Shown piece after piece: positions 1 to 64,000 of a stretch of 64,000 nucleotides of DNA. The DNA lies in contig JAPLYG010000012.1 in assembly GCA_026395685.1 (NCBI GenBank), forward strand, positions 7,039-71,038, read 5' to 3'. Positions within the stretch are counted from its first letter, which is position 1. Each line of letters starts with the position of its first letter. The notes under the pieces are model-generated. The model saw only the letters and a list, made by a program, of their open reading frames with translations, was not told the DNA's origin and did not search any database. Source of the DNA: Candidatus Parcubacteria bacterium (GTDB lineage: Bacteria; Patescibacteriota; Patescibacteriia; CAIXNZ01). The translations under genes and the position numbers were made by a program.

Positions 1-1428
1 ATTTTGATTTTAAATTTATCCAAAGGCAGAATCGGTGAAGATGCTTCAGCTTTGATGGGAGCTATGATGGTAACCAAAATTCAATTGGCTGCCATGAGCC
101 GTGTCGATATTCCGGAAGAAGAAAGAAATGATTTTTATCTCTATGTCGACGAATTTCAGAATTTTATTACTGATTCTTTTGCCAATATTTTATCTGAGGC
201 CAGAAAATACCGTTTAAATTTAACAATTGCTCACCAGTACATTGAACAGCTTGGTGAAGTAGTTTGTCCTGCCGTTTTCGGTAATGTAGGCACTATAATT
301 GTTTTTCGCATTGGTGCGGCCGATGCGGAGTTTTTGGAACAGGAATTTGCACCTAATATTACTATGGAGGATTTAGTAAATCTTCCCAAATGGCATGTTT
401 ATATGAAGCTGATGATTGATGGTATAACCAGTGATCCTTTTTCTGCCCGTGGTTTGCCGCCTGTTTTCAGTAAATCAATGGGTAATGAGGAAAAAGTAAT
501 CCGCGCCTCCCGCGAACGCTATACCAAACCGAGAGAAGTGGTGGAAGATAAAATATACCGTTGGAGCTTGGGAGATAAGGCCGAAGCAGGCCATGGTAAA
601 AATGTGCAGGCACCGATAGTTGTCGATACTTTTGCCAAAAGGCAGGAAAGCCGCGGTGATGACCGCAGAGATAATCGTCGCGATGATCGTCGTGATAATC
701 GTAGAGATGACAGACGTTCAGATTCTCGTCCGACCCAAAATAGACCAAGTAATCAGGCGCCAGCCAGGCCTGCAACTTCAAACCAGACAGTAACGACTCA
801 GCCTGCAGTTAAGCAAGATCGAAATGCCACCGCAAACCCAGCCAAGCAAATGTATCAGACAAATTGTGATAATTGTGGCATTGATATTGAAATTCCATTT
901 ATTCCGGATAAATCACGGCCGGTTTATTGTAAAGAGTGCCTGAAAAAATCAAGACGCGGAGAAATCAGCATCAAAGCGCCTAAGGCAATGGAAGTCTCAG
1001 AAGAGAAAGAAGCTGTACCAACCGTTTCATTAGATCAGTTAAATAAGCAGACCGTTGATTTTAAGGGCCGACCTCTGGCAAAGACTAGCCAACGTGAAGA
1101 AAAACCAAAACAGCCTGCGCTCAAAGAAGATCGCCCTCGTATTGAGCCGCCGCCAATCAGGACTGCGCCAAAACCAGAATCCCAGTCTGAAGATTTGAAA
1201 GCTGAATCAAAAGAAAAAGCTCCAAGGCAAAAACAGCCAAGAGTAGAAATTCCACCAATCAGGACCGCTCCCAAATCTGAGCCTAAGATAGAAACTAAAA
1301 CGGAAAGTAATGAAGGTGTATCAGCTCCTCAGCCATTGAAAAAGACTCAAGGTTCAGTTAATTTAATTGAACAGTTGGGGCAGGAGGATAGTGGCGAAGT
1401 TAAAGAGGGGGAGGAAGTGGAACTTTAA
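1..1428 (+). CDS. Partial (5'-truncated at window edge) TraG/VirD4/HerA-like AAA ATPase C-terminal region. It has a long low-complexity tail and a C-terminal CxxC...CxxC zinc ribbon.
   Basis: Walker-B-like YLYVDEFQNF is followed by LNLTIAHQ and VFRIG motifs typical of FtsK/TraG-type ATPases. Tail carries an RRDDRRDNRRDD repeat, a duplicated P(R)IEPPPIRTAPK segment and CDNCG...CKEC. No upstream start lies inside the window. Confidence 0.45.
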   Translation: MLILNLSKGRIGEDASALMGAMMVTKIQLAAMSRVDIPEEERNDFYLYVDEFQNFITDSFANILSEARKYRLNLTIAHQYIEQLGEVVCPAVFGNVGTIIVFRIGAADAEFLEQEFAPNITMEDLVNLPKWHVYMKLMIDGITSDPFSARGLPPVFSKSMGNEEKVIRASRERYTKPREVVEDKIYRWSLGDKAEAGHGKNVQAPIVVDTFAKRQESRGDDRRDNRRDDRRDNRRDDRRSDSRPTQNRPSNQAPARPATSNQTVTTQPAVKQDRNATANPAKQMYQTNCDNCGIDIEIPFIPDKSRPVYCKECLKKSRRGEISIKAPKAMEVSEEKEAVPTVSLDQLNKQTVDFKGRPLAKTSQREEKPKQPALKEDRPRIEPPPIRTAPKPESQSEDLKAESKEKAPRQKQPRVEIPPIRTAPKSEPKIETKTESNEGVSAPQPLKKTQGSVNLIEQLGQEDSGEVKEGEEVEL

Positions 1429-1565
1429 AATAATCAATAACCAATAATCAATCATCAAACAATACCAAATATTAAAATTCTAATCTCCGAATTGTTTTGT
1501 TATTAGTTATTAGACATTAGAATTTGTTTGAATATTGATTATTGATGCTTGGTGATTAAAAAATT

Positions 1566-2006
1566 ATGTTATATCTCGGTGCGGATCATGCCGGCTTTAA
1601 ATTGAAAGAGCAGCTTAAAAAGTATTTATTAACCCAAAAGATTAAATTTGCTGATTTGGGTAATTTAAAATTGGATAAAAATGATGATTATCCTGATTTT
1701 GGCTTTAAGGTCGCCAAGGCCGTATCTAAAGATGATGGTTCTAAGGGGATTTTAATATGCGGATCTTCTTTTGGCGTTTGCATTGTGGCCAATAAAGTTA
1801 AAGGGATTCGCGCAGTTTCTATAAGTAATATTAAAGACGCTAAATTGTCCCGCGAACATAATGATGCCAATGTTTTATGCCTTTCCGGCTGGGATTTGAA
1901 GTTGCCCTTGGCGCAGAAGATAATTAAAATTTGGTTGGATACTAAGTTTAATGGCGCGCCAAGACATAAAAGACGTTTAAATAAAATTAGCCGATATGAA
2001 AGCTAA
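1566..2006 (+). CDS. rpiB: Ribose-5-phosphate isomerase B
   Basis: MLYLGADHAGF...ILICGSSFGVCIVANK, RpiB/LacAB signature. Confidence 0.88.
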   Translation: MLYLGADHAGFKLKEQLKKYLLTQKIKFADLGNLKLDKNDDYPDFGFKVAKAVSKDDGSKGILICGSSFGVCIVANKVKGIRAVSISNIKDAKLSREHNDANVLCLSGWDLKLPLAQKIIKIWLDTKFNGAPRHKRRLNKISRYES

Positions 2007-2631
2007 GATTGTACCTACTATATTGACTCAAAGTTTTGCTGATTTTAAAAAGCGGCTGAAAGCTCTTGAGCCTTTTTTTAAATTAGTGCAGATTGATTGC
2101 GCGGACGGGAAATTTGTGAAGAACAAAACCTTCTATGATAAATTTGGAATCTGTAATCTGAAATCTGAAATCTATTATGAACTGCATTTGATGGTAAGGG
2201 AACCGCTTAGGGAAATTAAAAAGTGGGTTGGGTTTAAGAAAATTAAAAGCGTGATTTTTCATTATGAAGCTGTAAAAGAAAAAGAAATTTTAGAAATTAT
2301 AACTTTTTTACATAAAAAGGGGATTAAAGCGGGATTGGCGATTAATTTGGAAACTAAAGTTGAGAAGATAGCAAGAATTTTGCCTAAACTTGATGTTATA
2401 CTGGTTATGGGGGTTAAGCCGGGATGGGGAGGACAAAAAATAAGTCTGAAAGTTGTAAAGTCAAAAGTTTCTAAAGTCAGAAAGATGTTTCCGAATTTGG
2501 ATGTTGAAGTTGATGGGGGGGTTAATTTAAAAAATGCAAAGGAATTAATTCAATCGGGCGCTAATATTCTGGCAATAGGTAAGTCACTGAATTCCGAAGC
2601 GATAATTAAAAGATTTAAAGGTGTAAGATAA
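1996..2631 (+). CDS. rpe: Ribulose-phosphate 3-epimerase
   Basis: N-terminal KIVPTILTQSFADF and VMGVKPGWGGQK, DVEVDGGVN motifs of Rpe. Overlaps the rpiB stop. Confidence 0.82.
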   Translation: MKAKIVPTILTQSFADFKKRLKALEPFFKLVQIDCADGKFVKNKTFYDKFGICNLKSEIYYELHLMVREPLREIKKWVGFKKIKSVIFHYEAVKEKEILEIITFLHKKGIKAGLAINLETKVEKIARILPKLDVILVMGVKPGWGGQKISLKVVKSKVSKVRKMFPNLDVEVDGGVNLKNAKELIQSGANILAIGKSLNSEAIIKRFKGVR

Positions 2632-2651
2632 AGAACTAAAGAAAAAAGTTT

Positions 2652-3785
2652 ATGAGAGTAGCTTTGAATATTACGAGAGAATACTTAGGCGGGATAACAA
2701 CGGGAAATTACAGTTTATTGAATTTTTTAGAAAAAGCAGGTAAATCAACTATTGGGATAGAAGTAAACCCCAAAATGCATATCAGAGGGGCAACGGCTTT
2801 TTGGCATCTGAATCCGGATCTTTTTGAACAGCATATTTTTAATATTCATGACCTGCCGATTGGTAATATTATAAAAAAGGCTAAAACTTTAGGTGAGGTT
2901 GAGAAATTTTATCGTCCGATAATCAATAAAATCAAAATTGTCTTAAAACGAGAGGTGCCGGATGTGATTTTGCTTAATGGCACATATTATATACCCTGGA
3001 TGATTTCGATTGCCGCGTATGAGCTTGATATACCGATAGTCTTGCGTTACGCCGGCGTATTGTCAAAGGAAGTACAGTGGATGAGCCCGAAGGCCAGAAA
3101 GATTTTTTTGGCCATGGAAAGATCTTTTAAAAAACGGGTATATTCATATATGTTTCCTTCACAGATTACCAGGGATATAGTGGAAAAAGAAGTTTATAAA
3201 AGCTCAATAAAAAGAGCGTATATTATTCCTAATCCCGTGAATATTCCGGATTTGCTTGAATTGCGCCCTCCTGTTGATAGGCGTGTGGCAATTGTGGGCA
3301 GATATACCAAGATTAAGAATTTTGATACATTTTTCAAGATTGATCGGATTTTAAGAAATCAAAAGTGGAACCATGAATCCACCTTTGTGACAAAAGTTAA
3401 CGGGTTAAAAAAATTTCCCAAGACAATAAATATAATGGCGCCGATGAGGCCGGAAGGCTTGTATGAATTCTATATGTCGCAGGGATTAATTGTTTCACCT
3501 TCATACTTTGAAACTTTTGGAAACGTACCTATGGAAGCAGCTTGCTTAGGTGTGCCGGTTTTGGTCAGTGATCAAATGGGTTGTGCTGAGATTCTAAAGT
3601 TAGCTGGTTTATCAAATATGGTTATGCCTTTTGATAATTTGCATGCGGTAGCGGAAAGAATAAAAAAATTATGCGGACAGCAGATCTTGCCGCATCAGTT
3701 GAATAATTTGCGCAAAAGATTAAGCCCAAAATTAATTAATGAACAGATCCTCGCCGTTTTAAAAGTAACGGCCAAGAGCGTTTAG
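2652..3785 (+). CDS. GT-B glycosyltransferase (GT1/GT4-like)
   Basis: C-terminal E-x7-E-like motif ETFGNVPMEAACLGVPVLVSDQMG. Confidence 0.75.
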   Translation: MRVALNITREYLGGITTGNYSLLNFLEKAGKSTIGIEVNPKMHIRGATAFWHLNPDLFEQHIFNIHDLPIGNIIKKAKTLGEVEKFYRPIINKIKIVLKREVPDVILLNGTYYIPWMISIAAYELDIPIVLRYAGVLSKEVQWMSPKARKIFLAMERSFKKRVYSYMFPSQITRDIVEKEVYKSSIKRAYIIPNPVNIPDLLELRPPVDRRVAIVGRYTKIKNFDTFFKIDRILRNQKWNHESTFVTKVNGLKKFPKTINIMAPMRPEGLYEFYMSQGLIVSPSYFETFGNVPMEAACLGVPVLVSDQMGCAEILKLAGLSNMVMPFDNLHAVAERIKKLCGQQILPHQLNNLRKRLSPKLINEQILAVLKVTAKSV

Positions 3786-3917
3786 TATTATTGAATAAAT
3801 ATTTTGAAAAATATAAAGTTTGATTAATTATTGATATATATTTACGAATAAGCTACAGATCTACAGATAGCGCGGCTGATTAGTAGATTCGTAGTCAATT
3901 CGTAGATTAGTAACCAT

Positions 3918-4334
3918 ATGACCATTCATCGCTGTAAAATTTGCGGTTATATCTACAAAGACGGTGAAGCGCCGGCAGAGTGTCCGATTTGCCAGAATCA
4001 GAATTGCTTTGAAGAGATTCCTGAAGCTAAGGTCGATTATGAATTTTTTAAAGATTGCTGGACTCGACAGGTTAAATGGATGAATGCCACCAAATATCAG
4101 AATGAGATTATGTTAAATCCGGATGAAAATGTTTTAAAACAGCTGGCTGAAACCGAGAAAAAATTCCTGCTTGAAGGCAAACAGGCTTATTGTCCCTGCC
4201 GTATTTTAACAGGCAATGAACTGGCTGATCGCAAGATTATTTGTCCGTGTTATTTTTACATGGGGGAAGTGGAACTGCAGGGGAGATGCCATTGCAGTCT
4301 GTATGTGACACCGAAATGGGTGGAAAAGAAGTAA
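3918..4334 (+). CDS. Rubredoxin-like Zn/Fe ribbon fused to a ferredoxin:thioredoxin-reductase catalytic-subunit-like domain
   Basis: N-terminal CKICGY...CPICQ (rubredoxin-like). C-terminal CPC-x14-CPC-x12-CHC matches the FTR catalytic-chain Cys/His signature. Confidence 0.6.
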   Translation: MTIHRCKICGYIYKDGEAPAECPICQNQNCFEEIPEAKVDYEFFKDCWTRQVKWMNATKYQNEIMLNPDENVLKQLAETEKKFLLEGKQAYCPCRILTGNELADRKIICPCYFYMGEVELQGRCHCSLYVTPKWVEKK

Positions 4335-4341
4335 ACCGAGC

Positions 4342-4612
4342 AGCTGTCATTCAGAGCGAAGCCTCGAAAGGGCGCAGCGTGGAATCCTGTTTTCCGCATT
4401 CCCATTTCCGCTCAATGCTTGGCCTTGTTGCTCGGGATCCAATCCCCTCCTATCATTCTGGATTTGTAGAATACGGAATGTCGCTAGGGAATTGGATTCC
4501 TAAGCCCTATTCGCAATCTGAAAGGATTCTTCGCTACACTAACGGATTCCCTGTTTAAAGGGGAATATAAATTTCTAGCTTCGCTCTGAATGACGGCTGG
4601 CGTTTTCGCCCA
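4342..4612. repeat. MITE/REP-like element (family A, copy 1). About 258 bp bounded by 22-bp terminal inverted repeats, plus a GCGTTTTCGCCC tail.
   Basis: Left end CAGCTGTCATTCAGAGCGAAGC (4342-4363). Right end GCTTCGCTCTGAATGACGGCTG (4578-4599). The same cores recur at 11108-11292 and 14076-14170. The overlapping ORF 4241..4558 is probably not a gene. Confidence 0.6.
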
Positions 4613-4630
4613 AATTAACGATTTACAACT

Positions 4631-5041
4631 ATGGAAAATAATGACAGAAAAAAGAAACAAGTTTTAAAATTTGCTAAAATATACTCTGTTGTTTTAGTAA
4701 TTGCTGGCATAGTATATTCTTATGCAGTTTATGCTGCTTTAGAAATTTTAAGCCGCGGTACTGAATTTTTAGCAACTAGAAATTTATCTCAGTCAGAAAT
4801 CAAATTTAATATTATATTTTTTATTCTAGTAGCAATGTATTGCTTAATTGGTGGTTTCGGATTATATAAATCGAAAAAGTGGGCATTTTATTTTGTTGTC
4901 GGAATTGGAATCTTTATATTTTTTGTATCTGTTTTCCGATTTTTAACTTCGCTTGATTTTAATGTTCTTGGAATAACTGATATTGTTTTAGGCGTAACAT
5001 CAATTTATTTTATTAGAAATAGACGCTATTTTGAAAAATAA
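4631..5041 (+). CDS. Hypothetical integral membrane protein (4 predicted TM helices)
   Basis: Hydrophobic segments. Overlaps the start of the transketolase N-subunit gene. Confidence 0.45.
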   Translation: MENNDRKKKQVLKFAKIYSVVLVIAGIVYSYAVYAALEILSRGTEFLATRNLSQSEIKFNIIFFILVAMYCLIGGFGLYKSKKWAFYFVVGIGIFIFFVSVFRFLTSLDFNVLGITDIVLGVTSIYFIRNRRYFEK

Positions 5042-5861
5042 CATGAAAAATAACATCAAACAACTTGAAAAAATGGCCAATACTTTGCGCCAGGATGTAA
5101 TTCGCATGCTGGTTGAAGCAGGTAGTGGCCATACTGCCGGTCCTTTGGGATTAGCAGATATTTTTGCTGCCTTGTATTTTAATGTTTTAAAACATAATCC
5201 GAAAAATCCCAAATGGGAACAGCGCGATCGTTTATGTTTATCCTGTGGTCATGTCGTGCCGATTCGCTACGCGGCTATGGCGAGAGCTGGTTATTTTCCG
5301 TTGTCTTGGTTAAAGACTTTGAGAAAATTAGGCTCCAAATTGCAGGGCCATCCTTCATATCAGGATATGCCTGCTTTGGAACATTCCAGCGGGCCTTTGG
5401 GGCAGGGAGTTTCAGTAGCAGTTGGCATGGCTTTGGCGGCCAAAATGAAAAAGCAAAAGCATTTTGTTTATTGCGTTACTAGCGACGGCGAACAGGACGA
5501 GGGTGAAACCTGGGAAGCAATTTTATGCGCCGCCAAGTATAAGCTGGATAATTTGATTTTTATTCTGGATCGCAACATGATTCAGATTGACGGCTTTACT
5601 GAAAAAATAATGCCTCTGACGCATTTGCATGAAAAATATCAGGCGTTTAGATGGCATGTTCAGAAAATTGATGGTAATAATATGAAACAAATTTTAGCTG
5701 CGTTGAATAACGCTAAAAGAATTAAAGGTAAGCCAAAAGTTATTGTCGCTCATACAATTCCGGGTAAGGGGGTGAGTTTTATGGAGAATAAGTGGGAATG
5801 GCACGGGAAAGCGCCGACAGTTGAGGAGGCGAACAGGGCATTAATTGAACTTAAAAATTAA
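5031..5861 (+). CDS. tkt: Transketolase, N-terminal (TPP-binding) subunit of a split enzyme
   Basis: GSGHTAGPLGLADIFAALYF and GPLGQGVSVAVGMA motifs. Confidence 0.88.
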   Translation: MKNNMKNNIKQLEKMANTLRQDVIRMLVEAGSGHTAGPLGLADIFAALYFNVLKHNPKNPKWEQRDRLCLSCGHVVPIRYAAMARAGYFPLSWLKTLRKLGSKLQGHPSYQDMPALEHSSGPLGQGVSVAVGMALAAKMKKQKHFVYCVTSDGEQDEGETWEAILCAAKYKLDNLIFILDRNMIQIDGFTEKIMPLTHLHEKYQAFRWHVQKIDGNNMKQILAALNNAKRIKGKPKVIVAHTIPGKGVSFMENKWEWHGKAPTVEEANRALIELKN

Positions 5862-6900
5862 TTATAAAAACATGCGTACAATTATTATTTTATTTGTGGT
5901 GATTACCATTCTGACTTTAGTGGTTATAGGAGGAGTGGTTTATTATTCACAACTTAACAATATTAACAATTTGACCACCCAGCATCAGGCTGATTTGGAT
6001 AAGCTCAATCAGCAGATTCATGATTTACAGAAACAATTGGCGGATAATCAGCAATTTGATAATTCACAACCGGCAGTCAGGATTTTCGCCGAAGGTCAGC
6101 CTTATGAATTTCAATTAACGATTCCATCTGACTGGAAAGACGTCATTGTTGCTGAGGAACATCCGAGTGCTAAGGATGATCAGCGCGAGGTTGGTTATAG
6201 ATTTTCATTAACCGCCCCAAGCACACAAAAAGAAGCATTTATGTTTGTAATTAATGTTTATAAAAATGATATCTGGAAAAATGTTGAGGGTACTTTGCCC
6301 AATAATGAAGTGATTTATAAAAATACTGAGTATACGTATACTATGGGGCAGAGATTAGATTGGGGAGGTGAGGGGTTTTCAGACACTTTAACCCCAGCTT
6401 CAAGTATAATAAAAACTTTTAAGGCTAATGTTGTATCAATAGCCGATCCTTATGAAGGCTGGCTGACATATACAAACAGTAAATATGGTTATACAATAGC
6501 ATATCCTAAGGGTGCCCAGATTAAAGAAATTTCAAAAGATGAAATTTCAAAGTCTGACATAGTCGGAGTGGCAATTAATTATAAATATGGGCATGTCACA
6601 GTTATACTTAAGGAAGCATTTCCTGGCTGGGGTATCGGTTGCGATATTACTCCATTGAAAGAAAAAGTGACTATTGAAGGTAAGCTTTACAATTCAAGCG
6701 GTTATGATGTGCGTTGTCCCGGGACTGATAATTTACAAAATCATTCTCAAGTTCTAAAAACAGAAATTAACAGTAATCTGATGATTGAATATGGTTCATA
6801 CGCCTTAGAAAATCCTACAGCATTATTTAATTCATATTTAGAACAAAAGCCGGAAATAATTAAAATAGTTGAATCGTTTAATCGAACATTAGGGCAATGA
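5845..6900 (+). CDS. Hypothetical membrane-anchored protein (N-terminal TM, coiled coil, beta-rich domain) inserted between the two transketolase halves
   Basis: TM IIILFVVITILTLVVIGGVVYY. Coiled coil LDKLNQQIHDLQKQLADNQQ. Overlaps both tkt subunit genes. Confidence 0.5.
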   Translation: MNLKINYKNMRTIIILFVVITILTLVVIGGVVYYSQLNNINNLTTQHQADLDKLNQQIHDLQKQLADNQQFDNSQPAVRIFAEGQPYEFQLTIPSDWKDVIVAEEHPSAKDDQREVGYRFSLTAPSTQKEAFMFVINVYKNDIWKNVEGTLPNNEVIYKNTEYTYTMGQRLDWGGEGFSDTLTPASSIIKTFKANVVSIADPYEGWLTYTNSKYGYTIAYPKGAQIKEISKDEISKSDIVGVAINYKYGHVTVILKEAFPGWGIGCDITPLKEKVTIEGKLYNSSGYDVRCPGTDNLQNHSQVLKTEINSNLMIEYGSYALENPTALFNSYLEQKPEIIKIVESFNRTLGQ

Positions 6901-7850
6901 TTATAAATAATAAAAAACTAGAAATGAAATCCTGCCGCGACGGATTTGGCAAGGCGCTTTTGGAGTTGGGGAAGAAAGATAAGAAAGTGGTAGTTGTGTC
7001 CGCCGATTTGGCTGAATCAACTCGCTGTTTGGATTTTAGTAAAGAATATCCTAGCCGTTTTTTTGAAGTGGGAGTGGCAGAACAGAATATGGCGGGTGTG
7101 GGAGCTGGATTAGCTTTGGAAGGTTTGACACCGTTTATTTGTTCTTTTGCAGTCTTTAGTCCCGGTCGAAACTGGGAACAGATCAGGGTTTCAATTTGTT
7201 ACAATAAAGCCAATGTCAAAATCGTCAGTTCACACGCCGGTTTAAATGTCGGTGAGGACGGCGCCACTCATCAGGCGCTTGAAGATATTGCTTTGATGCG
7301 GGTTTTGCCAAATATGACTGTAATTGCGCCTTGCGACTTTGAAGAAACCCAAAAAGCGGTTATGGCGGCTGCTAAAATTGAAGGTCCTGTTTATATCCGT
7401 TTTGGACGCGAAAAGACGCCCATAATTTCAGGCAATTCAAAATTCCAAATCGGCAAAGCCAATATTTTAAGGCAGGGAAAAAATGTGACCATAATTGCCT
7501 GCGGACCCATGGTTTATGAAGCTTTGGCAGCAGCTGATGAATTAGCTAAACAAAAAATTTCAGCTGAAGTGATTAATTGCCACACCATTAAGCCGATTGA
7601 TAAGGCGACGATTATTAAATCTGCGAAAAAGACTAAAAAGGTAATCACTATTGAAGAACATCAGGTTAATGGGGGATTAGGCAGCGCCGTGGCAGAAGTT
7701 TTGAGCCAAAAATGTCCTGTGCCAATGAAAATTATCGGCATGCTTGATAAATTCGGTGAGTCGGGGACGGCGAAACAGCTTTTGGATAAATATGAATTGA
7801 ATGCAAGTAAAATAATTAAAGTGATAAAAATGAATGCTCGGAACCACTGA
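6897..7850 (+). CDS. tkt: Transketolase, C-terminal (pyrimidine-binding) subunit
   Basis: VVVVSADLAESTR...FEVGVAEQNMAGVGAGLALEG. Confidence 0.88.
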   Translation: MIINNKKLEMKSCRDGFGKALLELGKKDKKVVVVSADLAESTRCLDFSKEYPSRFFEVGVAEQNMAGVGAGLALEGLTPFICSFAVFSPGRNWEQIRVSICYNKANVKIVSSHAGLNVGEDGATHQALEDIALMRVLPNMTVIAPCDFEETQKAVMAAAKIEGPVYIRFGREKTPIISGNSKFQIGKANILRQGKNVTIIACGPMVYEALAAADELAKQKISAEVINCHTIKPIDKATIIKSAKKTKKVITIEEHQVNGGLGSAVAEVLSQKCPVPMKIIGMLDKFGESGTAKQLLDKYELNASKIIKVIKMNARNH

Positions 7851-7912
7851 TTTTAATCACTGATAACACTAATATTATCTGTGCGATCAGTGAATAATAA
7901 TCTGTGGTTAAG
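7839..7912. repeat. Imperfect palindromic element (family C), GGAACCACTGA...CTGTGGTTAAG
   Basis: Arms AACCACTGATTTTAATCACTGAT and ATCAGTGAATAATAATCTGTGGTT are reverse complements with few mismatches. Related to 15551-16112 and 20963-21036. Confidence 0.55.
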
Positions 7913-7930
7913 AAGATTCAATAAAAGTGT

Positions 7931-8815
7931 ATGAATAATCCTAAACAACTTTACATTCTCCCATTTGACCACCGCGCTTCCTTTTTTCGCGATCTTTTTG
8001 GCTGGAAAGAGCCTTTGACTAAAGCGCAATATAACAAAGTTAAAGAAGCCAAACAGATTATCTGGTATGCGTTTGTGCGATCTTGGGCCAAGTGCAAGAA
8101 AACTTGCAAAGGAAATATGGGGATTTTGGTTGATGAAGAGTTTGGAACTGATATCCTGAAAGCAGCTAAGAAGCTGGGTGCGGTCAGGATTTTGACCACT
8201 GAAAAAAGCGGACAGAAAGTTTTTGATTTTGAATTCGGCTCCAAGTTTGGCCAGCATCTTTTGAAATTCAAGCCTGAATATTCCAAAGTATTAGTCCGTT
8301 ATAATCCCGTGAATAAGAAGGATAATTTAGAGCAGCTTAAACGTCTGAAAAAGATGAGTGATTTTTGTCTTAAGAATAAGATCGGATTCCTGTTTGAACT
8401 TTTAGTGCCGGCCACCGATGAGCAGCTGAAAAAATATGGTAAGAATTATGACTTGAAAGCTCGTCCGTTTTTGTCAGTTCAGGCCATGAAGGAAATAAAT
8501 AAATTCGGCATTAAGGTTGATATTTGGAAGCTGGAAGCCATGCCCCGTAACTATTGGCCCAAGATCATTAAAGTCGCCGGGAAAGCCCAAATTGTGGTTC
8601 TGGGAAGGGCTGGCACTAAGGCTCTAGTCAGTCAATGGCTGAAATGTGCAGCTCAATTCAAGGAAATAATTGGTTTTGCAGTTGGACGCACTATCTTTTT
8701 TCAGCCTTTGGAACAATGGCGGGATGGGAAGATTAGTAAGGATAAGGCGATTGGTTTGATTGCGAAAAACTTTGAGTATTTTGTTTATTTATGGGAAAAG
8801 GCTAAGAAAAATTAG
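7931..8815 (+). CDS. Class I aldolase of the LacD / DUF2090 (IolC C-terminal-like) TIM-barrel family
   Basis: YILPFDHRASFF resembles the LacD AFDQRG motif and GIKVDIWKLE resembles LacD VDVLKVEVP. Sits in a pentose-phosphate context next to a PfkB kinase. Confidence 0.45.
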   Translation: MNNPKQLYILPFDHRASFFRDLFGWKEPLTKAQYNKVKEAKQIIWYAFVRSWAKCKKTCKGNMGILVDEEFGTDILKAAKKLGAVRILTTEKSGQKVFDFEFGSKFGQHLLKFKPEYSKVLVRYNPVNKKDNLEQLKRLKKMSDFCLKNKIGFLFELLVPATDEQLKKYGKNYDLKARPFLSVQAMKEINKFGIKVDIWKLEAMPRNYWPKIIKVAGKAQIVVLGRAGTKALVSQWLKCAAQFKEIIGFAVGRTIFFQPLEQWRDGKISKDKAIGLIAKNFEYFVYLWEKAKKN

Positions 8816-8820
8816 CTTCT

Positions 8821-8910
8821 GGGCGAAAACGGCTGTGTTTTGAGGACGGTAGAGACGCGGTATACCGCGTCTCTACCAGAGAACGTCTTCGACGACAGCC
8901 GTTTTCGCCC
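8821..8910. repeat. Nested palindromic element (family A-related)
   Basis: Outer perfect 16-bp inverted repeat GGGCGAAAACGGCTGT / ACAGCCGTTTTCGCCC. It encloses the perfect palindrome GTAGAGACGCGGTATACCGCGTCTCTAC. Confidence 0.65.
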
Positions 8911-8955
8911 GTAACCATTTCATAATTTAGATTTAATAATTCATAATTTAATTAT

Positions 8956-9927
8956 ATGTACGATATCGTCTCCATCGGCGCGGCAACAAAAGACGTTTAC
9001 TTAATCAGCAAGGACTTCAAATTAATCAAATCCAATAAATTTCCCACTGGCGTGGGGGAATGTTTTTCATATGGAGCCAAGCTGGAATTAGGCGATGTCT
9101 TTTTTGACATTGGCGGCGGAGCGACCAATTCAGCCGCAACCTTTTCCAACTTGGGATTAAAAGTAGGTATCTGCAGTCGCGTGGGCAAGGATATTTTTGG
9201 TCTGGAAATTTTGCAGCTTTTGGCTGACAAGGGGATTAGTTCCCTGGTTGTTTCTGATCACAAGCATAAGACAGCATATTCAACAATTTTAGTTATGTTC
9301 AATGGCGACCGTACAATTTTAGTTTATCGCGGCGCCAGCGCCAATTTTTCCGATAAAGATATTCACTGGGACAAATTAAAGACCAAGTGGATTTATTTAT
9401 CATCTGTTGCTGGTAGCACCAGTCTGCTCAACCGTTTGTTTGGTTATGCCAAAGCTAATAAAGTAAAAATATCATGGAATCCCGGAGGAGAAGAATTGAA
9501 GCTTGGCAAGCAGAATTTAGCGCGCTATATGAAAGACGCTTATATCTTTAATGTTAATAAAGAAGAAGCGGAAAGATTGACAGGTAAAAGGGAAATCAAG
9601 GATATTTTTAAAGAATTAAACCGTTTAAGCCCGGGATATAATTTAGTCACTGATGGCGCTAAAGGCGCGTATTTAAGCGACGGCATTTTGACTTATCATG
9701 CCCCGGCCTTAGTAACTGCAGTTAAAAATACCACGGGCGCAGGCGATGCTTTTGGCTCAGGATTTACGACCGGTATGTTATTAAAAAATGACTGGGATTA
9801 TGCTTTACGTCTGGGAATTTTAAATTCTCATGGCGTTTTGCAGGAAATGGGAGCCAAAAACGGCTTACTGAAGAGACTCCCGTCTCAAAAAGACCTTGAG
9901 CGGGTTAAAATTACTATTATTCGTTAG
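8956..9927 (+). CDS. PfkB-family carbohydrate kinase
   Basis: GGGATNSAATFSNLG and TGAGDAFGSGFTTGML signatures. Confidence 0.82.
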   Translation: MYDIVSIGAATKDVYLISKDFKLIKSNKFPTGVGECFSYGAKLELGDVFFDIGGGATNSAATFSNLGLKVGICSRVGKDIFGLEILQLLADKGISSLVVSDHKHKTAYSTILVMFNGDRTILVYRGASANFSDKDIHWDKLKTKWIYLSSVAGSTSLLNRLFGYAKANKVKISWNPGGEELKLGKQNLARYMKDAYIFNVNKEEAERLTGKREIKDIFKELNRLSPGYNLVTDGAKGAYLSDGILTYHAPALVTAVKNTTGAGDAFGSGFTTGMLLKNDWDYALRLGILNSHGVLQEMGAKNGLLKRLPSQKDLERVKITIIR

Positions 9928-10117
9928 AATAATAAATTTTGAGTTTTGACTTTTAAGCTTTGAGTTTTTTTAGTTATGCACAAGGGACTTGCATAATTTT
10001 TTCATTTGTTTTATTATGATTTAGAAATTAGTTGGCGGAAGGAAAAATGGGGGGATTTTTTATTTTAAAATATATTTTCAGCGTTAATTATTCTTAATTA
10101 ATATTAACGTATATATA

Positions 10118-10234
10118 ATGCCTATGTATAATGAACCATGTCCTGTCTGTGAAAACGATCCTTGTACCTGTGAAAGCGATTATATCTATCATGCTCCGAC
10201 TACGGGTGATACAGATGACGATTATGACTCTTAA
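10118..10234 (+). CDS. Possible small acidic Cys-rich peptide (38 aa, CPVC...CTC)
   Basis: MPMYNEPCPVCENDPCTCESDYIYHAPTTGDTDDDYDS, followed directly by a strong intrinsic terminator. No SD, but SDs are rare in this genome. Confidence 0.3.
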   Translation: MPMYNEPCPVCENDPCTCESDYIYHAPTTGDTDDDYDS

Positions 10235-10240
10235 AAGGAA

Positions 10241-10268
10241 GCCTCGCTGAAAAGCGGGGTTTTTTGAT
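10241..10268 (+). terminator. Rho-independent terminator
   Basis: GCCTCGCT-GAAA-AGCGGGG stem-loop followed by TTTTTTG. Confidence 0.6.
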
Positions 10269-10438
10269 TGTTACTAATATACTAATTAGCTACTAATCTA
10301 CTAATTTATAATTTGTAGATTTGTAGTTTATCTGTAGATATGAAACATATTTAATGAAGTTGATTTTTGGATGGGTTTTTGCTAAAATTAAGGTATTAAA
10401 TGGATACTAATCTACTAATTCGCTACGAATCTAATTAT

Positions 10439-11104
10439 ATGAAATTATATATAGTGGGTACTCCGATAGGAAATTTAGAGGATATTAGTTTAAGAGCCTT
10501 GAGAATACTCAAAGAGGTTGATTTTGTGTTATGCGAGGATACGAGGGTGACGCGGGTGCTTCTGGACAAGTATGAAATCAAGACACCGACTATTTCCTAT
10601 TTTCAGCATTCCGGGTTAACTAAGGTTAACCAGATTATTGACTTACTGAAGAACGGAAAAAATTTAGCTTTGGTTTCCGATGCTGGTACTCCTGGGATTT
10701 CTGATCCGGGCAATAAATTGATTGAATTAGTTTTAAAGGAATTGCCTGAAGTCAGGATTGAACCGATTCCCGGCGCCTGCGCAGCTATTTGCGCTTTATC
10801 CATTTCCGGTCTTCCGACTGATAAATTTATTTTTTACGGATTTTTACCTCATAAGAAAGGCAAGGAAACGATTTTGAAAGAAATTATCAGCAATAAGTTC
10901 ACTTCGGTTTTTTACGAATCAACTCATCGCATTTTAAAGACTTTAGGGAAACTGAAAGATTTGGGTCTTATGGACAAGCAGGTTGTGGTTTGCCGGGAAG
11001 TGACTAAGAAGTTTGAAACAACGTATCGCGGGAAAATTGAGGAAGTGTTGGAGAATTTGGAAAAGGATGTGACCAAGGGTGAATTTGTCGTTATTATAAG
11101 TTAA
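10439..11104 (+). CDS. rsmI: 16S rRNA (cytidine1402-2'-O)-methyltransferase RsmI
   Basis: MKLYIVGTPIGNLEDISLRALRILKEVDFVLCEDTR. The ORF track extends to 10400, but those extra codons lie in an AT-rich repeat. Confidence 0.88.
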   Translation: MKLYIVGTPIGNLEDISLRALRILKEVDFVLCEDTRVTRVLLDKYEIKTPTISYFQHSGLTKVNQIIDLLKNGKNLALVSDAGTPGISDPGNKLIELVLKELPEVRIEPIPGACAAICALSISGLPTDKFIFYGFLPHKKGKETILKEIISNKFTSVFYESTHRILKTLGKLKDLGLMDKQVVVCREVTKKFETTYRGKIEEVLENLEKDVTKGEFVVIIS

Positions 11105-11107
11105 GCT

Positions 11108-11292
11108 CGGGTATCACCGAATTCATTCGGTGATGCACCCATACAACGCCGAATGAATTCGGCGTTACCCCGGAAACGATGGGCGAAAACGCCCTTTGTC
11201 CTATTATTGTCATTCAGAGCGAAGCGAAGAATCTCTATGTTCAATTAGATCCCTCGTTACCTCGGGATGACAAAGGGCGTTTTCGTCCGTGA
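11108..11292. repeat. Family A nested palindromic element (copy 2)
   Basis: Palindromes CACCGAATTCATTCGGTG and ACGCCGAATGAATTCGGCGT. Outer inverted repeat GGGCGAAAACGCCCTTTGTC / GACAAAGGGCGTTTTCG flanks the core GTCATTCAGAGCGAAGCGAAGAATCTC...GGATGAC. Confidence 0.65.
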
Positions 11293-11323
11293 CAAATAAG
11301 CTATTAAACCAATTAACCATAAT

Positions 11324-11602
11324 ATGGAAATAAAACAACTTTTACAAAAATCCCGGGAGATTTGGGGTGAAGAAAAATTAACTTTATCACAAATTATTGC
11401 GCGTTTGGGCAAGGTTTTTGGTGATATTTGCCGTTATGAACGCAATGCGCCTAAAGATAAGGAAGTACACAATGATGAGGAATTAAAGAAGGAAATGGGT
11501 AATGTTATTTTTTCTACCATCCGCTGGTGCGAAGATTTGGGTTATGACCCTGAGGAATGTATTGACAAGGCAATCCAATGCCAGCAGGAATTTAAGAAAT
11601 AA
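11324..11602 (+). CDS. Small MazG-like nucleotide pyrophosphohydrolase
   Basis: All-alpha EExxE-type pattern: GEEKLTLSQIIARLGKVFGDICR...EELKKEMGNVIFSTIRWCEDLG. Confidence 0.5.
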   Translation: MEIKQLLQKSREIWGEEKLTLSQIIARLGKVFGDICRYERNAPKDKEVHNDEELKKEMGNVIFSTIRWCEDLGYDPEECIDKAIQCQQEFKK

Positions 11603-11620
11603 TTATTACTTTGCAATTAT

Positions 11621-11860
11621 ATGACGAAAAATAGGAAAAATGGGGTTATACTTTTAGTGGTTGGTACGATTCTTATTATTACGGCTGTGAATATGTATTT
11701 TTATTCTGATTTTTTAGTAAATCTGCTTAATCCGGCCAATCCGATAGAGCAGTTTGGACGAACAATCATAAAATACATGGCCATGGGGGATATGTTTATC
11801 AGCTTTGTCCTCTTTGGATTTGGTGTCTATTATATTAAAAAAGACGATGGTATTAATTAA
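11621..11860 (+). CDS. Small membrane protein (2 TM)
   Basis: Hydrophobic helices only. Confidence 0.35.
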   Translation: MTKNRKNGVILLVVGTILIITAVNMYFYSDFLVNLLNPANPIEQFGRTIIKYMAMGDMFISFVLFGFGVYYIKKDDGIN

Positions 11861-11866
11861 AAAAAT

Positions 11867-12496
11867 ATGTCGCAAATTTTAATTTTTGGCGATAGCATAA
11901 CTTACGGTGCCAGTGATTTGGAAGGGGGCTGGGTCAGCCGTTTGCGTAAATATGTTGATCAAAAGGGTCTGACTGATCCTGATTATTATAATTTGGTATA
12001 TAACCTGGGAATTTCCGGTAATAATACGACTGATCTTTTAAAACGTTTTGAATTTGAAGTACAGCAAAGAATTAAGGAGGAAGGGGAGACTGTTATTATT
12101 TTTTTGATTGGGACTAATGACTCTCAACTTTTTAAAGGCAAATTCAGGACTGAGCCCGTGCAATTTGAAAATAATTTACAGCAATTGTATGTTTTAGCTC
12201 AGAAATACAGCCAGAAAGTTATTTTCGTGGGTTTATTTCCCATAGATGAAAGTAAAACTTCGCCAGTTGCCTGGCATAAAGAAAAATTCTATAAAATTGA
12301 GAATATTAAAAACAATAATGATACTATTCGGAAATTTTGTGAGAAGAATGGGCTTTTATTTATTGAGATATTTGAGAATTTTATAAATCAAGATTATAAA
12401 AGTTTGCTAGATGATGGAATACACCCAACAACTTTGGGCCATGAGAAAATGTTTGAAATAATTAAAAATGATTTAATAAAGAATAAAATCATATAA
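11867..12496 (+). CDS. SGNH/GDSL-family hydrolase
   Basis: IFGDSITYG (GDS block), GTND block, and a C-terminal DDGIHPT (DxxH). Confidence 0.78.
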   Translation: MSQILIFGDSITYGASDLEGGWVSRLRKYVDQKGLTDPDYYNLVYNLGISGNNTTDLLKRFEFEVQQRIKEEGETVIIFLIGTNDSQLFKGKFRTEPVQFENNLQQLYVLAQKYSQKVIFVGLFPIDESKTSPVAWHKEKFYKIENIKNNNDTIRKFCEKNGLLFIEIFENFINQDYKSLLDDGIHPTTLGHEKMFEIIKNDLIKNKII

Positions 12497-12499
12497 TTT

Positions 12500-14074
12500 A
12501 TGCCCAAAGCTAAAACAGTAAAAACTAAGACAACTAAAACAAAAGAGTCAAAGACTTTTTATATTACCACAACTTTGCCGTATGTGAATGCTGATCCCCA
12601 TATCGGTTTTGCGGCGGAAATTGTTCGGGCTGATATTATTGCCCGTTATCAACGCACTCTGGGCAAGGATGTCTTTTTTAATACCGGTACGGATGAACAT
12701 GGTCAGAAAATTTATAATAAGGCTCTGGAAAACGGTAAGGATCCGCAGGCTTATGTTGATGAGTATGCCGCTAAATTTGAGCTTTTGGATGATACTTTAG
12801 ATTTGAGCTTTAATAGCTTTACTAGAACAACAAATCCCGAGCATGTGAATGCAGCTCAGGAATTTTGGAAACTGTGTGATAAAAAAGGTGATATCTATAA
12901 GAAAAATTATAAAATTAAATATTGCGTGGGGTGTGAATTGGAAAAAAGTGATTCAGAGCTGGTCGACGGCTGTTGTCCGCTTCATCCCAAACAAAAACTG
13001 GAAATTATTGACGAAGAAAATTATTTTTTTGCCTGGTCAAAATATCAGCAAAAACTTTTGAACCTGTATGAGGAAAATTCGGATTTTATCGTGCCCCAGC
13101 ACCGTTTGAATGAAATCAAGAATTTTGTGGCATCCGGACTTCAGGATTTTTCAATTTCCCGTTTAAAAAGTAAAATGCCCTGGGGAGTGCCGGTTCCGGG
13201 TGATGACGATCATGTGATGTATGTGTGGTTTGATGCTCTTGTTAATTATATTTCCTGCCTGGGCTGGCCTAAAGATAAAAAACAATTTAAAAAATTCTGG
13301 CCGGGAGTTCAGGTGGCGGGTAAGGATAATTTGCGACAACAAACCGCAATGTGGCAAGCAATGCTTATGTCCGCGGGTTTGCCAAATTCCAAACAGGTTT
13401 TAATTTTCGGTTTTATTAATTCCAACGGCCAGAAAATGAGTAAAAGTCTAGGAAATGTGATTAACCCGTTAGAGCTAGTGCAAAAATACGGCACAGACGC
13501 TGTCCGCTATTTTCTGGTTGCCGGCTTAACCGCGTATGAAGATAGCGATTTTACTTTTGAAAGATTTGAAGATAAATATAATTCAGCCCTGGCTAATGAA
13601 TTCGGCAACCTAGTTTCCCGCGTCCTGGCTATGACAGAAAAATATTATGGCGGCCAGGTGCCAAAATATAATGTCGACTCAGATAAATTTTTTGCCTTTG
13701 ATCTTAAGACCGACTGGGAAAAATACGATTTTTTCATGAAGAATTATAAGCTTGAAGATGCCCTCAATGTTGCCTGGGAAGATATCAGGCGCTGTAACAT
13801 ATATATTGATAGAAATAAACCCTGGGAGCTGGCTGCCAATAATGATGATGAAACTTTGCCGGATGTAATTTTTAACCTGCTGGAAACAATCCGCCAGATT
13901 AGTTGGATGATTTTGCCGTTTATGCCGCAAACAAGCGACAAGATTTTGGGGCAATTAGGATTTGATCAGGAGAAGGAAAAGGAAAAGGGGATTGAGGCTT
14001 TGCGCAAATGGGGCGGCATGAAATTGGGGCAGAAAGTTAATAAGGGTGAGAATTTATTTCCGAGGCTGGGTTAA
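12500..14074 (+). CDS. metG: Methionyl-tRNA synthetase (minimal form)
   Basis: PYVNADPHIGFA (HIGH) and KMSKSLGN (KMSKS). Zn knuckle CVGCE...CCPLH. Confidence 0.92.
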   Translation: MPKAKTVKTKTTKTKESKTFYITTTLPYVNADPHIGFAAEIVRADIIARYQRTLGKDVFFNTGTDEHGQKIYNKALENGKDPQAYVDEYAAKFELLDDTLDLSFNSFTRTTNPEHVNAAQEFWKLCDKKGDIYKKNYKIKYCVGCELEKSDSELVDGCCPLHPKQKLEIIDEENYFFAWSKYQQKLLNLYEENSDFIVPQHRLNEIKNFVASGLQDFSISRLKSKMPWGVPVPGDDDHVMYVWFDALVNYISCLGWPKDKKQFKKFWPGVQVAGKDNLRQQTAMWQAMLMSAGLPNSKQVLIFGFINSNGQKMSKSLGNVINPLELVQKYGTDAVRYFLVAGLTAYEDSDFTFERFEDKYNSALANEFGNLVSRVLAMTEKYYGGQVPKYNVDSDKFFAFDLKTDWEKYDFFMKNYKLEDALNVAWEDIRRCNIYIDRNKPWELAANNDDETLPDVIFNLLETIRQISWMILPFMPQTSDKILGQLGFDQEKEKEKGIEALRKWGGMKLGQKVNKGENLFPRLG

Positions 14075-14075
14075 T

Positions 14076-14170
14076 AACGCCCTTTGTCATTCTGAGCGAA
14101 GCGAAGAATCTACGACTTCGTAGATCCTTCACTCCGTTCAGGATGACAGTTTGAGGACAAAGGGCGTTTT
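14076..14170. repeat. Family A palindromic element (copy 3), directly after the metG stop
   Basis: CGCCCTTTGTCATTCTGAGCGAAGCGAAGAATCTACGACTTCGTAGATCC...CAGGATGAC...GACAAAGGGCG. Likely doubles as a terminator. Confidence 0.65.
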
Positions 14171-14183
14171 AGTTTAATCTTTT

Positions 14184-14873
14184 ATGCAAGTTAAGCAACT
14201 GAAATTCAATAATCATACTTTTAAGGTAAATCTCCGCGATCAGGCTGATGCCAGCGTCTTTGCGGAGATTTTTGAATTGCGAGAATATCGCAGTGCGGAA
14301 AGCATTATAAAATCAGCGCACTTTCCCATTATTGACGCGGGAGCACACGCCGGTTTTTTTGTTTTGTATTGCCGGGCGTTAAATGCTAAAATTAAGATAT
14401 ATGCACTTGAACCAGAGACGGAAAATGCTCAATTTTTAGCTAAACATTTGAAGTCTAATCGTATTCACGATGTTAAGATTTTTCAGCAGGCATTGGCTGG
14501 CAAAAGTGTGATCCGTGAATTTTTTGTTTCCGAGGATACGCACAATCATTCCTTGATTAAACCCGTGAAATATAAAGAAAAAATTTCAGTCAACTCTGAA
14601 AGCTTGTCAGAATTCTTAACTAATCATAAATTGGATCGAGTTAGCCTCCTGAAATTGGATATTGAAGGCGCAGAATACGAGGTTTTGGAAAATTTGGCTC
14701 AGAAAGATTGGCCAAAATTGGGAAATATATTATTAGAATACCATGATTTACCAGAAAAGAATCATCAGCAATTGGCTGAACTAATCCGTAGAAATGGCTT
14801 TAGTTTGGAGATTTTTCCGTCTCATTATGATAATAAACTCGGCTATATGCTGGCGAGGAATAAAATCGTTTAG
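14184..14873 (+). CDS. FkbM-family SAM-dependent methyltransferase
   Basis: DAGAHAGFF and LKLDIEGAEYEVLE motifs. Confidence 0.75.
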   Translation: MQVKQLKFNNHTFKVNLRDQADASVFAEIFELREYRSAESIIKSAHFPIIDAGAHAGFFVLYCRALNAKIKIYALEPETENAQFLAKHLKSNRIHDVKIFQQALAGKSVIREFFVSEDTHNHSLIKPVKYKEKISVNSESLSEFLTNHKLDRVSLLKLDIEGAEYEVLENLAQKDWPKLGNILLEYHDLPEKNHQQLAELIRRNGFSLEIFPSHYDNKLGYMLARNKIV

Positions 14874-14986
14874 CGTTTATCGGTATCGATAATCGTTACG
14901 TAAAATGTTTAACGTTAAACGTAACGGAAAACGCCTGCCTGCCGAAGCTTTAGCAGCGGCGAGAAACCGGATATCGAATAACTATT
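14874..14986. repeat. Family B repeat (copy 1)
   Basis: ATCGGTATCGATAATCGTTACG...TTTAACGTAACGGAAAACGCCTGCC...CGAATAACTATT. Near-identical copy at 28425-28513. Confidence 0.6.
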
Positions 14987-15040
14987 AGATAATTATTCAT
15001 TCAATAAAAATTAGTAATTTATAATTAAAAATTATTTCGT

Positions 15041-15550
15041 ATGACTATCTTTGATGTGATTTTATTAATCTGCCTGGGAGGGTTTGTACTTTTTGGTTTG
15101 TGGTTTGGCTTTATCCATACCCTGGGGTCTTTGGTCGGCACATTTGGCGGCGCTTTTCTTGCCGGCCAGTTTTATGGATTTCTGGCAAATTGGCTAGCTG
15201 CAGTTTTTGGCAATCCAAATCTGATGAAAATTTTTTCGTTTATTCTGATTTTCATAATTATTAACCGGCTGATCGGATTTGGCTTTTATGCCCTGGATAA
15301 AATGTTCAATTTTATGACCATTGTACCCTTTTTAAAGACAATTAACCGCTTGCTGGGCGGGTTCTTAGGCTTTTTTGAAGGCCTTTTGGTTGTGGGGCTC
15401 TCTTTATTCATAATTTCCAGATTCCCAGTCTCCGAGTGGTTTACCGGAGTTCTGCAGGCTTCTACCTTGGCAGGTTGGTTTATCGCGGTATCCGTAATAT
15501 TGCAGATGATGTTGCCGGAGCTGTTAAGGCAACTTAAATCAGTGATATAG
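15041..15550 (+). CDS. cvpA: CvpA-family membrane protein
   Basis: MTIFDVILLICLGGFVLFGLWFGFIHTLGSLVG and the overall TM topology. Confidence 0.55.
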   Translation: MTIFDVILLICLGGFVLFGLWFGFIHTLGSLVGTFGGAFLAGQFYGFLANWLAAVFGNPNLMKIFSFILIFIIINRLIGFGFYALDKMFNFMTIVPFLKTINRLLGGFLGFFEGLLVVGLSLFIISRFPVSEWFTGVLQASTLAGWFIAVSVILQMMLPELLRQLKSVI

Positions 15551-15672
15551 CTGAACCACTGAAATTAATTCACAGAAAACACTGAAATATAATAAACCAC
15601 TGAAATTTTCTCACTAAAAACACAGAAATATATTGAACCACTGAAACTAATTCACAGAAAACACAGAATTAT
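15551..15672. repeat. Tandem array of three ~40-bp units (family C words CCACTGAAA / CACAGAAAAC) upstream of the GxxExxY gene
   Basis: Units GAACCACTGAAATTAATTCACAGAAAACAC, AACCACTGAAATTTTCTCACTAAAAACACAG and GAACCACTGAAACTAATTCACAGAAAACACAG. Inverted copies of the same words lie at 16061-16112. Confidence 0.65.
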
Positions 15673-15679
15673 TTAATAT

Positions 15680-16060
15680 TTGAATAATATGGGGGAGTAT
15701 TTATATGAAGAATTGACATATAAAATAATTGGATCTTCTTTTGATGTCATTAAGCAGATTGGTTATGGTTATCGTGAAAAGATATATCAGCGCGCTTTAT
15801 CTGAAGAATTTGGCTCGAAAGGATTGAAATATAAAAGGGAATGTCCCATTAAAATCTATTATCGGGATAAAGTTATTGGTAAATACTATCTTGATTTTGT
15901 GGTGGATGATAAAATCGTAGTTGAATTAAAAGTCGCCAACAATTTTTATGTAAAAGACATTAAACAGGTTTTGAGTTATATGAAGGCGAATGATTATAAA
16001 TTAGGTCTGCTGATAATTATTACTAAAGATGGTGTTCGTGTAAAAAGACTTATTAATTAA
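15680..16060 (+). CDS. GxxExxY family protein
   Basis: GIGYREKIYQRAL...YYLDFVVDDKIVVELKV, matching the GxxExxY family pattern. Flanked by inverted family-C repeats. Confidence 0.7.
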   Translation: MNNMGEYLYEELTYKIIGSSFDVIKQIGYGYREKIYQRALSEEFGSKGLKYKRECPIKIYYRDKVIGKYYLDFVVDDKIVVELKVANNFYVKDIKQVLSYMKANDYKLGLLIIITKDGVRVKRLIN

Positions 16061-16116
16061 GTGAGTCTGCAATTCTGTGGATTCAGTGAATAAAATTCTG
16101 TGTTTAAACTTATACT

Positions 16117-16953
16117 ATGTTGATAGATAGCCACGCCCACCTCACCTTCAAAGACTTTGATCCCGACCTGGAGGAAGTTATTAGACGTTCTCTTGATTGT
16201 GGTACCCAAATTATCAATGCCAGTGCGGATTATGAGACCAGCGTTCAAGCTGTTGACTTGGCTCAAAATCGCGATGGCATGTGGGCTTTTATCGGCTGCC
16301 ATCCTGATGAATTGGCTAATGAAGAATTCAATATTGATAAATATAGGAAGCTGGCGTTATCAAGTAAAAAGGTGGTTGGAATAGGGGAAGTGGGCTTGGA
16401 TTATTATCGCCTTGATAACAACGCAGCTGAAATTAAATCAGAACAAAAGGAAATTTTTTTACAATTTATTAATTTGGCGCAGGAACTTGATTTGCCTCTG
16501 GTCTTACATGGACGTGGAAAGAAAGATGATCCCTATGGCGTATATGATGAGATGCTGGAAATTCTGAAGGCCGAAGTCTCCGCCTACGCTAAAGCTTCGG
16601 CGGACAGGCGAAGTATGAAGTCTGAAGTTAAAGGAGTTATTCATTGCTATGGCGGAAATTTGGAACAGGTAAAAAAGTTTATTGATTTGGGCTTTTACAT
16701 CGGTATTACCGGAATTGTGACATTTAAAAATGCCAAAGAATTGCAGGCAATAGTTAAGGAGATTTCTTTAGATAAAATGTTAATTGAAACTGACGCGCCG
16801 TTTTTAGCGCCAGATCCATATCGAGGGCAAAGGAATGAACCGAGTTATGTAAAATATGTTTGTCAGAAAATAGCGGAGCTGAAAGAATTGAGTTTTGACG
16901 AAGTGGCGAAGGCGACGCATGAGAATACTTGCAGACTATTTAATTTGAAATAA
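16117..16953 (+). CDS. tatD: TatD-family metal-dependent hydrolase/DNase
   Basis: MLIDSHAHL start; VGIGEVGLDY; IETDAPFL. Confidence 0.85.
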   Translation: MLIDSHAHLTFKDFDPDLEEVIRRSLDCGTQIINASADYETSVQAVDLAQNRDGMWAFIGCHPDELANEEFNIDKYRKLALSSKKVVGIGEVGLDYYRLDNNAAEIKSEQKEIFLQFINLAQELDLPLVLHGRGKKDDPYGVYDEMLEILKAEVSAYAKASADRRSMKSEVKGVIHCYGGNLEQVKKFIDLGFYIGITGIVTFKNAKELQAIVKEISLDKMLIETDAPFLAPDPYRGQRNEPSYVKYVCQKIAELKELSFDEVAKATHENTCRLFNLK

Positions 16954-16984
16954 TAATATACTAATAAATTTAATTTATAATTTT

Positions 16985-17896
16985 ATGGGAGAAAAAATTA
17001 CTACGTCGAAAATAGAAGAGCCTAGGAGTAGCGAAACCCAGGAAAAACTGGAAAAGAATTTTGAAATAAAAAAACAGTATCAAGAGCAATTTAATGCCCT
17101 TAAAGATACTGGGGTGATTGAACTTTTACCTAAATCGGGTAAGTATGGTGTTTATGATATTAGTGGCAATGAATGTCCGATACCAAGTTATGAGGAAATT
17201 CTGCAAAGAATGGAAGTAAAAGATGCGCTCCTAGAAAAGAAACGAGAACAGGTATTTACACAATTACTGCTAGTGCCGATCGGCACGCCACTATCTTTTT
17301 TGATTGACCGCGCCAGGGATTTGATCATCAAAAAGTATAATCAGGGTAAATTGCTGGATTTGGATGGTAATAAACTTTGGGTGGCGGAAAAGGAAGATCC
17401 AATATACGTTGACGGCATTTACGAAAACGCTGATTTGAGCGGGGATCTGGTGTATTATCCTCAAAAGTTTGATAAGCAGAACCATGGCGGTAAGACTAAG
17501 GGGGAATTAATTGCTGAATCAGGCAGTTGGCAAGTTATATTGATTAAAGACTTACCTAATTTGAAGGCTAAATCAAAGAAACATTTTGAAGCTGACAAAA
17601 GTCCATCAGAATATCTGGAGGAGATACAGACGGATAAGCAACATAAAGGTGAAGAATTTACTACGCCCGAAGCCTGGCTTACATATTTTATACAGTATTT
17701 ACAAATGCATAACCTAGTTATAGATGAGTACCGCCTTTTTGGTACAAGATGTTTTAATGTCGGAGCATATTTGAAAATCTCAAACAGTGTTCCGCTTACC
17801 TCTTGGAATACGTTTCATGGTGGTTTGGAACTGACTAGCAATATTTCTTATTTTCGCAATCCTGCAAATGGAACGCGTTCTGTTGTAAGGATTTAA
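16985..17896 (+). CDS. Hypothetical protein
   Basis: Long ORF with no recognisable motif. Confidence 0.4.
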   Translation: MGEKITTSKIEEPRSSETQEKLEKNFEIKKQYQEQFNALKDTGVIELLPKSGKYGVYDISGNECPIPSYEEILQRMEVKDALLEKKREQVFTQLLLVPIGTPLSFLIDRARDLIIKKYNQGKLLDLDGNKLWVAEKEDPIYVDGIYENADLSGDLVYYPQKFDKQNHGGKTKGELIAESGSWQVILIKDLPNLKAKSKKHFEADKSPSEYLEEIQTDKQHKGEEFTTPEAWLTYFIQYLQMHNLVIDEYRLFGTRCFNVGAYLKISNSVPLTSWNTFHGGLELTSNISYFRNPANGTRSVVRI

Positions 17897-17987
17897 TATT
17901 TTAGGAAATTAGATTTTAATAATTTTAGGGCTTTACTTTTTTTATTTTGAAATTTAGTAATTTTTTGTTAGTAAATTAGTATAAAAT

Positions 17988-18617
17988 ATGCCAACTTTTA
18001 AAAAAGAAAAAGAATTATGGGCTAGAGGTTACGATTTGGTCGCCGGTATTGATGAGGTCGGTCGGGGAGCCTGGGCAGGTCCGATTGTGGCAGCCGGAGT
18101 TATTTTTGCCAAAAGTTTAAAAATAAAGGGTTTAAACGATTCCAAGAACGTTTTAGCCGCTAAAAGGGAAGAGTTGGCAGAGATTATTAAATCAAAGGCT
18201 ATGGCCTGGACAATTCAAATTGTGGAGCATGATGTGATTGATGAAATCGGCGTGGGCAAGGCAAATGCCTTGGTCATTGATAAAGTCATTAATGCCTTAG
18301 ATCCCAAACCTCATTATTTACTGATCGATAAAGCCAGTTTGATTAAGTATAAAATCAGAATTCCCTGGGAAACGATTATTAAAGGGGATAGTAAGATCTT
18401 TTCTATTGCTGCAGCATCAATTATTGCTAAAGTAGCCAGAGATGAAATGATGCTAAAATTAGCTAAAATATACCCAAAATACGGGTTTGATAAGCATAAG
18501 GGTTATGGCACCAAATTGCATCAAAATATGCTTAAATTGCATGATATTTGTCCAATTCACCGCAAATCTTACCGTCCAATCAGCCAACCCAGTTTGTTAA
18601 ATTTTGAAGATGCTTGA
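17988..18617 (+). CDS. rnhB: Ribonuclease HII
   Basis: AGIDEVGRGAWAGPIVAAGVIF; LIDKA...; DSKIFSIAAASIIAK. Confidence 0.9.
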   Translation: MPTFKKEKELWARGYDLVAGIDEVGRGAWAGPIVAAGVIFAKSLKIKGLNDSKNVLAAKREELAEIIKSKAMAWTIQIVEHDVIDEIGVGKANALVIDKVINALDPKPHYLLIDKASLIKYKIRIPWETIIKGDSKIFSIAAASIIAKVARDEMMLKLAKIYPKYGFDKHKGYGTKLHQNMLKLHDICPIHRKSYRPISQPSLLNFEDA

Positions 18618-18745
18618 TTATTTTAATATTTTTAGATAAAATTAACAGTGAAACATAAAAATGGTTGTGGATAACTTTTGCCATTGCCAAAGAGAACTCA
18701 TATGAGTCTTTTTTATTTTTCAAACAAGAAATAAAGATTAAGAAT

Positions 18746-19024
18746 ATGGATGATAATAAACATGATAAAATTAATAAGCCCTGGTGGCAGGATTCAATAA
18801 TGCTATTTACTCAGCTTTCAGGCTGGATCGGCATTCCGGTTATTTTGGGGGTTTTTCTGGGCAGATGGCTGGATCAAAAATATAATACTGAACCGTGGCT
18901 ATTTTTAATTACAGTTGGCGTGGCCTTTGCTATTTCCATGATTGGTATAGTTAAAGAAGCTACTAGTGCGATGAGAAAAATTGAACAAGATACCAAAAAT
19001 CAAAAAAATGATATCAGTAAATGA
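18746..19024 (+). CDS. AtpZ/AtpI-like small membrane protein preceding the atp operon
   Basis: Two TM helices, positioned directly upstream of atpB. Start chosen at the internal ATG; the ORF track begins at 18665. Confidence 0.4.
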   Translation: MDDNKHDKINKPWWQDSIMLFTQLSGWIGIPVILGVFLGRWLDQKYNTEPWLFLITVGVAFAISMIGIVKEATSAMRKIEQDTKNQKNDISK

Positions 19025-19889
19025 AAACAATATATTAGTAGTAAATTTACCTGCAGAGCATGCTGAAAATTTGGTTGAAACTGAACAGGTTGAACACGAG
19101 CATACTTTATATGCGGAAACTATCTGGCAGGGAAAATATTTAACCATTACCAATTCCATGATTAATGCCTGGATTGTTGTTTTGATAGTTATTGTTTTGT
19201 CCTTGATAATAAAATTGAAAATTAAAAAAATACCCAGCGGAATTCAAAATGGAGCTGAAATGGTGATAGACGGCGCTCTCAATTTGGCTGATTCAGTTAC
19301 CGGAAACAGAGATAAAACATTGAAATTTTTCCCCATTTGTTTTGCATTGTTCATTTTCGTGCTGATAAATAACTGGTTGGGAATTTTACCCGGCGTCGGT
19401 TCGATCGGATTTAATATGGTTGAAGAAGGCCATAAAGTTTTTGTGCCCTTATTCCGCGGAGGTACTGCTGATTTGAATACTACTTTGGCTCTGGCTCTAT
19501 TAGCGGTAATCGGCTCTAATCTTGCCGGCGCGATATTTACCGGTTCCTGGAATTATTTTAATAAATTTATTAATATTAAGGCCTTTTTAGCGATACCGAA
19601 AAAGATTTTAAAGGATCCTACTGTGATTTTAGTTAATCCGATCAAAGCTTTTGTCGGTATTGTCGAAATTATCGGTGAAATTGCCAAAGTCGCTTCACTG
19701 TCGTTTCGTCTATTCGGTAATATTTTTGCCGGCGAAGTGCTTTTGGCATCAATGGCTGCGTTGGTTGCGTTTGTGGTGCCGATACCGTTTATGTTTTTGG
19801 AAATAATTGTCGGTATTATCCAGGCTTTGATTTTTAGTGTTTTGACCTTGGTTTACTTGACTATAGCTACCACTAAGGAAGAGCATTAG
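18981..19889 (+). CDS. atpB: F0F1 ATP synthase subunit a
   Basis: SLSFRLFGNIFAGEVLL signature with the essential Arg. Confidence 0.88.
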   Translation: MNKIPKIKKMISVNENNILVVNLPAEHAENLVETEQVEHEHTLYAETIWQGKYLTITNSMINAWIVVLIVIVLSLIIKLKIKKIPSGIQNGAEMVIDGALNLADSVTGNRDKTLKFFPICFALFIFVLINNWLGILPGVGSIGFNMVEEGHKVFVPLFRGGTADLNTTLALALLAVIGSNLAGAIFTGSWNYFNKFINIKAFLAIPKKILKDPTVILVNPIKAFVGIVEIIGEIAKVASLSFRLFGNIFAGEVLLASMAALVAFVVPIPFMFLEIIVGIIQALIFSVLTLVYLTIATTKEEH

Positions 19890-20042
19890 GTTGTAATGGT
19901 AAATAGGTAACAGATAATAGGTAATAAGGTAAAGTAAATTTCAATGCAGTTATCCTTATTACATATTACTAATTACTTATTTCTAAGCTGCAGCGAACGA
20001 CTTTAAAAAATTAAACAGTCAGTCGAGTCCAAGCAGCAATAA

Positions 20043-20267
<225 letters not shown>

Positions 20268-20329
20268 TTTTTGACGATAAGGGGATGCAAATTTCGTCCC
20301 CTTGGGCTAGGAATTATTGAAGTTTAAAA

Positions 20330-20455
20330 TTCAAAGTTTAAAGTGCAAAGTTACAGTTAATAATTTAAAATTTAGGAAGATTATTTAAAATAAAATATTC
20401 CAAAATTTTTTACTTTACTATGTAATTTTGCATTTTGCATTTTTAATTTTTAATT
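20330..20455. repeat. Family D AT-rich palindromic element
   Basis: AAAGTGCAAAGTTACAGTTAATAATTTAAAATTTAGGAAGATT, with a degraded return arm GTAATTTTGCAT. Shares a 27-bp identical core with 29541-29660. Confidence 0.55.
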
Positions 20456-20463
20456 ATTTTTAT

Positions 20464-20961
20464 ATGGAGTCACTTATTTCAACATTTCATTTAGACGTAA
20501 AATTAATTATTGCCCAGCTATTCAATTTTGCCGTGGTTGCTTTGGTTTTATGGTTTTTTGCTTTAAAACCTCTGCTGAAAGTAATGAGTGAAAGAACAAA
20601 AACCATTGAAAAAAGCTTGGCTGACGCCAAGAAAATTGAGGACAGGCTGGTTAAAACCGAAGCTGAAAAAAAACAGATTATTGATGCTACCAAGAAAGAA
20701 GCAGCTAATATACTTGATGAAACCAATAAAAAAGCCGAAGCCAATAAAAAAGAAATGGTGGAAAAGGCAAAAGATGAAATAGAAAAATTAATCGCTAAGG
20801 GTAAATATCAGATTTCTTCGGATAAGGAAAAAATGCTGGTTGAGGTTAAGGCTGAATTGGCGGATTTGGTAGTTGACGCGACTAAAAAGGTGCTTGGTGA
20901 GTCATTGACAAAGGAAGTCGACAGAAAAGTGGTAGAAGAAGCAGTTAAAAAGATACGTTAA
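20464..20961 (+). CDS. atpF: F0F1 ATP synthase subunit b
   Basis: N-terminal TM, then a long charged Lys/Glu-rich helix. Operon position. Confidence 0.75.
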   Translation: MESLISTFHLDVKLIIAQLFNFAVVALVLWFFALKPLLKVMSERTKTIEKSLADAKKIEDRLVKTEAEKKQIIDATKKEAANILDETNKKAEANKKEMVEKAKDEIEKLIAKGKYQISSDKEKMLVEVKAELADLVVDATKKVLGESLTKEVDRKVVEEAVKKIR

Positions 20962-20962
20962 C

Positions 20963-21036
20963 GGAACCACGAAAGGTGTTCACGAAAACCCACGAAAATT
21001 TTCGTGTATTTAGTGATAATAGTTTTGTGGTTAAGC
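20963..21036. repeat. Family C palindromic element (GGAACCACGAAA...TTGTGGTTAAG)
   Basis: Arms AACCACGAAAGGTGTTCACGAAAACCCACGAAAA and TTTTCGTGTATTTAGTGATAATAGTTTTGTGGTT. Confidence 0.55.
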
Positions 21037-21049
21037 TATCAATATAACT

Positions 21050-21454
21050 ATGAGAAAAATTTCCAGTAAGAAATACGCCCAGGCGTTATACGAATTGACC
21101 AATGATTTGTCCAAGGAACAGATTAAGCTTGAAATTGGAAATTTTATAAAACTTATTGCCAGAAATAAAGATTTAAATAAAATTGATAAAATATTTAAAG
21201 CTTTTGATGAATATGCCAAGAAACAGGAATCAATTGTAGATGTTTCTGTGGTTTCTGCTGAAATTTTGAGCCCAAGCCAAAAAGAAGATTTAAAGCAACA
21301 GATTAAAAAGGAACAAAAGGTTAAGACAGTTAATTTGCAGGAGCAGGTTGATAAAAGTTTGCTGGGCGGTTTTATTTTAAAAATAGGAGATACAATATTT
21401 GACGCCAGCTTAAAATCCAGATTAGCTAGTTTGCGTGCTGATTTGAAGAAATAA
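21050..21454 (+). CDS. atpH: F0F1 ATP synthase subunit delta (short form)
   Basis: SKKYAQALYEL N-terminus and C-terminal LLGGFILKIGDTIFDASL. Operon position. Confidence 0.7.
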   Translation: MRKISSKKYAQALYELTNDLSKEQIKLEIGNFIKLIARNKDLNKIDKIFKAFDEYAKKQESIVDVSVVSAEILSPSQKEDLKQQIKKEQKVKTVNLQEQVDKSLLGGFILKIGDTIFDASLKSRLASLRADLKK

Positions 21455-21631
21455 GGTTCTTAGAGAGAAGGTTCTAGAATTTTACTGTTAAGTGAATTGG
21501 TTAAGATGCTTGTAGGTGAGTAGTGTTGAGGTTAAGTTTAAAACACTAAACACTATCCACTTTCTACTTACGAGCATCCTAACCTTAACCTAAACACAAT
21601 TTTTATTATTAATTATTCATAATTTAAGAAT

Positions 21632-23164
21632 ATGTCAAATAAAGACCTAGTCATTGAGTCATTAAAACAGCAAATCAAAGACTTTAAAACAGGCTTAAAA
21701 GTTGAAAAAACCGGCACGGTAGTGGAAATCGGGGACGGCATTGCCAGAATTTCCGGATTGTCTGATTGCATGTCTTCAGAAATGTTGGAGTTCCAGACTA
21801 AGGGCGAGCCTGTTTATGGCGTGGCTTTGAATCTGGAAGAAGATTCTGTCGGCGCTATTATTCTGGGTGATTATCTAGAAATTAAAGAAGGCGATACTGT
21901 TAAAACAACCGGTCGTATTTTGGAGGTTCCCGTCGGTGAAATGATGGTCGGGAGAGTAATCAATCCCTTAGGACAAGCTTTGGACGGAAAAGGTGAAATT
22001 AAAACAAAGAAATTCTATCCGGTTGAAAAAATCGCTCCCCGCGTTATCACTCGTGAAGGAGTAAGACAACCATTACAGACTGGTATTAAGGCAATAGACG
22101 CTATGATTCCGATCGGACGCGGTCAGCGCGAATTGATTATTGGCGACCGCCAGACTGGTAAGACCGCGATTGCCATTGATACGATTATTAATCAAAAAGG
22201 GCAGGATGTTGTTTGTATATATGTTGCCATCGGTCAGAAGGAATCTAAGATCGCTAAGATTGTGGCAGAATTGGAAAAACGCGGAGCCATGGAGTATACA
22301 GTTGTAGTTTTAGCTGGTGCTTCTGACCCGGCTGCCTTATCATTTATTGCTCCTTATGCCGGCTGTGCCATTGGTGAATTCTTTATGGATCAGGGCAAGG
22401 ATGCTTTGGTGGTTTATGATGATTTATCCAAACATGCTGTGGCATACCGTCAGATTTCTTTGCTTTTAAGAAGACCGCCAGGACGTGAAGCATATCCCGG
22501 TGATGTCTTTTATTTACATTCTCGCTTACTTGAACGTGCTGCTAAATTAAATAAAAATTACGGTGGTGGCTCATTAACTGCTTTACCGATTATTGAAACT
22601 CAGGCCGGTGACGTGTCTGCATATATTCCGACTAATGTTATTTCCATTACTGACGGTCAGATTTATCTGGAAAGCGATTTATTTTATCAGGGCATCCGTC
22701 CGGCTTTAAATACCGGTATTTCAGTTTCTCGTGTCGGCTCAGCAGCTCAGATTAAAGCTATGAAAAAAGTAGCGGGTCGTTTGAAGCTTGATATGGCGCA
22801 GTATCGTGAAATGGCTGCTTTTGCCCAATTCGGTTCTGATTTGGATGAAGCGACCCGAAAGCAGATTACCCGAGGTCAGCGCATGCAGGAAGTTTTAAAA
22901 CAGGATCAGTATGTGCCAATGCCGGTTGCTAATGAGGTGGCGATTATTTACGCCGGCGTTAACGGCTATCTGGATGATGTCCCTGTGGAAAAAGTCCTGC
23001 AATTTTGCGATGGTTTTGATAAGTATTTGAATATTTCAGGCAAAGACTTGCTGAAGAAAATAACTGAAGAAAAAGATATTAGCGAAGAAACAGCGCTTAA
23101 GTTGAAGGAAATTATTAATGATTTTAAAAAGACTTTGGACTATTTAAGTAAATTGAATTATTAA
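21632..23164 (+). CDS. atpA: F0F1 ATP synthase subunit alpha
   Basis: GDRQTGKT P-loop; many conserved blocks. Confidence 0.95.
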
Positions 23165-23281
23165 TTTTTAAGTTTTAATTTTTAAAAAATGATTTAATGT
23201 TTTAATTTCGAATTTAAACATTAAGTAATTAAAAATTGATTATAAATTAAAAATTATAAATTATTCATTTGAACGATTGTT

Positions 23282-24184
23282 ATGCCCAATACCCGCGACA
23301 TCAGAAGACGCATCAAGTCCATCTCAAATACGAAGAAGATTACCAAGGCCATGGAAATGGTGGCTTCTTCTAAAATGAGAAGGGCAGTAAATGGAGTGCT
23401 GGCTTCCAGGCCATACTCTGATTTGGCGTGGCAATTGATTCTAAATGTCGCTGGTAAGGCTTCTATTAAGCATCACCGTTTACTAGCTAAAAGAAAAGAA
23501 ATTAAATCCATTGGTATCGTACTGATTACCTCAAATCGCGGTTTGTGTGGGTCATTTAACCAGCAGGTTATGAAATCAGCGGTTGAAATCATTAAAAACG
23601 AAAAAGCTCAGCATTTTGATTTGAAAGTTGATATTGTTTCAGTCGGTAAAAAAGGTGCGCGCTCTATGTTTAGGCAGGGATATAAAGTCGTGGCTGAATT
23701 TGAAAAGCCAGATGTGATCAATAGCATTTTAGACGTCAAACCAATGGCCAATATGATTATGTCAGACTTTTTACATAAAAAATACGATAAAGTTTATTTA
23801 ATTTACACTGACTATATTTCTGCCTTAAAGCAGATTCCCAGAGTGAAGCAGATTTTACCGATTGAACCTACTCCTGATTTATTCCTGGGCACGGTCATTG
23901 AACAAAAAGAACAAGCAGTTAAACAATTTGAATATAAATTTGAACCGCCGGCTAAGGAAATATTAGGGGAGTTGCTACCGCGTTTGCTTTCCGTCCAGGT
24001 CTATCAAGCTTATCTGGAAAGTAATGCCTCAGAGCATTCTGCCCGCATGCTAGCCATGAGAAACGCTTCAGACGCTGCCGGTGACATGATTAATGAATTA
24101 ACCTTAATTTTTAACCAGGCGCGTCAGTCTGCGATCACCAAGGAAATAGCGGAAATTGCCGGAGGCAAGGCCGCACTCGAATAA
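23282..24184 (+). CDS. atpG: F0F1 ATP synthase subunit gamma
   Basis: IRRRIKSISNTKKITKAMEMVASSKMRRA start and conserved C-terminus ...ITKEIAEIAGGKAALE. Confidence 0.9.
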   Translation: MPNTRDIRRRIKSISNTKKITKAMEMVASSKMRRAVNGVLASRPYSDLAWQLILNVAGKASIKHHRLLAKRKEIKSIGIVLITSNRGLCGSFNQQVMKSAVEIIKNEKAQHFDLKVDIVSVGKKGARSMFRQGYKVVAEFEKPDVINSILDVKPMANMIMSDFLHKKYDKVYLIYTDYISALKQIPRVKQILPIEPTPDLFLGTVIEQKEQAVKQFEYKFEPPAKEILGELLPRLLSVQVYQAYLESNASEHSARMLAMRNASDAAGDMINELTLIFNQARQSAITKEIAEIAGGKAALE

Positions 24185-24264
24185 ACTCGTCGGCCTTAAC
24201 ACTTTAGTGTTAAGGCGATGCACTCAAACACTAAAGTGTTTGAGCCGTAAATAAGGGTCAGGCA

Positions 24265-24318
24265 GCCATTACCGAGGAAATAGCTGAAATTGCCGGAGGT
24301 AAGGCCGCACTGGAATAA
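24265..24318 (+). repeat. Diverged duplicate of the last ~17 codons of atpG including the stop. It is separated from the original by a 76-bp palindrome-containing insert.
   Basis: GCCATTACCGAGGAAATAGCTGAAATTGCCGGAGGTAAGGCCGCACTGGAATAA versus GCGATCACCAAGGAAATAGCGGAAATTGCCGGAGGCAAGGCCGCACTCGAATAA at 24131-24184. Confidence 0.7.
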
Positions 24319-24366
24319 TTTAAAATTCAAAATGCAAAGTGCAATGTTACAAAGCAAAATGAATAA

Positions 24367-25779
<1,413 letters not shown>

Positions 25780-25828
25780 ATTTTTAATTTATAATTTTTA
25801 AACAATTTTTAATTTATAAATTTTAAAT

Positions 25829-26266
25829 ATGAAGATCACGATTTGTAGTTCTATTGAATTTACTCCTCAAATTAAAGAGGTATTAGATCAATTGTCCTCT
25901 TTGGGTCATATTGTTGAAATTCCCAAATATTCTCAAAAAATATTGAATGGGGATTTGACGTTAGAAGAATTTATGACAAAGAAGAGGAAGGAAGGTGATC
26001 TTGAATTTAGGAATAAGGCTGAAGAGGATTTAATTAAGCGATATTATCGTATCATAGATGAAAGTGATGCAATTTTAGTCCTTAATTTGGAGAAAAATGG
26101 TATCCAAAATTATATAGGCGGTAATACCTTCTTAGAAATGGGTTTTGCCTTTGTCTTGAATAAACAAATTTTTCTTTGGAACGATATTCCAAAAATGCAG
26201 TATAGTGATGAACTTATAGCAATGAAACCAACTATAATTAATCATGATTTGGGTAAAATCAAATAA
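25829..26266 (+). CDS. Nucleoside 2-deoxyribosyltransferase-like (NDT/PF05014-like Rossmann) protein inserted between atpD and atpC
   Basis: MKITICSSI start and a C-terminal GGNTFLEMGFAFVLNKQIF resembling the NDT block D.GT.FE.G.A.A.GKP. Confidence 0.45.
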   Translation: MKITICSSIEFTPQIKEVLDQLSSLGHIVEIPKYSQKILNGDLTLEEFMTKKRKEGDLEFRNKAEEDLIKRYYRIIDESDAILVLNLEKNGIQNYIGGNTFLEMGFAFVLNKQIFLWNDIPKMQYSDELIAMKPTIINHDLGKIK

Positions 26267-26268
26267 AT

Positions 26269-26703
26269 ATGAGCGACAAAAAAATACAATTTAAAATTAC
26301 CACCCCTGAGCGGGAAGTTTATAATGACCAGGTTGACCAGGTGACTATTCCAACCAGGACTGGTGAGATTACGGTTTTGCCGGAGCATATTCCTTTGGTT
26401 GCTATTTTAGTTCCCGGCGAGTTGGTGATAAAAAAGGATAAGGAGGAGATAAGTCTGGCAGTTAGTTCAGGCTTTATTGAGGTTTTGCCTGACAAGGTTA
26501 CGATTTTGGCTGATACGGCTGAATTAGCCGAGGAACTGGATGAAAAAGCGATTGAAGAAGCTCATCAGCGAGCTTTGGATATGCAAAAAGAAAAGCGTTT
26601 TGACGCTGAGGAATACACTGCTTTGGCCGCACAGATTGAAAGGGAATTGGCGCGTCTTAAAGTTGCCAGAAAGAAAAAATATCGCAATTTACCTAATTCC
26701 TAA
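26269..26703 (+). CDS. atpC: F0F1 ATP synthase subunit epsilon
   Basis: QFKITTPEREVYNDQVDQVTIPTRTGEITVLPEHIPLVAIL. Confidence 0.85.
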   Translation: MSDKKIQFKITTPEREVYNDQVDQVTIPTRTGEITVLPEHIPLVAILVPGELVIKKDKEEISLAVSSGFIEVLPDKVTILADTAELAEELDEKAIEEAHQRALDMQKEKRFDAEEYTALAAQIERELARLKVARKKKYRNLPNS

Positions 26704-26741
26704 CTTTAGACTTTATACTTTAAACTTTTAACTTTTTTATT

Positions 26742-27167
26742 ATGTCACACGGATGTAAGTATCTGATTCTTCACTGCATGGACTATCGTCTTCAGTCAGT
26801 CATTGAAGAATGGAAAAAACCCAAAGGTATTTCCGGGGATGTGGATGTTATGTCCATTGCCGGCTCCTGTAAAGATTTATCCAATTACGCAATTGGAACC
26901 TGCGAATCCAATTTTGTCATGGCCATGATTTCTTTGGCTTATGAGAAACACGGAGTCAGGAATATCATTTTGACTCAGCATGAAGACTGTGGCGCTTATG
27001 GTGGAAAAACTGCTTTTGCCAGTGATGAAGCTGAAAAAGCCAAAGTCGTCGGCGATATGATCAAAGCCAAAAAAGCTTTGTTGGATAAATTCGCTGATTT
27101 GCATGTGGAAATGTTTCGTATCAAGATGGTAGGCGAAGGCTGGGAGTTTGAGGCGGTGAATGACTAA
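26742..27167 (+). CDS. Short beta-class carbonic-anhydrase-like protein
   Basis: CMDYR (compare CxDxR) and HEDCGA (compare HxxCG) Zn-ligand motifs. Confidence 0.4.
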   Translation: MSHGCKYLILHCMDYRLQSVIEEWKKPKGISGDVDVMSIAGSCKDLSNYAIGTCESNFVMAMISLAYEKHGVRNIILTQHEDCGAYGGKTAFASDEAEKAKVVGDMIKAKKALLDKFADLHVEMFRIKMVGEGWEFEAVND

Positions 27168-27408
27168 ATAAGTCTAAAGTACAAAGGCTAAAGTCTAATT
27201 TTAGGAAGAAATATTTGAAAGTCGCTCAAGTGGGCGGCTTTTTTGGTTATTACGATATTATTGACAATTTAGTTAAAATATGCTATTTTATAATAATAGC
27301 CTGAACTGTAAGTAAGGCTATTTCTCCACAGCTGATTTGGGCAACCCCCATTCGTCCGGTCCGCCGGAAATCAGCCAACATGTACCTCAGGGTACAAAGG
27401 AGGTTTAT

Positions 27409-27904
27409 CATGTGTTCGTATCTTTGGGGTTCACCGATCTATTGTGACGGAGACTGGTTGGTGTGGTTATGTTCCTGGGCAGTGGCACTTGTAGTGCTAA
27501 TTGCCATATTCGGAATATTGCTTCTTCGGGGGTACATAACCTTTCGTCGTAACGAGAAAATTATTAAAGAGGCTGGTTTCCTGGAAGCATTACTAAAAAA
27601 AGCAGCAAACGAGAATCTTGAAGATGCACGCAATACTCTTTCGCCTTTCTACACGTCTGATCAAAAGACGCTCTTTATCCCGCGATATTTTTGGGAAATC
27701 AATGATGTTGACATTTTGGCACGCACACTCAGGACATTATTAAAACTGTCGGAAGAAGAAATGCGTAAGAATTTGTTAACGTGCGTTGCCAAGAAGCTGC
27801 GGGAATTGGCAAAATCAAATCCACGCAGAGCCTTCGAAATCCTAGCTCATCTGGGGAGCATGGATAAGGAACTTGCGGTATCAATTCCCAGGTACGTAAA
27901 ATAA
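27409..27904 (+). CDS. Hypothetical membrane protein in a GC-richer segment
   Basis: Strong SD AAGGAGG 7 nt upstream of the ATG, unlike most genes here. N-terminal TM helix. Confidence 0.45.
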
Positions 27905-27920
27905 AATAATCCACTACCCT

Positions 27921-27957
27921 AAGGGCGCTTTCATTCGTGAGAGCGCCCGTTTTTTTA
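27921..27957 (+). terminator. Rho-independent terminator
   Basis: GGGCGCT-ttcattcgtgag-AGCGCCC stem, then TTTTTTT. Confidence 0.7.
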
Positions 27958-28034
27958 AGTCCTAGATTACTTGACAGGATTTCGGTTTTAGTGTAAGGTA
28001 AAATGAAAGTTTAAAACAGTAATTGGAGGTAGAA

Positions 28035-28373
28035 ATGCAAAGTCTTTTGGCTACTGGTGAAGCAGCTGATTCTTTTAAAGCCAAAACAACTCCGTGTGCT
28101 GAACCACAAACCGCCAGACAGTACTGGGTTTGTGAAGTGATTCATGATCCTTTTCGCATTGGTCATCATGTGTATCAGGGAAAAGTCTTGAAATTCATTG
28201 CCGTTGCTTATTGCACTGATAAAAAGTCGGCAGATTCAATTGCTTACCATACCGGAAGATTTGTCGTAATATCCGATGTATTTAATCATCGTCAGGAAGA
28301 CCGCTTTCTACATAAAAAAAATTTCGAAATAATTTCGTTTTACTTTCCAGCCCCGCCCAAGCGTCTCCCCTGA
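28035..28373 (+). CDS. Hypothetical protein (GC-richer segment, SD GGAGGT)
   Basis: ORF with a canonical SD upstream. No recognisable domain. Confidence 0.4.
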   Translation: MQSLLATGEAADSFKAKTTPCAEPQTARQYWVCEVIHDPFRIGHHVYQGKVLKFIAVAYCTDKKSADSIAYHTGRFVVISDVFNHRQEDRFLHKKNFEIISFYFPAPPKRLP

Positions 28374-28424
28374 GGCGCTTTTATTTTACGCAGCGGGGAT
28401 TATAAGGTACAATAATTGAAGGTG

Positions 28425-28513
28425 TTCATCGTTAATCGGTATCGACAATCGTTACGATTATCGATTATCGTTTAACGTAACGGAAAACGTCTGCCGAAAA
28501 ACGAATAACTATT
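28425..28513. repeat. Family B repeat (copy 2), immediately upstream of rlmN
   Basis: ATCGGTATCGACAATCGTTACG...TTTAACGTAACGGAAAACGTCTGCC...CGAATAACTATT. Confidence 0.6.
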
Positions 28514-29521
28514 ATGAATATCACAAACTTAGAGACAATTTTAGAAAAAGAGCCTAAATTCCGAATCGAACAGGCGAAGGAGGCAATTTATAAGCAACTG
28601 ATTACTGATTGGTCAGCTGCTTTGAATTTGCCCCTGGAATTGCGAAAAAAGTTAGATAACGAGTGTCCTTTAGGAATTAAGGCTCAGGTTTTGGAATCAA
28701 ACGACAAAAAATCAGTCAAAGCCGCAATAACTTTAGCTGATGGTTTGAAAATAGAGACAGTTTTATTGCGCCATGGCGATAGAAATACAGTTTGTGTCTC
28801 TTCACAGGTGGGTTGTCCCTTGGGTTGCTTTTTTTGCGCCACTGGTCAGTCAGGATATAAGCGCAATCTGGGCGTGACTGAGATTTTAGAACAAGTTTTA
28901 TTTTTTAATCGTTATTTGAAAATTCAAAATGAAAAAGTCGATAATCTGGTTTTTATGGGCATGGGCGAACCGTTTTTAAATTATAATAATGTAATGAACG
29001 CGATTAAACTTTTGAATTCTGCGGAAACTTTTAATATCGGCGCTCGTCACATTTCTATTTCTACTATCGGCATTATTTCCGGCATCCAAAAATTAGCAAA
29101 TGAAAAATTGCAATTGAATTTGGCTATTTCTTTGCATGCCCCAAACGATGATTTGCGGGAAGAAATTATACCGGCTAATAGAACGTATGGTTTAAATAAT
29201 TTACTGGATGCAGTCGGCGATTATCTGAAAAAGACCAAGCGTCAGATTATGTTTGAATATATTATGTTTGAACGCTTCAATGATTCAAAGGAACAGGCAA
29301 TGGAATTGGTTGCTTTGCTTAAAAATTTACCCAAGCATCTTTATATTATCAATTTGATCCAATATAACCCGACTAAGGGTTTTTTGCCTTCTTCCCCTCT
29401 TGCGATTAAAACATTTCAGAAAATTTTAACCAGAAACGGAATTAAAACTACTATCCGTTTGCGCTTGGGCAGGGAAGTCAAAGGCGCCTGCGGACAATTG
29501 GCCGGTGATTTAGAGAAATGA
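28514..29521 (+). CDS. rlmN: 23S rRNA / tRNA adenine-C2 methyltransferase RlmN (radical SAM)
   Basis: CVSSQVGCPLGCFFCATG cluster; GMGEP block; C-terminal GACGQL. Confidence 0.85.
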   Translation: MNITNLETILEKEPKFRIEQAKEAIYKQLITDWSAALNLPLELRKKLDNECPLGIKAQVLESNDKKSVKAAITLADGLKIETVLLRHGDRNTVCVSSQVGCPLGCFFCATGQSGYKRNLGVTEILEQVLFFNRYLKIQNEKVDNLVFMGMGEPFLNYNNVMNAIKLLNSAETFNIGARHISISTIGIISGIQKLANEKLQLNLAISLHAPNDDLREEIIPANRTYGLNNLLDAVGDYLKKTKRQIMFEYIMFERFNDSKEQAMELVALLKNLPKHLYIINLIQYNPTKGFLPSSPLAIKTFQKILTRNGIKTTIRLRLGREVKGACGQLAGDLEK

Positions 29522-29540
29522 TATACTTGGTATAGTTAAA

Positions 29541-29660
29541 AATTTATAGTGCAAAGTTTAAAGTTGCAGTTAATAATTTAAAATTTAGGAAGATTTTATT
29601 TAATATTCTTCCTAAACTTTAAATTTTACACAGTAACTTTGCATTTTTAATTTTGAACTT
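29541..29660. repeat. Family D palindromic element (complete hairpin)
   Basis: AGTGCAAAGTTTAAAGTTGCAGTTAATAATTTAAAATTTAGGAAGATTTT / AATATTCTTCCTAAACTTTAAATTTTACACAGTAACTTTGCAT. Confidence 0.6.
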
Positions 29661-29674
29661 TAAACTAGTTCTCT

Positions 29675-30730
29675 ATGCCATATAAAGAAAAATTTAAACC
29701 GTTGAAATTTCCTCAAGATGAACAAAAACACGACCACATCATTGAATGGTGGTATTTTAACGGTAATCTAAAAACAAAAGACGGTCAGTCATTTTCCTAC
29801 ATGAACACTTTGTTTGCCACCAAGCCCAAACTGGTAAAAATTCCTTTTTTACAAAATATACCGGTCAAAACTTTATTTTTTTCTCATTATTTACTCAGTG
29901 ATAATAATAATCATAAATTCTGGGAAAAGGTTAATCCTTTGTGCCTTTTAGATCATAATAGTTTTTCCAAGCCATTACTTTGGGCTTCATATGACAATTC
30001 GTGTCTGATTGAGGAGGAAAAACTATTTAATTTTCATATTGTTAATGATTTTGTCGATTTGAATTTAAAAACCGCGAAAAAACCGTTATTGATAGATGGT
30101 AAAGGATTTATTGATTTGGGAGTAAAGACTACTTATTATTATTCGCTTACGCATTTGCATACTAGCGGATTAATTAAAATTAAAAATAAATGGCTTTCAG
30201 TTACGGGCCTAAGCTGGATGGATCACCAATGGGCTCAGACTCCACTGACCAAAGACGATAAATGGACCTGGTTTTCTTTGCAGTTAAATAATGGCTGGGA
30301 TATTATGGCTGTAGTTTATGGCGATGAAAAAAAGACCAGTCATGCCTCTATGATGGATAAAAATAATAGAGCTAGGACGACAAGCAATTTATTTTTTAAG
30401 GAGTTATCCCCGCAATATTCAAGTAAAGAAACAGGCGCTGTATATAAGCTGGGCTACGAGATATTTTTGCCTGATTGGAATCTGAAATTAACCGTAAAGC
30501 CCTATAATAAGGCGCAAGAAATGATTTTTGGCAATATAAATTATTGGGAAGGCTGTATGGATGTTCAGGGAGAGTTGAATAATAAAAAAATCAGCGGTCA
30601 GGGCTTTTTAGAATTAGTCGGAAGTCCTATGAAGAAAAGTTTGGCCAAGATTTATCTTAATAAGTTTCAAAAAAGCGGATTTAAAGATCTCAAAGCCGAA
30701 GTTTTGGAAAAGATAAAAATTTATCGTTAA
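29675..30730 (+). CDS. AttH/CrtC-like lipocalin-domain protein
   Basis: HDHIIEWWYFNGNL near the N-terminus, typical of the AttH/hydroxyneurosporene-synthase-like family. Confidence 0.4.
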   Translation: MPYKEKFKPLKFPQDEQKHDHIIEWWYFNGNLKTKDGQSFSYMNTLFATKPKLVKIPFLQNIPVKTLFFSHYLLSDNNNHKFWEKVNPLCLLDHNSFSKPLLWASYDNSCLIEEEKLFNFHIVNDFVDLNLKTAKKPLLIDGKGFIDLGVKTTYYYSLTHLHTSGLIKIKNKWLSVTGLSWMDHQWAQTPLTKDDKWTWFSLQLNNGWDIMAVVYGDEKKTSHASMMDKNNRARTTSNLFFKELSPQYSSKETGAVYKLGYEIFLPDWNLKLTVKPYNKAQEMIFGNINYWEGCMDVQGELNNKKISGQGFLELVGSPMKKSLAKIYLNKFQKSGFKDLKAEVLEKIKIYR

Positions 30731-30750
30731 TTATTCATGTGATTGAAATA

Positions 30751-30793
30751 AAAAAAGGCCGCCCTCAGCTCGGGGCGGCTTATTTTTATTTTT
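30751..30793. terminator. Bidirectional intrinsic terminator between convergent genes
   Basis: AAAAAAG-GCCGCCC-tcagctc-GGGGCGGC-TTATTTTTATTTTT. Confidence 0.75.
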
Positions 30794-30983
30794 CCGTGAC
30801 AGTGACGGGAGTCCCACATCCGGAGCATTTGAATACTTCACCGATCTTGACGATCAAAACTCTATGGTTTTTTAGAACTTTTTTCTGATCATCAGTCAGG
30901 GTATCTTGGTCCAGTTTTACCAGAATCTTCGTAGCTGTGCCGCAACCTTGGCACATATAACTTTCAATTTCAAGATTTGCCAT
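30786..30983 (-). CDS. Small double-CxxC zinc-ribbon protein
   Basis: CQGCG...CSGCG. SD AAGGAGGG 6 nt upstream of the ATG chosen here; the ORF track extends to 31007. Confidence 0.5.
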   Translation of the reverse strand: MANLEIESYMCQGCGTATKILVKLDQDTLTDDQKKVLKNHRVLIVKIGEVFKCSGCGTPVTVTEK

Positions 30984-31157
30984 TTTTGCCCTCCTTTTTT
31001 GGCTCATCTCAAATCGGTAAATCTCAGCTCAGCTTTTTTGCCGGGTCTAGACCAACAATAAAATCTTGGTCTTTTACAATTAAAAAATTACTACTAATTT
31101 GTGATTTTGTCAAGTCTGGCGAAAAAAATATATTTAGGGTAAAATGAAAGCATAAAT

Positions 31158-34100
31158 ATGTCTGAAACAAAGTCTAAATTCAATACGCAGCAGCAAAAAG
31201 CCATTACTTTTGGTAAGGGGCCGCTTTTGATCGTGGCTGGCGCAGGCACGGGCAAGACAATGGTTATCACTCAAAGAATAGCTCATTTGATTTTGGATCA
31301 AGATGTTAAAACCGATGCCATTTTAGCCTTAACTTTTACGGAAAAAGCAGCCGGGGAAATGCAGGAGCGCGTAGGTAATCTTATGCCTATTGGCTATGTT
31401 GACCTGTGGATATCTACGTTTCATTCTTTTTGCCAGAAAATTTTGGAACATCATGCTTTGGATATTGGTATTCCCAATGATTTTAAATTGCTGGATCAGA
31501 CCGCAGCCTGGCTTTTGGTTCGTCAGAATTTAGAAAAATTTAATTTGGATTATTATAAGCCTTTGGGCAATCCGACTAAATTCATTCATGCCATGCTGTC
31601 GCATTTTTCCCGCTGTAAGGATGAAGAAATTTATCCGGGTCAATATTTGGAGTATGCGGAAAAACAGGAACTTGATCTGGATAGCAAACAGGGCGACGAA
31701 GGCGTCATGGACGAAGTCAAAAGGCTGAAAGAGATTTCCAATGCTTATCATGTTTATCAACAGCTTCTTTTGGATAATAATGCTTTGGATTTTGGCGATC
31801 TGATTAATTACACTTTGAAATTATTCAAGGATCGCAAGAATATTTTGAAAAAATATCAGGAACAGTTTTCATATATTTTAGTTGATGAATTTCAGGATAC
31901 CAATTTCGCCCAATACAACTTAGTTAAACTTTTGGCAGGGGAAAGGAAGAATTTGACTGTGGTGGCTGATGATGATCAGTCAATCTATAAATTTCGCGGA
32001 GCTTCGGTTTCTAATATTTTAAATTTTAAAAATGATTATCCTGAGGCGGCAAATATAGTGCTGACTGAAAATTATCGTTCCTGCCAGGAAATCTTGGATT
32101 TATCATATAATTTTATCCAGTTAAATAACCCTAATCGCCTAGAGGCTCAAAAGAGTTATAAAATAAAGAAAAAATTAAAAGCAAATAAGGATTGCCAGGC
32201 TAATATTGAACATCTGCATTTTAAAACCATTGATGATGAGGTCAGGGGAGTAATTCAAAAAATTTTAGACATAAAAAAACAGTCCCGCGCAGCAGGATCC
32301 GCCTCTGGCAAAGAATTGTCTTGGCAGGACTTTGCGATTTTAGTGCGCGCCAATGACAGCGCTACCAGCTTTATCAATTTTTTGCGTAAAACTGATGTGC
32401 CATACCAGTTTGTGGCTATGCGCGGACTCTATGGCAAGGCAATTATTATGGATATTTTGAATTATTTTAAACTGCTGGATAATTATCATGAAAGCCCAGC
32501 AATTTTTCGTTTGCTCCGCTCGCCGATTGTAAATATTACAGACGAAGAACTTACCATACTTTGCCATTTTTCCAATAAAAAGAATTTTTCTTTATATGAA
32601 TCTTTGAAAATTGCCTCCACTATATTTGGGTTAAGTCCCGAGACTATTTCCCAGATAAATTTCTTTTTATCTTTAGTAGAAAAACATACGGCAATTACCC
32701 GGGAAAAAACCGTTGGTGAAGTAATGATTGCTTTTATGCAGGATTCCAAATATTTGGAAAAAATTATTCAGGCAGACGAAGAAATTGCCAAACAAAATGC
32801 GGATTATCTTAACCAGTTTTATAAGCGCATTAAAAAGTTTGAAGAAAGCGCAACAGACCCGTCTTTGCAGAATTTTATGGCTGAAATGGAGCTGGAGTTG
32901 GAATCAGGCGAAGAAGGCTCATTAAAATTTGACGTTGAGATGGGCCCGGATGTAATTAAAATCATGACAGTTCATGCCGCCAAAGGTTTGGAATTTGAAT
33001 ATGTTTTTATTCCCAATATGGTCGAACAGCGTTTCCCGACTAATAAAAGAGGAGAGCCGATTGAAATGCCTGAAGCTTTGGTTAAGGATATTTTGCCCGA
33101 AGGAGATTTTCATATTCAGGAAGAACGACGTTTATTTTACGTGGCAATGACGCGCGCCAAACAGGGACTATATTTTACTTCAGCTGATGATTACGGCGGT
33201 GCCAGAGCCAAAAAATTATCAAGGTTTTTAACAGAACTCGAGGAAACTAATAAAGGCTTTTCCACCTCCGCTACCACCTACGCTAAAGCTTCGGTGGATC
33301 AAGAAAAACACGTTGAGGCAAATATGGTTGAATTGAGAAAAACAAAGACTAGGTTTGATTTACCCACACAATTTTCTTTTTCCCAGATTGCAGCTTTTTC
33401 AAAATGTCCTTTCCAGTACAAGTTGTCGTTTATTTATAAAATTCCTGTCTTGGGCAAAGGAGTCTTTTCCTATGGCAAGAGTATGCACTCGGCTTTGCAG
33501 AGGTTTTTCGTTTTAGCCAATGAAAGAGCCAATGCCAGTCAGTCAGATTTATTTGGCGATAAAAAAGTAATTAATTCCAAGAAAATCGGTAATTTGGTCA
33601 GTCTGGAGGAATTTAAAAAGATTTTTGAAGAATCCTGGCTGGATGAATGGTACAACACCAAAGAAGATAAAGAAAAATACTACCAAAAGGGCAGGGGATT
33701 CATCAAATTATTTTACGATCAAAATAAAGACCAGGATATACAGACTATGGCTTTGGAAAAGGGTTTTAATATCAAACTGGCTCAGGAATATACGATTCGC
33801 GGTTTTATAGATCGCTTGGATTTACTGCCTGATCAGACTGTGGAATTGATTGATTATAAAACTGGCAATCCCAAGGAAAAATTAACTCCGGAAGAAAAGA
33901 CTCAGTTGCTTTTATACCAGTTAGCCTGTCAGAACTTGCCGGAAATTACCGGTGGTCGCAAGGTTTCAAAATTAACTTTTTATTACATTGACAATAATTC
34001 TCAATTGTCATTTTTAGGTACGGACAAGGAATTGGCTAAGGTTGAAACTGAATTTAGCAATACGATTTCTGAGATCAAGATCAGTAAGTTTGAAGCTCAG

Positions 34101-34163
34101 CCTGAATTTAATAAGTGTAAATTTTGCGATTTTAAGGGTATTTGCGAGTTTAGTATCAAATAA
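31158..34163 (+). CDS. UvrD/PcrA-type SF1 helicase fused to a C-terminal Cas4/AddB-like PD-(D/E)xK nuclease with a Cys cluster
   Basis: GAGTGKT Walker A; DEFQDT; a YRS variant of the YRC motif; C-terminal ...CPFQYKL...CKFCDFKGICEF. Confidence 0.8.
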   Translation: MSETKSKFNTQQQKAITFGKGPLLIVAGAGTGKTMVITQRIAHLILDQDVKTDAILALTFTEKAAGEMQERVGNLMPIGYVDLWISTFHSFCQKILEHHALDIGIPNDFKLLDQTAAWLLVRQNLEKFNLDYYKPLGNPTKFIHAMLSHFSRCKDEEIYPGQYLEYAEKQELDLDSKQGDEGVMDEVKRLKEISNAYHVYQQLLLDNNALDFGDLINYTLKLFKDRKNILKKYQEQFSYILVDEFQDTNFAQYNLVKLLAGERKNLTVVADDDQSIYKFRGASVSNILNFKNDYPEAANIVLTENYRSCQEILDLSYNFIQLNNPNRLEAQKSYKIKKKLKANKDCQANIEHLHFKTIDDEVRGVIQKILDIKKQSRAAGSASGKELSWQDFAILVRANDSATSFINFLRKTDVPYQFVAMRGLYGKAIIMDILNYFKLLDNYHESPAIFRLLRSPIVNITDEELTILCHFSNKKNFSLYESLKIASTIFGLSPETISQINFFLSLVEKHTAITREKTVGEVMIAFMQDSKYLEKIIQADEEIAKQNADYLNQFYKRIKKFEESATDPSLQNFMAEMELELESGEEGSLKFDVEMGPDVIKIMTVHAAKGLEFEYVFIPNMVEQRFPTNKRGEPIEMPEALVKDILPEGDFHIQEERRLFYVAMTRAKQGLYFTSADDYGGARAKKLSRFLTELEETNKGFSTSATTYAKASVDQEKHVEANMVELRKTKTRFDLPTQFSFSQIAAFSKCPFQYKLSFIYKIPVLGKGVFSYGKSMHSALQRFFVLANERANASQSDLFGDKKVINSKKIGNLVSLEEFKKIFEESWLDEWYNTKEDKEKYYQKGRGFIKLFYDQNKDQDIQTMALEKGFNIKLAQEYTIRGFIDRLDLLPDQTVELIDYKTGNPKEKLTPEEKTQLLLYQLACQNLPEITGGRKVSKLTFYYIDNNSQLSFLGTDKELAKVETEFSNTISEIKISKFEAQPEFNKCKFCDFKGICEFSIK

Positions 34164-34286
34164 TTGCAAACTGCTAATTTTTCGATATCTAGTCGTCCAC
34201 ATGCTGGGCGATTTTTTAATTACAGCAACTATTTTTTATGGTATAATATAAACAATAGTAATAATTAAATATTTAAATCCAAGTCT

Positions 34287-36752
34287 GTGATTTTTACCAA
34301 AATCAGCAATAGTAAGATTTGGCATATTTTTGGGGTTGGTATAATACTGATTAGTTTTATTTTTGGTCAGTTTTTTTATGCTTTAAATCTTTACGCCGCT
34401 ACCTTTGTAGAAATTTTTGAAGATACTGTTTACAAAGACGCTGCCAATACGACAGCTGACTGGGAATGGGATACTTCAAGCGCCCATTTAATAAACGGCG
34501 ATTGGCGCAAGGCAGACAATACTGACGATGAGGGTTCGTATGAAATAATTCAAACTGCAGTGATCGGACATTATAATGTTATTTCCGGACCTGATAATAA
34601 AGCGATAGTAATATATACGTCAAATAATATCCTTTATTCAATTAAATGGAATGATGCGGGAGAGTCTGTCTGTGGGGAAGGGATCACTGCATGCTGGACA
34701 AATATTGAGGGCACGGATATCTATCCGGATACACTTGGCACAATATCAGCTCTTAAATTGTCAGTAATTAAAAAATCTGACGGTTACCCAGCAGTGGCCA
34801 TAATTGCAAATGAAACACCGAAAAAATTATATTATGCTCAATATAGCCCGGGTGTCGGGTGGACAGCATCAGACGGTCAAACCCAAAGCTTTGAAATGAT
34901 TTCAGATGCCGCAGCAATTACAGAATATAAATCTTTTTCCTTTAAAGCAGATCAGTATGGCGAGCCCAGTATTGTGTGGTATGAAAAAACAGGGACAAGT
35001 CCGATTATAACAACTATTAAATATACCCGGCTGGATAATGGCGTCTGGAAACATGCTGATCGGACAACTTCTGGTAAGGAAACCATAGTTGTACGCAGTG
35101 GGACTGGATATACTGATTTTAATCCGGATTTTGATTATGTCGGCAGTAATATTTATTTTGCTGCCCAGATTATGAATATATCGTATAGCTCTTATGCCTG
35201 GAAATGGGATGGCGCAAATTGGGAAAATTTAGACGGGACTCATTTTGCTTCAGTGCCGGGAGGATTAGCAGATATCACTCTCTTACAAGCTACTTGTGCT
35301 AGGCCTAGTATTGCAATAAATTCATCAAATATTCCGTATGTAGCATGTACGACAGGTACATCCTCAATTAAAATTGCCCAAAGGCTAGATGGCGCCTGGA
35401 AATATCCTGACGGAATTACTGGCGGAGTTTTGTCTCTGGCCAATTTTACCTATAATATATTAATTGATATAGGCATTGATCGTGATGATAATCTGATGCT
35501 ATGGGAAGTTTCATATCCCACAACAACTACTGAAGCGGAAATATATTTTACCCAATGGAAAAGTGGCGCCTGGAAAAAATCCGACGGAGTTACAACCGGT
35601 TGGGAAGCGGCGAGTAATGTAACAAACGGCCAATTATTAAATGCCTATTATACAAATGATACTTCAACATTTGACCGGCCATATACGGTAGATGAAAATG
35701 GATATCCGATTTTTCTGTTTGTAAATAGCACCGGGACTCCCTCGCCTTATCCCGGATATGTTTCCCGTTATACAGGCAATGATATTAAGGGAGCTGATAA
35801 AACTTCAAATGATCAGGATACTGTTTTTCCTGATAGTAATTCGCAGATTTGGTATCCGGTAATATTTTTTGATTCTGAAACAAAAAATATTTTAGTACTG
35901 GGACAGAATATATCCCAAACCTTGCCTTTTTCAATGTTTAATAATAATGTTTACGATAATACTAATCAGGATTTAGTATCTTCAACAATTGCTACAGCTC
36001 ATAATAATTCAACAATTACCTCGGCCAAATTAACTGTCAGCGAAACAGAGCCTAGCAATACTGCTATTACTTATTATTTGAGTGCCGATGCTGGCAGCCA
36101 TTGGGAGGCAGTTACTCCCGGTGTCAGTCACGATTTTACCAATACTGGCACGGATTTACGCTGGAAAGCAAACTTGACTTCAAATAGCCAGGCAGCGACA
36201 CCCTCTCTTGATTATTTGTATATTGATGTGGACGGTAAAACAGCGGAAACTTCAGGCGATATCACCATCTCAGCCACTGTTGATCCGGAAATGTCTTTTA
36301 ACTTATCTGCCCAGACGTGTGATTTGGAATCTTTTTCCAGTACTGCCATAAAAACATGCAATTATTCCATAACAGTAAATACTAATGCAACCGGAGGTTA
36401 TGTTGCTTATCTTCGGTCTGTTGATGGTTTCAAAAGCGGTTCGAATGAATTAACGCCAGTTAGTGACGGTTTTGTGACTGTTGGGTCACAGGAGTATGGA
36501 GTTGCCACCAGCGATGCTGATTATGCTTCTTTGCAGATAAATAAACAGGTAACTGATTGTACTGCTTTAGATGACACCACCAGTCCGGTCAATGCTACTA
36601 GCCTTACTGCCAGCGATCAGTCATTTGCTAAAGAAGTTTTAGCGGTAGCTGATGAAGAAATAACTGTCTGCCACATAGCTTCGATTTCCGGCTCAACCCC
36701 AGCTGGCGTTTATTCTCAGATAGTCGTTATTACTCTTGTCAGTAATTATTAG
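34287..36752 (+). CDS. Large secreted/anchored surface protein (821 aa) carrying the cluster-specific C-terminal domain
   Basis: N-terminal signal/anchor. C-terminal ~170 aa is homologous to four downstream paralogs: VDPEMSFNL...C...CNY...NTNATGGYVAYLR...EYGVATS...CHIASISGSTPAGVYSQIVVITLVSNY. Confidence 0.6.
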   Translation: MIFTKISNSKIWHIFGVGIILISFIFGQFFYALNLYAATFVEIFEDTVYKDAANTTADWEWDTSSAHLINGDWRKADNTDDEGSYEIIQTAVIGHYNVISGPDNKAIVIYTSNNILYSIKWNDAGESVCGEGITACWTNIEGTDIYPDTLGTISALKLSVIKKSDGYPAVAIIANETPKKLYYAQYSPGVGWTASDGQTQSFEMISDAAAITEYKSFSFKADQYGEPSIVWYEKTGTSPIITTIKYTRLDNGVWKHADRTTSGKETIVVRSGTGYTDFNPDFDYVGSNIYFAAQIMNISYSSYAWKWDGANWENLDGTHFASVPGGLADITLLQATCARPSIAINSSNIPYVACTTGTSSIKIAQRLDGAWKYPDGITGGVLSLANFTYNILIDIGIDRDDNLMLWEVSYPTTTTEAEIYFTQWKSGAWKKSDGVTTGWEAASNVTNGQLLNAYYTNDTSTFDRPYTVDENGYPIFLFVNSTGTPSPYPGYVSRYTGNDIKGADKTSNDQDTVFPDSNSQIWYPVIFFDSETKNILVLGQNISQTLPFSMFNNNVYDNTNQDLVSSTIATAHNNSTITSAKLTVSETEPSNTAITYYLSADAGSHWEAVTPGVSHDFTNTGTDLRWKANLTSNSQAATPSLDYLYIDVDGKTAETSGDITISATVDPEMSFNLSAQTCDLESFSSTAIKTCNYSITVNTNATGGYVAYLRSVDGFKSGSNELTPVSDGFVTVGSQEYGVATSDADYASLQINKQVTDCTALDDTTSPVNATSLTASDQSFAKEVLAVADEEITVCHIASISGSTPAGVYSQIVVITLVSNY

Positions 36753-36801
36753 AAGATTAAGAAAAAAATATAGATAATTATATCTAAAACGAATACGAAA
36801 A

Positions 36802-38148
36802 ATGAATAGGTGCCTTAAAAAAAATAAATTTTTTCTGAATATTTTAATCCTGATGGTTTTATTTTTATTGGGCAATTGTTATATTGTCAGAGCTGCTAGC
36901 TTGTTTAGTTTAAGCGATAGAGTCACCAGACATGCGCCCTTGACGCCTTCTGACCACGCGATTACTTTTACTACGCCAAGCGGTTTGGGCGAAGCAGGAG
37001 ATTATATCAGAATCAGTTTTGACGGCGGTTTTGATTTAAGCTCAATAATTTTTTCCGATATTAGTTTGTCTCACGGCCCAATTTCAGGCTTGGAAATTAC
37101 TGAAACAGTATCTGCTGCGCCTTTAGCCACTAACTGGGGATTGACCATTTCCGGCAACCATCTTGATTTAATCCATCCTACTAATTCAGCTAATGGTGAT
37201 ATTGCGCCCAATGATATTATATATATTAAAGTCGGCGGGACTCATAAGATAATTAATCCGGCAACTATCGGCTCTAAAGTTATTTCTTTAGTAATTTATA
37301 ACAGTTCCAATATAATAATTGACAGCGGACGTCTGGCAATACCTGTTACCCAGGATCAGGTAGGTGTTGGCGGCGCACCATTTGGAACTTTACCCATACC
37401 CGTGACTTTGAATTTTCCTTATAGTGTCACCACAAATTCCCTGGATCTTGATTGGACTGAATATGTAGAATTATTGATTCCAAATCCGCAATTTGACCGA
37501 TATGAATTATATATGGGTACCAGCCCCGGAGTCACAAATTTAAACGGGATATTACTGCCCCCAGATCCTCCAAGCGATGCCTATGACATTACCAAAACGA
37601 TTTTTTCCATTGATGGCTTAGCGCCTAACCGCACTTATTATTTTGTAGTCTATGTTTATAATGACCTTGGCTATTATGCTGCTTCAAATGAAGTTTATGC
37701 TACTACGCAAAGTGGCGGTATAATTTGGCCGTCTTTGCCCGCAGCTCCTACTATAAATTCCAGAATTTGCCCTATTTTTTTGCCAAATACCGCAATTGAC
37801 GGCACTAAACCGGCAGGGACTGCGATTTATGTAAACGGCAGTACTCAGAATATAAATTACCCCACTGATTTATTATGGAATAAGCTGGTAAATCTGGGCT
37901 TGGGTACAAATTTATTTTTGATATATGCACAGGACAATTATGGGCAAAACAGCAGTATGCTGACTGCGACTGTAAATCGCTGCGAAGTAGGTGATACAAA
38001 TTGCAATTTATTGGTTGATGATTTTGATCTGGCAGGCTTGGCCGGACATTGGGAGACCAACTGGTGTTATGCTGATTTCAATGAAGACGGTATTGTTGAT
38101 GATTTTGATCTGTCAGGTCTAGCTGCACATTGGGATTCGGTGTATTGA
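36802..38148 (+). CDS. Secreted protein with a dockerin-like C-terminal pair of Ca-binding repeats
   Basis: Signal peptide. C-terminal CEVGDTNCNLLVDDFDLAGLAGHW...DFNEDGIVDDFDLSGLAAHW matches the dockerin DxNxDGxVDxxDL duplicated pattern. Confidence 0.5.
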   Translation: MNRCLKKNKFFLNILILMVLFLLGNCYIVRAASLFSLSDRVTRHAPLTPSDHAITFTTPSGLGEAGDYIRISFDGGFDLSSIIFSDISLSHGPISGLEITETVSAAPLATNWGLTISGNHLDLIHPTNSANGDIAPNDIIYIKVGGTHKIINPATIGSKVISLVIYNSSNIIIDSGRLAIPVTQDQVGVGGAPFGTLPIPVTLNFPYSVTTNSLDLDWTEYVELLIPNPQFDRYELYMGTSPGVTNLNGILLPPDPPSDAYDITKTIFSIDGLAPNRTYYFVVYVYNDLGYYAASNEVYATTQSGGIIWPSLPAAPTINSRICPIFLPNTAIDGTKPAGTAIYVNGSTQNINYPTDLLWNKLVNLGLGTNLFLIYAQDNYGQNSSMLTATVNRCEVGDTNCNLLVDDFDLAGLAGHWETNWCYADFNEDGIVDDFDLSGLAAHWDSVY

Positions 38149-38264
38149 GAAAATAGGTAATAGGAAATAAGTAATAAGGTAAAGGAAAAATATTAAGTAA
38201 TAATTCATTGGTAATCTGTAGTATGGATATGATTATTTAATAAATTTTTTCCAATCCGTATTTC

Positions 38265-40583
38265 TTGCTTCTTACTTCTTATTTCAAATTTAATAATATG
38301 AACAAGCTATCCAAAATTATTTTATTCTTATTATTGCTGGGGTTATTTTTGCCTTATTTGCCGGCTCAGGCAGCAGGAAATGCGATTTTTCGCCTGACCA
38401 GCGCCAAAACTGACTATTATGTCGGTGAAAATATTTATATTGATGTTATGGTTGAACCAAATGGCGAAAGCATTAATACCGTAAGATTAATTTCGGATTT
38501 TACAGGCGCCGATGTTTTAAATGTCTCTGATTTTAATTTGGGGACTGCATGGCCGACTCAAAGTCCCGGCAGGGAATTAAATAATACGACTGATCATATA
38601 AATGTCGGCGGATTTATTTTAGTTGAATCAATAAATGTAAATTCAAAATTTGGCACTTTAATTTTTAAGGCAAATCAGATTGGTACGTCCACAATTTCTG
38701 TGGCAACAGGTTCGCATTTGATTTCTCCGGATCAGATTGAAAGGTTAAATATCTTTGCTAGTCAAAATATCACCATCAATGTAATCGGTAATCCGCCTTT
38801 GCCGCCACCCCCACCACCGGCAAATCATGCTCCTGTTTTTTCTGCCATTGCTAATAAACAGATTAATTTGGGAGAAACTATTACTTTTCCAGTTTCAGCC
38901 ACTGATTCAGACAACGATTTGATAAATTTAAGCTGGACTATACCTAGTAGCGCAAATTTTAATAATGTAATCAATGATTCTGCTGCAGTCAGCGGTAATT
39001 TTTCCTGGACGCCTGCTTCGCAGGGTATATATACGGTAACTTTTACAGCTACTGACAATAATGTTGATGCCAAAACTTCAGTTTTGACTGTAGGTATTGG
39101 CGTCAATGTGCCTGCTCCTGCTCAAAATCATGCCCCTGTTTTCGAGCCAATCTTGGAAAAAACAGTCAATGCCGGTGAAATTTTAACTTTTACTGTTTCA
39201 GCTACTGATCCTGATGGCGATAATGTGACTTTGAGTTTGGAGCCATTAGAAACTGCCTCTTTAACTCCCATAACCTCGGGTATAACTTCTTCTTCACGTT
39301 TTAGCTGGACGCCTAAAAATTTTGGAATATATTATTTAGTTTTTAAAGCCAAGGATGATAATGCCGCTAGCCAGGAAAGCACGCAAACAGTGCGTATTAC
39401 AGTTTTTGGCGGTCAATGTCCTCCCTGTAGCAGCGGTGGCGGCGGTGGAGGCGCAACCTGTCCCATTCCCCAGTGTGAAAAACAGGATTTTAAAAAGCCT
39501 ATAAATAAGACTTTACCGGTTATTACTTCACCAACGCATCCCAGCCAGGAAATTTGGTATAGTAAAAATACGCCGCAATTTGTCTGGGAAGTTGCCGAAG
39601 AAAACTTAGGTTATGTTTTTAATATAGATCAAAATCCGCTTTCTGATCCGGCTATCGGCTATTTCTTTTCTCAGGATAAGGTTTTTTCTTTCAGCCAGGT
39701 AGCTGACGGCTTTTGGTATTTTCATTTAAAAGTAAAATACTCAGACGGCTATGGTCCGACTGCTCATTATCAGGTAAAAATTGACACCACGGCTCCGGAA
39801 TTTTTTCTGCCCAGTATAGAAGGCACTAAGCTATATTTTTCCGCTATAGATAAGCATTCTGGTCTAGCTTATTTTGAAATGAAGACTGATGACGGCAAAT
39901 GGCAAAAAATTCAGAGTCCATACACATTTACCAGCGAGGACCAAAATGCCAAGGTTATGACTTTGCGGGCTGTGGATAACAGCGGCAATGCGATTGAAGC
40001 CAGAATTGATTTGCCTAAAATGGAATTAATCAAGGAAGAACCCAAAAAGTATATTTTAAATCAGCCGAAATTTATAATAGAGCCGCTTATAATTGATAAA
40101 ATTGACTTTCCGGTGATTCGTGGCCGAGCCATGCCGAGCGCCAAAGTATTTTTATTCATTTCAACTGAGCCCCAAACAATAATTTATACCCTGGCTGATT
40201 ATCAGGGTAATTGGGTCGCTTATGCGGATAAAGAATTAGCGCCGGCGAAATATAGCATTTACGGCATTGCTAACTTAAATTTTACTGACTCTCCTCCTTC
40301 GGAAAAAGTTTATTTCAGCATCACTAAAGAACAGCAAAAGTTTATTTTTCACTGGTCATCTACGTGGCCTTGGTGGATATTAATGCTTTTGGTGATAATT
40401 TCCGGCGCCGTTGCCATTTACTTGTTATTAAAAGTAAAAAAATATTATTTAACAAAAAGAATTTTTCGCAAGGCATATAAAATAGGCAAGCATGACGGTA
40501 AAATTATAGAAAAAATAAATGAAATCAAACAACAAAAAAATCAGCTCAAAAAAATTGCTGCCAAGAGTAAAAACAGGCGTTAA
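38265..40583 (+). CDS. Membrane-anchored surface protein with two cadherin-like (He_PIG-type) repeats
   Basis: Signal peptide. Poly-Pro linker (PLPPPPPPA), then NHAPVF...TFPVSATDSDND and NHAPVFEP...TFTVSATDPDGDNVTLS repeats. A Cys/Gly-rich segment (CPPCSSGGGGGGATCPIPQCE) follows. C-terminal TM plus Lys-rich tail. Confidence 0.55.
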   Translation: MLLTSYFKFNNMNKLSKIILFLLLLGLFLPYLPAQAAGNAIFRLTSAKTDYYVGENIYIDVMVEPNGESINTVRLISDFTGADVLNVSDFNLGTAWPTQSPGRELNNTTDHINVGGFILVESINVNSKFGTLIFKANQIGTSTISVATGSHLISPDQIERLNIFASQNITINVIGNPPLPPPPPPANHAPVFSAIANKQINLGETITFPVSATDSDNDLINLSWTIPSSANFNNVINDSAAVSGNFSWTPASQGIYTVTFTATDNNVDAKTSVLTVGIGVNVPAPAQNHAPVFEPILEKTVNAGEILTFTVSATDPDGDNVTLSLEPLETASLTPITSGITSSSRFSWTPKNFGIYYLVFKAKDDNAASQESTQTVRITVFGGQCPPCSSGGGGGGATCPIPQCEKQDFKKPINKTLPVITSPTHPSQEIWYSKNTPQFVWEVAEENLGYVFNIDQNPLSDPAIGYFFSQDKVFSFSQVADGFWYFHLKVKYSDGYGPTAHYQVKIDTTAPEFFLPSIEGTKLYFSAIDKHSGLAYFEMKTDDGKWQKIQSPYTFTSEDQNAKVMTLRAVDNSGNAIEARIDLPKMELIKEEPKKYILNQPKFIIEPLIIDKIDFPVIRGRAMPSAKVFLFISTEPQTIIYTLADYQGNWVAYADKELAPAKYSIYGIANLNFTDSPPSEKVYFSITKEQQKFIFHWSSTWPWWILMLLVIISGAVAIYLLLKVKKYYLTKRIFRKAYKIGKHDGKIIEKINEIKQQKNQLKKIAAKSKNRR

Positions 40584-41268
40584 AATTTTGGTTTTAGCAA
40601 TTGTATTAACATTGTCTAAGGAAACCATTGCCGGCATGGCCAGTGATAATTATCGGATTTGGGTGGATACTTTTGATGCTGCAGGCGGAGCAACCAATAC
40701 TAGTGGTTTTAAGATCAATTCAAATTTATCTGATTTTAATGCTACGCAAAGTCAAAGCTCTAATTTTAGCCAAAAAATAGCTTTTTCTGGCATTTTGGAT
40801 GAGCCTACAGTCGGCTTTAACGTACAATCCGTAACCTTGGATTTTGGTCTTCTGTCAACCAATTCAACAAAATATGCTGTCCATACTTTTTCTGCGTTTA
40901 CCAATGCCCAAGAAGGCTATACAATTAAAATTTATGGCGATCCTTTGAAATCAAATGATTATATAATTCAGGAAATAGGCACTACAGCTTCGGCACCGAC
41001 TTTAGGCACTGAGCAATTTGGTATTAATTTAATGTTAAACAGCACTCCTTCAGCAGGCGCAAATCCTACCGGCGGCATTGGCCAGGCAGCAGTCAATTAC
41101 AACCAGGCTAATAAGTTTGCTTATCATGCCGGTGAAACTATTGCTTATGCTGAAAGCTATTCTTATCAAACCGATTATACCGTCACTGCAATTGTAAATA
41201 TTGCCGATGACACGCCGGCGGGAGCTTATACTACAATCTTGACTTATGAATTTATTCCGGTCTTTTGA
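40519..41268 (+). CDS. Small secreted paralog carrying the cluster C-terminal domain
   Basis: Ends DDTPAGAYTTILTYEFIPVF and carries the shared domain. Start is uncertain (overlaps the upstream gene; an alternative ATG lies at 40638). Confidence 0.45.
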   Translation: MKSNNKKISSKKLLPRVKTGVKILVLAIVLTLSKETIAGMASDNYRIWVDTFDAAGGATNTSGFKINSNLSDFNATQSQSSNFSQKIAFSGILDEPTVGFNVQSVTLDFGLLSTNSTKYAVHTFSAFTNAQEGYTIKIYGDPLKSNDYIIQEIGTTASAPTLGTEQFGINLMLNSTPSAGANPTGGIGQAAVNYNQANKFAYHAGETIAYAESYSYQTDYTVTAIVNIADDTPAGAYTTILTYEFIPVF

Positions 41269-41474
41269 GCCTAATTATCAGGCAAATCAATTTTGAAAAG
41301 TTTTGAGATTTGTTCGGGGTAAAGTTATCCACAGTTTTTATGTGCTAAGATAAAGTAATTTTTTAAATTATGGTATAATATAAACAGATATAGAAAGATT
41401 GGGGACAACTAGAATTTTTTTAAATATAAATCAATAATATATATTGATAATTAAAATTAATCTTAATACAAATT

Positions 41475-42578
41475 ATGAACAAATTCTTGAAAGTTGTAGG
41501 TATCTGGTCAATAGTTGCCATTGTATTTTCAATGAGCTTATTGGCTCCCATGCAAACTCAAGCTGCCGGCCAGCTGGGGTTGATTTCTGTTTTGCTAAAA
41601 GCAACAGACAGTGAAACAGGCAATAATGTATATGCAGTTAGCAGCCAGGTGCCATATACTTTTGTTAAATTTACGCCTATTGCCGATTTAGAGATTGATG
41701 ACGGTATTAAAGTTACTTTTACAAGCTTTACTGATTCGGTAGAAACTGCTGATGTGACTGTAACTCAAAATGCTGAAAGTTTAACTAAGACTGTTGTTGC
41801 TTCAGGGGGAAGTGGTGTCATACAAATTGAAATGGACTCGGCGACTACTGGCTCAAAAGTTAGTCCTGTTACTGTAAAAATCACCGGCGATGCAACAGAT
41901 TTAGTTACTCCGGGAAGTGCAAATACTTACACTGTTAACATTGAGGTTTATGATTTAGGAGCGGATGCTCATTTCGGTGGCGGTGATGATGTCTTACAGG
42001 ATAGCGGTGCGGCCGGTGTTATTATAGGCACTGCTGCTGGTTATCAAATCGGTATTACAGGTACAGTTGATCCGACTTTATCTATGGCTTTGACTCAGAT
42101 CGGCAATGATACTCCTACTTCAACCTGCGCTTTGGGAACTCTTACCAAAGATTTTGTAGAAACCTGCGGTTATGATGCTAAGATTTCTACCAATGCTACC
42201 GGCGGCTATACAGCGTATATCAGGGCAGGGGGCGGATTAATGAGCGGTGCTAATGAAATTGACAAAGTAGCTGAAGGAGATGATATTGATTTCGGAGTCG
42301 AAGAATATGGAATATCATCAAGTGATACAGGTACTGATATAATCAATAATAACTCGGGAACAAGTTGCACTCTTTTAGATCACACTACTACGCCAGCGAT
42401 GCCCGCAGATCCATTGACTAATGGCGGTGGTTTATATGTAGATAGATCATTTGCTTCTTCTACAGGCACGGCTTCTAATGAAAGGACAACAGTCTGTCAT
42501 GCAGCTGGTATTACAGCTGTTACTCCGGCAGGCAATTATACCCAGACTGTAACTATCACTATTGTCGGCAATTTTTAA
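41475..42578 (+). CDS. Secreted paralog with the cluster C-terminal domain
   Basis: VDPTLSMAL...C...CGY...STNATGGYTAYIR...EYGISSS...CHAAGITAVTPAGNYTQTVTITIVGNF. Confidence 0.6.
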   Translation: MNKFLKVVGIWSIVAIVFSMSLLAPMQTQAAGQLGLISVLLKATDSETGNNVYAVSSQVPYTFVKFTPIADLEIDDGIKVTFTSFTDSVETADVTVTQNAESLTKTVVASGGSGVIQIEMDSATTGSKVSPVTVKITGDATDLVTPGSANTYTVNIEVYDLGADAHFGGGDDVLQDSGAAGVIIGTAAGYQIGITGTVDPTLSMALTQIGNDTPTSTCALGTLTKDFVETCGYDAKISTNATGGYTAYIRAGGGLMSGANEIDKVAEGDDIDFGVEEYGISSSDTGTDIINNNSGTSCTLLDHTTTPAMPADPLTNGGGLYVDRSFASSTGTASNERTTVCHAAGITAVTPAGNYTQTVTITIVGNF

Positions 42579-42620
42579 AAATAAATAATTAATATAAAAA
42601 TAATAATTAAAAGGGGTAAT

Positions 42621-43619
42621 ATGAAAACAAAAAAATTTTTATTGCTGGCTGTAGTAATGCTGATTTGCGGATTAGCAATTCCTTTTGCCAGTAATGCCGT
42701 TACTGTTTCACCTCCAATTTTGGAGATTGAAGCAGCTAAAGGCCAGGTAATAACACAGTCAATTAAAGTTCGCAATGAAAGTTCTGATTTGGTTACTTAT
42801 TATTTGACATCTCAAAAATTTATTGCCGCCGGTGAAGGCGGAGCGCCGCAATTTGTGGAAGGAAAAGTGGAAGATGTTGACCTGGCATCCTGGATCAAGT
42901 TCCAGTATGACAGTATTAGTATCCCAGGCGGTCAGACAGTAGAAGTGCCTTTTACTATTGTTGTTCCTGAATTTGCCGGTCCGGGTGGTCATTATGCAGC
43001 TATATTTTTAAGCACTTTTCCGCCAGATGCAAAAGCTAATACTTCTCAAGTATCTATTGCCAGCAGAATCGGCACTTTGGTGCTCGTCAAAATTGCAGGC
43101 GAAGTGAAAGAATCAGCTGAATTATCAGAGTTTACAGCTGCTAAATCATATTCTTCCTTACCGGTAACTTTTGGAATCAGAGTAAAAAACATAGGTAATG
43201 TTCACGTGAAGCCAGTAGGATCAATCGTTATTAAGAATATGTTCGGTTCAGTCGCCGGCAATGTGATAGTCAATGAAGAAAGCGGAAACGTTTTGCCGGA
43301 TTCAATCAGAAAGTATGAAGCAAGCTGGGTGAAAAATCCAAATGCAGTCGGGGCTACGACATTCTGGGGAAAATATCGGGAAGAAAAGGAAAATTATGCT
43401 TTTGGCAAATATACCGCTGATTTAATGCTTTCTTATGGCACTGCAGGTAAACCTTTGCAGGCATCTGTAAGTTTCTTGGTCATTCCTTGGCATGTAATCT
43501 TAGTCAATTTGGTACTGATCATCATCGTTGTTATTATAATTTACTTATTAGTCAAGAGATATAATGCCTGGTTGATTACTAAATACGGCAAAAAACAAGA
43601 AAAGAAAGCTAAGAAATAA
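42621..43619 (+). CDS. CscA/DUF916-like surface protein (signal peptide, Ig-like beta-sandwich, C-terminal TM anchor with a basic tail)
   Basis: VTVSPPILEIEAAKGQVITQSIKVRNESSDLVTYYL (chaperone/DUF916-like N-domain pattern). C-terminal VILVNLVLIIIVVIIIYLLVKRYNAWLITKYGKKQEKKAKK. Confidence 0.45.
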   Translation: MKTKKFLLLAVVMLICGLAIPFASNAVTVSPPILEIEAAKGQVITQSIKVRNESSDLVTYYLTSQKFIAAGEGGAPQFVEGKVEDVDLASWIKFQYDSISIPGGQTVEVPFTIVVPEFAGPGGHYAAIFLSTFPPDAKANTSQVSIASRIGTLVLVKIAGEVKESAELSEFTAAKSYSSLPVTFGIRVKNIGNVHVKPVGSIVIKNMFGSVAGNVIVNEESGNVLPDSIRKYEASWVKNPNAVGATTFWGKYREEKENYAFGKYTADLMLSYGTAGKPLQASVSFLVIPWHVILVNLVLIIIVVIIIYLLVKRYNAWLITKYGKKQEKKAKK

Positions 43620-43734
43620 AGTGCAATTTGAAATTTTATTGTAATTGAATAAGAACATTTACAAAGAGGGACTGTGTGGAATCATGGTCCCTCTTTAAGT
43701 AATAAGCTATTAGTTTCATTATAAAAGTAAAGCA

Positions 43735-44145
43735 ATGAAAAAAATAATTAACATTATAATAGTGGCTGTTTTTTTGAATTTTTTTATGCTTTCTTTTGGC
43801 TATGGTCAGCAAAATGGGGTTGGTGTCGTGGGCATCGTGCCGGAAACTGATTTAAATAAAAATGTAAGACAGCTGGATGTGCAAACACCAGAAAATAGAC
43901 CAATTTTTAAGGAAAATAAATATTTATATTTTTTTGAAAAAGCACTGGGTTTAAGCCAGGAGACTGTAACAGATTCAGGAATGAATATAGAAACAAGGCA
44001 GACTGCCTATGACCAAACAGCAAGCAAATTGCTGCTCTGGGGCTTGCTTTTGATTATGGCGGTTCTGATTTGGATTATATTGAGCATTATAGATAGATTT
44101 ATTTTCAAACAGCAAAAGCATTATAAACATGCTCATGGATTGTAA
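43735..44145 (+). CDS. Small membrane protein (signal peptide + C-terminal TM)
   Basis: Hydrophobic termini. Lies within the surface cluster. Confidence 0.4.
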   Translation: MKKIINIIIVAVFLNFFMLSFGYGQQNGVGVVGIVPETDLNKNVRQLDVQTPENRPIFKENKYLYFFEKALGLSQETVTDSGMNIETRQTAYDQTASKLLLWGLLLIMAVLIWIILSIIDRFIFKQQKHYKHAHGL

Positions 44146-44190
44146 AATTTAGCGAAGTTAATAAGCGGAATAAGACAGGCAAGATAAAAT

Positions 44191-45225
44191 ATGAAAAAAA
44201 AACATCAACATAATATAATCATTCTCGTATGTATTTTATTGTCAGCTTTTCTTTTCCATCAGGCAAATGCAGGTCTGGTCAGTAATTTTAGTGACCAGTT
44301 AAGCAGGCTGGCAATCTCCACTAGCTCAAATCATACGCTTAATTTTACCATTTCATCTGATTTTTCCGCGGGAAAAACTCTGGAGCTGTATTTTGAATCC
44401 GGTTTTGATTTGAGTGATATTGATTATACTGACATAGATTTTAAGGATGACGGTGAAAATAAGAATTTGGGTGAAACTCCCGGAAACGGCGTCGGCAGTA
44501 ATATTGGTATTTCTGTTTCGGGCCAGACTATTATTTTTATTCAAAATGACACTGATTCTATTTCTGCGTCATCAGTCATAACCATTTTAATCGGCTTAAA
44601 TGCCAATCATCAGTTGCTAGGCACCATGCAGATGATTAATCCTGATCTGGGGGGAATATATAAAATCAGTTTAGCTGGCAATTTCGGCGATATGGGGACA
44701 ATCTCAGTACAGATTTTAAGTACTGACGGCGTCGGATTAAATGCTTCTATTGAGCCGGCAATGTCATTTAGCATCAGGAATTCTGAAGATTCGGAAAATT
44801 TTAGCGGTTGCAGTTTTAATAATCCATCAATCAGTTCTGTCAGTGAATGCAGCTTCAGGTTGGCAGCAGAAACTAATGTTTCTTCTGGTTTTCAGGTATG
44901 GTTACGTTCCGACGGAGATTTGCGCAATATTAACGGTACAATCGCCAAAGTTATTGAAGACCAGGAAATTACTGCCGGCAATGAGGCATTTGGACTGGCT
45001 TTACAATCCGGAACAGGTATAAATGAAGCAGGCGATTTTACTGACGATGAAACCCCAGTTTCATCCACAGATTCACTTTTAATTTATACAAATTCAGTGT
45101 ATAATTATATACAGGGGGAGTTATCCACAACCTCTATAATTACACTTAAATTAGCGATTTCACATACTACCAAGGCAGGTCATTACAGTCAAGCGTTTAT
45201 TTTTACATTATTGCCAAATTATTAA
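44191..45225 (+). CDS. Secreted paralog with the cluster C-terminal domain (divergent)
   Basis: IEPAMSFSIR...C...C...SSGFQVWLRSDG...EAFGLALQ...TKAGHYSQAFIFTLLPNY. Confidence 0.5.
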   Translation: MKKKHQHNIIILVCILLSAFLFHQANAGLVSNFSDQLSRLAISTSSNHTLNFTISSDFSAGKTLELYFESGFDLSDIDYTDIDFKDDGENKNLGETPGNGVGSNIGISVSGQTIIFIQNDTDSISASSVITILIGLNANHQLLGTMQMINPDLGGIYKISLAGNFGDMGTISVQILSTDGVGLNASIEPAMSFSIRNSEDSENFSGCSFNNPSISSVSECSFRLAAETNVSSGFQVWLRSDGDLRNINGTIAKVIEDQEITAGNEAFGLALQSGTGINEAGDFTDDETPVSSTDSLLIYTNSVYNYIQGELSTTSIITLKLAISHTTKAGHYSQAFIFTLLPNY

Positions 45226-45263
45226 ATAATTAATTCAGATATTTTATTCATTTTTTTTATTTT

Positions 45264-47060
45264 ATGATAAAAAATAAACAAAAATTTTTGGCGCTGTTCG
45301 TAGTTTTAGTTTTGCTAAGTTCATTTTTGGGTTCTGTCCCAAAGCAGGCACAAGCTGCCAGTCTCATTTCTCACTGGGAGTTTAATGGCAGTACGGCAGA
45401 TTCAGCAGGTACAAATAACGGGACATTGGAGGGCAGTGCTAGTGTAGCAAATAATTATTTAGATGTTGTTAGTTCAACTGCTGATTATGTTTCAGTCCCT
45501 GATGATGACAGCTTGAGTTTTGTATCCGGAGGAGTTGACCAGGCATTTTCAGTTTCCACTTGGGCAAAGCTGGATCCGGCAGGCAGCTTGTCTTTTCTCA
45601 AGAAAGGAAATATTGATGATTCAAATTTAGAATATCAATTTTCTTATAATTATTTGGGTAATGTGGAGCTTCTACTTTATGATGATAGTCATACTCCTGG
45701 TAATTATATAAGTATTCAATATGCTTTGGGGAATGATTACACAATGGACTACTTGAGTGAACACTGGATGCTTTTAACAGCTACTTATGACGGAGGAGGA
45801 GCAAGTGCCGTACTTAATTTATATGTCAATGGTTCTGTGGTAGATGCATTTAGCAGCGGAAGTAATTATGATAAAATGGCAAATGGAAATGGAATTCTGA
45901 AAATTGGTTCTGCGTCAGATGGAAATATTGATGATTTGAGAATTTATTCCGGAGAATTAACTGCTAATGAGGTGAGCACGCTTTTTTCCAGCCAGGCAAG
46001 TGACTTTCGCAGCACTTCAATTGCGACGCAGTTTTTGGATGCAGATGGCAACAATGTAGTAGCAGTTAGTACACCTGTAAACACTGCAAAAGTAATATTT
46101 TCTCCTCAAAATGAATTAAATAATAGTGATGGAGTTTTAATTAATTTCCAGTCAGATTTTGCTTTAGGCACTATTGATGACAGTTCAGTTGCGATAAGTC
46201 AGATGCATACAACAACTGATCTTACAGTTGAAACAGACGGTATAGACAAAAGCGGGCAAAATGTCAGGATAATTCTTGATGATACGGCCGGCGCTGGTGA
46301 TCGCAAGTCAGAACAGGTTACAGTTACGATTACTGACGCCATAACTACGCCGAGTGCTGGTACGTACATCATTATAGCTGAAACTTATGATTTGGGCAGT
46401 GATAATGCCTGGGGTGGGGTAGGAGGAGCGGCTGATACTTTAGAAGGTACAGCTTCAGCAGCAGCTTTTTTTGGTGATTATATAGTCAATATTAGCGGTT
46501 CAGTTGATCCGACATTAACCCTGACTTTGGCCAATTGGACTGATGCTAATGGTGATGTTGCTACCGCAAATACCTGTAATTTAAGTCCAGCTGCAAGATC
46601 TTTAACAAGCGCTGCGATTAATTTGTGCGGATATACTGCTAGCATATCTACAAATGCAACTTCCGGTTATATTGCCTATATTCGTGATAGCGGAGATTTT
46701 TCTTCCGGCAGTGATGTTTTGGCAGATGCGACAGGAACAGCTTCAATGAGCGCAAATCCAGCGGATGCTATTTATGGTGTGGCAACTGATTTTGCAGGTG
46801 GCGGCGTAGCCATTCAGTTTATAAATGATGTAGACGGTGATACTTTTAGAAATACGGGTGATCTTTATGCTATTATAACGAATGGTAATCGCTCCGGAGT
46901 CAATGCTAGTGGTATTACCGAAACTGATCAAAGCTTTGCCAAAAGCACTGAACCTGCGGATGATACTATTGTTTTAGGCCATATGGCAGCCATTGCCGGT
47001 GATACTCCGGCTGGAACATATAGTACGACTACTGTGATTACAGCCGTGGGAAATTTTTAA
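45264..47060 (+). CDS. Secreted protein: N-terminal LamG-like (Laminin_G_3) domain plus the cluster C-terminal domain
   Basis: LamG hallmark IDDLRIYSGELTANEVSTLF. C-terminal VDPTLTLTL...C...CGY...STNATSGYIAYIR...TPAGTYSTTTVITAVGNF. Confidence 0.6.
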   Translation: MIKNKQKFLALFVVLVLLSSFLGSVPKQAQAASLISHWEFNGSTADSAGTNNGTLEGSASVANNYLDVVSSTADYVSVPDDDSLSFVSGGVDQAFSVSTWAKLDPAGSLSFLKKGNIDDSNLEYQFSYNYLGNVELLLYDDSHTPGNYISIQYALGNDYTMDYLSEHWMLLTATYDGGGASAVLNLYVNGSVVDAFSSGSNYDKMANGNGILKIGSASDGNIDDLRIYSGELTANEVSTLFSSQASDFRSTSIATQFLDADGNNVVAVSTPVNTAKVIFSPQNELNNSDGVLINFQSDFALGTIDDSSVAISQMHTTTDLTVETDGIDKSGQNVRIILDDTAGAGDRKSEQVTVTITDAITTPSAGTYIIIAETYDLGSDNAWGGVGGAADTLEGTASAAAFFGDYIVNISGSVDPTLTLTLANWTDANGDVATANTCNLSPAARSLTSAAINLCGYTASISTNATSGYIAYIRDSGDFSSGSDVLADATGTASMSANPADAIYGVATDFAGGGVAIQFINDVDGDTFRNTGDLYAIITNGNRSGVNASGITETDQSFAKSTEPADDTIVLGHMAAIAGDTPAGTYSTTTVITAVGNF

Positions 47061-47208
47061 CTATATTGCTTACATAATGATAAAAAGACTCTGTTAAATG
47101 CAGGGTCTTTTAGGTTAGTAAAAAATAATAAAAGTTATTCACAATATAAGGCAAAATCAGGTCAAAATCGCTACAAAAATATTTAAAAAAGTGGTATAAT
47201 AAAATTAG

Positions 47209-50200
47209 ATGAAAAAGGCTAATTCTAAGACAATTATAGTAAAAGTTTCGTTTTGGCAGAAAATCAAGGGAGTATTAGTCCAGATGAAAAATCCTTGGGC
47301 TATTTTTGGTATTATTTTGGCTATTGGGGTGATTACTGCTGTTATAATTATATTTTGGTATTCTAATTATAAAGATTATATCATTGCAGGCGATGGTATT
47401 CGCGATACCATGACTTATCAGGGTAAATTAGTCAATGCTGATGGCGTTCCGCCTCCGGATGGTGATTATAGCCTGCAGTTTAAAATTTATGATTCATTAA
47501 CCAACGGTAATTTACTTTGGACTGAAATTTGGGATGGGGATGTTCACGTTGAACAGCCAGGTGCTTTGAAGGTTTCTGTCAGCGATGGAGTTTTTACCGT
47601 GGAATTAAATTCATTATGCGAAAGCTGGGCAGGTGATTGCGCTGAAACAGTTGATTATGGCGGGGGTAAGGTAATTACAGGTGTGACTTTTGATCAGGAC
47701 AGCTATTATTTACAGGTTGAACTTGATTATGCTGATGACGGTACTTTTGAGGAAATATTTTCACCGCGTAAAAGGTTTACTGCCACGCCTTATTCAATGA
47801 ACGCTGATAAACTTGACGGTAAAGATTCTACTGATTTTGTGGCCAAATCAGGCGGCGCAAATGCGCTTATGACCGGCAGTTTAACCACCACCAATGTTAT
47901 TGACAGCTCTTTGGTGACATATCAGCAGTTTGGTGAAACGGAGATTATTAGTGATACAGCCTATACCCATGATAGTGGCCCGAATAATTTGTCTGTAAAA
48001 TTGGTGAGTTCATATATTAGCGATGGCTACTTAGGTTTTAGAGGCAATCCTGAATATGCCCAAATAGATGATAATGATTTGCTGAGTTTTGGCACTGGCA
48101 GTGCTGATACGCCCTTTACTATTTCCGCCTGGGTTTTGGGCGCGGATATGAAAGATTTCATTATTGCCAGCAAGGGCATATATAACACCAGCGGTGAATA
48201 CAAATTTTTTATTGATGATAATTATAAATTGAGCGCACAGCTTTTTGACGAGAGTGTTGCCAATGCATATATCGGCCGAATGTATAATGCATCTTCCTTG
48301 GAAGGATTGGCAAATAGCTGGAACCATTTTGTCTTTACATATAATGGCAATGGCCAATCATCAGGCATAAAATTATATATTAACGGTGATCGTGTGGATG
48401 ATGAAAATAAACAAAATGGATCATATGTAGCCATGGAAACTTTGTCAGCTAATTTGATTATAGGACGTTATGATACTACATATTCTTTGGGTAAGATAGA
48501 TGATTATATGATTTATAGCCGGGAATTATCATTTGATGAAATTTTAAATTTATATAATGGGGTCCAGAATAAAGTTAATAAAAATAATTATAAGCTTAGT
48601 ACCTATTATCTTTCTTTGGATGGTTTAGCCAATGGTGTTTTTGATTCTGCAAATTTATATTATGATCCCAATTTCCAGCAGATTGTTTTTGATAGAAAAA
48701 TCTTTGTGCCGGATAATAAATCAGCAGCTGAAAATGAAAAAAATGACCGCGACTATACGCATTTTACAGATGCCAATAGAATATTAGCCTATGATTTTAG
48801 CATGCCAAATTCAGGCATATTGAATTTGGATGATATAACCGGCAATACTGACGGTAATAATGGGGGAGATACTACTTTTATCAATAATGGATTAGTGGGC
48901 TATGGCTATGCTTTGAATGCGGATGGAAGTTACATCAGCTTTAATGATCCCGGTATTAATACAACGACCGGTACTATAGAACTTTGGAGTAAATTAAATA
49001 ATATCTCCACTTCGGAAACAAATTATTTTGTTTACATGAGTGATACCGGCGGTGTTCAGCTGGCTTTTTGGAAACAGGATGCCGTCAATTTATATGTTAA
49101 GGTCGGTGATGCCACTGCAGTAGATACAACTTATGATTTTGTCGATAATAATTGGCATCATTTGGCTTTAACTTGGTCAGCAGGCGCTTATAAAGTATTT
49201 GTTGATGGTACGGCTGTTTATAATGCGGCTTATTCGACTTTAACGACCCCAACATCGTTATTTTTGGGTTATGGGAATATAGCCAGTACGTCATTAAATG
49301 GCAGTATGGACAGCGTGGCCATTTATAATGATGTCTTGACTGATGATGAAATTTTAAATCATGCTAAAAATGGCTTTTCAGGATTATATATTGATAATAC
49401 TTTAAACGACGGTGTAATCAGTACTAGTTTGGCAAACTTATTGGATAAATCATTCGGGGAAACTTTTGGCAATAAATTTGATCCATGTTATTTTCAATAT
49501 ACAGGACCCAAGAAATTATCTTTACCATTTTCTGAAGGTTATGGCTCTACAACTACCAGCGTTTCAAATAGTCAAGTAGCTACTCTTCATGGTTCTTCCT
49601 GGGTAAACAAAGGCTATAATGGCTCTGCTTTAAGTTTTGACGGGATAGATGATTATTTGGAAATGGAAGATAATTATGACTTAAATATTGATGTTTATGA
49701 TTTTGCCATTGAATTTTGGTTTAAAGGCAACGGCGTTTCAAATGCCGGCAAAAAAATAATTTCTAAGCGTTCGGGTGACACAGGATATGAGGTCTCTTTT
49801 GGCCCCGCAAAAGATAGCATAATATTTTTTCTTGGCGATGGCACTAATACTGTTACAGCGGTAGCTAATGGACCAAATAACATGTCTAGTGGGTCTTGGA
49901 ATCATGTCTTGATAAGTTTTGACCGCAGTGGCAATGCGGTAATGTATATCAATGCCTGGTCACAAGTAACAACTGATATTTCCTCATTAGACAGCTATAG
50001 CTTGAGCAATAGTGCTCCTTTATTCATCGGTAAAGATTCAACAGGAAATTATTTTAACGGAATATTGGATGGCGTAATTATTTATCATCTTTATGATGAT
50101 GGACAATCAGAAGCGCTTCCACAATTTAATATTTATGATTCTTACGCCCGTGTTTTTAATGCACCTGATATTCTGCTCCTTTTGGGAAGAAACTTGTCTA

Positions 50201-50721
50201 ATGCGACAGCACCGCTTGTCTCCATAAATCAATCCAAAATTGGGGATGCCGGAATTTTTGCCATGAATCATGAAGCTAATACAACTGGTTATCCGGTTGC
50301 TTTATGGAATGATAATTCCTATGATTCAGGTGGGAATAATATATACAATTTAATATATTTCGGCACTACCTCGATTAGTGGGGGCGGTAGTTCTTTAGAA
50401 TATGGCAATATAAAGTGGGACAGTACTAACAGCAGATTAGTCTTTAGCGACGGTATTCATCAGGCAAGCAGCAGCGATACAAATATTTTTGAAGGCATGA
50501 CCGCTATTGGTTCAACGACAACGCCCACCGAAATGCTGGAAGTAACTGGAAATATTACAGCCACAGGCACTATCCAAAGCGACCAGCCAAGCGTAATCAA
50601 AGTTAGCGGCGGCTCAACGCCCGGTTCTTCTTGCACGGTAGGGGATTTTACTTGGGATAATGATTATCTTTATATTTGTACAGCTACTGATACCTGGGAA
50701 ACGGCAGCAATTGCGCCTTGA
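47209..50721 (+). CDS. Giant (1170 aa) membrane-anchored protein with several LamG-like (concanavalin-type) domains
   Basis: N-terminal signal-anchor. Repeated LamG endings IDDYMIYSRELSFDEILNLY, MDSVAIYNDVLTDDEILNH and ILDGVIIYH. Confidence 0.6.
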   Translation: MKKANSKTIIVKVSFWQKIKGVLVQMKNPWAIFGIILAIGVITAVIIIFWYSNYKDYIIAGDGIRDTMTYQGKLVNADGVPPPDGDYSLQFKIYDSLTNGNLLWTEIWDGDVHVEQPGALKVSVSDGVFTVELNSLCESWAGDCAETVDYGGGKVITGVTFDQDSYYLQVELDYADDGTFEEIFSPRKRFTATPYSMNADKLDGKDSTDFVAKSGGANALMTGSLTTTNVIDSSLVTYQQFGETEIISDTAYTHDSGPNNLSVKLVSSYISDGYLGFRGNPEYAQIDDNDLLSFGTGSADTPFTISAWVLGADMKDFIIASKGIYNTSGEYKFFIDDNYKLSAQLFDESVANAYIGRMYNASSLEGLANSWNHFVFTYNGNGQSSGIKLYINGDRVDDENKQNGSYVAMETLSANLIIGRYDTTYSLGKIDDYMIYSRELSFDEILNLYNGVQNKVNKNNYKLSTYYLSLDGLANGVFDSANLYYDPNFQQIVFDRKIFVPDNKSAAENEKNDRDYTHFTDANRILAYDFSMPNSGILNLDDITGNTDGNNGGDTTFINNGLVGYGYALNADGSYISFNDPGINTTTGTIELWSKLNNISTSETNYFVYMSDTGGVQLAFWKQDAVNLYVKVGDATAVDTTYDFVDNNWHHLALTWSAGAYKVFVDGTAVYNAAYSTLTTPTSLFLGYGNIASTSLNGSMDSVAIYNDVLTDDEILNHAKNGFSGLYIDNTLNDGVISTSLANLLDKSFGETFGNKFDPCYFQYTGPKKLSLPFSEGYGSTTTSVSNSQVATLHGSSWVNKGYNGSALSFDGIDDYLEMEDNYDLNIDVYDFAIEFWFKGNGVSNAGKKIISKRSGDTGYEVSFGPAKDSIIFFLGDGTNTVTAVANGPNNMSSGSWNHVLISFDRSGNAVMYINAWSQVTTDISSLDSYSLSNSAPLFIGKDSTGNYFNGILDGVIIYHLYDDGQSEALPQFNIYDSYARVFNAPDILLLLGRNLSNATAPLVSINQSKIGDAGIFAMNHEANTTGYPVALWNDNSYDSGGNNIYNLIYFGTTSISGGGSSLEYGNIKWDSTNSRLVFSDGIHQASSSDTNIFEGMTAIGSTTTPTEMLEVTGNITATGTIQSDQPSVIKVSGGSTPGSSCTVGDFTWDNDYLYICTATDTWETAAIAP

Positions 50722-50758
50722 TAAGACTAAAAATAAATTTTAACTATAACAATAACTT

Positions 50759-50974
50759 ATGAAAATTTTTAAAAAACAAGAACAAAAAATAAGCTGGCTG
50801 CAGGTTATTACAGCCTTTACTTTAGGTATTTTAATTGCCGCTAATCTTTTTTTAATTTTTAATTTTTTTAACCTGCAAAGGGAAATAAACAAATTAAAGG
50901 CTGATGATATTGCGCTTGCTCAAGCAATTAACAGTCTGCTAGCCCAAGCAGAAGCAGTAAAAAATTCTAAATAA
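50759..50974 (+). CDS. Small membrane/coiled-coil protein
   Basis: One TM plus a short coiled coil. Confidence 0.35.
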   Translation: MKIFKKQEQKISWLQVITAFTLGILIAANLFLIFNFFNLQREINKLKADDIALAQAINSLLAQAEAVKNSK

Positions 50975-50976
50975 AT

Positions 50977-51264
50977 ATGGACCATATAAAAAATCTTTTG
51001 AGCAGGCGCATCAGACAATCTGCAATCGGCAGGCAGGTTGATCAGGCAATGATAATTGAATTTTTTGCGCAACTAATCAAAAAGAAACTCGGTGATAATA
51101 TTAGCCGTAGATTGAAACCTGTTTACTTAAAAAATAAGGATATATATATTGCCTGCGTCAGCTCGGTTATTAAACAGGAGATTATTTTACGCAAAGCTGA
51201 ATTATTGGCTGACGTAAACGAAAAATTTGGTCCGCAGACGATTATGGGTATAAAATTTATCTAA
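50977..51264 (+). CDS. DUF721/DciA-like small protein
   Basis: Pattern LKPVYLKNKDIYIACVSSVIKQEIILRKAELLADVNEKFGPQTIMGIKF resembles the DUF721 C-terminal block. Confidence 0.4.
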   Translation: MDHIKNLLSRRIRQSAIGRQVDQAMIIEFFAQLIKKKLGDNISRRLKPVYLKNKDIYIACVSSVIKQEIILRKAELLADVNEKFGPQTIMGIKFI

Positions 51265-51343
51265 AGTTAGACAAGATTTGGTATTTGTCAGAAGATAATT
51301 GTTGTGCTAAGATTTAATTATTAAGATAATATCTATTTAAAAT

Positions 51344-51736
51344 ATGACATTACGTGCATATATTATTTTGATTTTAGTAGCTACTTTTTCCTGCTATTTA
51401 GCGCTTTTGGCGGTTATTTACTTTTTTAATCCCTCTGAGAGCGGATCAGTGGCCTTGGCACTTTTTTACATAAGCCTGGCGCTCGCTTTGACCGGGACTT
51501 TTTCTTTAGTAGGCTTATTAAGCAGGCTGATCTTTACCAGCGAAAAATTGATGTTTAAAAAGGTTATTACTTCATTTCGACAGGGGATTTGGTTTTCTTT
51601 GTTGATTTGTATTTTACTGTATTTGAATAAAATAAAGATGCTGGAATGGAAGTATGTTATTATTCCGATAATTGCTTTTGCTCTGCTGGAATTATTTTTC
51701 TTAAGTTATAAGGCTAAACCTAATTTAAAAATATGA
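51344..51736 (+). CDS. Integral membrane protein (4 TM)
   Basis: Hydrophobic helices. Overlaps the proS start. Confidence 0.4.
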   Translation: MTLRAYIILILVATFSCYLALLAVIYFFNPSESGSVALALFYISLALALTGTFSLVGLLSRLIFTSEKLMFKKVITSFRQGIWFSLLICILLYLNKIKMLEWKYVIIPIIAFALLELFFLSYKAKPNLKI

Positions 51737-52986
51737 AGCAATCATTTCTCTTTACTAAAACTCAAAAAAATATTGCGGCTGAAGAAAAAAGCATTAATGC
51801 CCAGCTTTTGATTAAAGGAGCTTACATTGATAAATTAATGGCCGGAGTTTATACTCTTTTGCCCTTAGGTATGAGGGTTATTAATAAAATTGAAAATATA
51901 ATCCGCGAGGAAATGAATGCCATTGGCGGCCAGGAAATAGTCATGCCAGCCTTACAACCCAAAGAAAATTGGGAAACTACCGGTCGTTGGTCAAGTATGG
52001 ATGATTTATATAAGATTACTGATAGCCAGGGCCATGAAATGGCATTAGGTCCTACTCATGAGGAAATTGTCGTGCCATTGGCAAAGAAATTTATTTCTTC
52101 CTACAAAGATTTACCGGTTTATATTTATCAGTTTCAGACAAAATTTCGGATGGAATTGCGTTCCAAGTCAGGCATTTTGCGCGGACGGGAATTTTTAATG
52201 AAAGATTTTTATTCTTTTCATGCGGATGAAAAAGATCTGGAAGAATATTATGAAAAGGCCAAGCAGGCGTATTTTAATATTTTTAAACGCTGCGGTTTAG
52301 GTGAAAAAACTCATTTGACTTTTGCTTCCGGCGGAAGCTTTTCCAAATATTCTCATGAATTTCAGACCATTACTTTGGCGGGCGAGGATATTATTTATGT
52401 TTGCGAAAAATGCGGTTTGGCTATTAATCGTGAAATCAAGGATGAAACTGAAATTTGCCCAGATTGCGGAGCTAAAGATTTTAAAGAAGAAAAGGCCATT
52501 GAAGTCGGTAATATTTTCAAGTTGCTAACTAAATATTCAGGACCTTTTAACTTAAAATATACAGACAAAGAAGGGGTAGAGAAGCCAGTAATCATGGGTA
52601 CATATGGCATTGGTTTAGGCAGGTTAATGGGTACTGTGATTGAAGTTCATCATGATGATAAGGGCATAATCTGGCCTATGAGCGTGGCCCCGTTTCAGCT
52701 TCATTTAGTGACCTTGGGTGAAGCTCCAGAGCTTGCAAAACAGGCTGAAATTGTATATACTAGCCTAACTAAGGACGGATTCGAGGTTTTATTTGATGAT
52801 CGTAAAGAATCAGCCGGGGTAAAGCTTAATGATAGTGATTTATTGGGTTTGCCAATCAGATTGGTTATCAGCGCAAAGACTCAGGAAAAAGATTCTGTGG
52901 AAGTAAAATTACGCAATTCAGACAAGGTTGAACTCGTTAAGATTAATAAATTAGAAGACTATATAAATAAGCTTATTAAACAATAA
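51733..52986 (+). CDS. proS: Prolyl-tRNA synthetase (short form without editing domain, with a Zn-ribbon insert)
   Basis: LPLGMRVINKIENIIREEMNAIGGQEIVMPALQPKENWETTGRW; motif 2 FRMELRSKSGILRGREFLMKDFYSF. Insert CEKCG...CPDCG. Confidence 0.75.
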   Translation: MKQSFLFTKTQKNIAAEEKSINAQLLIKGAYIDKLMAGVYTLLPLGMRVINKIENIIREEMNAIGGQEIVMPALQPKENWETTGRWSSMDDLYKITDSQGHEMALGPTHEEIVVPLAKKFISSYKDLPVYIYQFQTKFRMELRSKSGILRGREFLMKDFYSFHADEKDLEEYYEKAKQAYFNIFKRCGLGEKTHLTFASGGSFSKYSHEFQTITLAGEDIIYVCEKCGLAINREIKDETEICPDCGAKDFKEEKAIEVGNIFKLLTKYSGPFNLKYTDKEGVEKPVIMGTYGIGLGRLMGTVIEVHHDDKGIIWPMSVAPFQLHLVTLGEAPELAKQAEIVYTSLTKDGFEVLFDDRKESAGVKLNDSDLLGLPIRLVISAKTQEKDSVEVKLRNSDKVELVKINKLEDYINKLIKQ

Positions 52987-53066
52987 ATTATAATTTGGGT
53001 AAGTAAGATGGCTAAAGAGGAAAAGCAGAGTAAAAAGGGGGTGAAAATTAGTAGCTTAGCAATATT

Positions 53067-54119
53067 ATGATTTTTGACCGAATTTTAGGAAAATTTTCTA
53101 AAGATGTGGGGATTGATCTGGGTACTGCAAATACCTTGGTTTACGTTAAAGATAAGGGCATTATTATCAATGAGCCTTCGGTTGTGGCTATTAACCAAAA
53201 AAATGGGCAAATTTTAGCTGTCGGTGATGAAGCCAGAAAGATGGTGGGCAAAACTCCCAGCTATATTTCAGCCATTAGGCCTTTGGTTGACGGAGTAATT
53301 TCTGATTTTGAAGTAACTGAAAAAATGCTTAAATACTTTATTGATAAGATAACCCAGGGCAAATTTGGCTGGCTAGCCAGGCCAAGAGTAGTCATCGGTA
53401 TTCCTCTGGACGTTACAGAGGTAGAAAAGAAAGCAGTTGAAGACGCAGCTTTATCAGCCGGAGCCCGAAAAGTATATTTAGTTGAAGAACCTATGGCAGC
53501 GGCAATTGGTTGCCGTTTACCTATTTCTGACCCGGTCGGTAATATGATTATTGATATCGGAGGAGGAACAACGGAAATCGCAGTAATTTCTTTGGGAGGA
53601 ATAGTTACTTTTAGAGCTATTAAAATAGCCGGAGACGAGATGAACAAAAATATTGTTCAATATGCCAGAAATAAATTCAATTTGTTATTGGGTGAAAAAG
53701 TTGCTGAAGAAATTAAAATTAAAATCGGTTCAGCTGCTGAATTGAAACAGACTCTGGAAGCACAAATGCGCGGTCGTGATTTAATTACTGGTTTGCCCAA
53801 GGAAATTATTGTTAATGATGAACAAATACGTGAAGCTTTAAGCAAGTCAATTAAAATGATAATTGATAATATTAAGGCAACTTTGGAAATTACCCCTCCC
53901 GAATTAGTTGCTGATATTTATGAGCGAGGTATTATTTTAAGTGGGGGCGGCGCTTTATTAAAAGGTTTAGACCGGGCAATCTCTCAGGCATCACAGATTC
54001 CAGTTTATGTCGCTGATGACCCATTGACTGCCGTGGCTCGGGGTACTGGTTATTTGCTTGATAACGAGGACTTGCTTAAAAATGTCGCAGTTACTCTTAC
54101 TTCTGAAGAATCAAGCTAA
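53067..54119 (+). CDS. mreB: Rod-shape-determining protein MreB
   Basis: DLGTANTLVYVK...EPSVVAI; IDIGGGTTEIAVISLGG. Confidence 0.92.
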   Translation: MIFDRILGKFSKDVGIDLGTANTLVYVKDKGIIINEPSVVAINQKNGQILAVGDEARKMVGKTPSYISAIRPLVDGVISDFEVTEKMLKYFIDKITQGKFGWLARPRVVIGIPLDVTEVEKKAVEDAALSAGARKVYLVEEPMAAAIGCRLPISDPVGNMIIDIGGGTTEIAVISLGGIVTFRAIKIAGDEMNKNIVQYARNKFNLLLGEKVAEEIKIKIGSAAELKQTLEAQMRGRDLITGLPKEIIVNDEQIREALSKSIKMIIDNIKATLEITPPELVADIYERGIILSGGGALLKGLDRAISQASQIPVYVADDPLTAVARGTGYLLDNEDLLKNVAVTLTSEESS

Positions 54120-54124
54120 ATTAT

Positions 54125-54934
54125 ATGCAAGTAGAAAGAAAAAATCGACTGGTAAAATTTTACTTGATAGCAGTTATTATACTGCTTATTTTTTTCCATT
54201 ATCTGGGTGTTTTAAGATTTGCCGAAAATGTTTTTGTCAATACTTATAGCTCGGGACAAAATAAAGTATATACTTTTTTTACTAAATTAAAATATTCCTT
54301 TGTAAATTATCAGGAAGCCCAAAATTTAAAGATTGAAAATGATCAGTTGAAACATCAGCTTAACCAGTTGGTTTTTGAGAAAAGCCAGCTGGAGTCTTAT
54401 AAGGTAGAAAATGAAAAGCTAAGAAGTTTCTTGAACTTTAAGGAAGATAAAAAGTTTGATCTGGTTTTAGCCAATGTGATCGGTAAAGATGCAACCAGGC
54501 AAAATATTTTAATAATAAATCGCGGCTTAGCAGACGGCATTAAAGAAGGCTTTGCTGCAGTTGTTGATAGCGGAATTATAATTGGTAAAGTAATAGAAGC
54601 AAAGGATAATATATCTTTAATTTTACTTTTAACTGATAAACAAAGCCAGCTGGCAGTCAGTACTGAAAATGTTAATAAAACCTGTGGCTTGGCACAAGGC
54701 GAATACGGATTAAGCTTAAGAGTCAGTCTCATTCCCCAAGATGTAGAAATTAAAGAGAATGATACTTTTATTACATCAGGCGCCGAAACAAATATTCCGC
54801 GCGGTTTGATTTGCGGCAAAATTAACCGTATAATCAGCCTGGAAAATGAGTTGTTTAAATCCGCAACCATCAGTTTGCCGCTCGATTATAATGAAATCAC
54901 TCTTTTAAGCATTGTAATCCCTAAAGTTTATTAA
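54125..54934 (+). CDS. mreC: Rod-shape-determining protein MreC
   Basis: N-terminal TM, coiled coil, C-terminal beta domain. Position after mreB. Confidence 0.6.
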   Translation: MQVERKNRLVKFYLIAVIILLIFFHYLGVLRFAENVFVNTYSSGQNKVYTFFTKLKYSFVNYQEAQNLKIENDQLKHQLNQLVFEKSQLESYKVENEKLRSFLNFKEDKKFDLVLANVIGKDATRQNILIINRGLADGIKEGFAAVVDSGIIIGKVIEAKDNISLILLLTDKQSQLAVSTENVNKTCGLAQGEYGLSLRVSLIPQDVEIKENDTFITSGAETNIPRGLICGKINRIISLENELFKSATISLPLDYNEITLLSIVIPKVY

Positions 54935-54935
54935 A

Positions 54936-55460
54936 ATGGTTAAATATCTATCATATTTATTATTTTCCTTAATATTAATATTTTTGCATCAAAGCTTTTT
55001 CGCCTCAATTGTGCCTGATGCTAATATTAATATTATTATTGTATTTTTGGTATTCGTAACTTTTGTCTGGGGGCTGGATGCGAGTTTCTATTTCGCCATT
55101 TTTATCGGTTATTTGCAGGGGTTTTATTCATATCTTCCTTTCGGGACTTTCATCCCAGTCTATCTGGCAATTATTGTTTTAGTGGATTATTTGCATCGTC
55201 AGATTTTTATTAATTTTACTTTTTCTACAAACTTATTGCTGATAATTATCAGCACCTTGTTTTATAACATTTTGTTGTTAATTCTGGCATTTTTTTTATA
55301 CCTGGTAAGGATAACTCAGGTATCAATAAATCTTGATAAAATATATTTCTCCAATTTAATATGGCTGACTATTGATAATTTAATTCTAAGCAGCCTGATT
55401 TATGTTGTTGCCAGCGCCATCTTTAGGAAAATGAATTTAACTATTTTGATAAAAAGATGA
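54936..55460 (+). CDS. mreD: MreD-like polytopic membrane protein
   Basis: Five hydrophobic helices. Position between mreC and PBP2. Confidence 0.5.
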   Translation: MVKYLSYLLFSLILIFLHQSFFASIVPDANINIIIVFLVFVTFVWGLDASFYFAIFIGYLQGFYSYLPFGTFIPVYLAIIVLVDYLHRQIFINFTFSTNLLLIIISTLFYNILLLILAFFLYLVRITQVSINLDKIYFSNLIWLTIDNLILSSLIYVVASAIFRKMNLTILIKR

Positions 55461-57379
55461 ACAGCCTTTTTGTTAAAAGACAATATCGGTCCATGATTGA
55501 AATAGATGATTTTTCGGTATATGATAATGATTGGCAGATAAATGGTTCGATAAATATTAAAGAATCTGATTTTATCGGAAAATTTTTAACAGATAAAAAA
55601 ATCGGATTTTTTCTTATTTGCATAATTGCAGTAATGGTATTTCTGTCGCTTCGGTCTTTTCAGTTGCAGATATTAAAAGGCAGCTATTATGAGCAGATAG
55701 CCGAGGCTAATCGTACTCAGGAAAAGCCTCTAATCGCTACCCGCGGCTTAATTTTTGATGTTCAAAAAAAATTGTTAGTAAAAAATATTCCATATTTTGA
55801 TGCTTTAATCGTGCCTAAAGATCTGAAAATAAATGATGCTGCCAGGCAAGAGCAGGTCAAAAAGATTGCCACTGCTTTAAATGTCAACGAGGCAGATATT
55901 ACCACCGAGCTTGCCAAACATCCTAAAAATTTTAAATATCCCATTATTGCTAAAGAAAATATAGATTATGAGCAGGCAATGCTTTTAAAAATAAAGGCAG
56001 GGGATACGCCAGGATATTATGTTGATACGCATTATGAGCGGCAATATCTGTATCCCAATGAATTTTCCCATATTATCGGTTACGAAGGTAAAATAACAGA
56101 GAATGAATTGAAAGAAAACGAAAAGTCCGACTATTTGCTTAATGACTATCTTGGTAAAACTGGTTTGGAGGCATATTATGAAGAAATTTTAAGAGGCAAA
56201 TACGGACAGGATTCAATAGAAGTTGATGTTTCCGGACAGGAGAAAAAAGTGATTGCACACCAGGAGCCGGAAAATGGTAAAAATTTAATTCTATCAATTG
56301 ATGCTCAAGTGCAACAAAAAGTTAGGGAAATTCTTGTGGCAAATTTAAGAAAATTTAATAAAACCAAAGCCAGCGTAGTAATGATTAATCCACAAAATGG
56401 TGAAATTTTATCATTGATTAGTTATCCTGATTTTGACAATAATTTATTTTCTTCAGGCATTTCTCGTGAGGATTATGCGAACCTGATAAATGATTCCAAT
56501 CAGCCGTTATTCGATAGGGCCATTAAAGGAGAATATCCTTCCGGGTCAAGTATTAAACCAGCCGTAGCCCTGGGAGCTTTACAAGAAAAGATTATAACTG
56601 ATAAAACAACTTTTATGAGCTCTGGAGGCCTTTGGCTCTATGATCGTTGGTTTTTTCCCGATTGGGCAGCGGGCGGACATGGTGTGACCAATGTCTACAA
56701 GGCAATTGCCTGGTCAGTCAATACTTTCTTTTATATTATCGGCGGAGGATATAACGATTTTAAAGGTTTAGGGCCGGAAGGCTTGGAAAAGTATTTTGTC
56801 TTATTTGGGTTTGGACAAAAAACTAATATCGATTTGCCAGGTGAAGCATCTGGTTTGGTACCAAATCCACTCTGGAAAATGCAAACAAAAAAAGAACAAT
56901 GGTATATAGGTGATACTTATCATATGGCAATTGGCCAGGGTGATGTCTTGGTTACGCCCCTGCAAATCGCAAATTTAACCGCGACGATCGCCAATGGCGG
57001 TACTTTATATCAGCCTCATATAGTTAAAGAGTTTTTTCCCAATAATGGCCAGTCAGAAGTAATAAAGCCGGTAATTTTAAGGGAAAATTTTATTGATAAG
57101 GAAAATATTGAAATTGTTAAAAAAGCCATGCGTCAAACAGTGACGATAGGGAGCGCGACTTTATTAAATAACCTGGATATTGCTGTCTCTGGTAAAACCG
57201 GTACTGCCCAATGGAATACTGAAAAAAATAATCATGCCTGGTTTACGGGTTTCGCGCCTTATGAAGATCCTCAAGTAGCGATTACAGTCTTGGTTGAAGA
57301 AGGCGGAGAGGGCAGCGCTGTGAGCGTGCCGATTACTTATGATATTCTCAATTGGTACTTTAACGTATATAAAAAATAA
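55457..57379 (+). CDS. mrdA: Penicillin-binding protein 2 (class B transpeptidase)
   Basis: SGSSIKP (SxxK) and KTGTAQ (KTG) motifs. N-terminal TM. Confidence 0.85.
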   Translation: MNSLFVKRQYRSMIEIDDFSVYDNDWQINGSINIKESDFIGKFLTDKKIGFFLICIIAVMVFLSLRSFQLQILKGSYYEQIAEANRTQEKPLIATRGLIFDVQKKLLVKNIPYFDALIVPKDLKINDAARQEQVKKIATALNVNEADITTELAKHPKNFKYPIIAKENIDYEQAMLLKIKAGDTPGYYVDTHYERQYLYPNEFSHIIGYEGKITENELKENEKSDYLLNDYLGKTGLEAYYEEILRGKYGQDSIEVDVSGQEKKVIAHQEPENGKNLILSIDAQVQQKVREILVANLRKFNKTKASVVMINPQNGEILSLISYPDFDNNLFSSGISREDYANLINDSNQPLFDRAIKGEYPSGSSIKPAVALGALQEKIITDKTTFMSSGGLWLYDRWFFPDWAAGGHGVTNVYKAIAWSVNTFFYIIGGGYNDFKGLGPEGLEKYFVLFGFGQKTNIDLPGEASGLVPNPLWKMQTKKEQWYIGDTYHMAIGQGDVLVTPLQIANLTATIANGGTLYQPHIVKEFFPNNGQSEVIKPVILRENFIDKENIEIVKKAMRQTVTIGSATLLNNLDIAVSGKTGTAQWNTEKNNHAWFTGFAPYEDPQVAITVLVEEGGEGSAVSVPITYDILNWYFNVYKK

Positions 57380-57527
57380 GGTCGAAGTCAAAGCCTGAAG
57401 TACAAAATATAATATAATCATTATTTACTCTTCATACTTCAAACTTAGTTTTCCACTTGACACAGAAGTTTGAAGCTGGTATTTTATATATTGTTACATA
57501 GATAAAATTATTCTTAATTTAACAATA

Positions 57528-57995
57528 ATGTCAGACGATAAGAAATATTTAACCCCCGAGGGCTTGAAAAAAGTTGAGCAAGAAGTGCATCATTTAAAAA
57601 CCGTACGCCGCCGGGAGATCAGCAGTAAAATTGAAGATGCTTTGAAATTAGGCGATATATCAGAAAATGCGGAATATCATGAGGCTAAAGATGAGCAGGG
57701 TATGCTTGAAGCTAGAATAAGAGAGCTGGAAGAAATTATTAATAACGCAGTAATCATTGAAAGTACTAATGGTAAGAAAAAATGTGTTTCTGTCGGTTGT
57801 ACAATTGAAGTAAAACTTGATAGCGATACTAAGAAATTTACGATTGTCGGTCCCAGCGAAGCAAACCCTTCTGTGGGTCTAATTTCCAATGAATCACCGA
57901 TTGGCCAGGCATTTTTGGGTAAAAAGATTGGTGATAGCGTTGATGTCCAGGCTCCAGCCGGTGTGATAAAATATAAGGTACTCTCAATTGAATAA
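57528..57995 (+). CDS. greA: Transcription elongation factor GreA
   Basis: LTPEGLKKVEQEVHHLKTVRRREI...ISENAEYHEAKDEQ. Confidence 0.9.
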   Translation: MSDDKKYLTPEGLKKVEQEVHHLKTVRRREISSKIEDALKLGDISENAEYHEAKDEQGMLEARIRELEEIINNAVIIESTNGKKKCVSVGCTIEVKLDSDTKKFTIVGPSEANPSVGLISNESPIGQAFLGKKIGDSVDVQAPAGVIKYKVLSIE

Positions 57996-58005
57996 AGATA
58001 TCAAA

Positions 58006-58041
58006 GAGTCCTCGCTAAGCGGGGATTCTTTGTTGTTTTTG
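58006..58041 (+). terminator. Rho-independent terminator after greA
   Basis: GAGTCCTCGC-taa-GCGGGGATTC stem, then TTTGTTGTTTTTG. The same CCTCGCT...AGCGGGG core occurs in the terminator at 10241. Confidence 0.6.
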
Positions 58042-58106
58042 ACTTTTAGCCGATTTTTCGTTAAAATTTAAGTATAACCAATAAACTAATAAACCAATAT
58101 ACACCT

Positions 58107-59546
58107 ATGTCTTTAGACGAACGCAAAATCCGTATAGAAAAATTAGAAAAAATAAAAGCAGATAAAATAAATCCTTATCCTGCCAAATATGATAAGAAAG
58201 TCAGCTTAATGCAGGCTTTTGAATCAAAAGAGGGGACAAAAGTCAAAACTGCCGGACGGCTTATGACCTTTAGAGACATGGGTAAGCTTTGCTTTTGCCA
58301 TTTAATGGACGAAAGCCATAAAATGCAAATCGCCTTACAGCTGGATAAGATCGGTGAAGAAAAATATAAATGGTTTGTGAAAAATCTGGATATGGGCGAT
58401 TTTATCGGAGTTGAAGGTGAGATCTTTACCACGCATAAAGGAGAAATTTCAATTTTAGTTTCTGATTACGAATTACTAACTAAAGCTCTGAGACCATTGC
58501 CCGAAAAATGGCATGGCATAACCGATGAAGAATTAAAACTGCGTAAAAGGTATCTTGATTTTATTTCTAATCCGGAATTAAAGGAGTTATTTTATCGTAA
58601 GGCAAAGTTTTGGCAGACCATGCGAGATTTTATGTTGGGAGAAGGATTTTTGGAAGTTGAAACTCCTGTTTTAGAAACCACTGCCGGCGGAGCTGATGCT
58701 GAACCTTTTGTGACTCATCATAATGCTTTAGATATGGATGTTTATCTGCGAATTTCTATGGGTGAATTATGGCAAAAAAGGCTGATGGTGGCCGGCTTTG
58801 AAAGAACATTTGAAATCGGACGCCAGTTTCGCAATGAAGGCATGAGCCGCGAGCATTTGCAGGATTATACTCAGATGGAATGCTATATGGCTTATGCAGA
58901 CTATAAAGACATGATGGCCTTGATGGAAAAAATGTATAAAAAAATTGTAAAAGAAGTATATGATAAAATGGAATTTGAAATCAACGGCTTTATGGTTGAT
59001 TTCAGTAAAAAATGGGAAACGATCGACTATGTAGAAAAAATTCAGAAAGATTTTGATCTGGATGTGACTAAGGCAACCAAAGAAGCATTGGTGAAAAAGC
59101 TTAAGGATTTAAAAATTGATTTTGATCCTAATTTGAGTAAAAACCGCTTGATAGACATTTTGTGGAAGCAAGTCAGAAAAACAATAGCCGGCCCGGCATT
59201 TTTGGTCGGACATCCTGTTGAAGTCGCGCCTTTGGCAAAACGAGATTTTAAAAATCCCGGACGAGTCCAGGAATTCCAAATAATATTAGGAGGTTCTGAA
59301 ATGGGCAAGGGATATAGCGAGTTAAATGATCCTATTGATCAGGCTCAGAGATTCAAAGAACAGGCTCAAATGCGACAGGCAGGGGATAAGGAAGCGCAAA
59401 TGCCAGATCAGGACTTTGTAGAGGCCCTGGAGTACGGAATGCCGCCGACAGCGGGTTTTGGCGTATCAGAAAGATTCTTTGCTTTCTTGGAAAATAAGAC
59501 TGCCAGAGAATGCCAGATTTTCCCACTGATGAAACCGGAAAGATAA
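58107..59546 (+). CDS. lysS: Lysyl-tRNA synthetase (class II)
   Basis: OB-fold N-domain AGRLMTFRDMGKLCFCHL; class II motifs. Confidence 0.9.
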   Translation: MSLDERKIRIEKLEKIKADKINPYPAKYDKKVSLMQAFESKEGTKVKTAGRLMTFRDMGKLCFCHLMDESHKMQIALQLDKIGEEKYKWFVKNLDMGDFIGVEGEIFTTHKGEISILVSDYELLTKALRPLPEKWHGITDEELKLRKRYLDFISNPELKELFYRKAKFWQTMRDFMLGEGFLEVETPVLETTAGGADAEPFVTHHNALDMDVYLRISMGELWQKRLMVAGFERTFEIGRQFRNEGMSREHLQDYTQMECYMAYADYKDMMALMEKMYKKIVKEVYDKMEFEINGFMVDFSKKWETIDYVEKIQKDFDLDVTKATKEALVKKLKDLKIDFDPNLSKNRLIDILWKQVRKTIAGPAFLVGHPVEVAPLAKRDFKNPGRVQEFQIILGGSEMGKGYSELNDPIDQAQRFKEQAQMRQAGDKEAQMPDQDFVEALEYGMPPTAGFGVSERFFAFLENKTARECQIFPLMKPER

Positions 59547-59585
59547 AATTCAATATTTAAATTTCTAAATATTAGTAAAAAATAT

Positions 59586-60548
59586 ATGGGCGAAAAATTT
59601 TATGAAAAGCCAGCCGTAAAAAAACAAGAGGATATTGAGAAATTCGGAGAAGCTTATGTATTTAAAGCTTTTCATGAATTGGGCTTTAAAATTGAATTGA
59701 TGCCTGAATTGTATGAACGCCTCATTGAATTGGCTACGATGGAAAAATCTCACTTTGTAGATGCTGTTAAAATGGCGAAAATGGTCGATGTTATTTGGGA
59801 TGATATTAGAACATTGCCTGACATTAAATTAACAAAGAACGAAATGAAATTAGCCTGCCTTTTTCATGATATCGGCAAATCAGGCCCTAAAGAAGCAGAA
59901 AACAGAGAGCAAAGGCGCATGATTCAAATGCTATTTAATCAAAAATATTTTAATCCAAAATCAGAGGGATTTAAAAATCTGAAAGGCCCTATTAAAAATT
60001 TAAGCATCGCTGATGCTTTGCAAATGGAAACCCAGATTGCCCCGCAGTCAAAAAAAAGAGTAATTGCGTATTTAGAAACATTAACGATTCATATATATAA
60101 TCCAGCCAGTAAAAAAGCCGAACCAGAAAAATTAGATATCAAAAAACATAAAATGATAGATTTTTGGCGCGAGCATGATTATTGGACTTTGAGTTTATTA
60201 AAAGCTTATGGTAATCATCAGGTTAATAATGACGTTAAGGAAGTTGCCAGTACCCATCATACGCTTGAAGGCCATGATCCGTGTGAAGTTGACGGAATGT
60301 TGAAACATGAATCAGCTACTATGGAATTATCGGATAAATACTTAATGCTGACTCTAATTGATAAATATCAGGCCTGGATCGATCGTTCCGGTCTTAGCCA
60401 TATTGTGGCAATTAAAAAATTAAAATCTGAAATAGCTCAAAGCTGGAAGGATAAAATTATTTCCAAAGAAGTAGCAAAAAAATTCCTCGATTGTTTAAGA
60501 AGAATTAAAAAATATAAAGATTTACCAAACTTAATCAACAAAGAATAA
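59586..60548 (+). CDS. HD-domain phosphohydrolase-like protein
   Basis: LACLFHDIGKSG HD motif. Confidence 0.55.
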   Translation: MGEKFYEKPAVKKQEDIEKFGEAYVFKAFHELGFKIELMPELYERLIELATMEKSHFVDAVKMAKMVDVIWDDIRTLPDIKLTKNEMKLACLFHDIGKSGPKEAENREQRRMIQMLFNQKYFNPKSEGFKNLKGPIKNLSIADALQMETQIAPQSKKRVIAYLETLTIHIYNPASKKAEPEKLDIKKHKMIDFWREHDYWTLSLLKAYGNHQVNNDVKEVASTHHTLEGHDPCEVDGMLKHESATMELSDKYLMLTLIDKYQAWIDRSGLSHIVAIKKLKSEIAQSWKDKIISKEVAKKFLDCLRRIKKYKDLPNLINKE

Positions 60549-60555
60549 TAAATTT

Positions 60556-60592
60556 AAAAGCCCCGAGTCATTTGACCCGGGGCTTTGTTTTA
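60556..60592. terminator. Bidirectional terminator between convergent genes
   Basis: AAAAGCCCCGAGTCA-tt-TGACCCGGGGCTTTGTTTT. Confidence 0.65.
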
Positions 60593-62032
60593 CATCTGGC
60601 CAGTCCAGCAGTAGGTGCAGAGTCTGTTTGTTGGCAATCCGATGCAGGAAATCGTTTCTTCCATGGTGGGATAAATAATCTGCTTAACCACCTCAATCTC
60701 TGACTCCCGGTTGACATCCCGGCGAATCCAATCAACCATAAACTGGTATTCTTCGGTAGCGGGATCGAGATATGGTCTCATATCGATCTCTTCAATGGGT
60801 TTGCCTTCTTTGGCAACCATAGCGCGACAGGCAGCTAATTCTGCTCTTTCACGGGTTGAAACTTCAAAGGGGCAGGTTTGCACTAAAGGCGGACAAGCCA
60901 GTCCCAGGTAGATGCCTTTGGGACGGCAGTCGCTGATTTTTTTGATCAGCTTTCGAAACTGGGTATTTCTCACCAGGGAATCATCCAGCATAAAAATTGT
61001 TTGGTCATTGATCAGTTCTTTGACTACAATGATTTTATGATGTGCCGCATCGTCACGTAATTCCTGGTTGGGATAAATATAACTGCGGGTATCGCCTTTT
61101 TTTAGCATGGGCCGTTTGAATGGCTTGCCCGAGGCAATAGCGGCTCCAATGCCATGTGCAGTGCCTGAATCAGGAATGCCCGTTAAATAATCGCAGTTTA
61201 GCCCCAGGGCATGGAATTTTTTCCACAATAACGCTCCCAGTGCGTAGCGAATGGTTTCGACGCATCTATTTTCAATAATCGCGGAAGGGAAGGCCGTGTA
61301 AACGTAAAGAAAGGCGCAAATTTTGCTGGTGTCTGATCCTTCTTGGAGAATCTCATAGCCTTTTTCGTTTAGAAGGCCAATTTCACCTGCCTGTAGCTCA
61401 TGTTCGCGTTCAAACCCGAGGTTAGGAAAAGCTGTTGTTTCAGAGGCGACTGCCCAAGCGTCCTTTTTAACGCCTATGGTCAGGGAAAAGGTGCCTCTTT
61501 TGCTTCTGGCAATATAAATGCCCTGGGGACAAAGTAAAAGCAGGGAAATGGATCCTTTGCCATCAATTGCCTGCCAGACTTTATTTATGCCATCAACAAA
61601 ATTATTTCCCTTGGCAATAATTTGGCCGACTACTTCGGCTTTATTGTAATTCCAGCTTTTTCTCTTCTCGTCATCGGTCATTTCCGTAAATGTTCGTCCT
61701 TCATTACGAAGTTTTTCTCCCAGTTCATGCAGGTTTTGGATATTGCCCTGCACACAAATCGCAAATTCTCCGTTTTTGGTATGAAAGGGAAGCGGCTGAA
61801 CATCATCGGAACTGATGACTCCGATTCCCATTTCACCGGTAAGCCTGGACAAATCATTAGCCAATCTTGATAAAAACGGGGTTTCCGTAATTTTATGAAT
61901 AGCCAATCTGGGACCGTTATCCCAAGTTACCATGCCGCCTATGGCGTTGCCCAGATGAGAATGGGCATTTGTACCGCGCCAAATATGGTAGCTGCAATTT
62001 TCTTTAGAAATAACTCCAAATAATCCTGACAT
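60590..62032 (-). CDS. PurF-like class-II amidotransferase/phosphoribosyltransferase homolog with Ser in place of the N-terminal nucleophile Cys
   Basis: PRTase motif IFMLDDSLVRNTQF. N-terminus is MSGLFGV (compare MCGIVGI). SD AAGGAGG upstream. GC is higher than the surrounding sequence. Confidence 0.6.
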   Translation of the reverse strand: MSGLFGVISKENCSYHIWRGTNAHSHLGNAIGGMVTWDNGPRLAIHKITETPFLSRLANDLSRLTGEMGIGVISSDDVQPLPFHTKNGEFAICVQGNIQNLHELGEKLRNEGRTFTEMTDDEKRKSWNYNKAEVVGQIIAKGNNFVDGINKVWQAIDGKGSISLLLLCPQGIYIARSKRGTFSLTIGVKKDAWAVASETTAFPNLGFEREHELQAGEIGLLNEKGYEILQEGSDTSKICAFLYVYTAFPSAIIENRCVETIRYALGALLWKKFHALGLNCDYLTGIPDSGTAHGIGAAIASGKPFKRPMLKKGDTRSYIYPNQELRDDAAHHKIIVVKELINDQTIFMLDDSLVRNTQFRKLIKKISDCRPKGIYLGLACPPLVQTCPFEVSTRERAELAACRAMVAKEGKPIEEIDMRPYLDPATEEYQFMVDWIRRDVNRESEIEVVKQIIYPTMEETISCIGLPTNRLCTYCWTGQM

Positions 62033-62290
62033 TTTAAATCCTCCTTGATTTTTTGTGAAAAAACAATAGAATCTCTTTGACCCCAGCTATATTTTAACAG
62101 ACTTGAAAACAAAGTCAATTTTTGCTAAGATTAGGATATGGTTGGATTCATTTAATAATGAAGACTATGAACCACGGATTATTTTCACGGATTTCCACAG
62201 ATACGATCTCGTTAAAATTTATGTTTCATCGTTTTCCAACTTTATACAACCTCATATAACCTAATAAAACATAATCTAACCTCAATAACT

Positions 62291-63610
62291 ATGCTCGACA
62301 TCAATTACATCAGAGACAACTTAAAGGAGTTTAAAAAAGCTGCTAAAAACAAGAAAATTGACGTAGATTTGGATAAGCTTTTGGAATTGGATGAACAAAG
62401 GCGTAAGTTAATCCAGGAAATGGATCTCTTGCGCAGCCAGCGTAATGAAAACGCTGATTTGCTTAAGGATCCAAAAAAACGCACAGATAACCTGATTGAA
62501 GATGGTAGGGCGTTAAAAGACAAGCTAGCTGGCCTGGAAAGCGAATATAACGCTGTTTTAAGCGAGTTTAATGCGATTATGGTAAAAGTGCCCACCATTC
62601 CTTCAGCAGATACTCCAGTGGGCAAAGATGAGTCTGAAAACGTGGAGTTTTATAAATGGGGTGAACCCAGGACATTTGATTTTGAGCCTAAAAGCTATAT
62701 GGAATTGGCTGAAAGTCTGGATTTATTAGATATTGAAAGAGGCGCTAAAGTAGGCGGCTATCGCGGTTATTATTTGAAAAATGAAGCAGTAATGATGCAG
62801 ATGGGCTTGATGATGCATGCTTTGACAAAATTAATTAGCAAAGGCTTTACTCCTATTATTCCGCCGACTTTGGTTAAGGAATTTGTCTTATTTGGCAGCG
62901 GTTACTTTGGCGGTACAGAATATAATCCTGATAAGGATGAAATCTATAAAATAGCCAATGATGAGAAATTAGCTGATGGCACGCTAAAAAAAGAGAATAA
63001 GTTTTTAATAGGAACAGCTGAGCCGTCACTTTTAGCCTATTATGCCGATGAAATTATTGAGGAAAAGGATTTGCCTAAGAAATTTGTGGGTTTTTCTCAA
63101 TGTTACCGCAGCGAAATCGGCAGTTATGGCAAGGATACCAAGGGCATTTATCGCGTTCATGAATTTATGAAAGTTGAACAGGTTTGTCTGACCAAGGCTG
63201 ATCCTGCAGAATCAGATAAAATGCATCAGGAAATTATTAAAATATCACAGGAATTGTTGGAAGATTTCAAATTGCCCTATAGATTATTACAAATTTGCAC
63301 AGGTGATATGAGTGCCGGAAAATATAAGATGTTTGATTTGGAAGCCTGGATGCCTAGCCGCAAAGGTTATGGTGAAACTGGTTCAGCTTCAAATTTCCTT
63401 GATTGGCAGGCCAGACGTCTAAATGTCCGTTATAAGGACGCGAATGGCGATAAGAAATATGTTCATATGATTAATAATACTGCCATTGCCAGCCCGAGAT
63501 TTTTGATTCCTATTTTGGAAAATTATCAAAATGCCGATGGTTCAGTTACAATTCCAGAATTGTTAAGGCCATATTTGGGGAATCAAGAAAAGATTATACC
63601 TAAAAAGTAA
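62291..63610 (+). CDS. serS: Seryl-tRNA synthetase
   Basis: MLDINYIRDN start, N-terminal coiled coil, class II motifs. Confidence 0.9.
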   Translation: MLDINYIRDNLKEFKKAAKNKKIDVDLDKLLELDEQRRKLIQEMDLLRSQRNENADLLKDPKKRTDNLIEDGRALKDKLAGLESEYNAVLSEFNAIMVKVPTIPSADTPVGKDESENVEFYKWGEPRTFDFEPKSYMELAESLDLLDIERGAKVGGYRGYYLKNEAVMMQMGLMMHALTKLISKGFTPIIPPTLVKEFVLFGSGYFGGTEYNPDKDEIYKIANDEKLADGTLKKENKFLIGTAEPSLLAYYADEIIEEKDLPKKFVGFSQCYRSEIGSYGKDTKGIYRVHEFMKVEQVCLTKADPAESDKMHQEIIKISQELLEDFKLPYRLLQICTGDMSAGKYKMFDLEAWMPSRKGYGETGSASNFLDWQARRLNVRYKDANGDKKYVHMINNTAIASPRFLIPILENYQNADGSVTIPELLRPYLGNQEKIIPKK

Positions 63611-64000
63611 AATTTATAGCTAATATCAGCCTAAATATTGCTATAGCATTATCTCTACTTGGATTTTTAATAGGGGATAGAGCATGAATTGAATATGGAT
63701 GAGTAAATTAGGGATACATTGAATATATTGCTGTAAATACTTGAATTATTTGTTTAAATAAGATGAATAATTATATTGTTCAATTATAAATATTTGAATA
63801 ATCATTTTGCGACACATGTGGAGGCATTCAAAGTTCAAAAAATATAAAATTAATCGGCCTCAGATAAAATACAAAAATCCATTTATTAAGTCTAGGGGGA
63901 AAATTAAATTTAAATTAATTTATCTTTTAGATTTATTAATTTTAATTGTTTCAGTAGGATTGATCTATTTTTTTTTATTTTCAAATTTTTATAAAATTAC

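What the first reader, a model, noticed from the sequence alone, without database searches (positions are those of the whole stretch)
37975..38148. Dockerin-like duplicated Ca-binding segment at the C-terminus of a secreted protein
CNLLVDDFDLAGLAGHW and DFNEDGIVDDFDLSGLAAHW fit the dockerin duplicated F-hand pattern D-x-N/D-x-DG-x-V-D-x-x-DL. Dockerins mediate protein-protein docking to cohesins. No obvious cohesin is seen, but the neighbouring beta-sandwich proteins could be partners. A dockerin-type module in a reduced-genome bacterium would point to a modular surface assembly.
Basis: partly seen in the sequence, partly recalled or inferred. Interest (0 to 1): 0.55.

Follow-up and report, generated by a model that had tools for sequence, protein, structure and literature searches.

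The report
Dockerin–cohesin pair in a pilus operon
The C-terminal tail is a real dockerin-type calcium-binding module, its likely cohesin partner is encoded by the very next gene on a membrane-anchored protein, and both sit in a recently described pilus operon of an ultra-small Parcubacteria bacterium, so the pair probably fastens the pilus base to the cell.

Summary
Observation confirmed. Residues 393-448 of the secreted protein at 36802..38148 hold two symmetric 12-residue Ca-loop plus helix repeats, the only two such motifs in all six frames of the window.

Pfam Dockerin_1 is below threshold for this copy (18.9 bits against 22.9) but above it for two orthologue tails. An AlphaFold model of the tail (moderate confidence, pLDDT 73) matches only dockerins in the PDB (21 of 21).

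The next gene (38298..40583) opens with a 140-residue domain whose high-confidence model matches cohesins (49 of the 50 best PDB matches). It ends in a transmembrane helix. The dockerin gene is followed by the cohesin gene in all 12 other loci examined.

[quoted passage not shown] The dockerin protein has a pilin N-domain and linker, but FN3, an Ig-like domain and the dockerin replace the strand-accepting C-domain.

Best reading: it ends the pilus at the cell-proximal end and plugs, with calcium, into the membrane-anchored cohesin. Binding and the pilus role are inferred, not shown. This is a new variant of known kinds.

The parts
36802..38148 (+). Gene for the dockerin-bearing protein (448 aa; identical to P0001, an NCBI MAG protein of Candidatus Parcubacteria named 'fibronectin type III domain-containing protein'). 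Order of parts: signal peptide, pilin-type N-domain, linker, FN3, Ig-like domain, dockerin.
36802..36894 (+). Signal peptide (aa 1-31, hydrophobic core 11-29, ...VRA/AS).
   Evidence: hydropathy; the sequence itself. No dedicated signal-peptide predictor was run.
36895..37377 (+). Pilin-type N-domain (aa 32-165) plus the conserved linker (aa 166-192, ...DSGRLAIPVTQDQVGVGG). Both are homologous to the N-domain and linker of the Pam-type pilin at 44191..45225. The linker is the inferred donor strand.
   Evidence: 31% identity, E 7e-12; orthologue P0009 against the pilin: 37% identity over 184 columns, E 4e-21, running up to the pilin's C-domain boundary; linker identity 0.66. A linker-only alignment of the window copy is not significant on its own.
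37393..37707 (+). Fibronectin type III domain (aa ~198-302). Optional in the family: P0033, P0036 and the L005 orthologue lack it.
37759..37977 (+). Presumed Ig-like beta domain (aa ~320-392, CPIF...GTKPxGT.I.VNG...W...LxLGxN) directly before the dockerin. It holds the invariant C323. Fold not modelled.
   Evidence: conservation; the same motif in P0040. The fold is an inference.
37978..38145 (+). Dockerin-type module (aa 393-448): two symmetric repeats.
37993..38049 (+). Dockerin repeat 1: Ca-loop D398-D409 (D-T-N-C-N-L-L-V-D-D-F-D) and helix aa 407-416. C394 and C401 flank the loop start and covary perfectly across orthologues.
38074..38142 (+). Dockerin repeat 2: Ca-loop D425-D436 (D-F-N-E-D-G-I-V-D-D-F-D) and helix aa 434-447. 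The invariant C422 lies in the inter-repeat linker.
38298..40583 (+). Gene for the cohesin-bearing, membrane-anchored protein. It is 761 aa from the ATG at 38298, identical to P0189 (ORF listing gives an alternative TTG at 38265). Order of parts: signal peptide, cohesin, Pro-rich linker, two PKD/Big_9 domains, Gly/Cys linker, further beta domains, TM helix, basic cytoplasmic tail.
38367..38789 (+). Cohesin-type module (aa 24-164 of the 761-aa protein).
   Evidence: AF2 pLDDT 95.1, pTM 0.89, all-beta; 49 of the top 50 PDB matches are cohesins, E from 2.6e-7, TM up to 0.77/0.79; hhalign 97%, E 8e-11, to Pfam-positive cohesin domains of P0277 and P0296
38823..39404 (+). Two PKD/Big_9 Ig-like spacer domains. 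Their number varies between orthologues.
40374..40430 (+). C-terminal transmembrane helix (WILMLLVIISGAVAIYLLL), followed by a Lys/Arg-rich tail.
40519..41268 (+). PamT-like tip pilin (acceptor C-domain only). It overlaps the end of the cohesin gene by 65 nt.
   Evidence: CPR_Pam_pilin_C 128.7 bits, cut-off 55; CPR_pilus_PamT 155 bits, cut-off 240
41475..42578 (+). Pam-type pilin (N-domain plus acceptor C-domain).
   Evidence: CPR_Pam_pilin_C E 8e-11, below the cut-off
42621..43619 (+). Candidate membrane-anchored pilus chaperone, judged PamC/D-like by architecture only: signal peptide, about 260 aa of ectodomain, C-terminal TM helix at 292-310, basic tail.
   Evidence: no family hit
44191..45225 (+). 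Pam-type pilin whose N-domain and linker are paralogous to those of the dockerin protein.
34287..36752 (+). First gene of the cluster: 821 aa, about 650 aa of unknown N-terminal region plus a Pam-type pilin C-domain. Candidate adhesin subunit.
45264..47060 (+). Laminin_G_3 (ConA-like lectin) domain fused to a Pam-type pilin C-domain.

Best explanation
The tail (aa 393-448) is a non-cellulosomal, type-I-like dockerin: two near-identical Ca-loop plus helix repeats. Its cognate cohesin is the N-terminal module of the protein encoded immediately downstream, which is held in the cytoplasmic membrane by a C-terminal helix.

Both genes belong to a Parcubacteria version of the CPR 'Pam' pilus operon, whose pili are built by donor-strand exchange. 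The dockerin protein is a pilin derivative. It keeps the pilin N-domain and the linker that serves as donor strand, but it has lost the strand-accepting C-domain and carries FN3, an Ig-like domain and the dockerin instead.

Proposed mechanism:
- Its linker completes the C-domain of the last ordinary pilin. Having no acceptor domain of its own, it ends growth at the cell-proximal end.
- Its dockerin then binds, with calcium, to the cohesin. The cohesin is held away from the membrane on a stalk of PKD and other beta-sandwich domains.
- The pilus is thereby tethered non-covalently to the cell.

Together the two proteins would do what the single protein PamR (donor strand, two FnIII domains, TM helix) is proposed to do in Ca. 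Mycosynbacter.

Shown here: the motif, its conservation, the predicted dockerin and cohesin folds with their homology links, the invariant gene adjacency, and the domain architecture.

Inferred: Ca binding, Coh-Doc binding, incorporation into the pilus, and polarity. The polarity itself rests on predicted complexes in the preprint.
For: Dockerin:
- Motif unique to this site.
- Pfam Dockerin_1 hits 26 of 27 orthologue tails, two of them above the gathering score.
- The PDB profile search returns almost only dockerins.
- The AF2 tail model has loop-helix twice, and all 21 Foldseek matches are dockerins, the top one with probability 0.99 and TM 0.74/0.78.
- The tail profile reaches strongly Pfam-positive dockerin proteins.
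- Loop positions 1, 3, 5, 9 and 12 and the helix residues DDFDLxGLAxHW are near-invariant and the same in both repeats.

Cohesin:
- AF2 pLDDT 95.
- 49 of the top 50 PDB matches are cohesins.
- hhalign 97%, E 8e-11, to Pfam-positive cohesin domains of proteins with the same overall architecture.
- It is the best-conserved part of its protein.

Pairing:
- Exactly one dockerin and one cohesin in the window.
- The dockerin gene is directly followed by the cohesin gene on the same strand in all 12 other loci examined (11 distinct contigs), down to about 33% identity.
- No terminator-like site lies between the two genes.

Pilus context:
- NCBIfam CPR_Pam_pilin_C and PamT hits in five neighbouring genes.
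- Shared C-domains among the neighbours.
- The N-domain and linker are homologous to the pilin at 44191..45225.
- The system is described in bioRxiv 10.64898/2026.03.03.709456.
- The cohesin protein, the chaperone-like protein and the N-terminally anchored fibre-like protein at 47209..50721 are the only cluster proteins with a TM segment beyond a signal peptide; no separate PamR-like protein is present.
Against: - This copy's tail is below Pfam's Dockerin_1 cut-off, and this copy's cohesin domain gives no Pfam hit at all.
- The PDB sequence profile of the cohesin domain found no cohesin.
- Foldseek E-values for the 59-residue tail are weak (0.3 and above), and the tail model is only moderately confident (pLDDT 73).
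- No complex was modelled and no binding was measured.
- Homology of the linker alone is not significant for the window copy.
- Most Pam-pilin calls for the neighbouring genes are below NCBIfam's cut-offs.
- The tip-to-base polarity comes from predicted complexes in a preprint.
- The rest of the genome was not searched for further dockerins or cohesins.
Confidence: 0.6

Rival explanations
1. The cohesin-dockerin pair is real, but it displays the 448-aa protein on the cell surface as a free-standing protein (an adhesin or wall-associated protein). It is not incorporated into the pilus. The pilin-like N-domain would then be an exapted beta-sandwich, and the operon location would reflect co-regulation only.
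For: Non-cellulosomal Coh-Doc pairs that simply tether proteins are known, for example the C. perfringens NagH/NagJ complex, which appears among the matches. Linker homology alone is not significant for the window copy. No structural evidence for strand donation was obtained here.
Against: Homology to a bona fide operon pilin runs through the N-domain and up to the C-domain boundary. The linker is the second most conserved segment of the family. The architecture of donor without acceptor matches what a terminator needs. No other terminator or anchor candidate is present in the cluster.
Confidence: 0.2
2. The tail is a dockerin-like Ca-binding cap with no cohesin partner. It would stabilise the preceding Ig-like domain, or bind cell-wall or host glycans. 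The adjacent cohesin-fold domain would have an unrelated ligand.
For: Many dockerin-like modules occur in organisms with no recognised cohesin: 3312 protein clusters match the tail profile. A CPR paper speculates that dockerin-domain proteins target host glycans (PMC10633639). The invariant C323 and C422 suggest the tail is stapled to the preceding domain.
Against: There is exactly one cohesin fold and one dockerin fold in the window, and they are encoded next to each other. The adjacency holds in every other locus examined. Both modules are the most conserved parts of their proteins. The two dockerin repeats keep identical helix faces, as in dual-binding-mode dockerins.
Confidence: 0.12
3. 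The motif is a chance or generic EF-hand/FG-GAP-type Ca loop rather than a dockerin.
For: The window copy is below the Pfam cut-off. Weak EF-hand_8 and EF-hand_1 hits occur in some orthologues.
Against: Dockerin_1 is the top family for 26 of 27 tails. No FG-GAP or thrombospondin family appears. All structural matches are dockerins. The duplicated, symmetric 27-residue spacing and the C-terminal position are typical of dockerins.
Confidence: 0.03

Closest known systems
Type I dockerin modules of cellulosomal enzymes (Pfam PF00404; e.g. C. cellulolyticum Cel5A dockerin, PDB 2VN5/2VN6)
   Same: About 60 residues at a protein's C-terminus. Two tandem repeats, each a 12-residue Ca-loop (D/N at positions 1, 3, 5, 9 and 12) followed by a helix. 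The repeats are internally symmetric, the feature that underlies dual binding in 2VN5. This is the best sequence and structure match.
   Different: There is no cellulosome and there are no carbohydrate-active enzymes. Loop 1 has N-L instead of D-G at positions 5-6 and a Cys at position 4. Positions 10-11 are D-F rather than the usual S-T recognition pair (that comparison is from my own knowledge). Each helix ends in H-W. Extra cysteines are present: the covarying C394/C401 pair and the invariant C422. The window copy scores below Pfam's cut-off.
Non-cellulosomal cohesin-dockerin systems (Archaeoglobus fulgidus cohesin, PDB 2XDH; C. perfringens NagH-NagJ toxin complex, PDB 2OZN)
   Same: Cohesin and dockerin are used outside cellulose degradation as a general protein-protein plug. 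2XDH gives the highest TM-score to the cohesin model (0.77/0.79), and the NagH dockerin is the second-best sequence hit.
   Different: Here the pair is encoded by adjacent genes inside a pilus operon. The cohesin sits on a membrane-anchored stalk and the dockerin on a pilin derivative.
Cellulosome anchoring via type II cohesin with an X-module-dockerin dyad (C. thermocellum CipA-SdbA type; PDB 5K39 among the matches)
   Same: The logic is the same: a cell-bound cohesin holds a large extracellular assembly through one dockerin. An Ig-like module directly precedes the dockerin, as the X-module does.
   Different: The anchor is a TM helix rather than an SLH domain. Foldseek ranks type I cohesins and dockerins first. 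Whether the Ig-like domain packs on the dockerin was not modelled.
PamR of the Ca. Mycosynbacter amalyticus Pam pilus (bioRxiv 10.64898/2026.03.03.709456)
   Same: The proposed role is the same: donate a strand to the last pilin, end elongation, and tie the pilus to the membrane through FnIII-type spacers.
   Different: PamR is one polypeptide with its own TM helix and an N-terminal donor strand. Here the job would be split between two polypeptides joined by Coh-Doc, and the donor would be the pilin-type linker after a full pilin N-domain. The preprint does not mention dockerin or cohesin. It reports Pam pilins mainly in Saccharimonadia and Microgenomatia, not in this Parcubacteria group.
PapH, terminator of chaperone-usher P pili
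   Same: A subunit that can donate a strand but cannot be extended further, so it ends pilus growth at the base (established knowledge, from memory).
   Different: PapH keeps a pilin fold and stays in the usher. It has no separate docking module.

Membership tests
Dockerin (Pfam PF00404 Dockerin_1) | Two tandem repeats of about 22 residues, each a 12-residue Ca-binding loop with D/N at positions 1, 3, 5, 9 and 12 followed by a helix. | tested here: met
   D398..D409 and D425..D436. These positions are near-invariant in 27 orthologue tails. Helices are predicted right after each loop.
Dockerin (Pfam PF00404 Dockerin_1) | Score at or above Pfam's gathering threshold (22.9 bits). | tested here: inconclusive
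   Window copy: 14.0 bits in the whole protein and 18.9 bits for the tail, so not met. Orthologue tails of P0020 (25.8) and P0008 (25.2) pass; 26 of 27 hit at E <= 1. The tail profile retrieves proteins scoring 46-130 bits for Dockerin_1.
Dockerin (Pfam PF00404 Dockerin_1) | Dockerin fold (paired F-hand). | tested here: met
   AF2 model pLDDT 73.4. All 21 Foldseek PDB matches are dockerins; the top one is 2vn5_B with probability 0.99 and TM 0.74/0.78. This is a prediction only, and the E-values are weak because the domain is small.
Dockerin (Pfam PF00404 Dockerin_1) | Binds Ca2+ and a cohesin. | not testable with these tools
   Needs ITC, SPR or a co-crystal; no complex prediction was available. 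A candidate cohesin is encoded next door.
Cohesin (Pfam PF00963), for the downstream gene's N-domain | Nine-stranded beta-sandwich (jelly-roll) of about 140 residues. | tested here: met
   AF2 pLDDT 95.1, pTM 0.89, all-beta. 49 of the top 50 PDB matches are cohesins, with E from 2.6e-7 to 1e-5 and TM 0.63-0.79.
Cohesin (Pfam PF00963), for the downstream gene's N-domain | Score at or above Pfam's gathering threshold (24.1 bits). | tested here: not met
   No hit for the window copy even at E <= 10. Only 4 of 25 orthologues hit, the best at E 3.2e-4. Homology is supported indirectly: hhalign 97%, E 8e-11, to P0277 and P0296, whose equivalent domains score 39 and 31 bits.
Cellulosome | Dockerins carried on carbohydrate-active enzymes and multiple cohesins on a scaffoldin. 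| tested here: not met
   One dockerin and one cohesin in the window. No glycoside hydrolase or CBM family appears in any cluster protein.
Pam pilus system (CPR; NCBIfam NF058581, NF058579) | Operon with pilins that carry the Pam pilin C-domain (strand acceptor). | tested here: met
   40519..41268 scores 128.7 bits (cut-off 55). 34287.., 41475.. and 44191.. hit at E 4.5e-9, 8e-11 and 1e-6, below the cut-off. 45264.. joins them by BLAST.
Pam pilus system (CPR; NCBIfam NF058581, NF058579) | The protein itself is a Pam pilin (N-domain, linker, acceptor C-domain). | tested here: not met
   The N-domain and linker are homologous to a cluster pilin. There is no Pam_pilin_C hit, and the C-terminal part is FN3, an Ig-like domain and a dockerin instead. 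It is a pilin derivative, not a standard pilin.
Pam pilus system (CPR; NCBIfam NF058581, NF058579) | Membrane-anchored PapD/FimC-like chaperones (PamC/PamD). | tested here: inconclusive
   42621..43619 has the right architecture: signal peptide, ectodomain and a C-terminal TM helix. It gives no family hit, and its fold was not modelled.
PamR-type terminator/anchor | A single protein with a donor strand, FnIII domains and a C-terminal TM helix. | tested here: not met
   The dockerin protein has no TM helix after its signal peptide. The TM helix is on the cohesin protein. The function may be split between the two; this is an inference.

The most novel reading that the evidence does not exclude
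In Parcubacteria, the terminator and anchor of a donor-strand-exchange pilus is split into two polypeptides joined by a cohesin-dockerin plug. This would be the first case of Coh-Doc serving as the mechanical joint between a pilus and the cell. Because the joint is non-covalent and depends on Ca2+, it could also act as a regulated release point, which would explain why Pam pili are easily shed.
Probability: 0.45. Interest if true: 0.75.

Novelty: new variant of a known kind. Interest (0 to 1): 0.62.

Why it matters
Cohesin-dockerin pairs are known chiefly as the glue of cellulosomes. Hundreds of non-cellulosomal dockerin-like modules have no known partner or role.

Here a one-to-one pair, always encoded side by side, sits inside a pilus operon of ultra-small, probably host-dependent bacteria. 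That gives one such orphan module a concrete, testable partner and job.

It also addresses an open point about the newly described Pam pili: how they are held on cells of lineages that have no PamR-type membrane anchor. Finally, it extends the Pam system to the Falkowbacteria, Buchananbacteria and Uhrbacteria group.

If the joint is confirmed, it would be a natural, compact, genetically linked plug-and-socket pair. That makes it of interest for studying how CPR bacteria attach to hosts, and as a small orthogonal Coh-Doc pair for protein engineering.

Tried and rejected
- Rfam and tRNA scans of the window found nothing. The organism was identified from a 100% protein match instead.
- A word-indexed homologue search with the isolated cohesin domain found only two fragments. 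The full-length protein had to be used.
- The PDB sequence-profile search with the cohesin domain gave only chance-level hits such as endonuclease IV and uL4.
- PDB sequence searches with a cluster pilin and with the full cohesin protein were empty. The PamA and PamB models (PDB 25PZ, 25QA) were not matched by these sequence searches.
- I first took the ~330-aa relatives P0031-P0036 for pilins sharing only the N-domain. The two I read, P0033 and P0036, are the same family without FN3 and do carry the dockerin.
- P0040 (a beta-helix protein) matches the Ig-like domain, not the dockerin.
- A pairwise test of the linker alone was not significant: 393 of 2000 shuffles scored as high. The linker homology claim therefore rests on the orthologue alignment.
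- The Aminicenantia cohesin protein P0277 has a second cohesin-TM paralogue upstream and no dockerin gene beside it. The adjacency rule is therefore shown only for the Parcubacteria family.
- Literature searches found no paper linking cohesin-dockerin to pilus anchoring or to Pam pili.
- A mirror-tree or co-evolution test of the Doc-Coh pairs was considered and dropped, because shared phylogeny would confound it.
Full report
**1. What is at the coordinates**

The finding lies at the 3' end of the ORF 36802..38148 on the + strand. The product is 448 aa. It has an N-terminal hydrophobic signal sequence, and Pfam recognises only an FN3 domain in it with confidence (aa 203-299, E 1.2e-5). The last 57 residues read NRCEVGDTNCNLLVDDFDLAGLAGHWETNWCYADFNEDGIVDDFDLSGLAAHWDSVY.

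With that correction both repeats carry D/N at loop positions 1, 3, 5, 9 and 12, followed by L and a helix-forming stretch.

A regular-expression scan of all six frames of the 64-kb window finds this pattern twice only, both times here. The window has 37% G+C. It matches at 100% an NCBI MAG protein of Candidatus Parcubacteria (P0001).

**2. Is it a dockerin?**

The sequence evidence is as follows.
- Pfam Dockerin_1 is the top hit but below the curated cut-off for this copy: 14.0 bits in the whole protein and 18.9 bits on the isolated tail, against 22.9.
- Thirty full-length homologues (45-84% identity, all from Parcubacteria-type MAGs or metagenomes) align end to end. The tail is the best-conserved segment.
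- Of 27 distinct tails, 26 hit Dockerin_1, with a best E-value of 4e-6. The tails of P0020 and P0008 exceed the cut-off at 25.8 and 25.2 bits.
- A profile of the tails searched against PDB sequences returns 12 hits at E <= 10. At least nine of them are dockerins. They are led by the C. cellulolyticum Cel5A dockerin (E 0.0036) and the C. perfringens NagH dockerin (E 0.008).
- The same profile, run against 1.84 billion representative proteins, finds 3312 clusters at E <= 0.001. I scanned ten of the best with Pfam. The eight that are not members of this family all score 46-130 bits for Dockerin_1.

The structural evidence agrees. An AlphaFold2 model of the tail (27-sequence alignment, pLDDT 73.4) shows loop-helix, loop-helix. 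All 21 Foldseek matches in the PDB are dockerins (top hit 2vn5_B, probability 0.99, TM 0.74/0.78). The E-values are weak, 0.3 and above, as expected for 59 residues.

The two repeats are almost identical across the family at positions 9-13 (DDFDL), 15-17 (GLA) and 19-20 (HW). This is the internal symmetry associated with dual-binding-mode type I dockerins.

I conclude that the module is a divergent member of the dockerin superfamily. Ca2+ binding is inferred from the conserved ligand positions and was not tested.

The cysteines add two details.
- C394 and C401, which flank the start of loop 1, are either both present (21 sequences) or both absent (9 sequences) among 30 orthologues. This suggests a disulfide.
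- C323, at the start of the preceding Ig-like domain, and C422, between the two repeats, are invariant. They may staple the dockerin to that domain. Neither disulfide could be checked without coordinates.

**3. The missing cohesin is next door**

The next gene (38298..40583, 761 aa, identical to P0189) has this order of parts:
- a signal peptide;
- a 140-residue N-terminal domain;
- a proline-rich linker;
- two PKD/Big_9 domains;
- a Gly/Cys-rich linker;
- further beta domains;

Pfam gives no hit for the N-terminal domain of this copy, and a PDB sequence-profile search found no cohesin. Four other lines of evidence point to a cohesin.
- (a) P0277 and P0296 have the same overall architecture. 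P0277 is named 'cohesin domain-containing protein' by NCBI. Both align over their C-terminal parts at E 2e-33 and 3e-22. Their N-terminal domains score 39 and 31 bits for Pfam Cohesin and align with the window's N-domain at E 0.001.
- (b) A profile of 25 orthologous N-domains matches a profile of those two Pfam-positive cohesin domains with 97% probability, E 8e-11.
- (c) Cohesin is the most frequent Pfam family among the orthologues, although only 4 of 25 hit it and all below threshold.
- (d) The AlphaFold2 model is confident (pLDDT 95.1, pTM 0.89, all-beta). Forty-nine of its 50 best PDB matches are cohesin modules (E from 2.6e-7 to 1e-5). The highest TM-score, 0.77/0.79, is to the non-cellulosomal cohesin of Archaeoglobus fulgidus.

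This N-domain is also the most conserved part of its protein, whereas the number of PKD spacers varies.

**4. The two genes form a conserved pair**

HMMs of the dockerin tail and of the cohesin domain each find exactly one copy in the six-frame translation of the window.

The same two HMMs were run on 12 other loci that hold a family member. These came from four contig look-ups and eight GTDB representative genomes labelled Falkowbacteria, Buchananbacteria, Uhrbacteria and Parcubacteria. Every locus has the dockerin gene directly followed by the cohesin gene on the same strand.

These 12 loci are 11 distinct contigs. They include L005, whose cohesin protein is only 33% identical to the window's and whose dockerin protein lacks FN3.

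No terminator-like site separates the two genes. A terminator-like site and then a promoter-like site precede the first gene of the cluster at 34287; this is consensus-scan evidence only.

**5. The context is a Pam pilus operon**

NCBIfam's new models CPR_Pam_pilin_C and CPR_pilus_PamT hit four neighbouring genes:

| Gene | Model | Result |
|---|---|---|
| 40519..41268 | CPR_Pam_pilin_C | 128.7 bits, above the cut-off of 55 |
| 40519..41268 | CPR_pilus_PamT | 155 bits, below the cut-off of 240 |
| 34287..36752 | CPR_Pam_pilin_C | E 4.5e-9, below the cut-off |
| 41475..42578 | CPR_Pam_pilin_C | E 8e-11, below the cut-off |
| 44191..45225 | CPR_Pam_pilin_C | E 1e-6, below the cut-off |

BLAST links the C-terminal ~165 residues of 34287.., 41475.., 44191.. 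and 45264.. to one another.

The system was described in a 2026 preprint (bioRxiv 10.64898/2026.03.03.709456). Its main points are these.
- Pam pilins consist of a beta-sandwich N-domain, a linker strand and a truncated Ig-like C-domain.
- The linker of one subunit completes the C-domain of its neighbour (donor-strand exchange).
- PamT, which has a C-domain only, is proposed as the tip.
- PamC and PamD are membrane-anchored chaperones.
- PamR (N-terminal strand, two FnIII domains, TM helix) is proposed to end growth and anchor the pilus.

The preprint reports pam operons next to ATP synthase genes and a tail-fibre-like gene. Both are in this window, at 18981..25779 and 47209..50721. It does not mention dockerin or cohesin, and it reports Pam pilins mainly in Saccharimonadia and Microgenomatia.

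**6. What the dockerin protein is**

Its residues 7-164 are 31% identical to the N-domain of the pilin at 44191..45225 (E 7e-12). The orthologue P0009 aligns with that pilin at 37% identity over 184 columns (E 4e-21). That alignment runs through '...GNFGDSGKLATAIFADQVGV', up to where the pilin's C-domain begins.

This linker is the second most conserved segment of the family (0.66). For the window copy alone, however, it is not significantly similar to the pilin linker.

After the linker, the pilin continues into its acceptor C-domain. The dockerin protein continues into FN3, an Ig-like domain and the dockerin instead. FN3 is absent in some members (P0033, P0036, L005).

A subunit that can donate a strand but cannot accept one can only sit at the growing, cell-proximal end. 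Three cluster proteins have a TM segment that is not a signal peptide: the cohesin protein, the chaperone-like protein at 42621..43619, and the fibre-like protein at 47209..50721, which is anchored at its N-terminus. There is no separate PamR-like protein.

**7. Mechanism proposed**

- The 448-aa protein terminates the pilus by donating its linker strand to the last pilin.
- Its C-terminal dockerin binds the cohesin in a Ca2+-dependent way.
- The cohesin is held by the downstream protein on a stalk of about six beta-sandwich domains above the membrane.
- The stalk looks long enough to cross the wall; that is my own estimate.

Two polypeptides joined by Coh-Doc would thus replace the single PamR.

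My confidence by step: the tail is a dockerin homologue, about 0.9. The adjacent cohesin is its partner, about 0.75. The pair anchors the pilus base, about 0.5.

The main rival keeps the pair but treats the protein as a free-standing surface protein. A weaker rival denies a cohesin partner. The chance or generic EF-hand reading is essentially excluded.

**8. Comparison and novelty**

Dockerins, cohesins and non-cellulosomal Coh-Doc pairs are known. Dockerin domains have been noted in passing in a Saccharibacterium (PMC10633639). Pam pili are newly known.

Four full-text searches found no paper that links a cohesin-dockerin pair to a pilus, or that describes this pair. I therefore rate it a new variant of known kinds.

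It fails the membership tests for 'cellulosome' and for 'standard Pam pilin'. It passes the fold and motif tests for dockerin and cohesin, but this copy does not reach Pfam's curated thresholds for either.

Noticed in passing
window 34287..50721: The whole stretch is a Pam-type pilus gene cluster in a Parcubacteria-group genome. The describing preprint reports the system mainly in Saccharimonadia and Microgenomatia. Homologous clusters occur in MAGs labelled Falkowbacteria, Buchananbacteria and Uhrbacteria.
   Followed up: partly
window 18981..25779 and 47209..50721: ATP synthase genes lie upstream of the cluster. A 1170-aa protein with an N-terminal TM segment, three Laminin_G_3 stretches and a Bdello_MAT_N fibre-like domain lies downstream. 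This is the same neighbourhood the preprint reports around pam operons.
   Followed up: no
window 34287..36752: The first gene of the cluster encodes an 821-aa protein with about 650 residues of unrecognised, Trp/Tyr-rich N-terminal sequence fused to a Pam pilin C-domain. It is a candidate adhesin subunit. A promoter-like site (34219..34247) and a terminator-like site (34191..34213) lie just upstream.
   Followed up: no
window 37981..37983 (C394) and 38002..38004 (C401); 37768..37770 (C323) and 38065..38067 (C422): C394 and C401 covary perfectly in 30 orthologues (both present in 21, both absent in 9). C323 and C422 are invariant. Two disulfides are suggested, one within loop 1 and one stapling the dockerin to the preceding Ig-like domain.
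   Followed up: partly
window 40519..40583: The PamT-like gene overlaps the 3' end of the cohesin gene by 65 nt, which suggests tight coupling. The same overlap is seen in L001 (14065..14084) and L005 (5478..5488).
   Followed up: no
L004 3294..7367 versus window 31158..34163: The AddA/UvrD-type helicase-nuclease upstream of the cluster carries an intein (Hint, Intein_splicing) in the Buchananbacteria orthologue (1357 aa). The window's 1001-aa copy does not.
   Followed up: no
P0013 (alignment A1, columns ~130-200): One orthologue of the dockerin protein has an N-domain segment (DIDFLDDGIS..KNLGAIPGTGAGSDIGVAFSGQTITF) that resembles the paralogous pilin at 44191..45225 rather than its own family. 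It looks like recombination between paralogues.
   Followed up: no
L010 (CAZPVP010000003.1): The record is titled 'uncultured Gammaproteobacteria bacterium' but carries the Parcubacteria-type dockerin-cohesin operon. The bin is probably mislabelled.
   Followed up: no
L006 5255..8011 (Aminicenantia MAG): Two tandem paralogues with the architecture cohesin, beta domains, TM helix, and no dockerin gene beside them. The membrane-anchored cohesin architecture therefore exists outside CPR with unknown partners.
   Followed up: partly
one search hit list (e.g. P0041, P0043, P0044): Proteins made almost entirely of 4-16 tandem dockerin-like repeats score highest against the tail profile. Their origin and role were not examined.
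   Followed up: no
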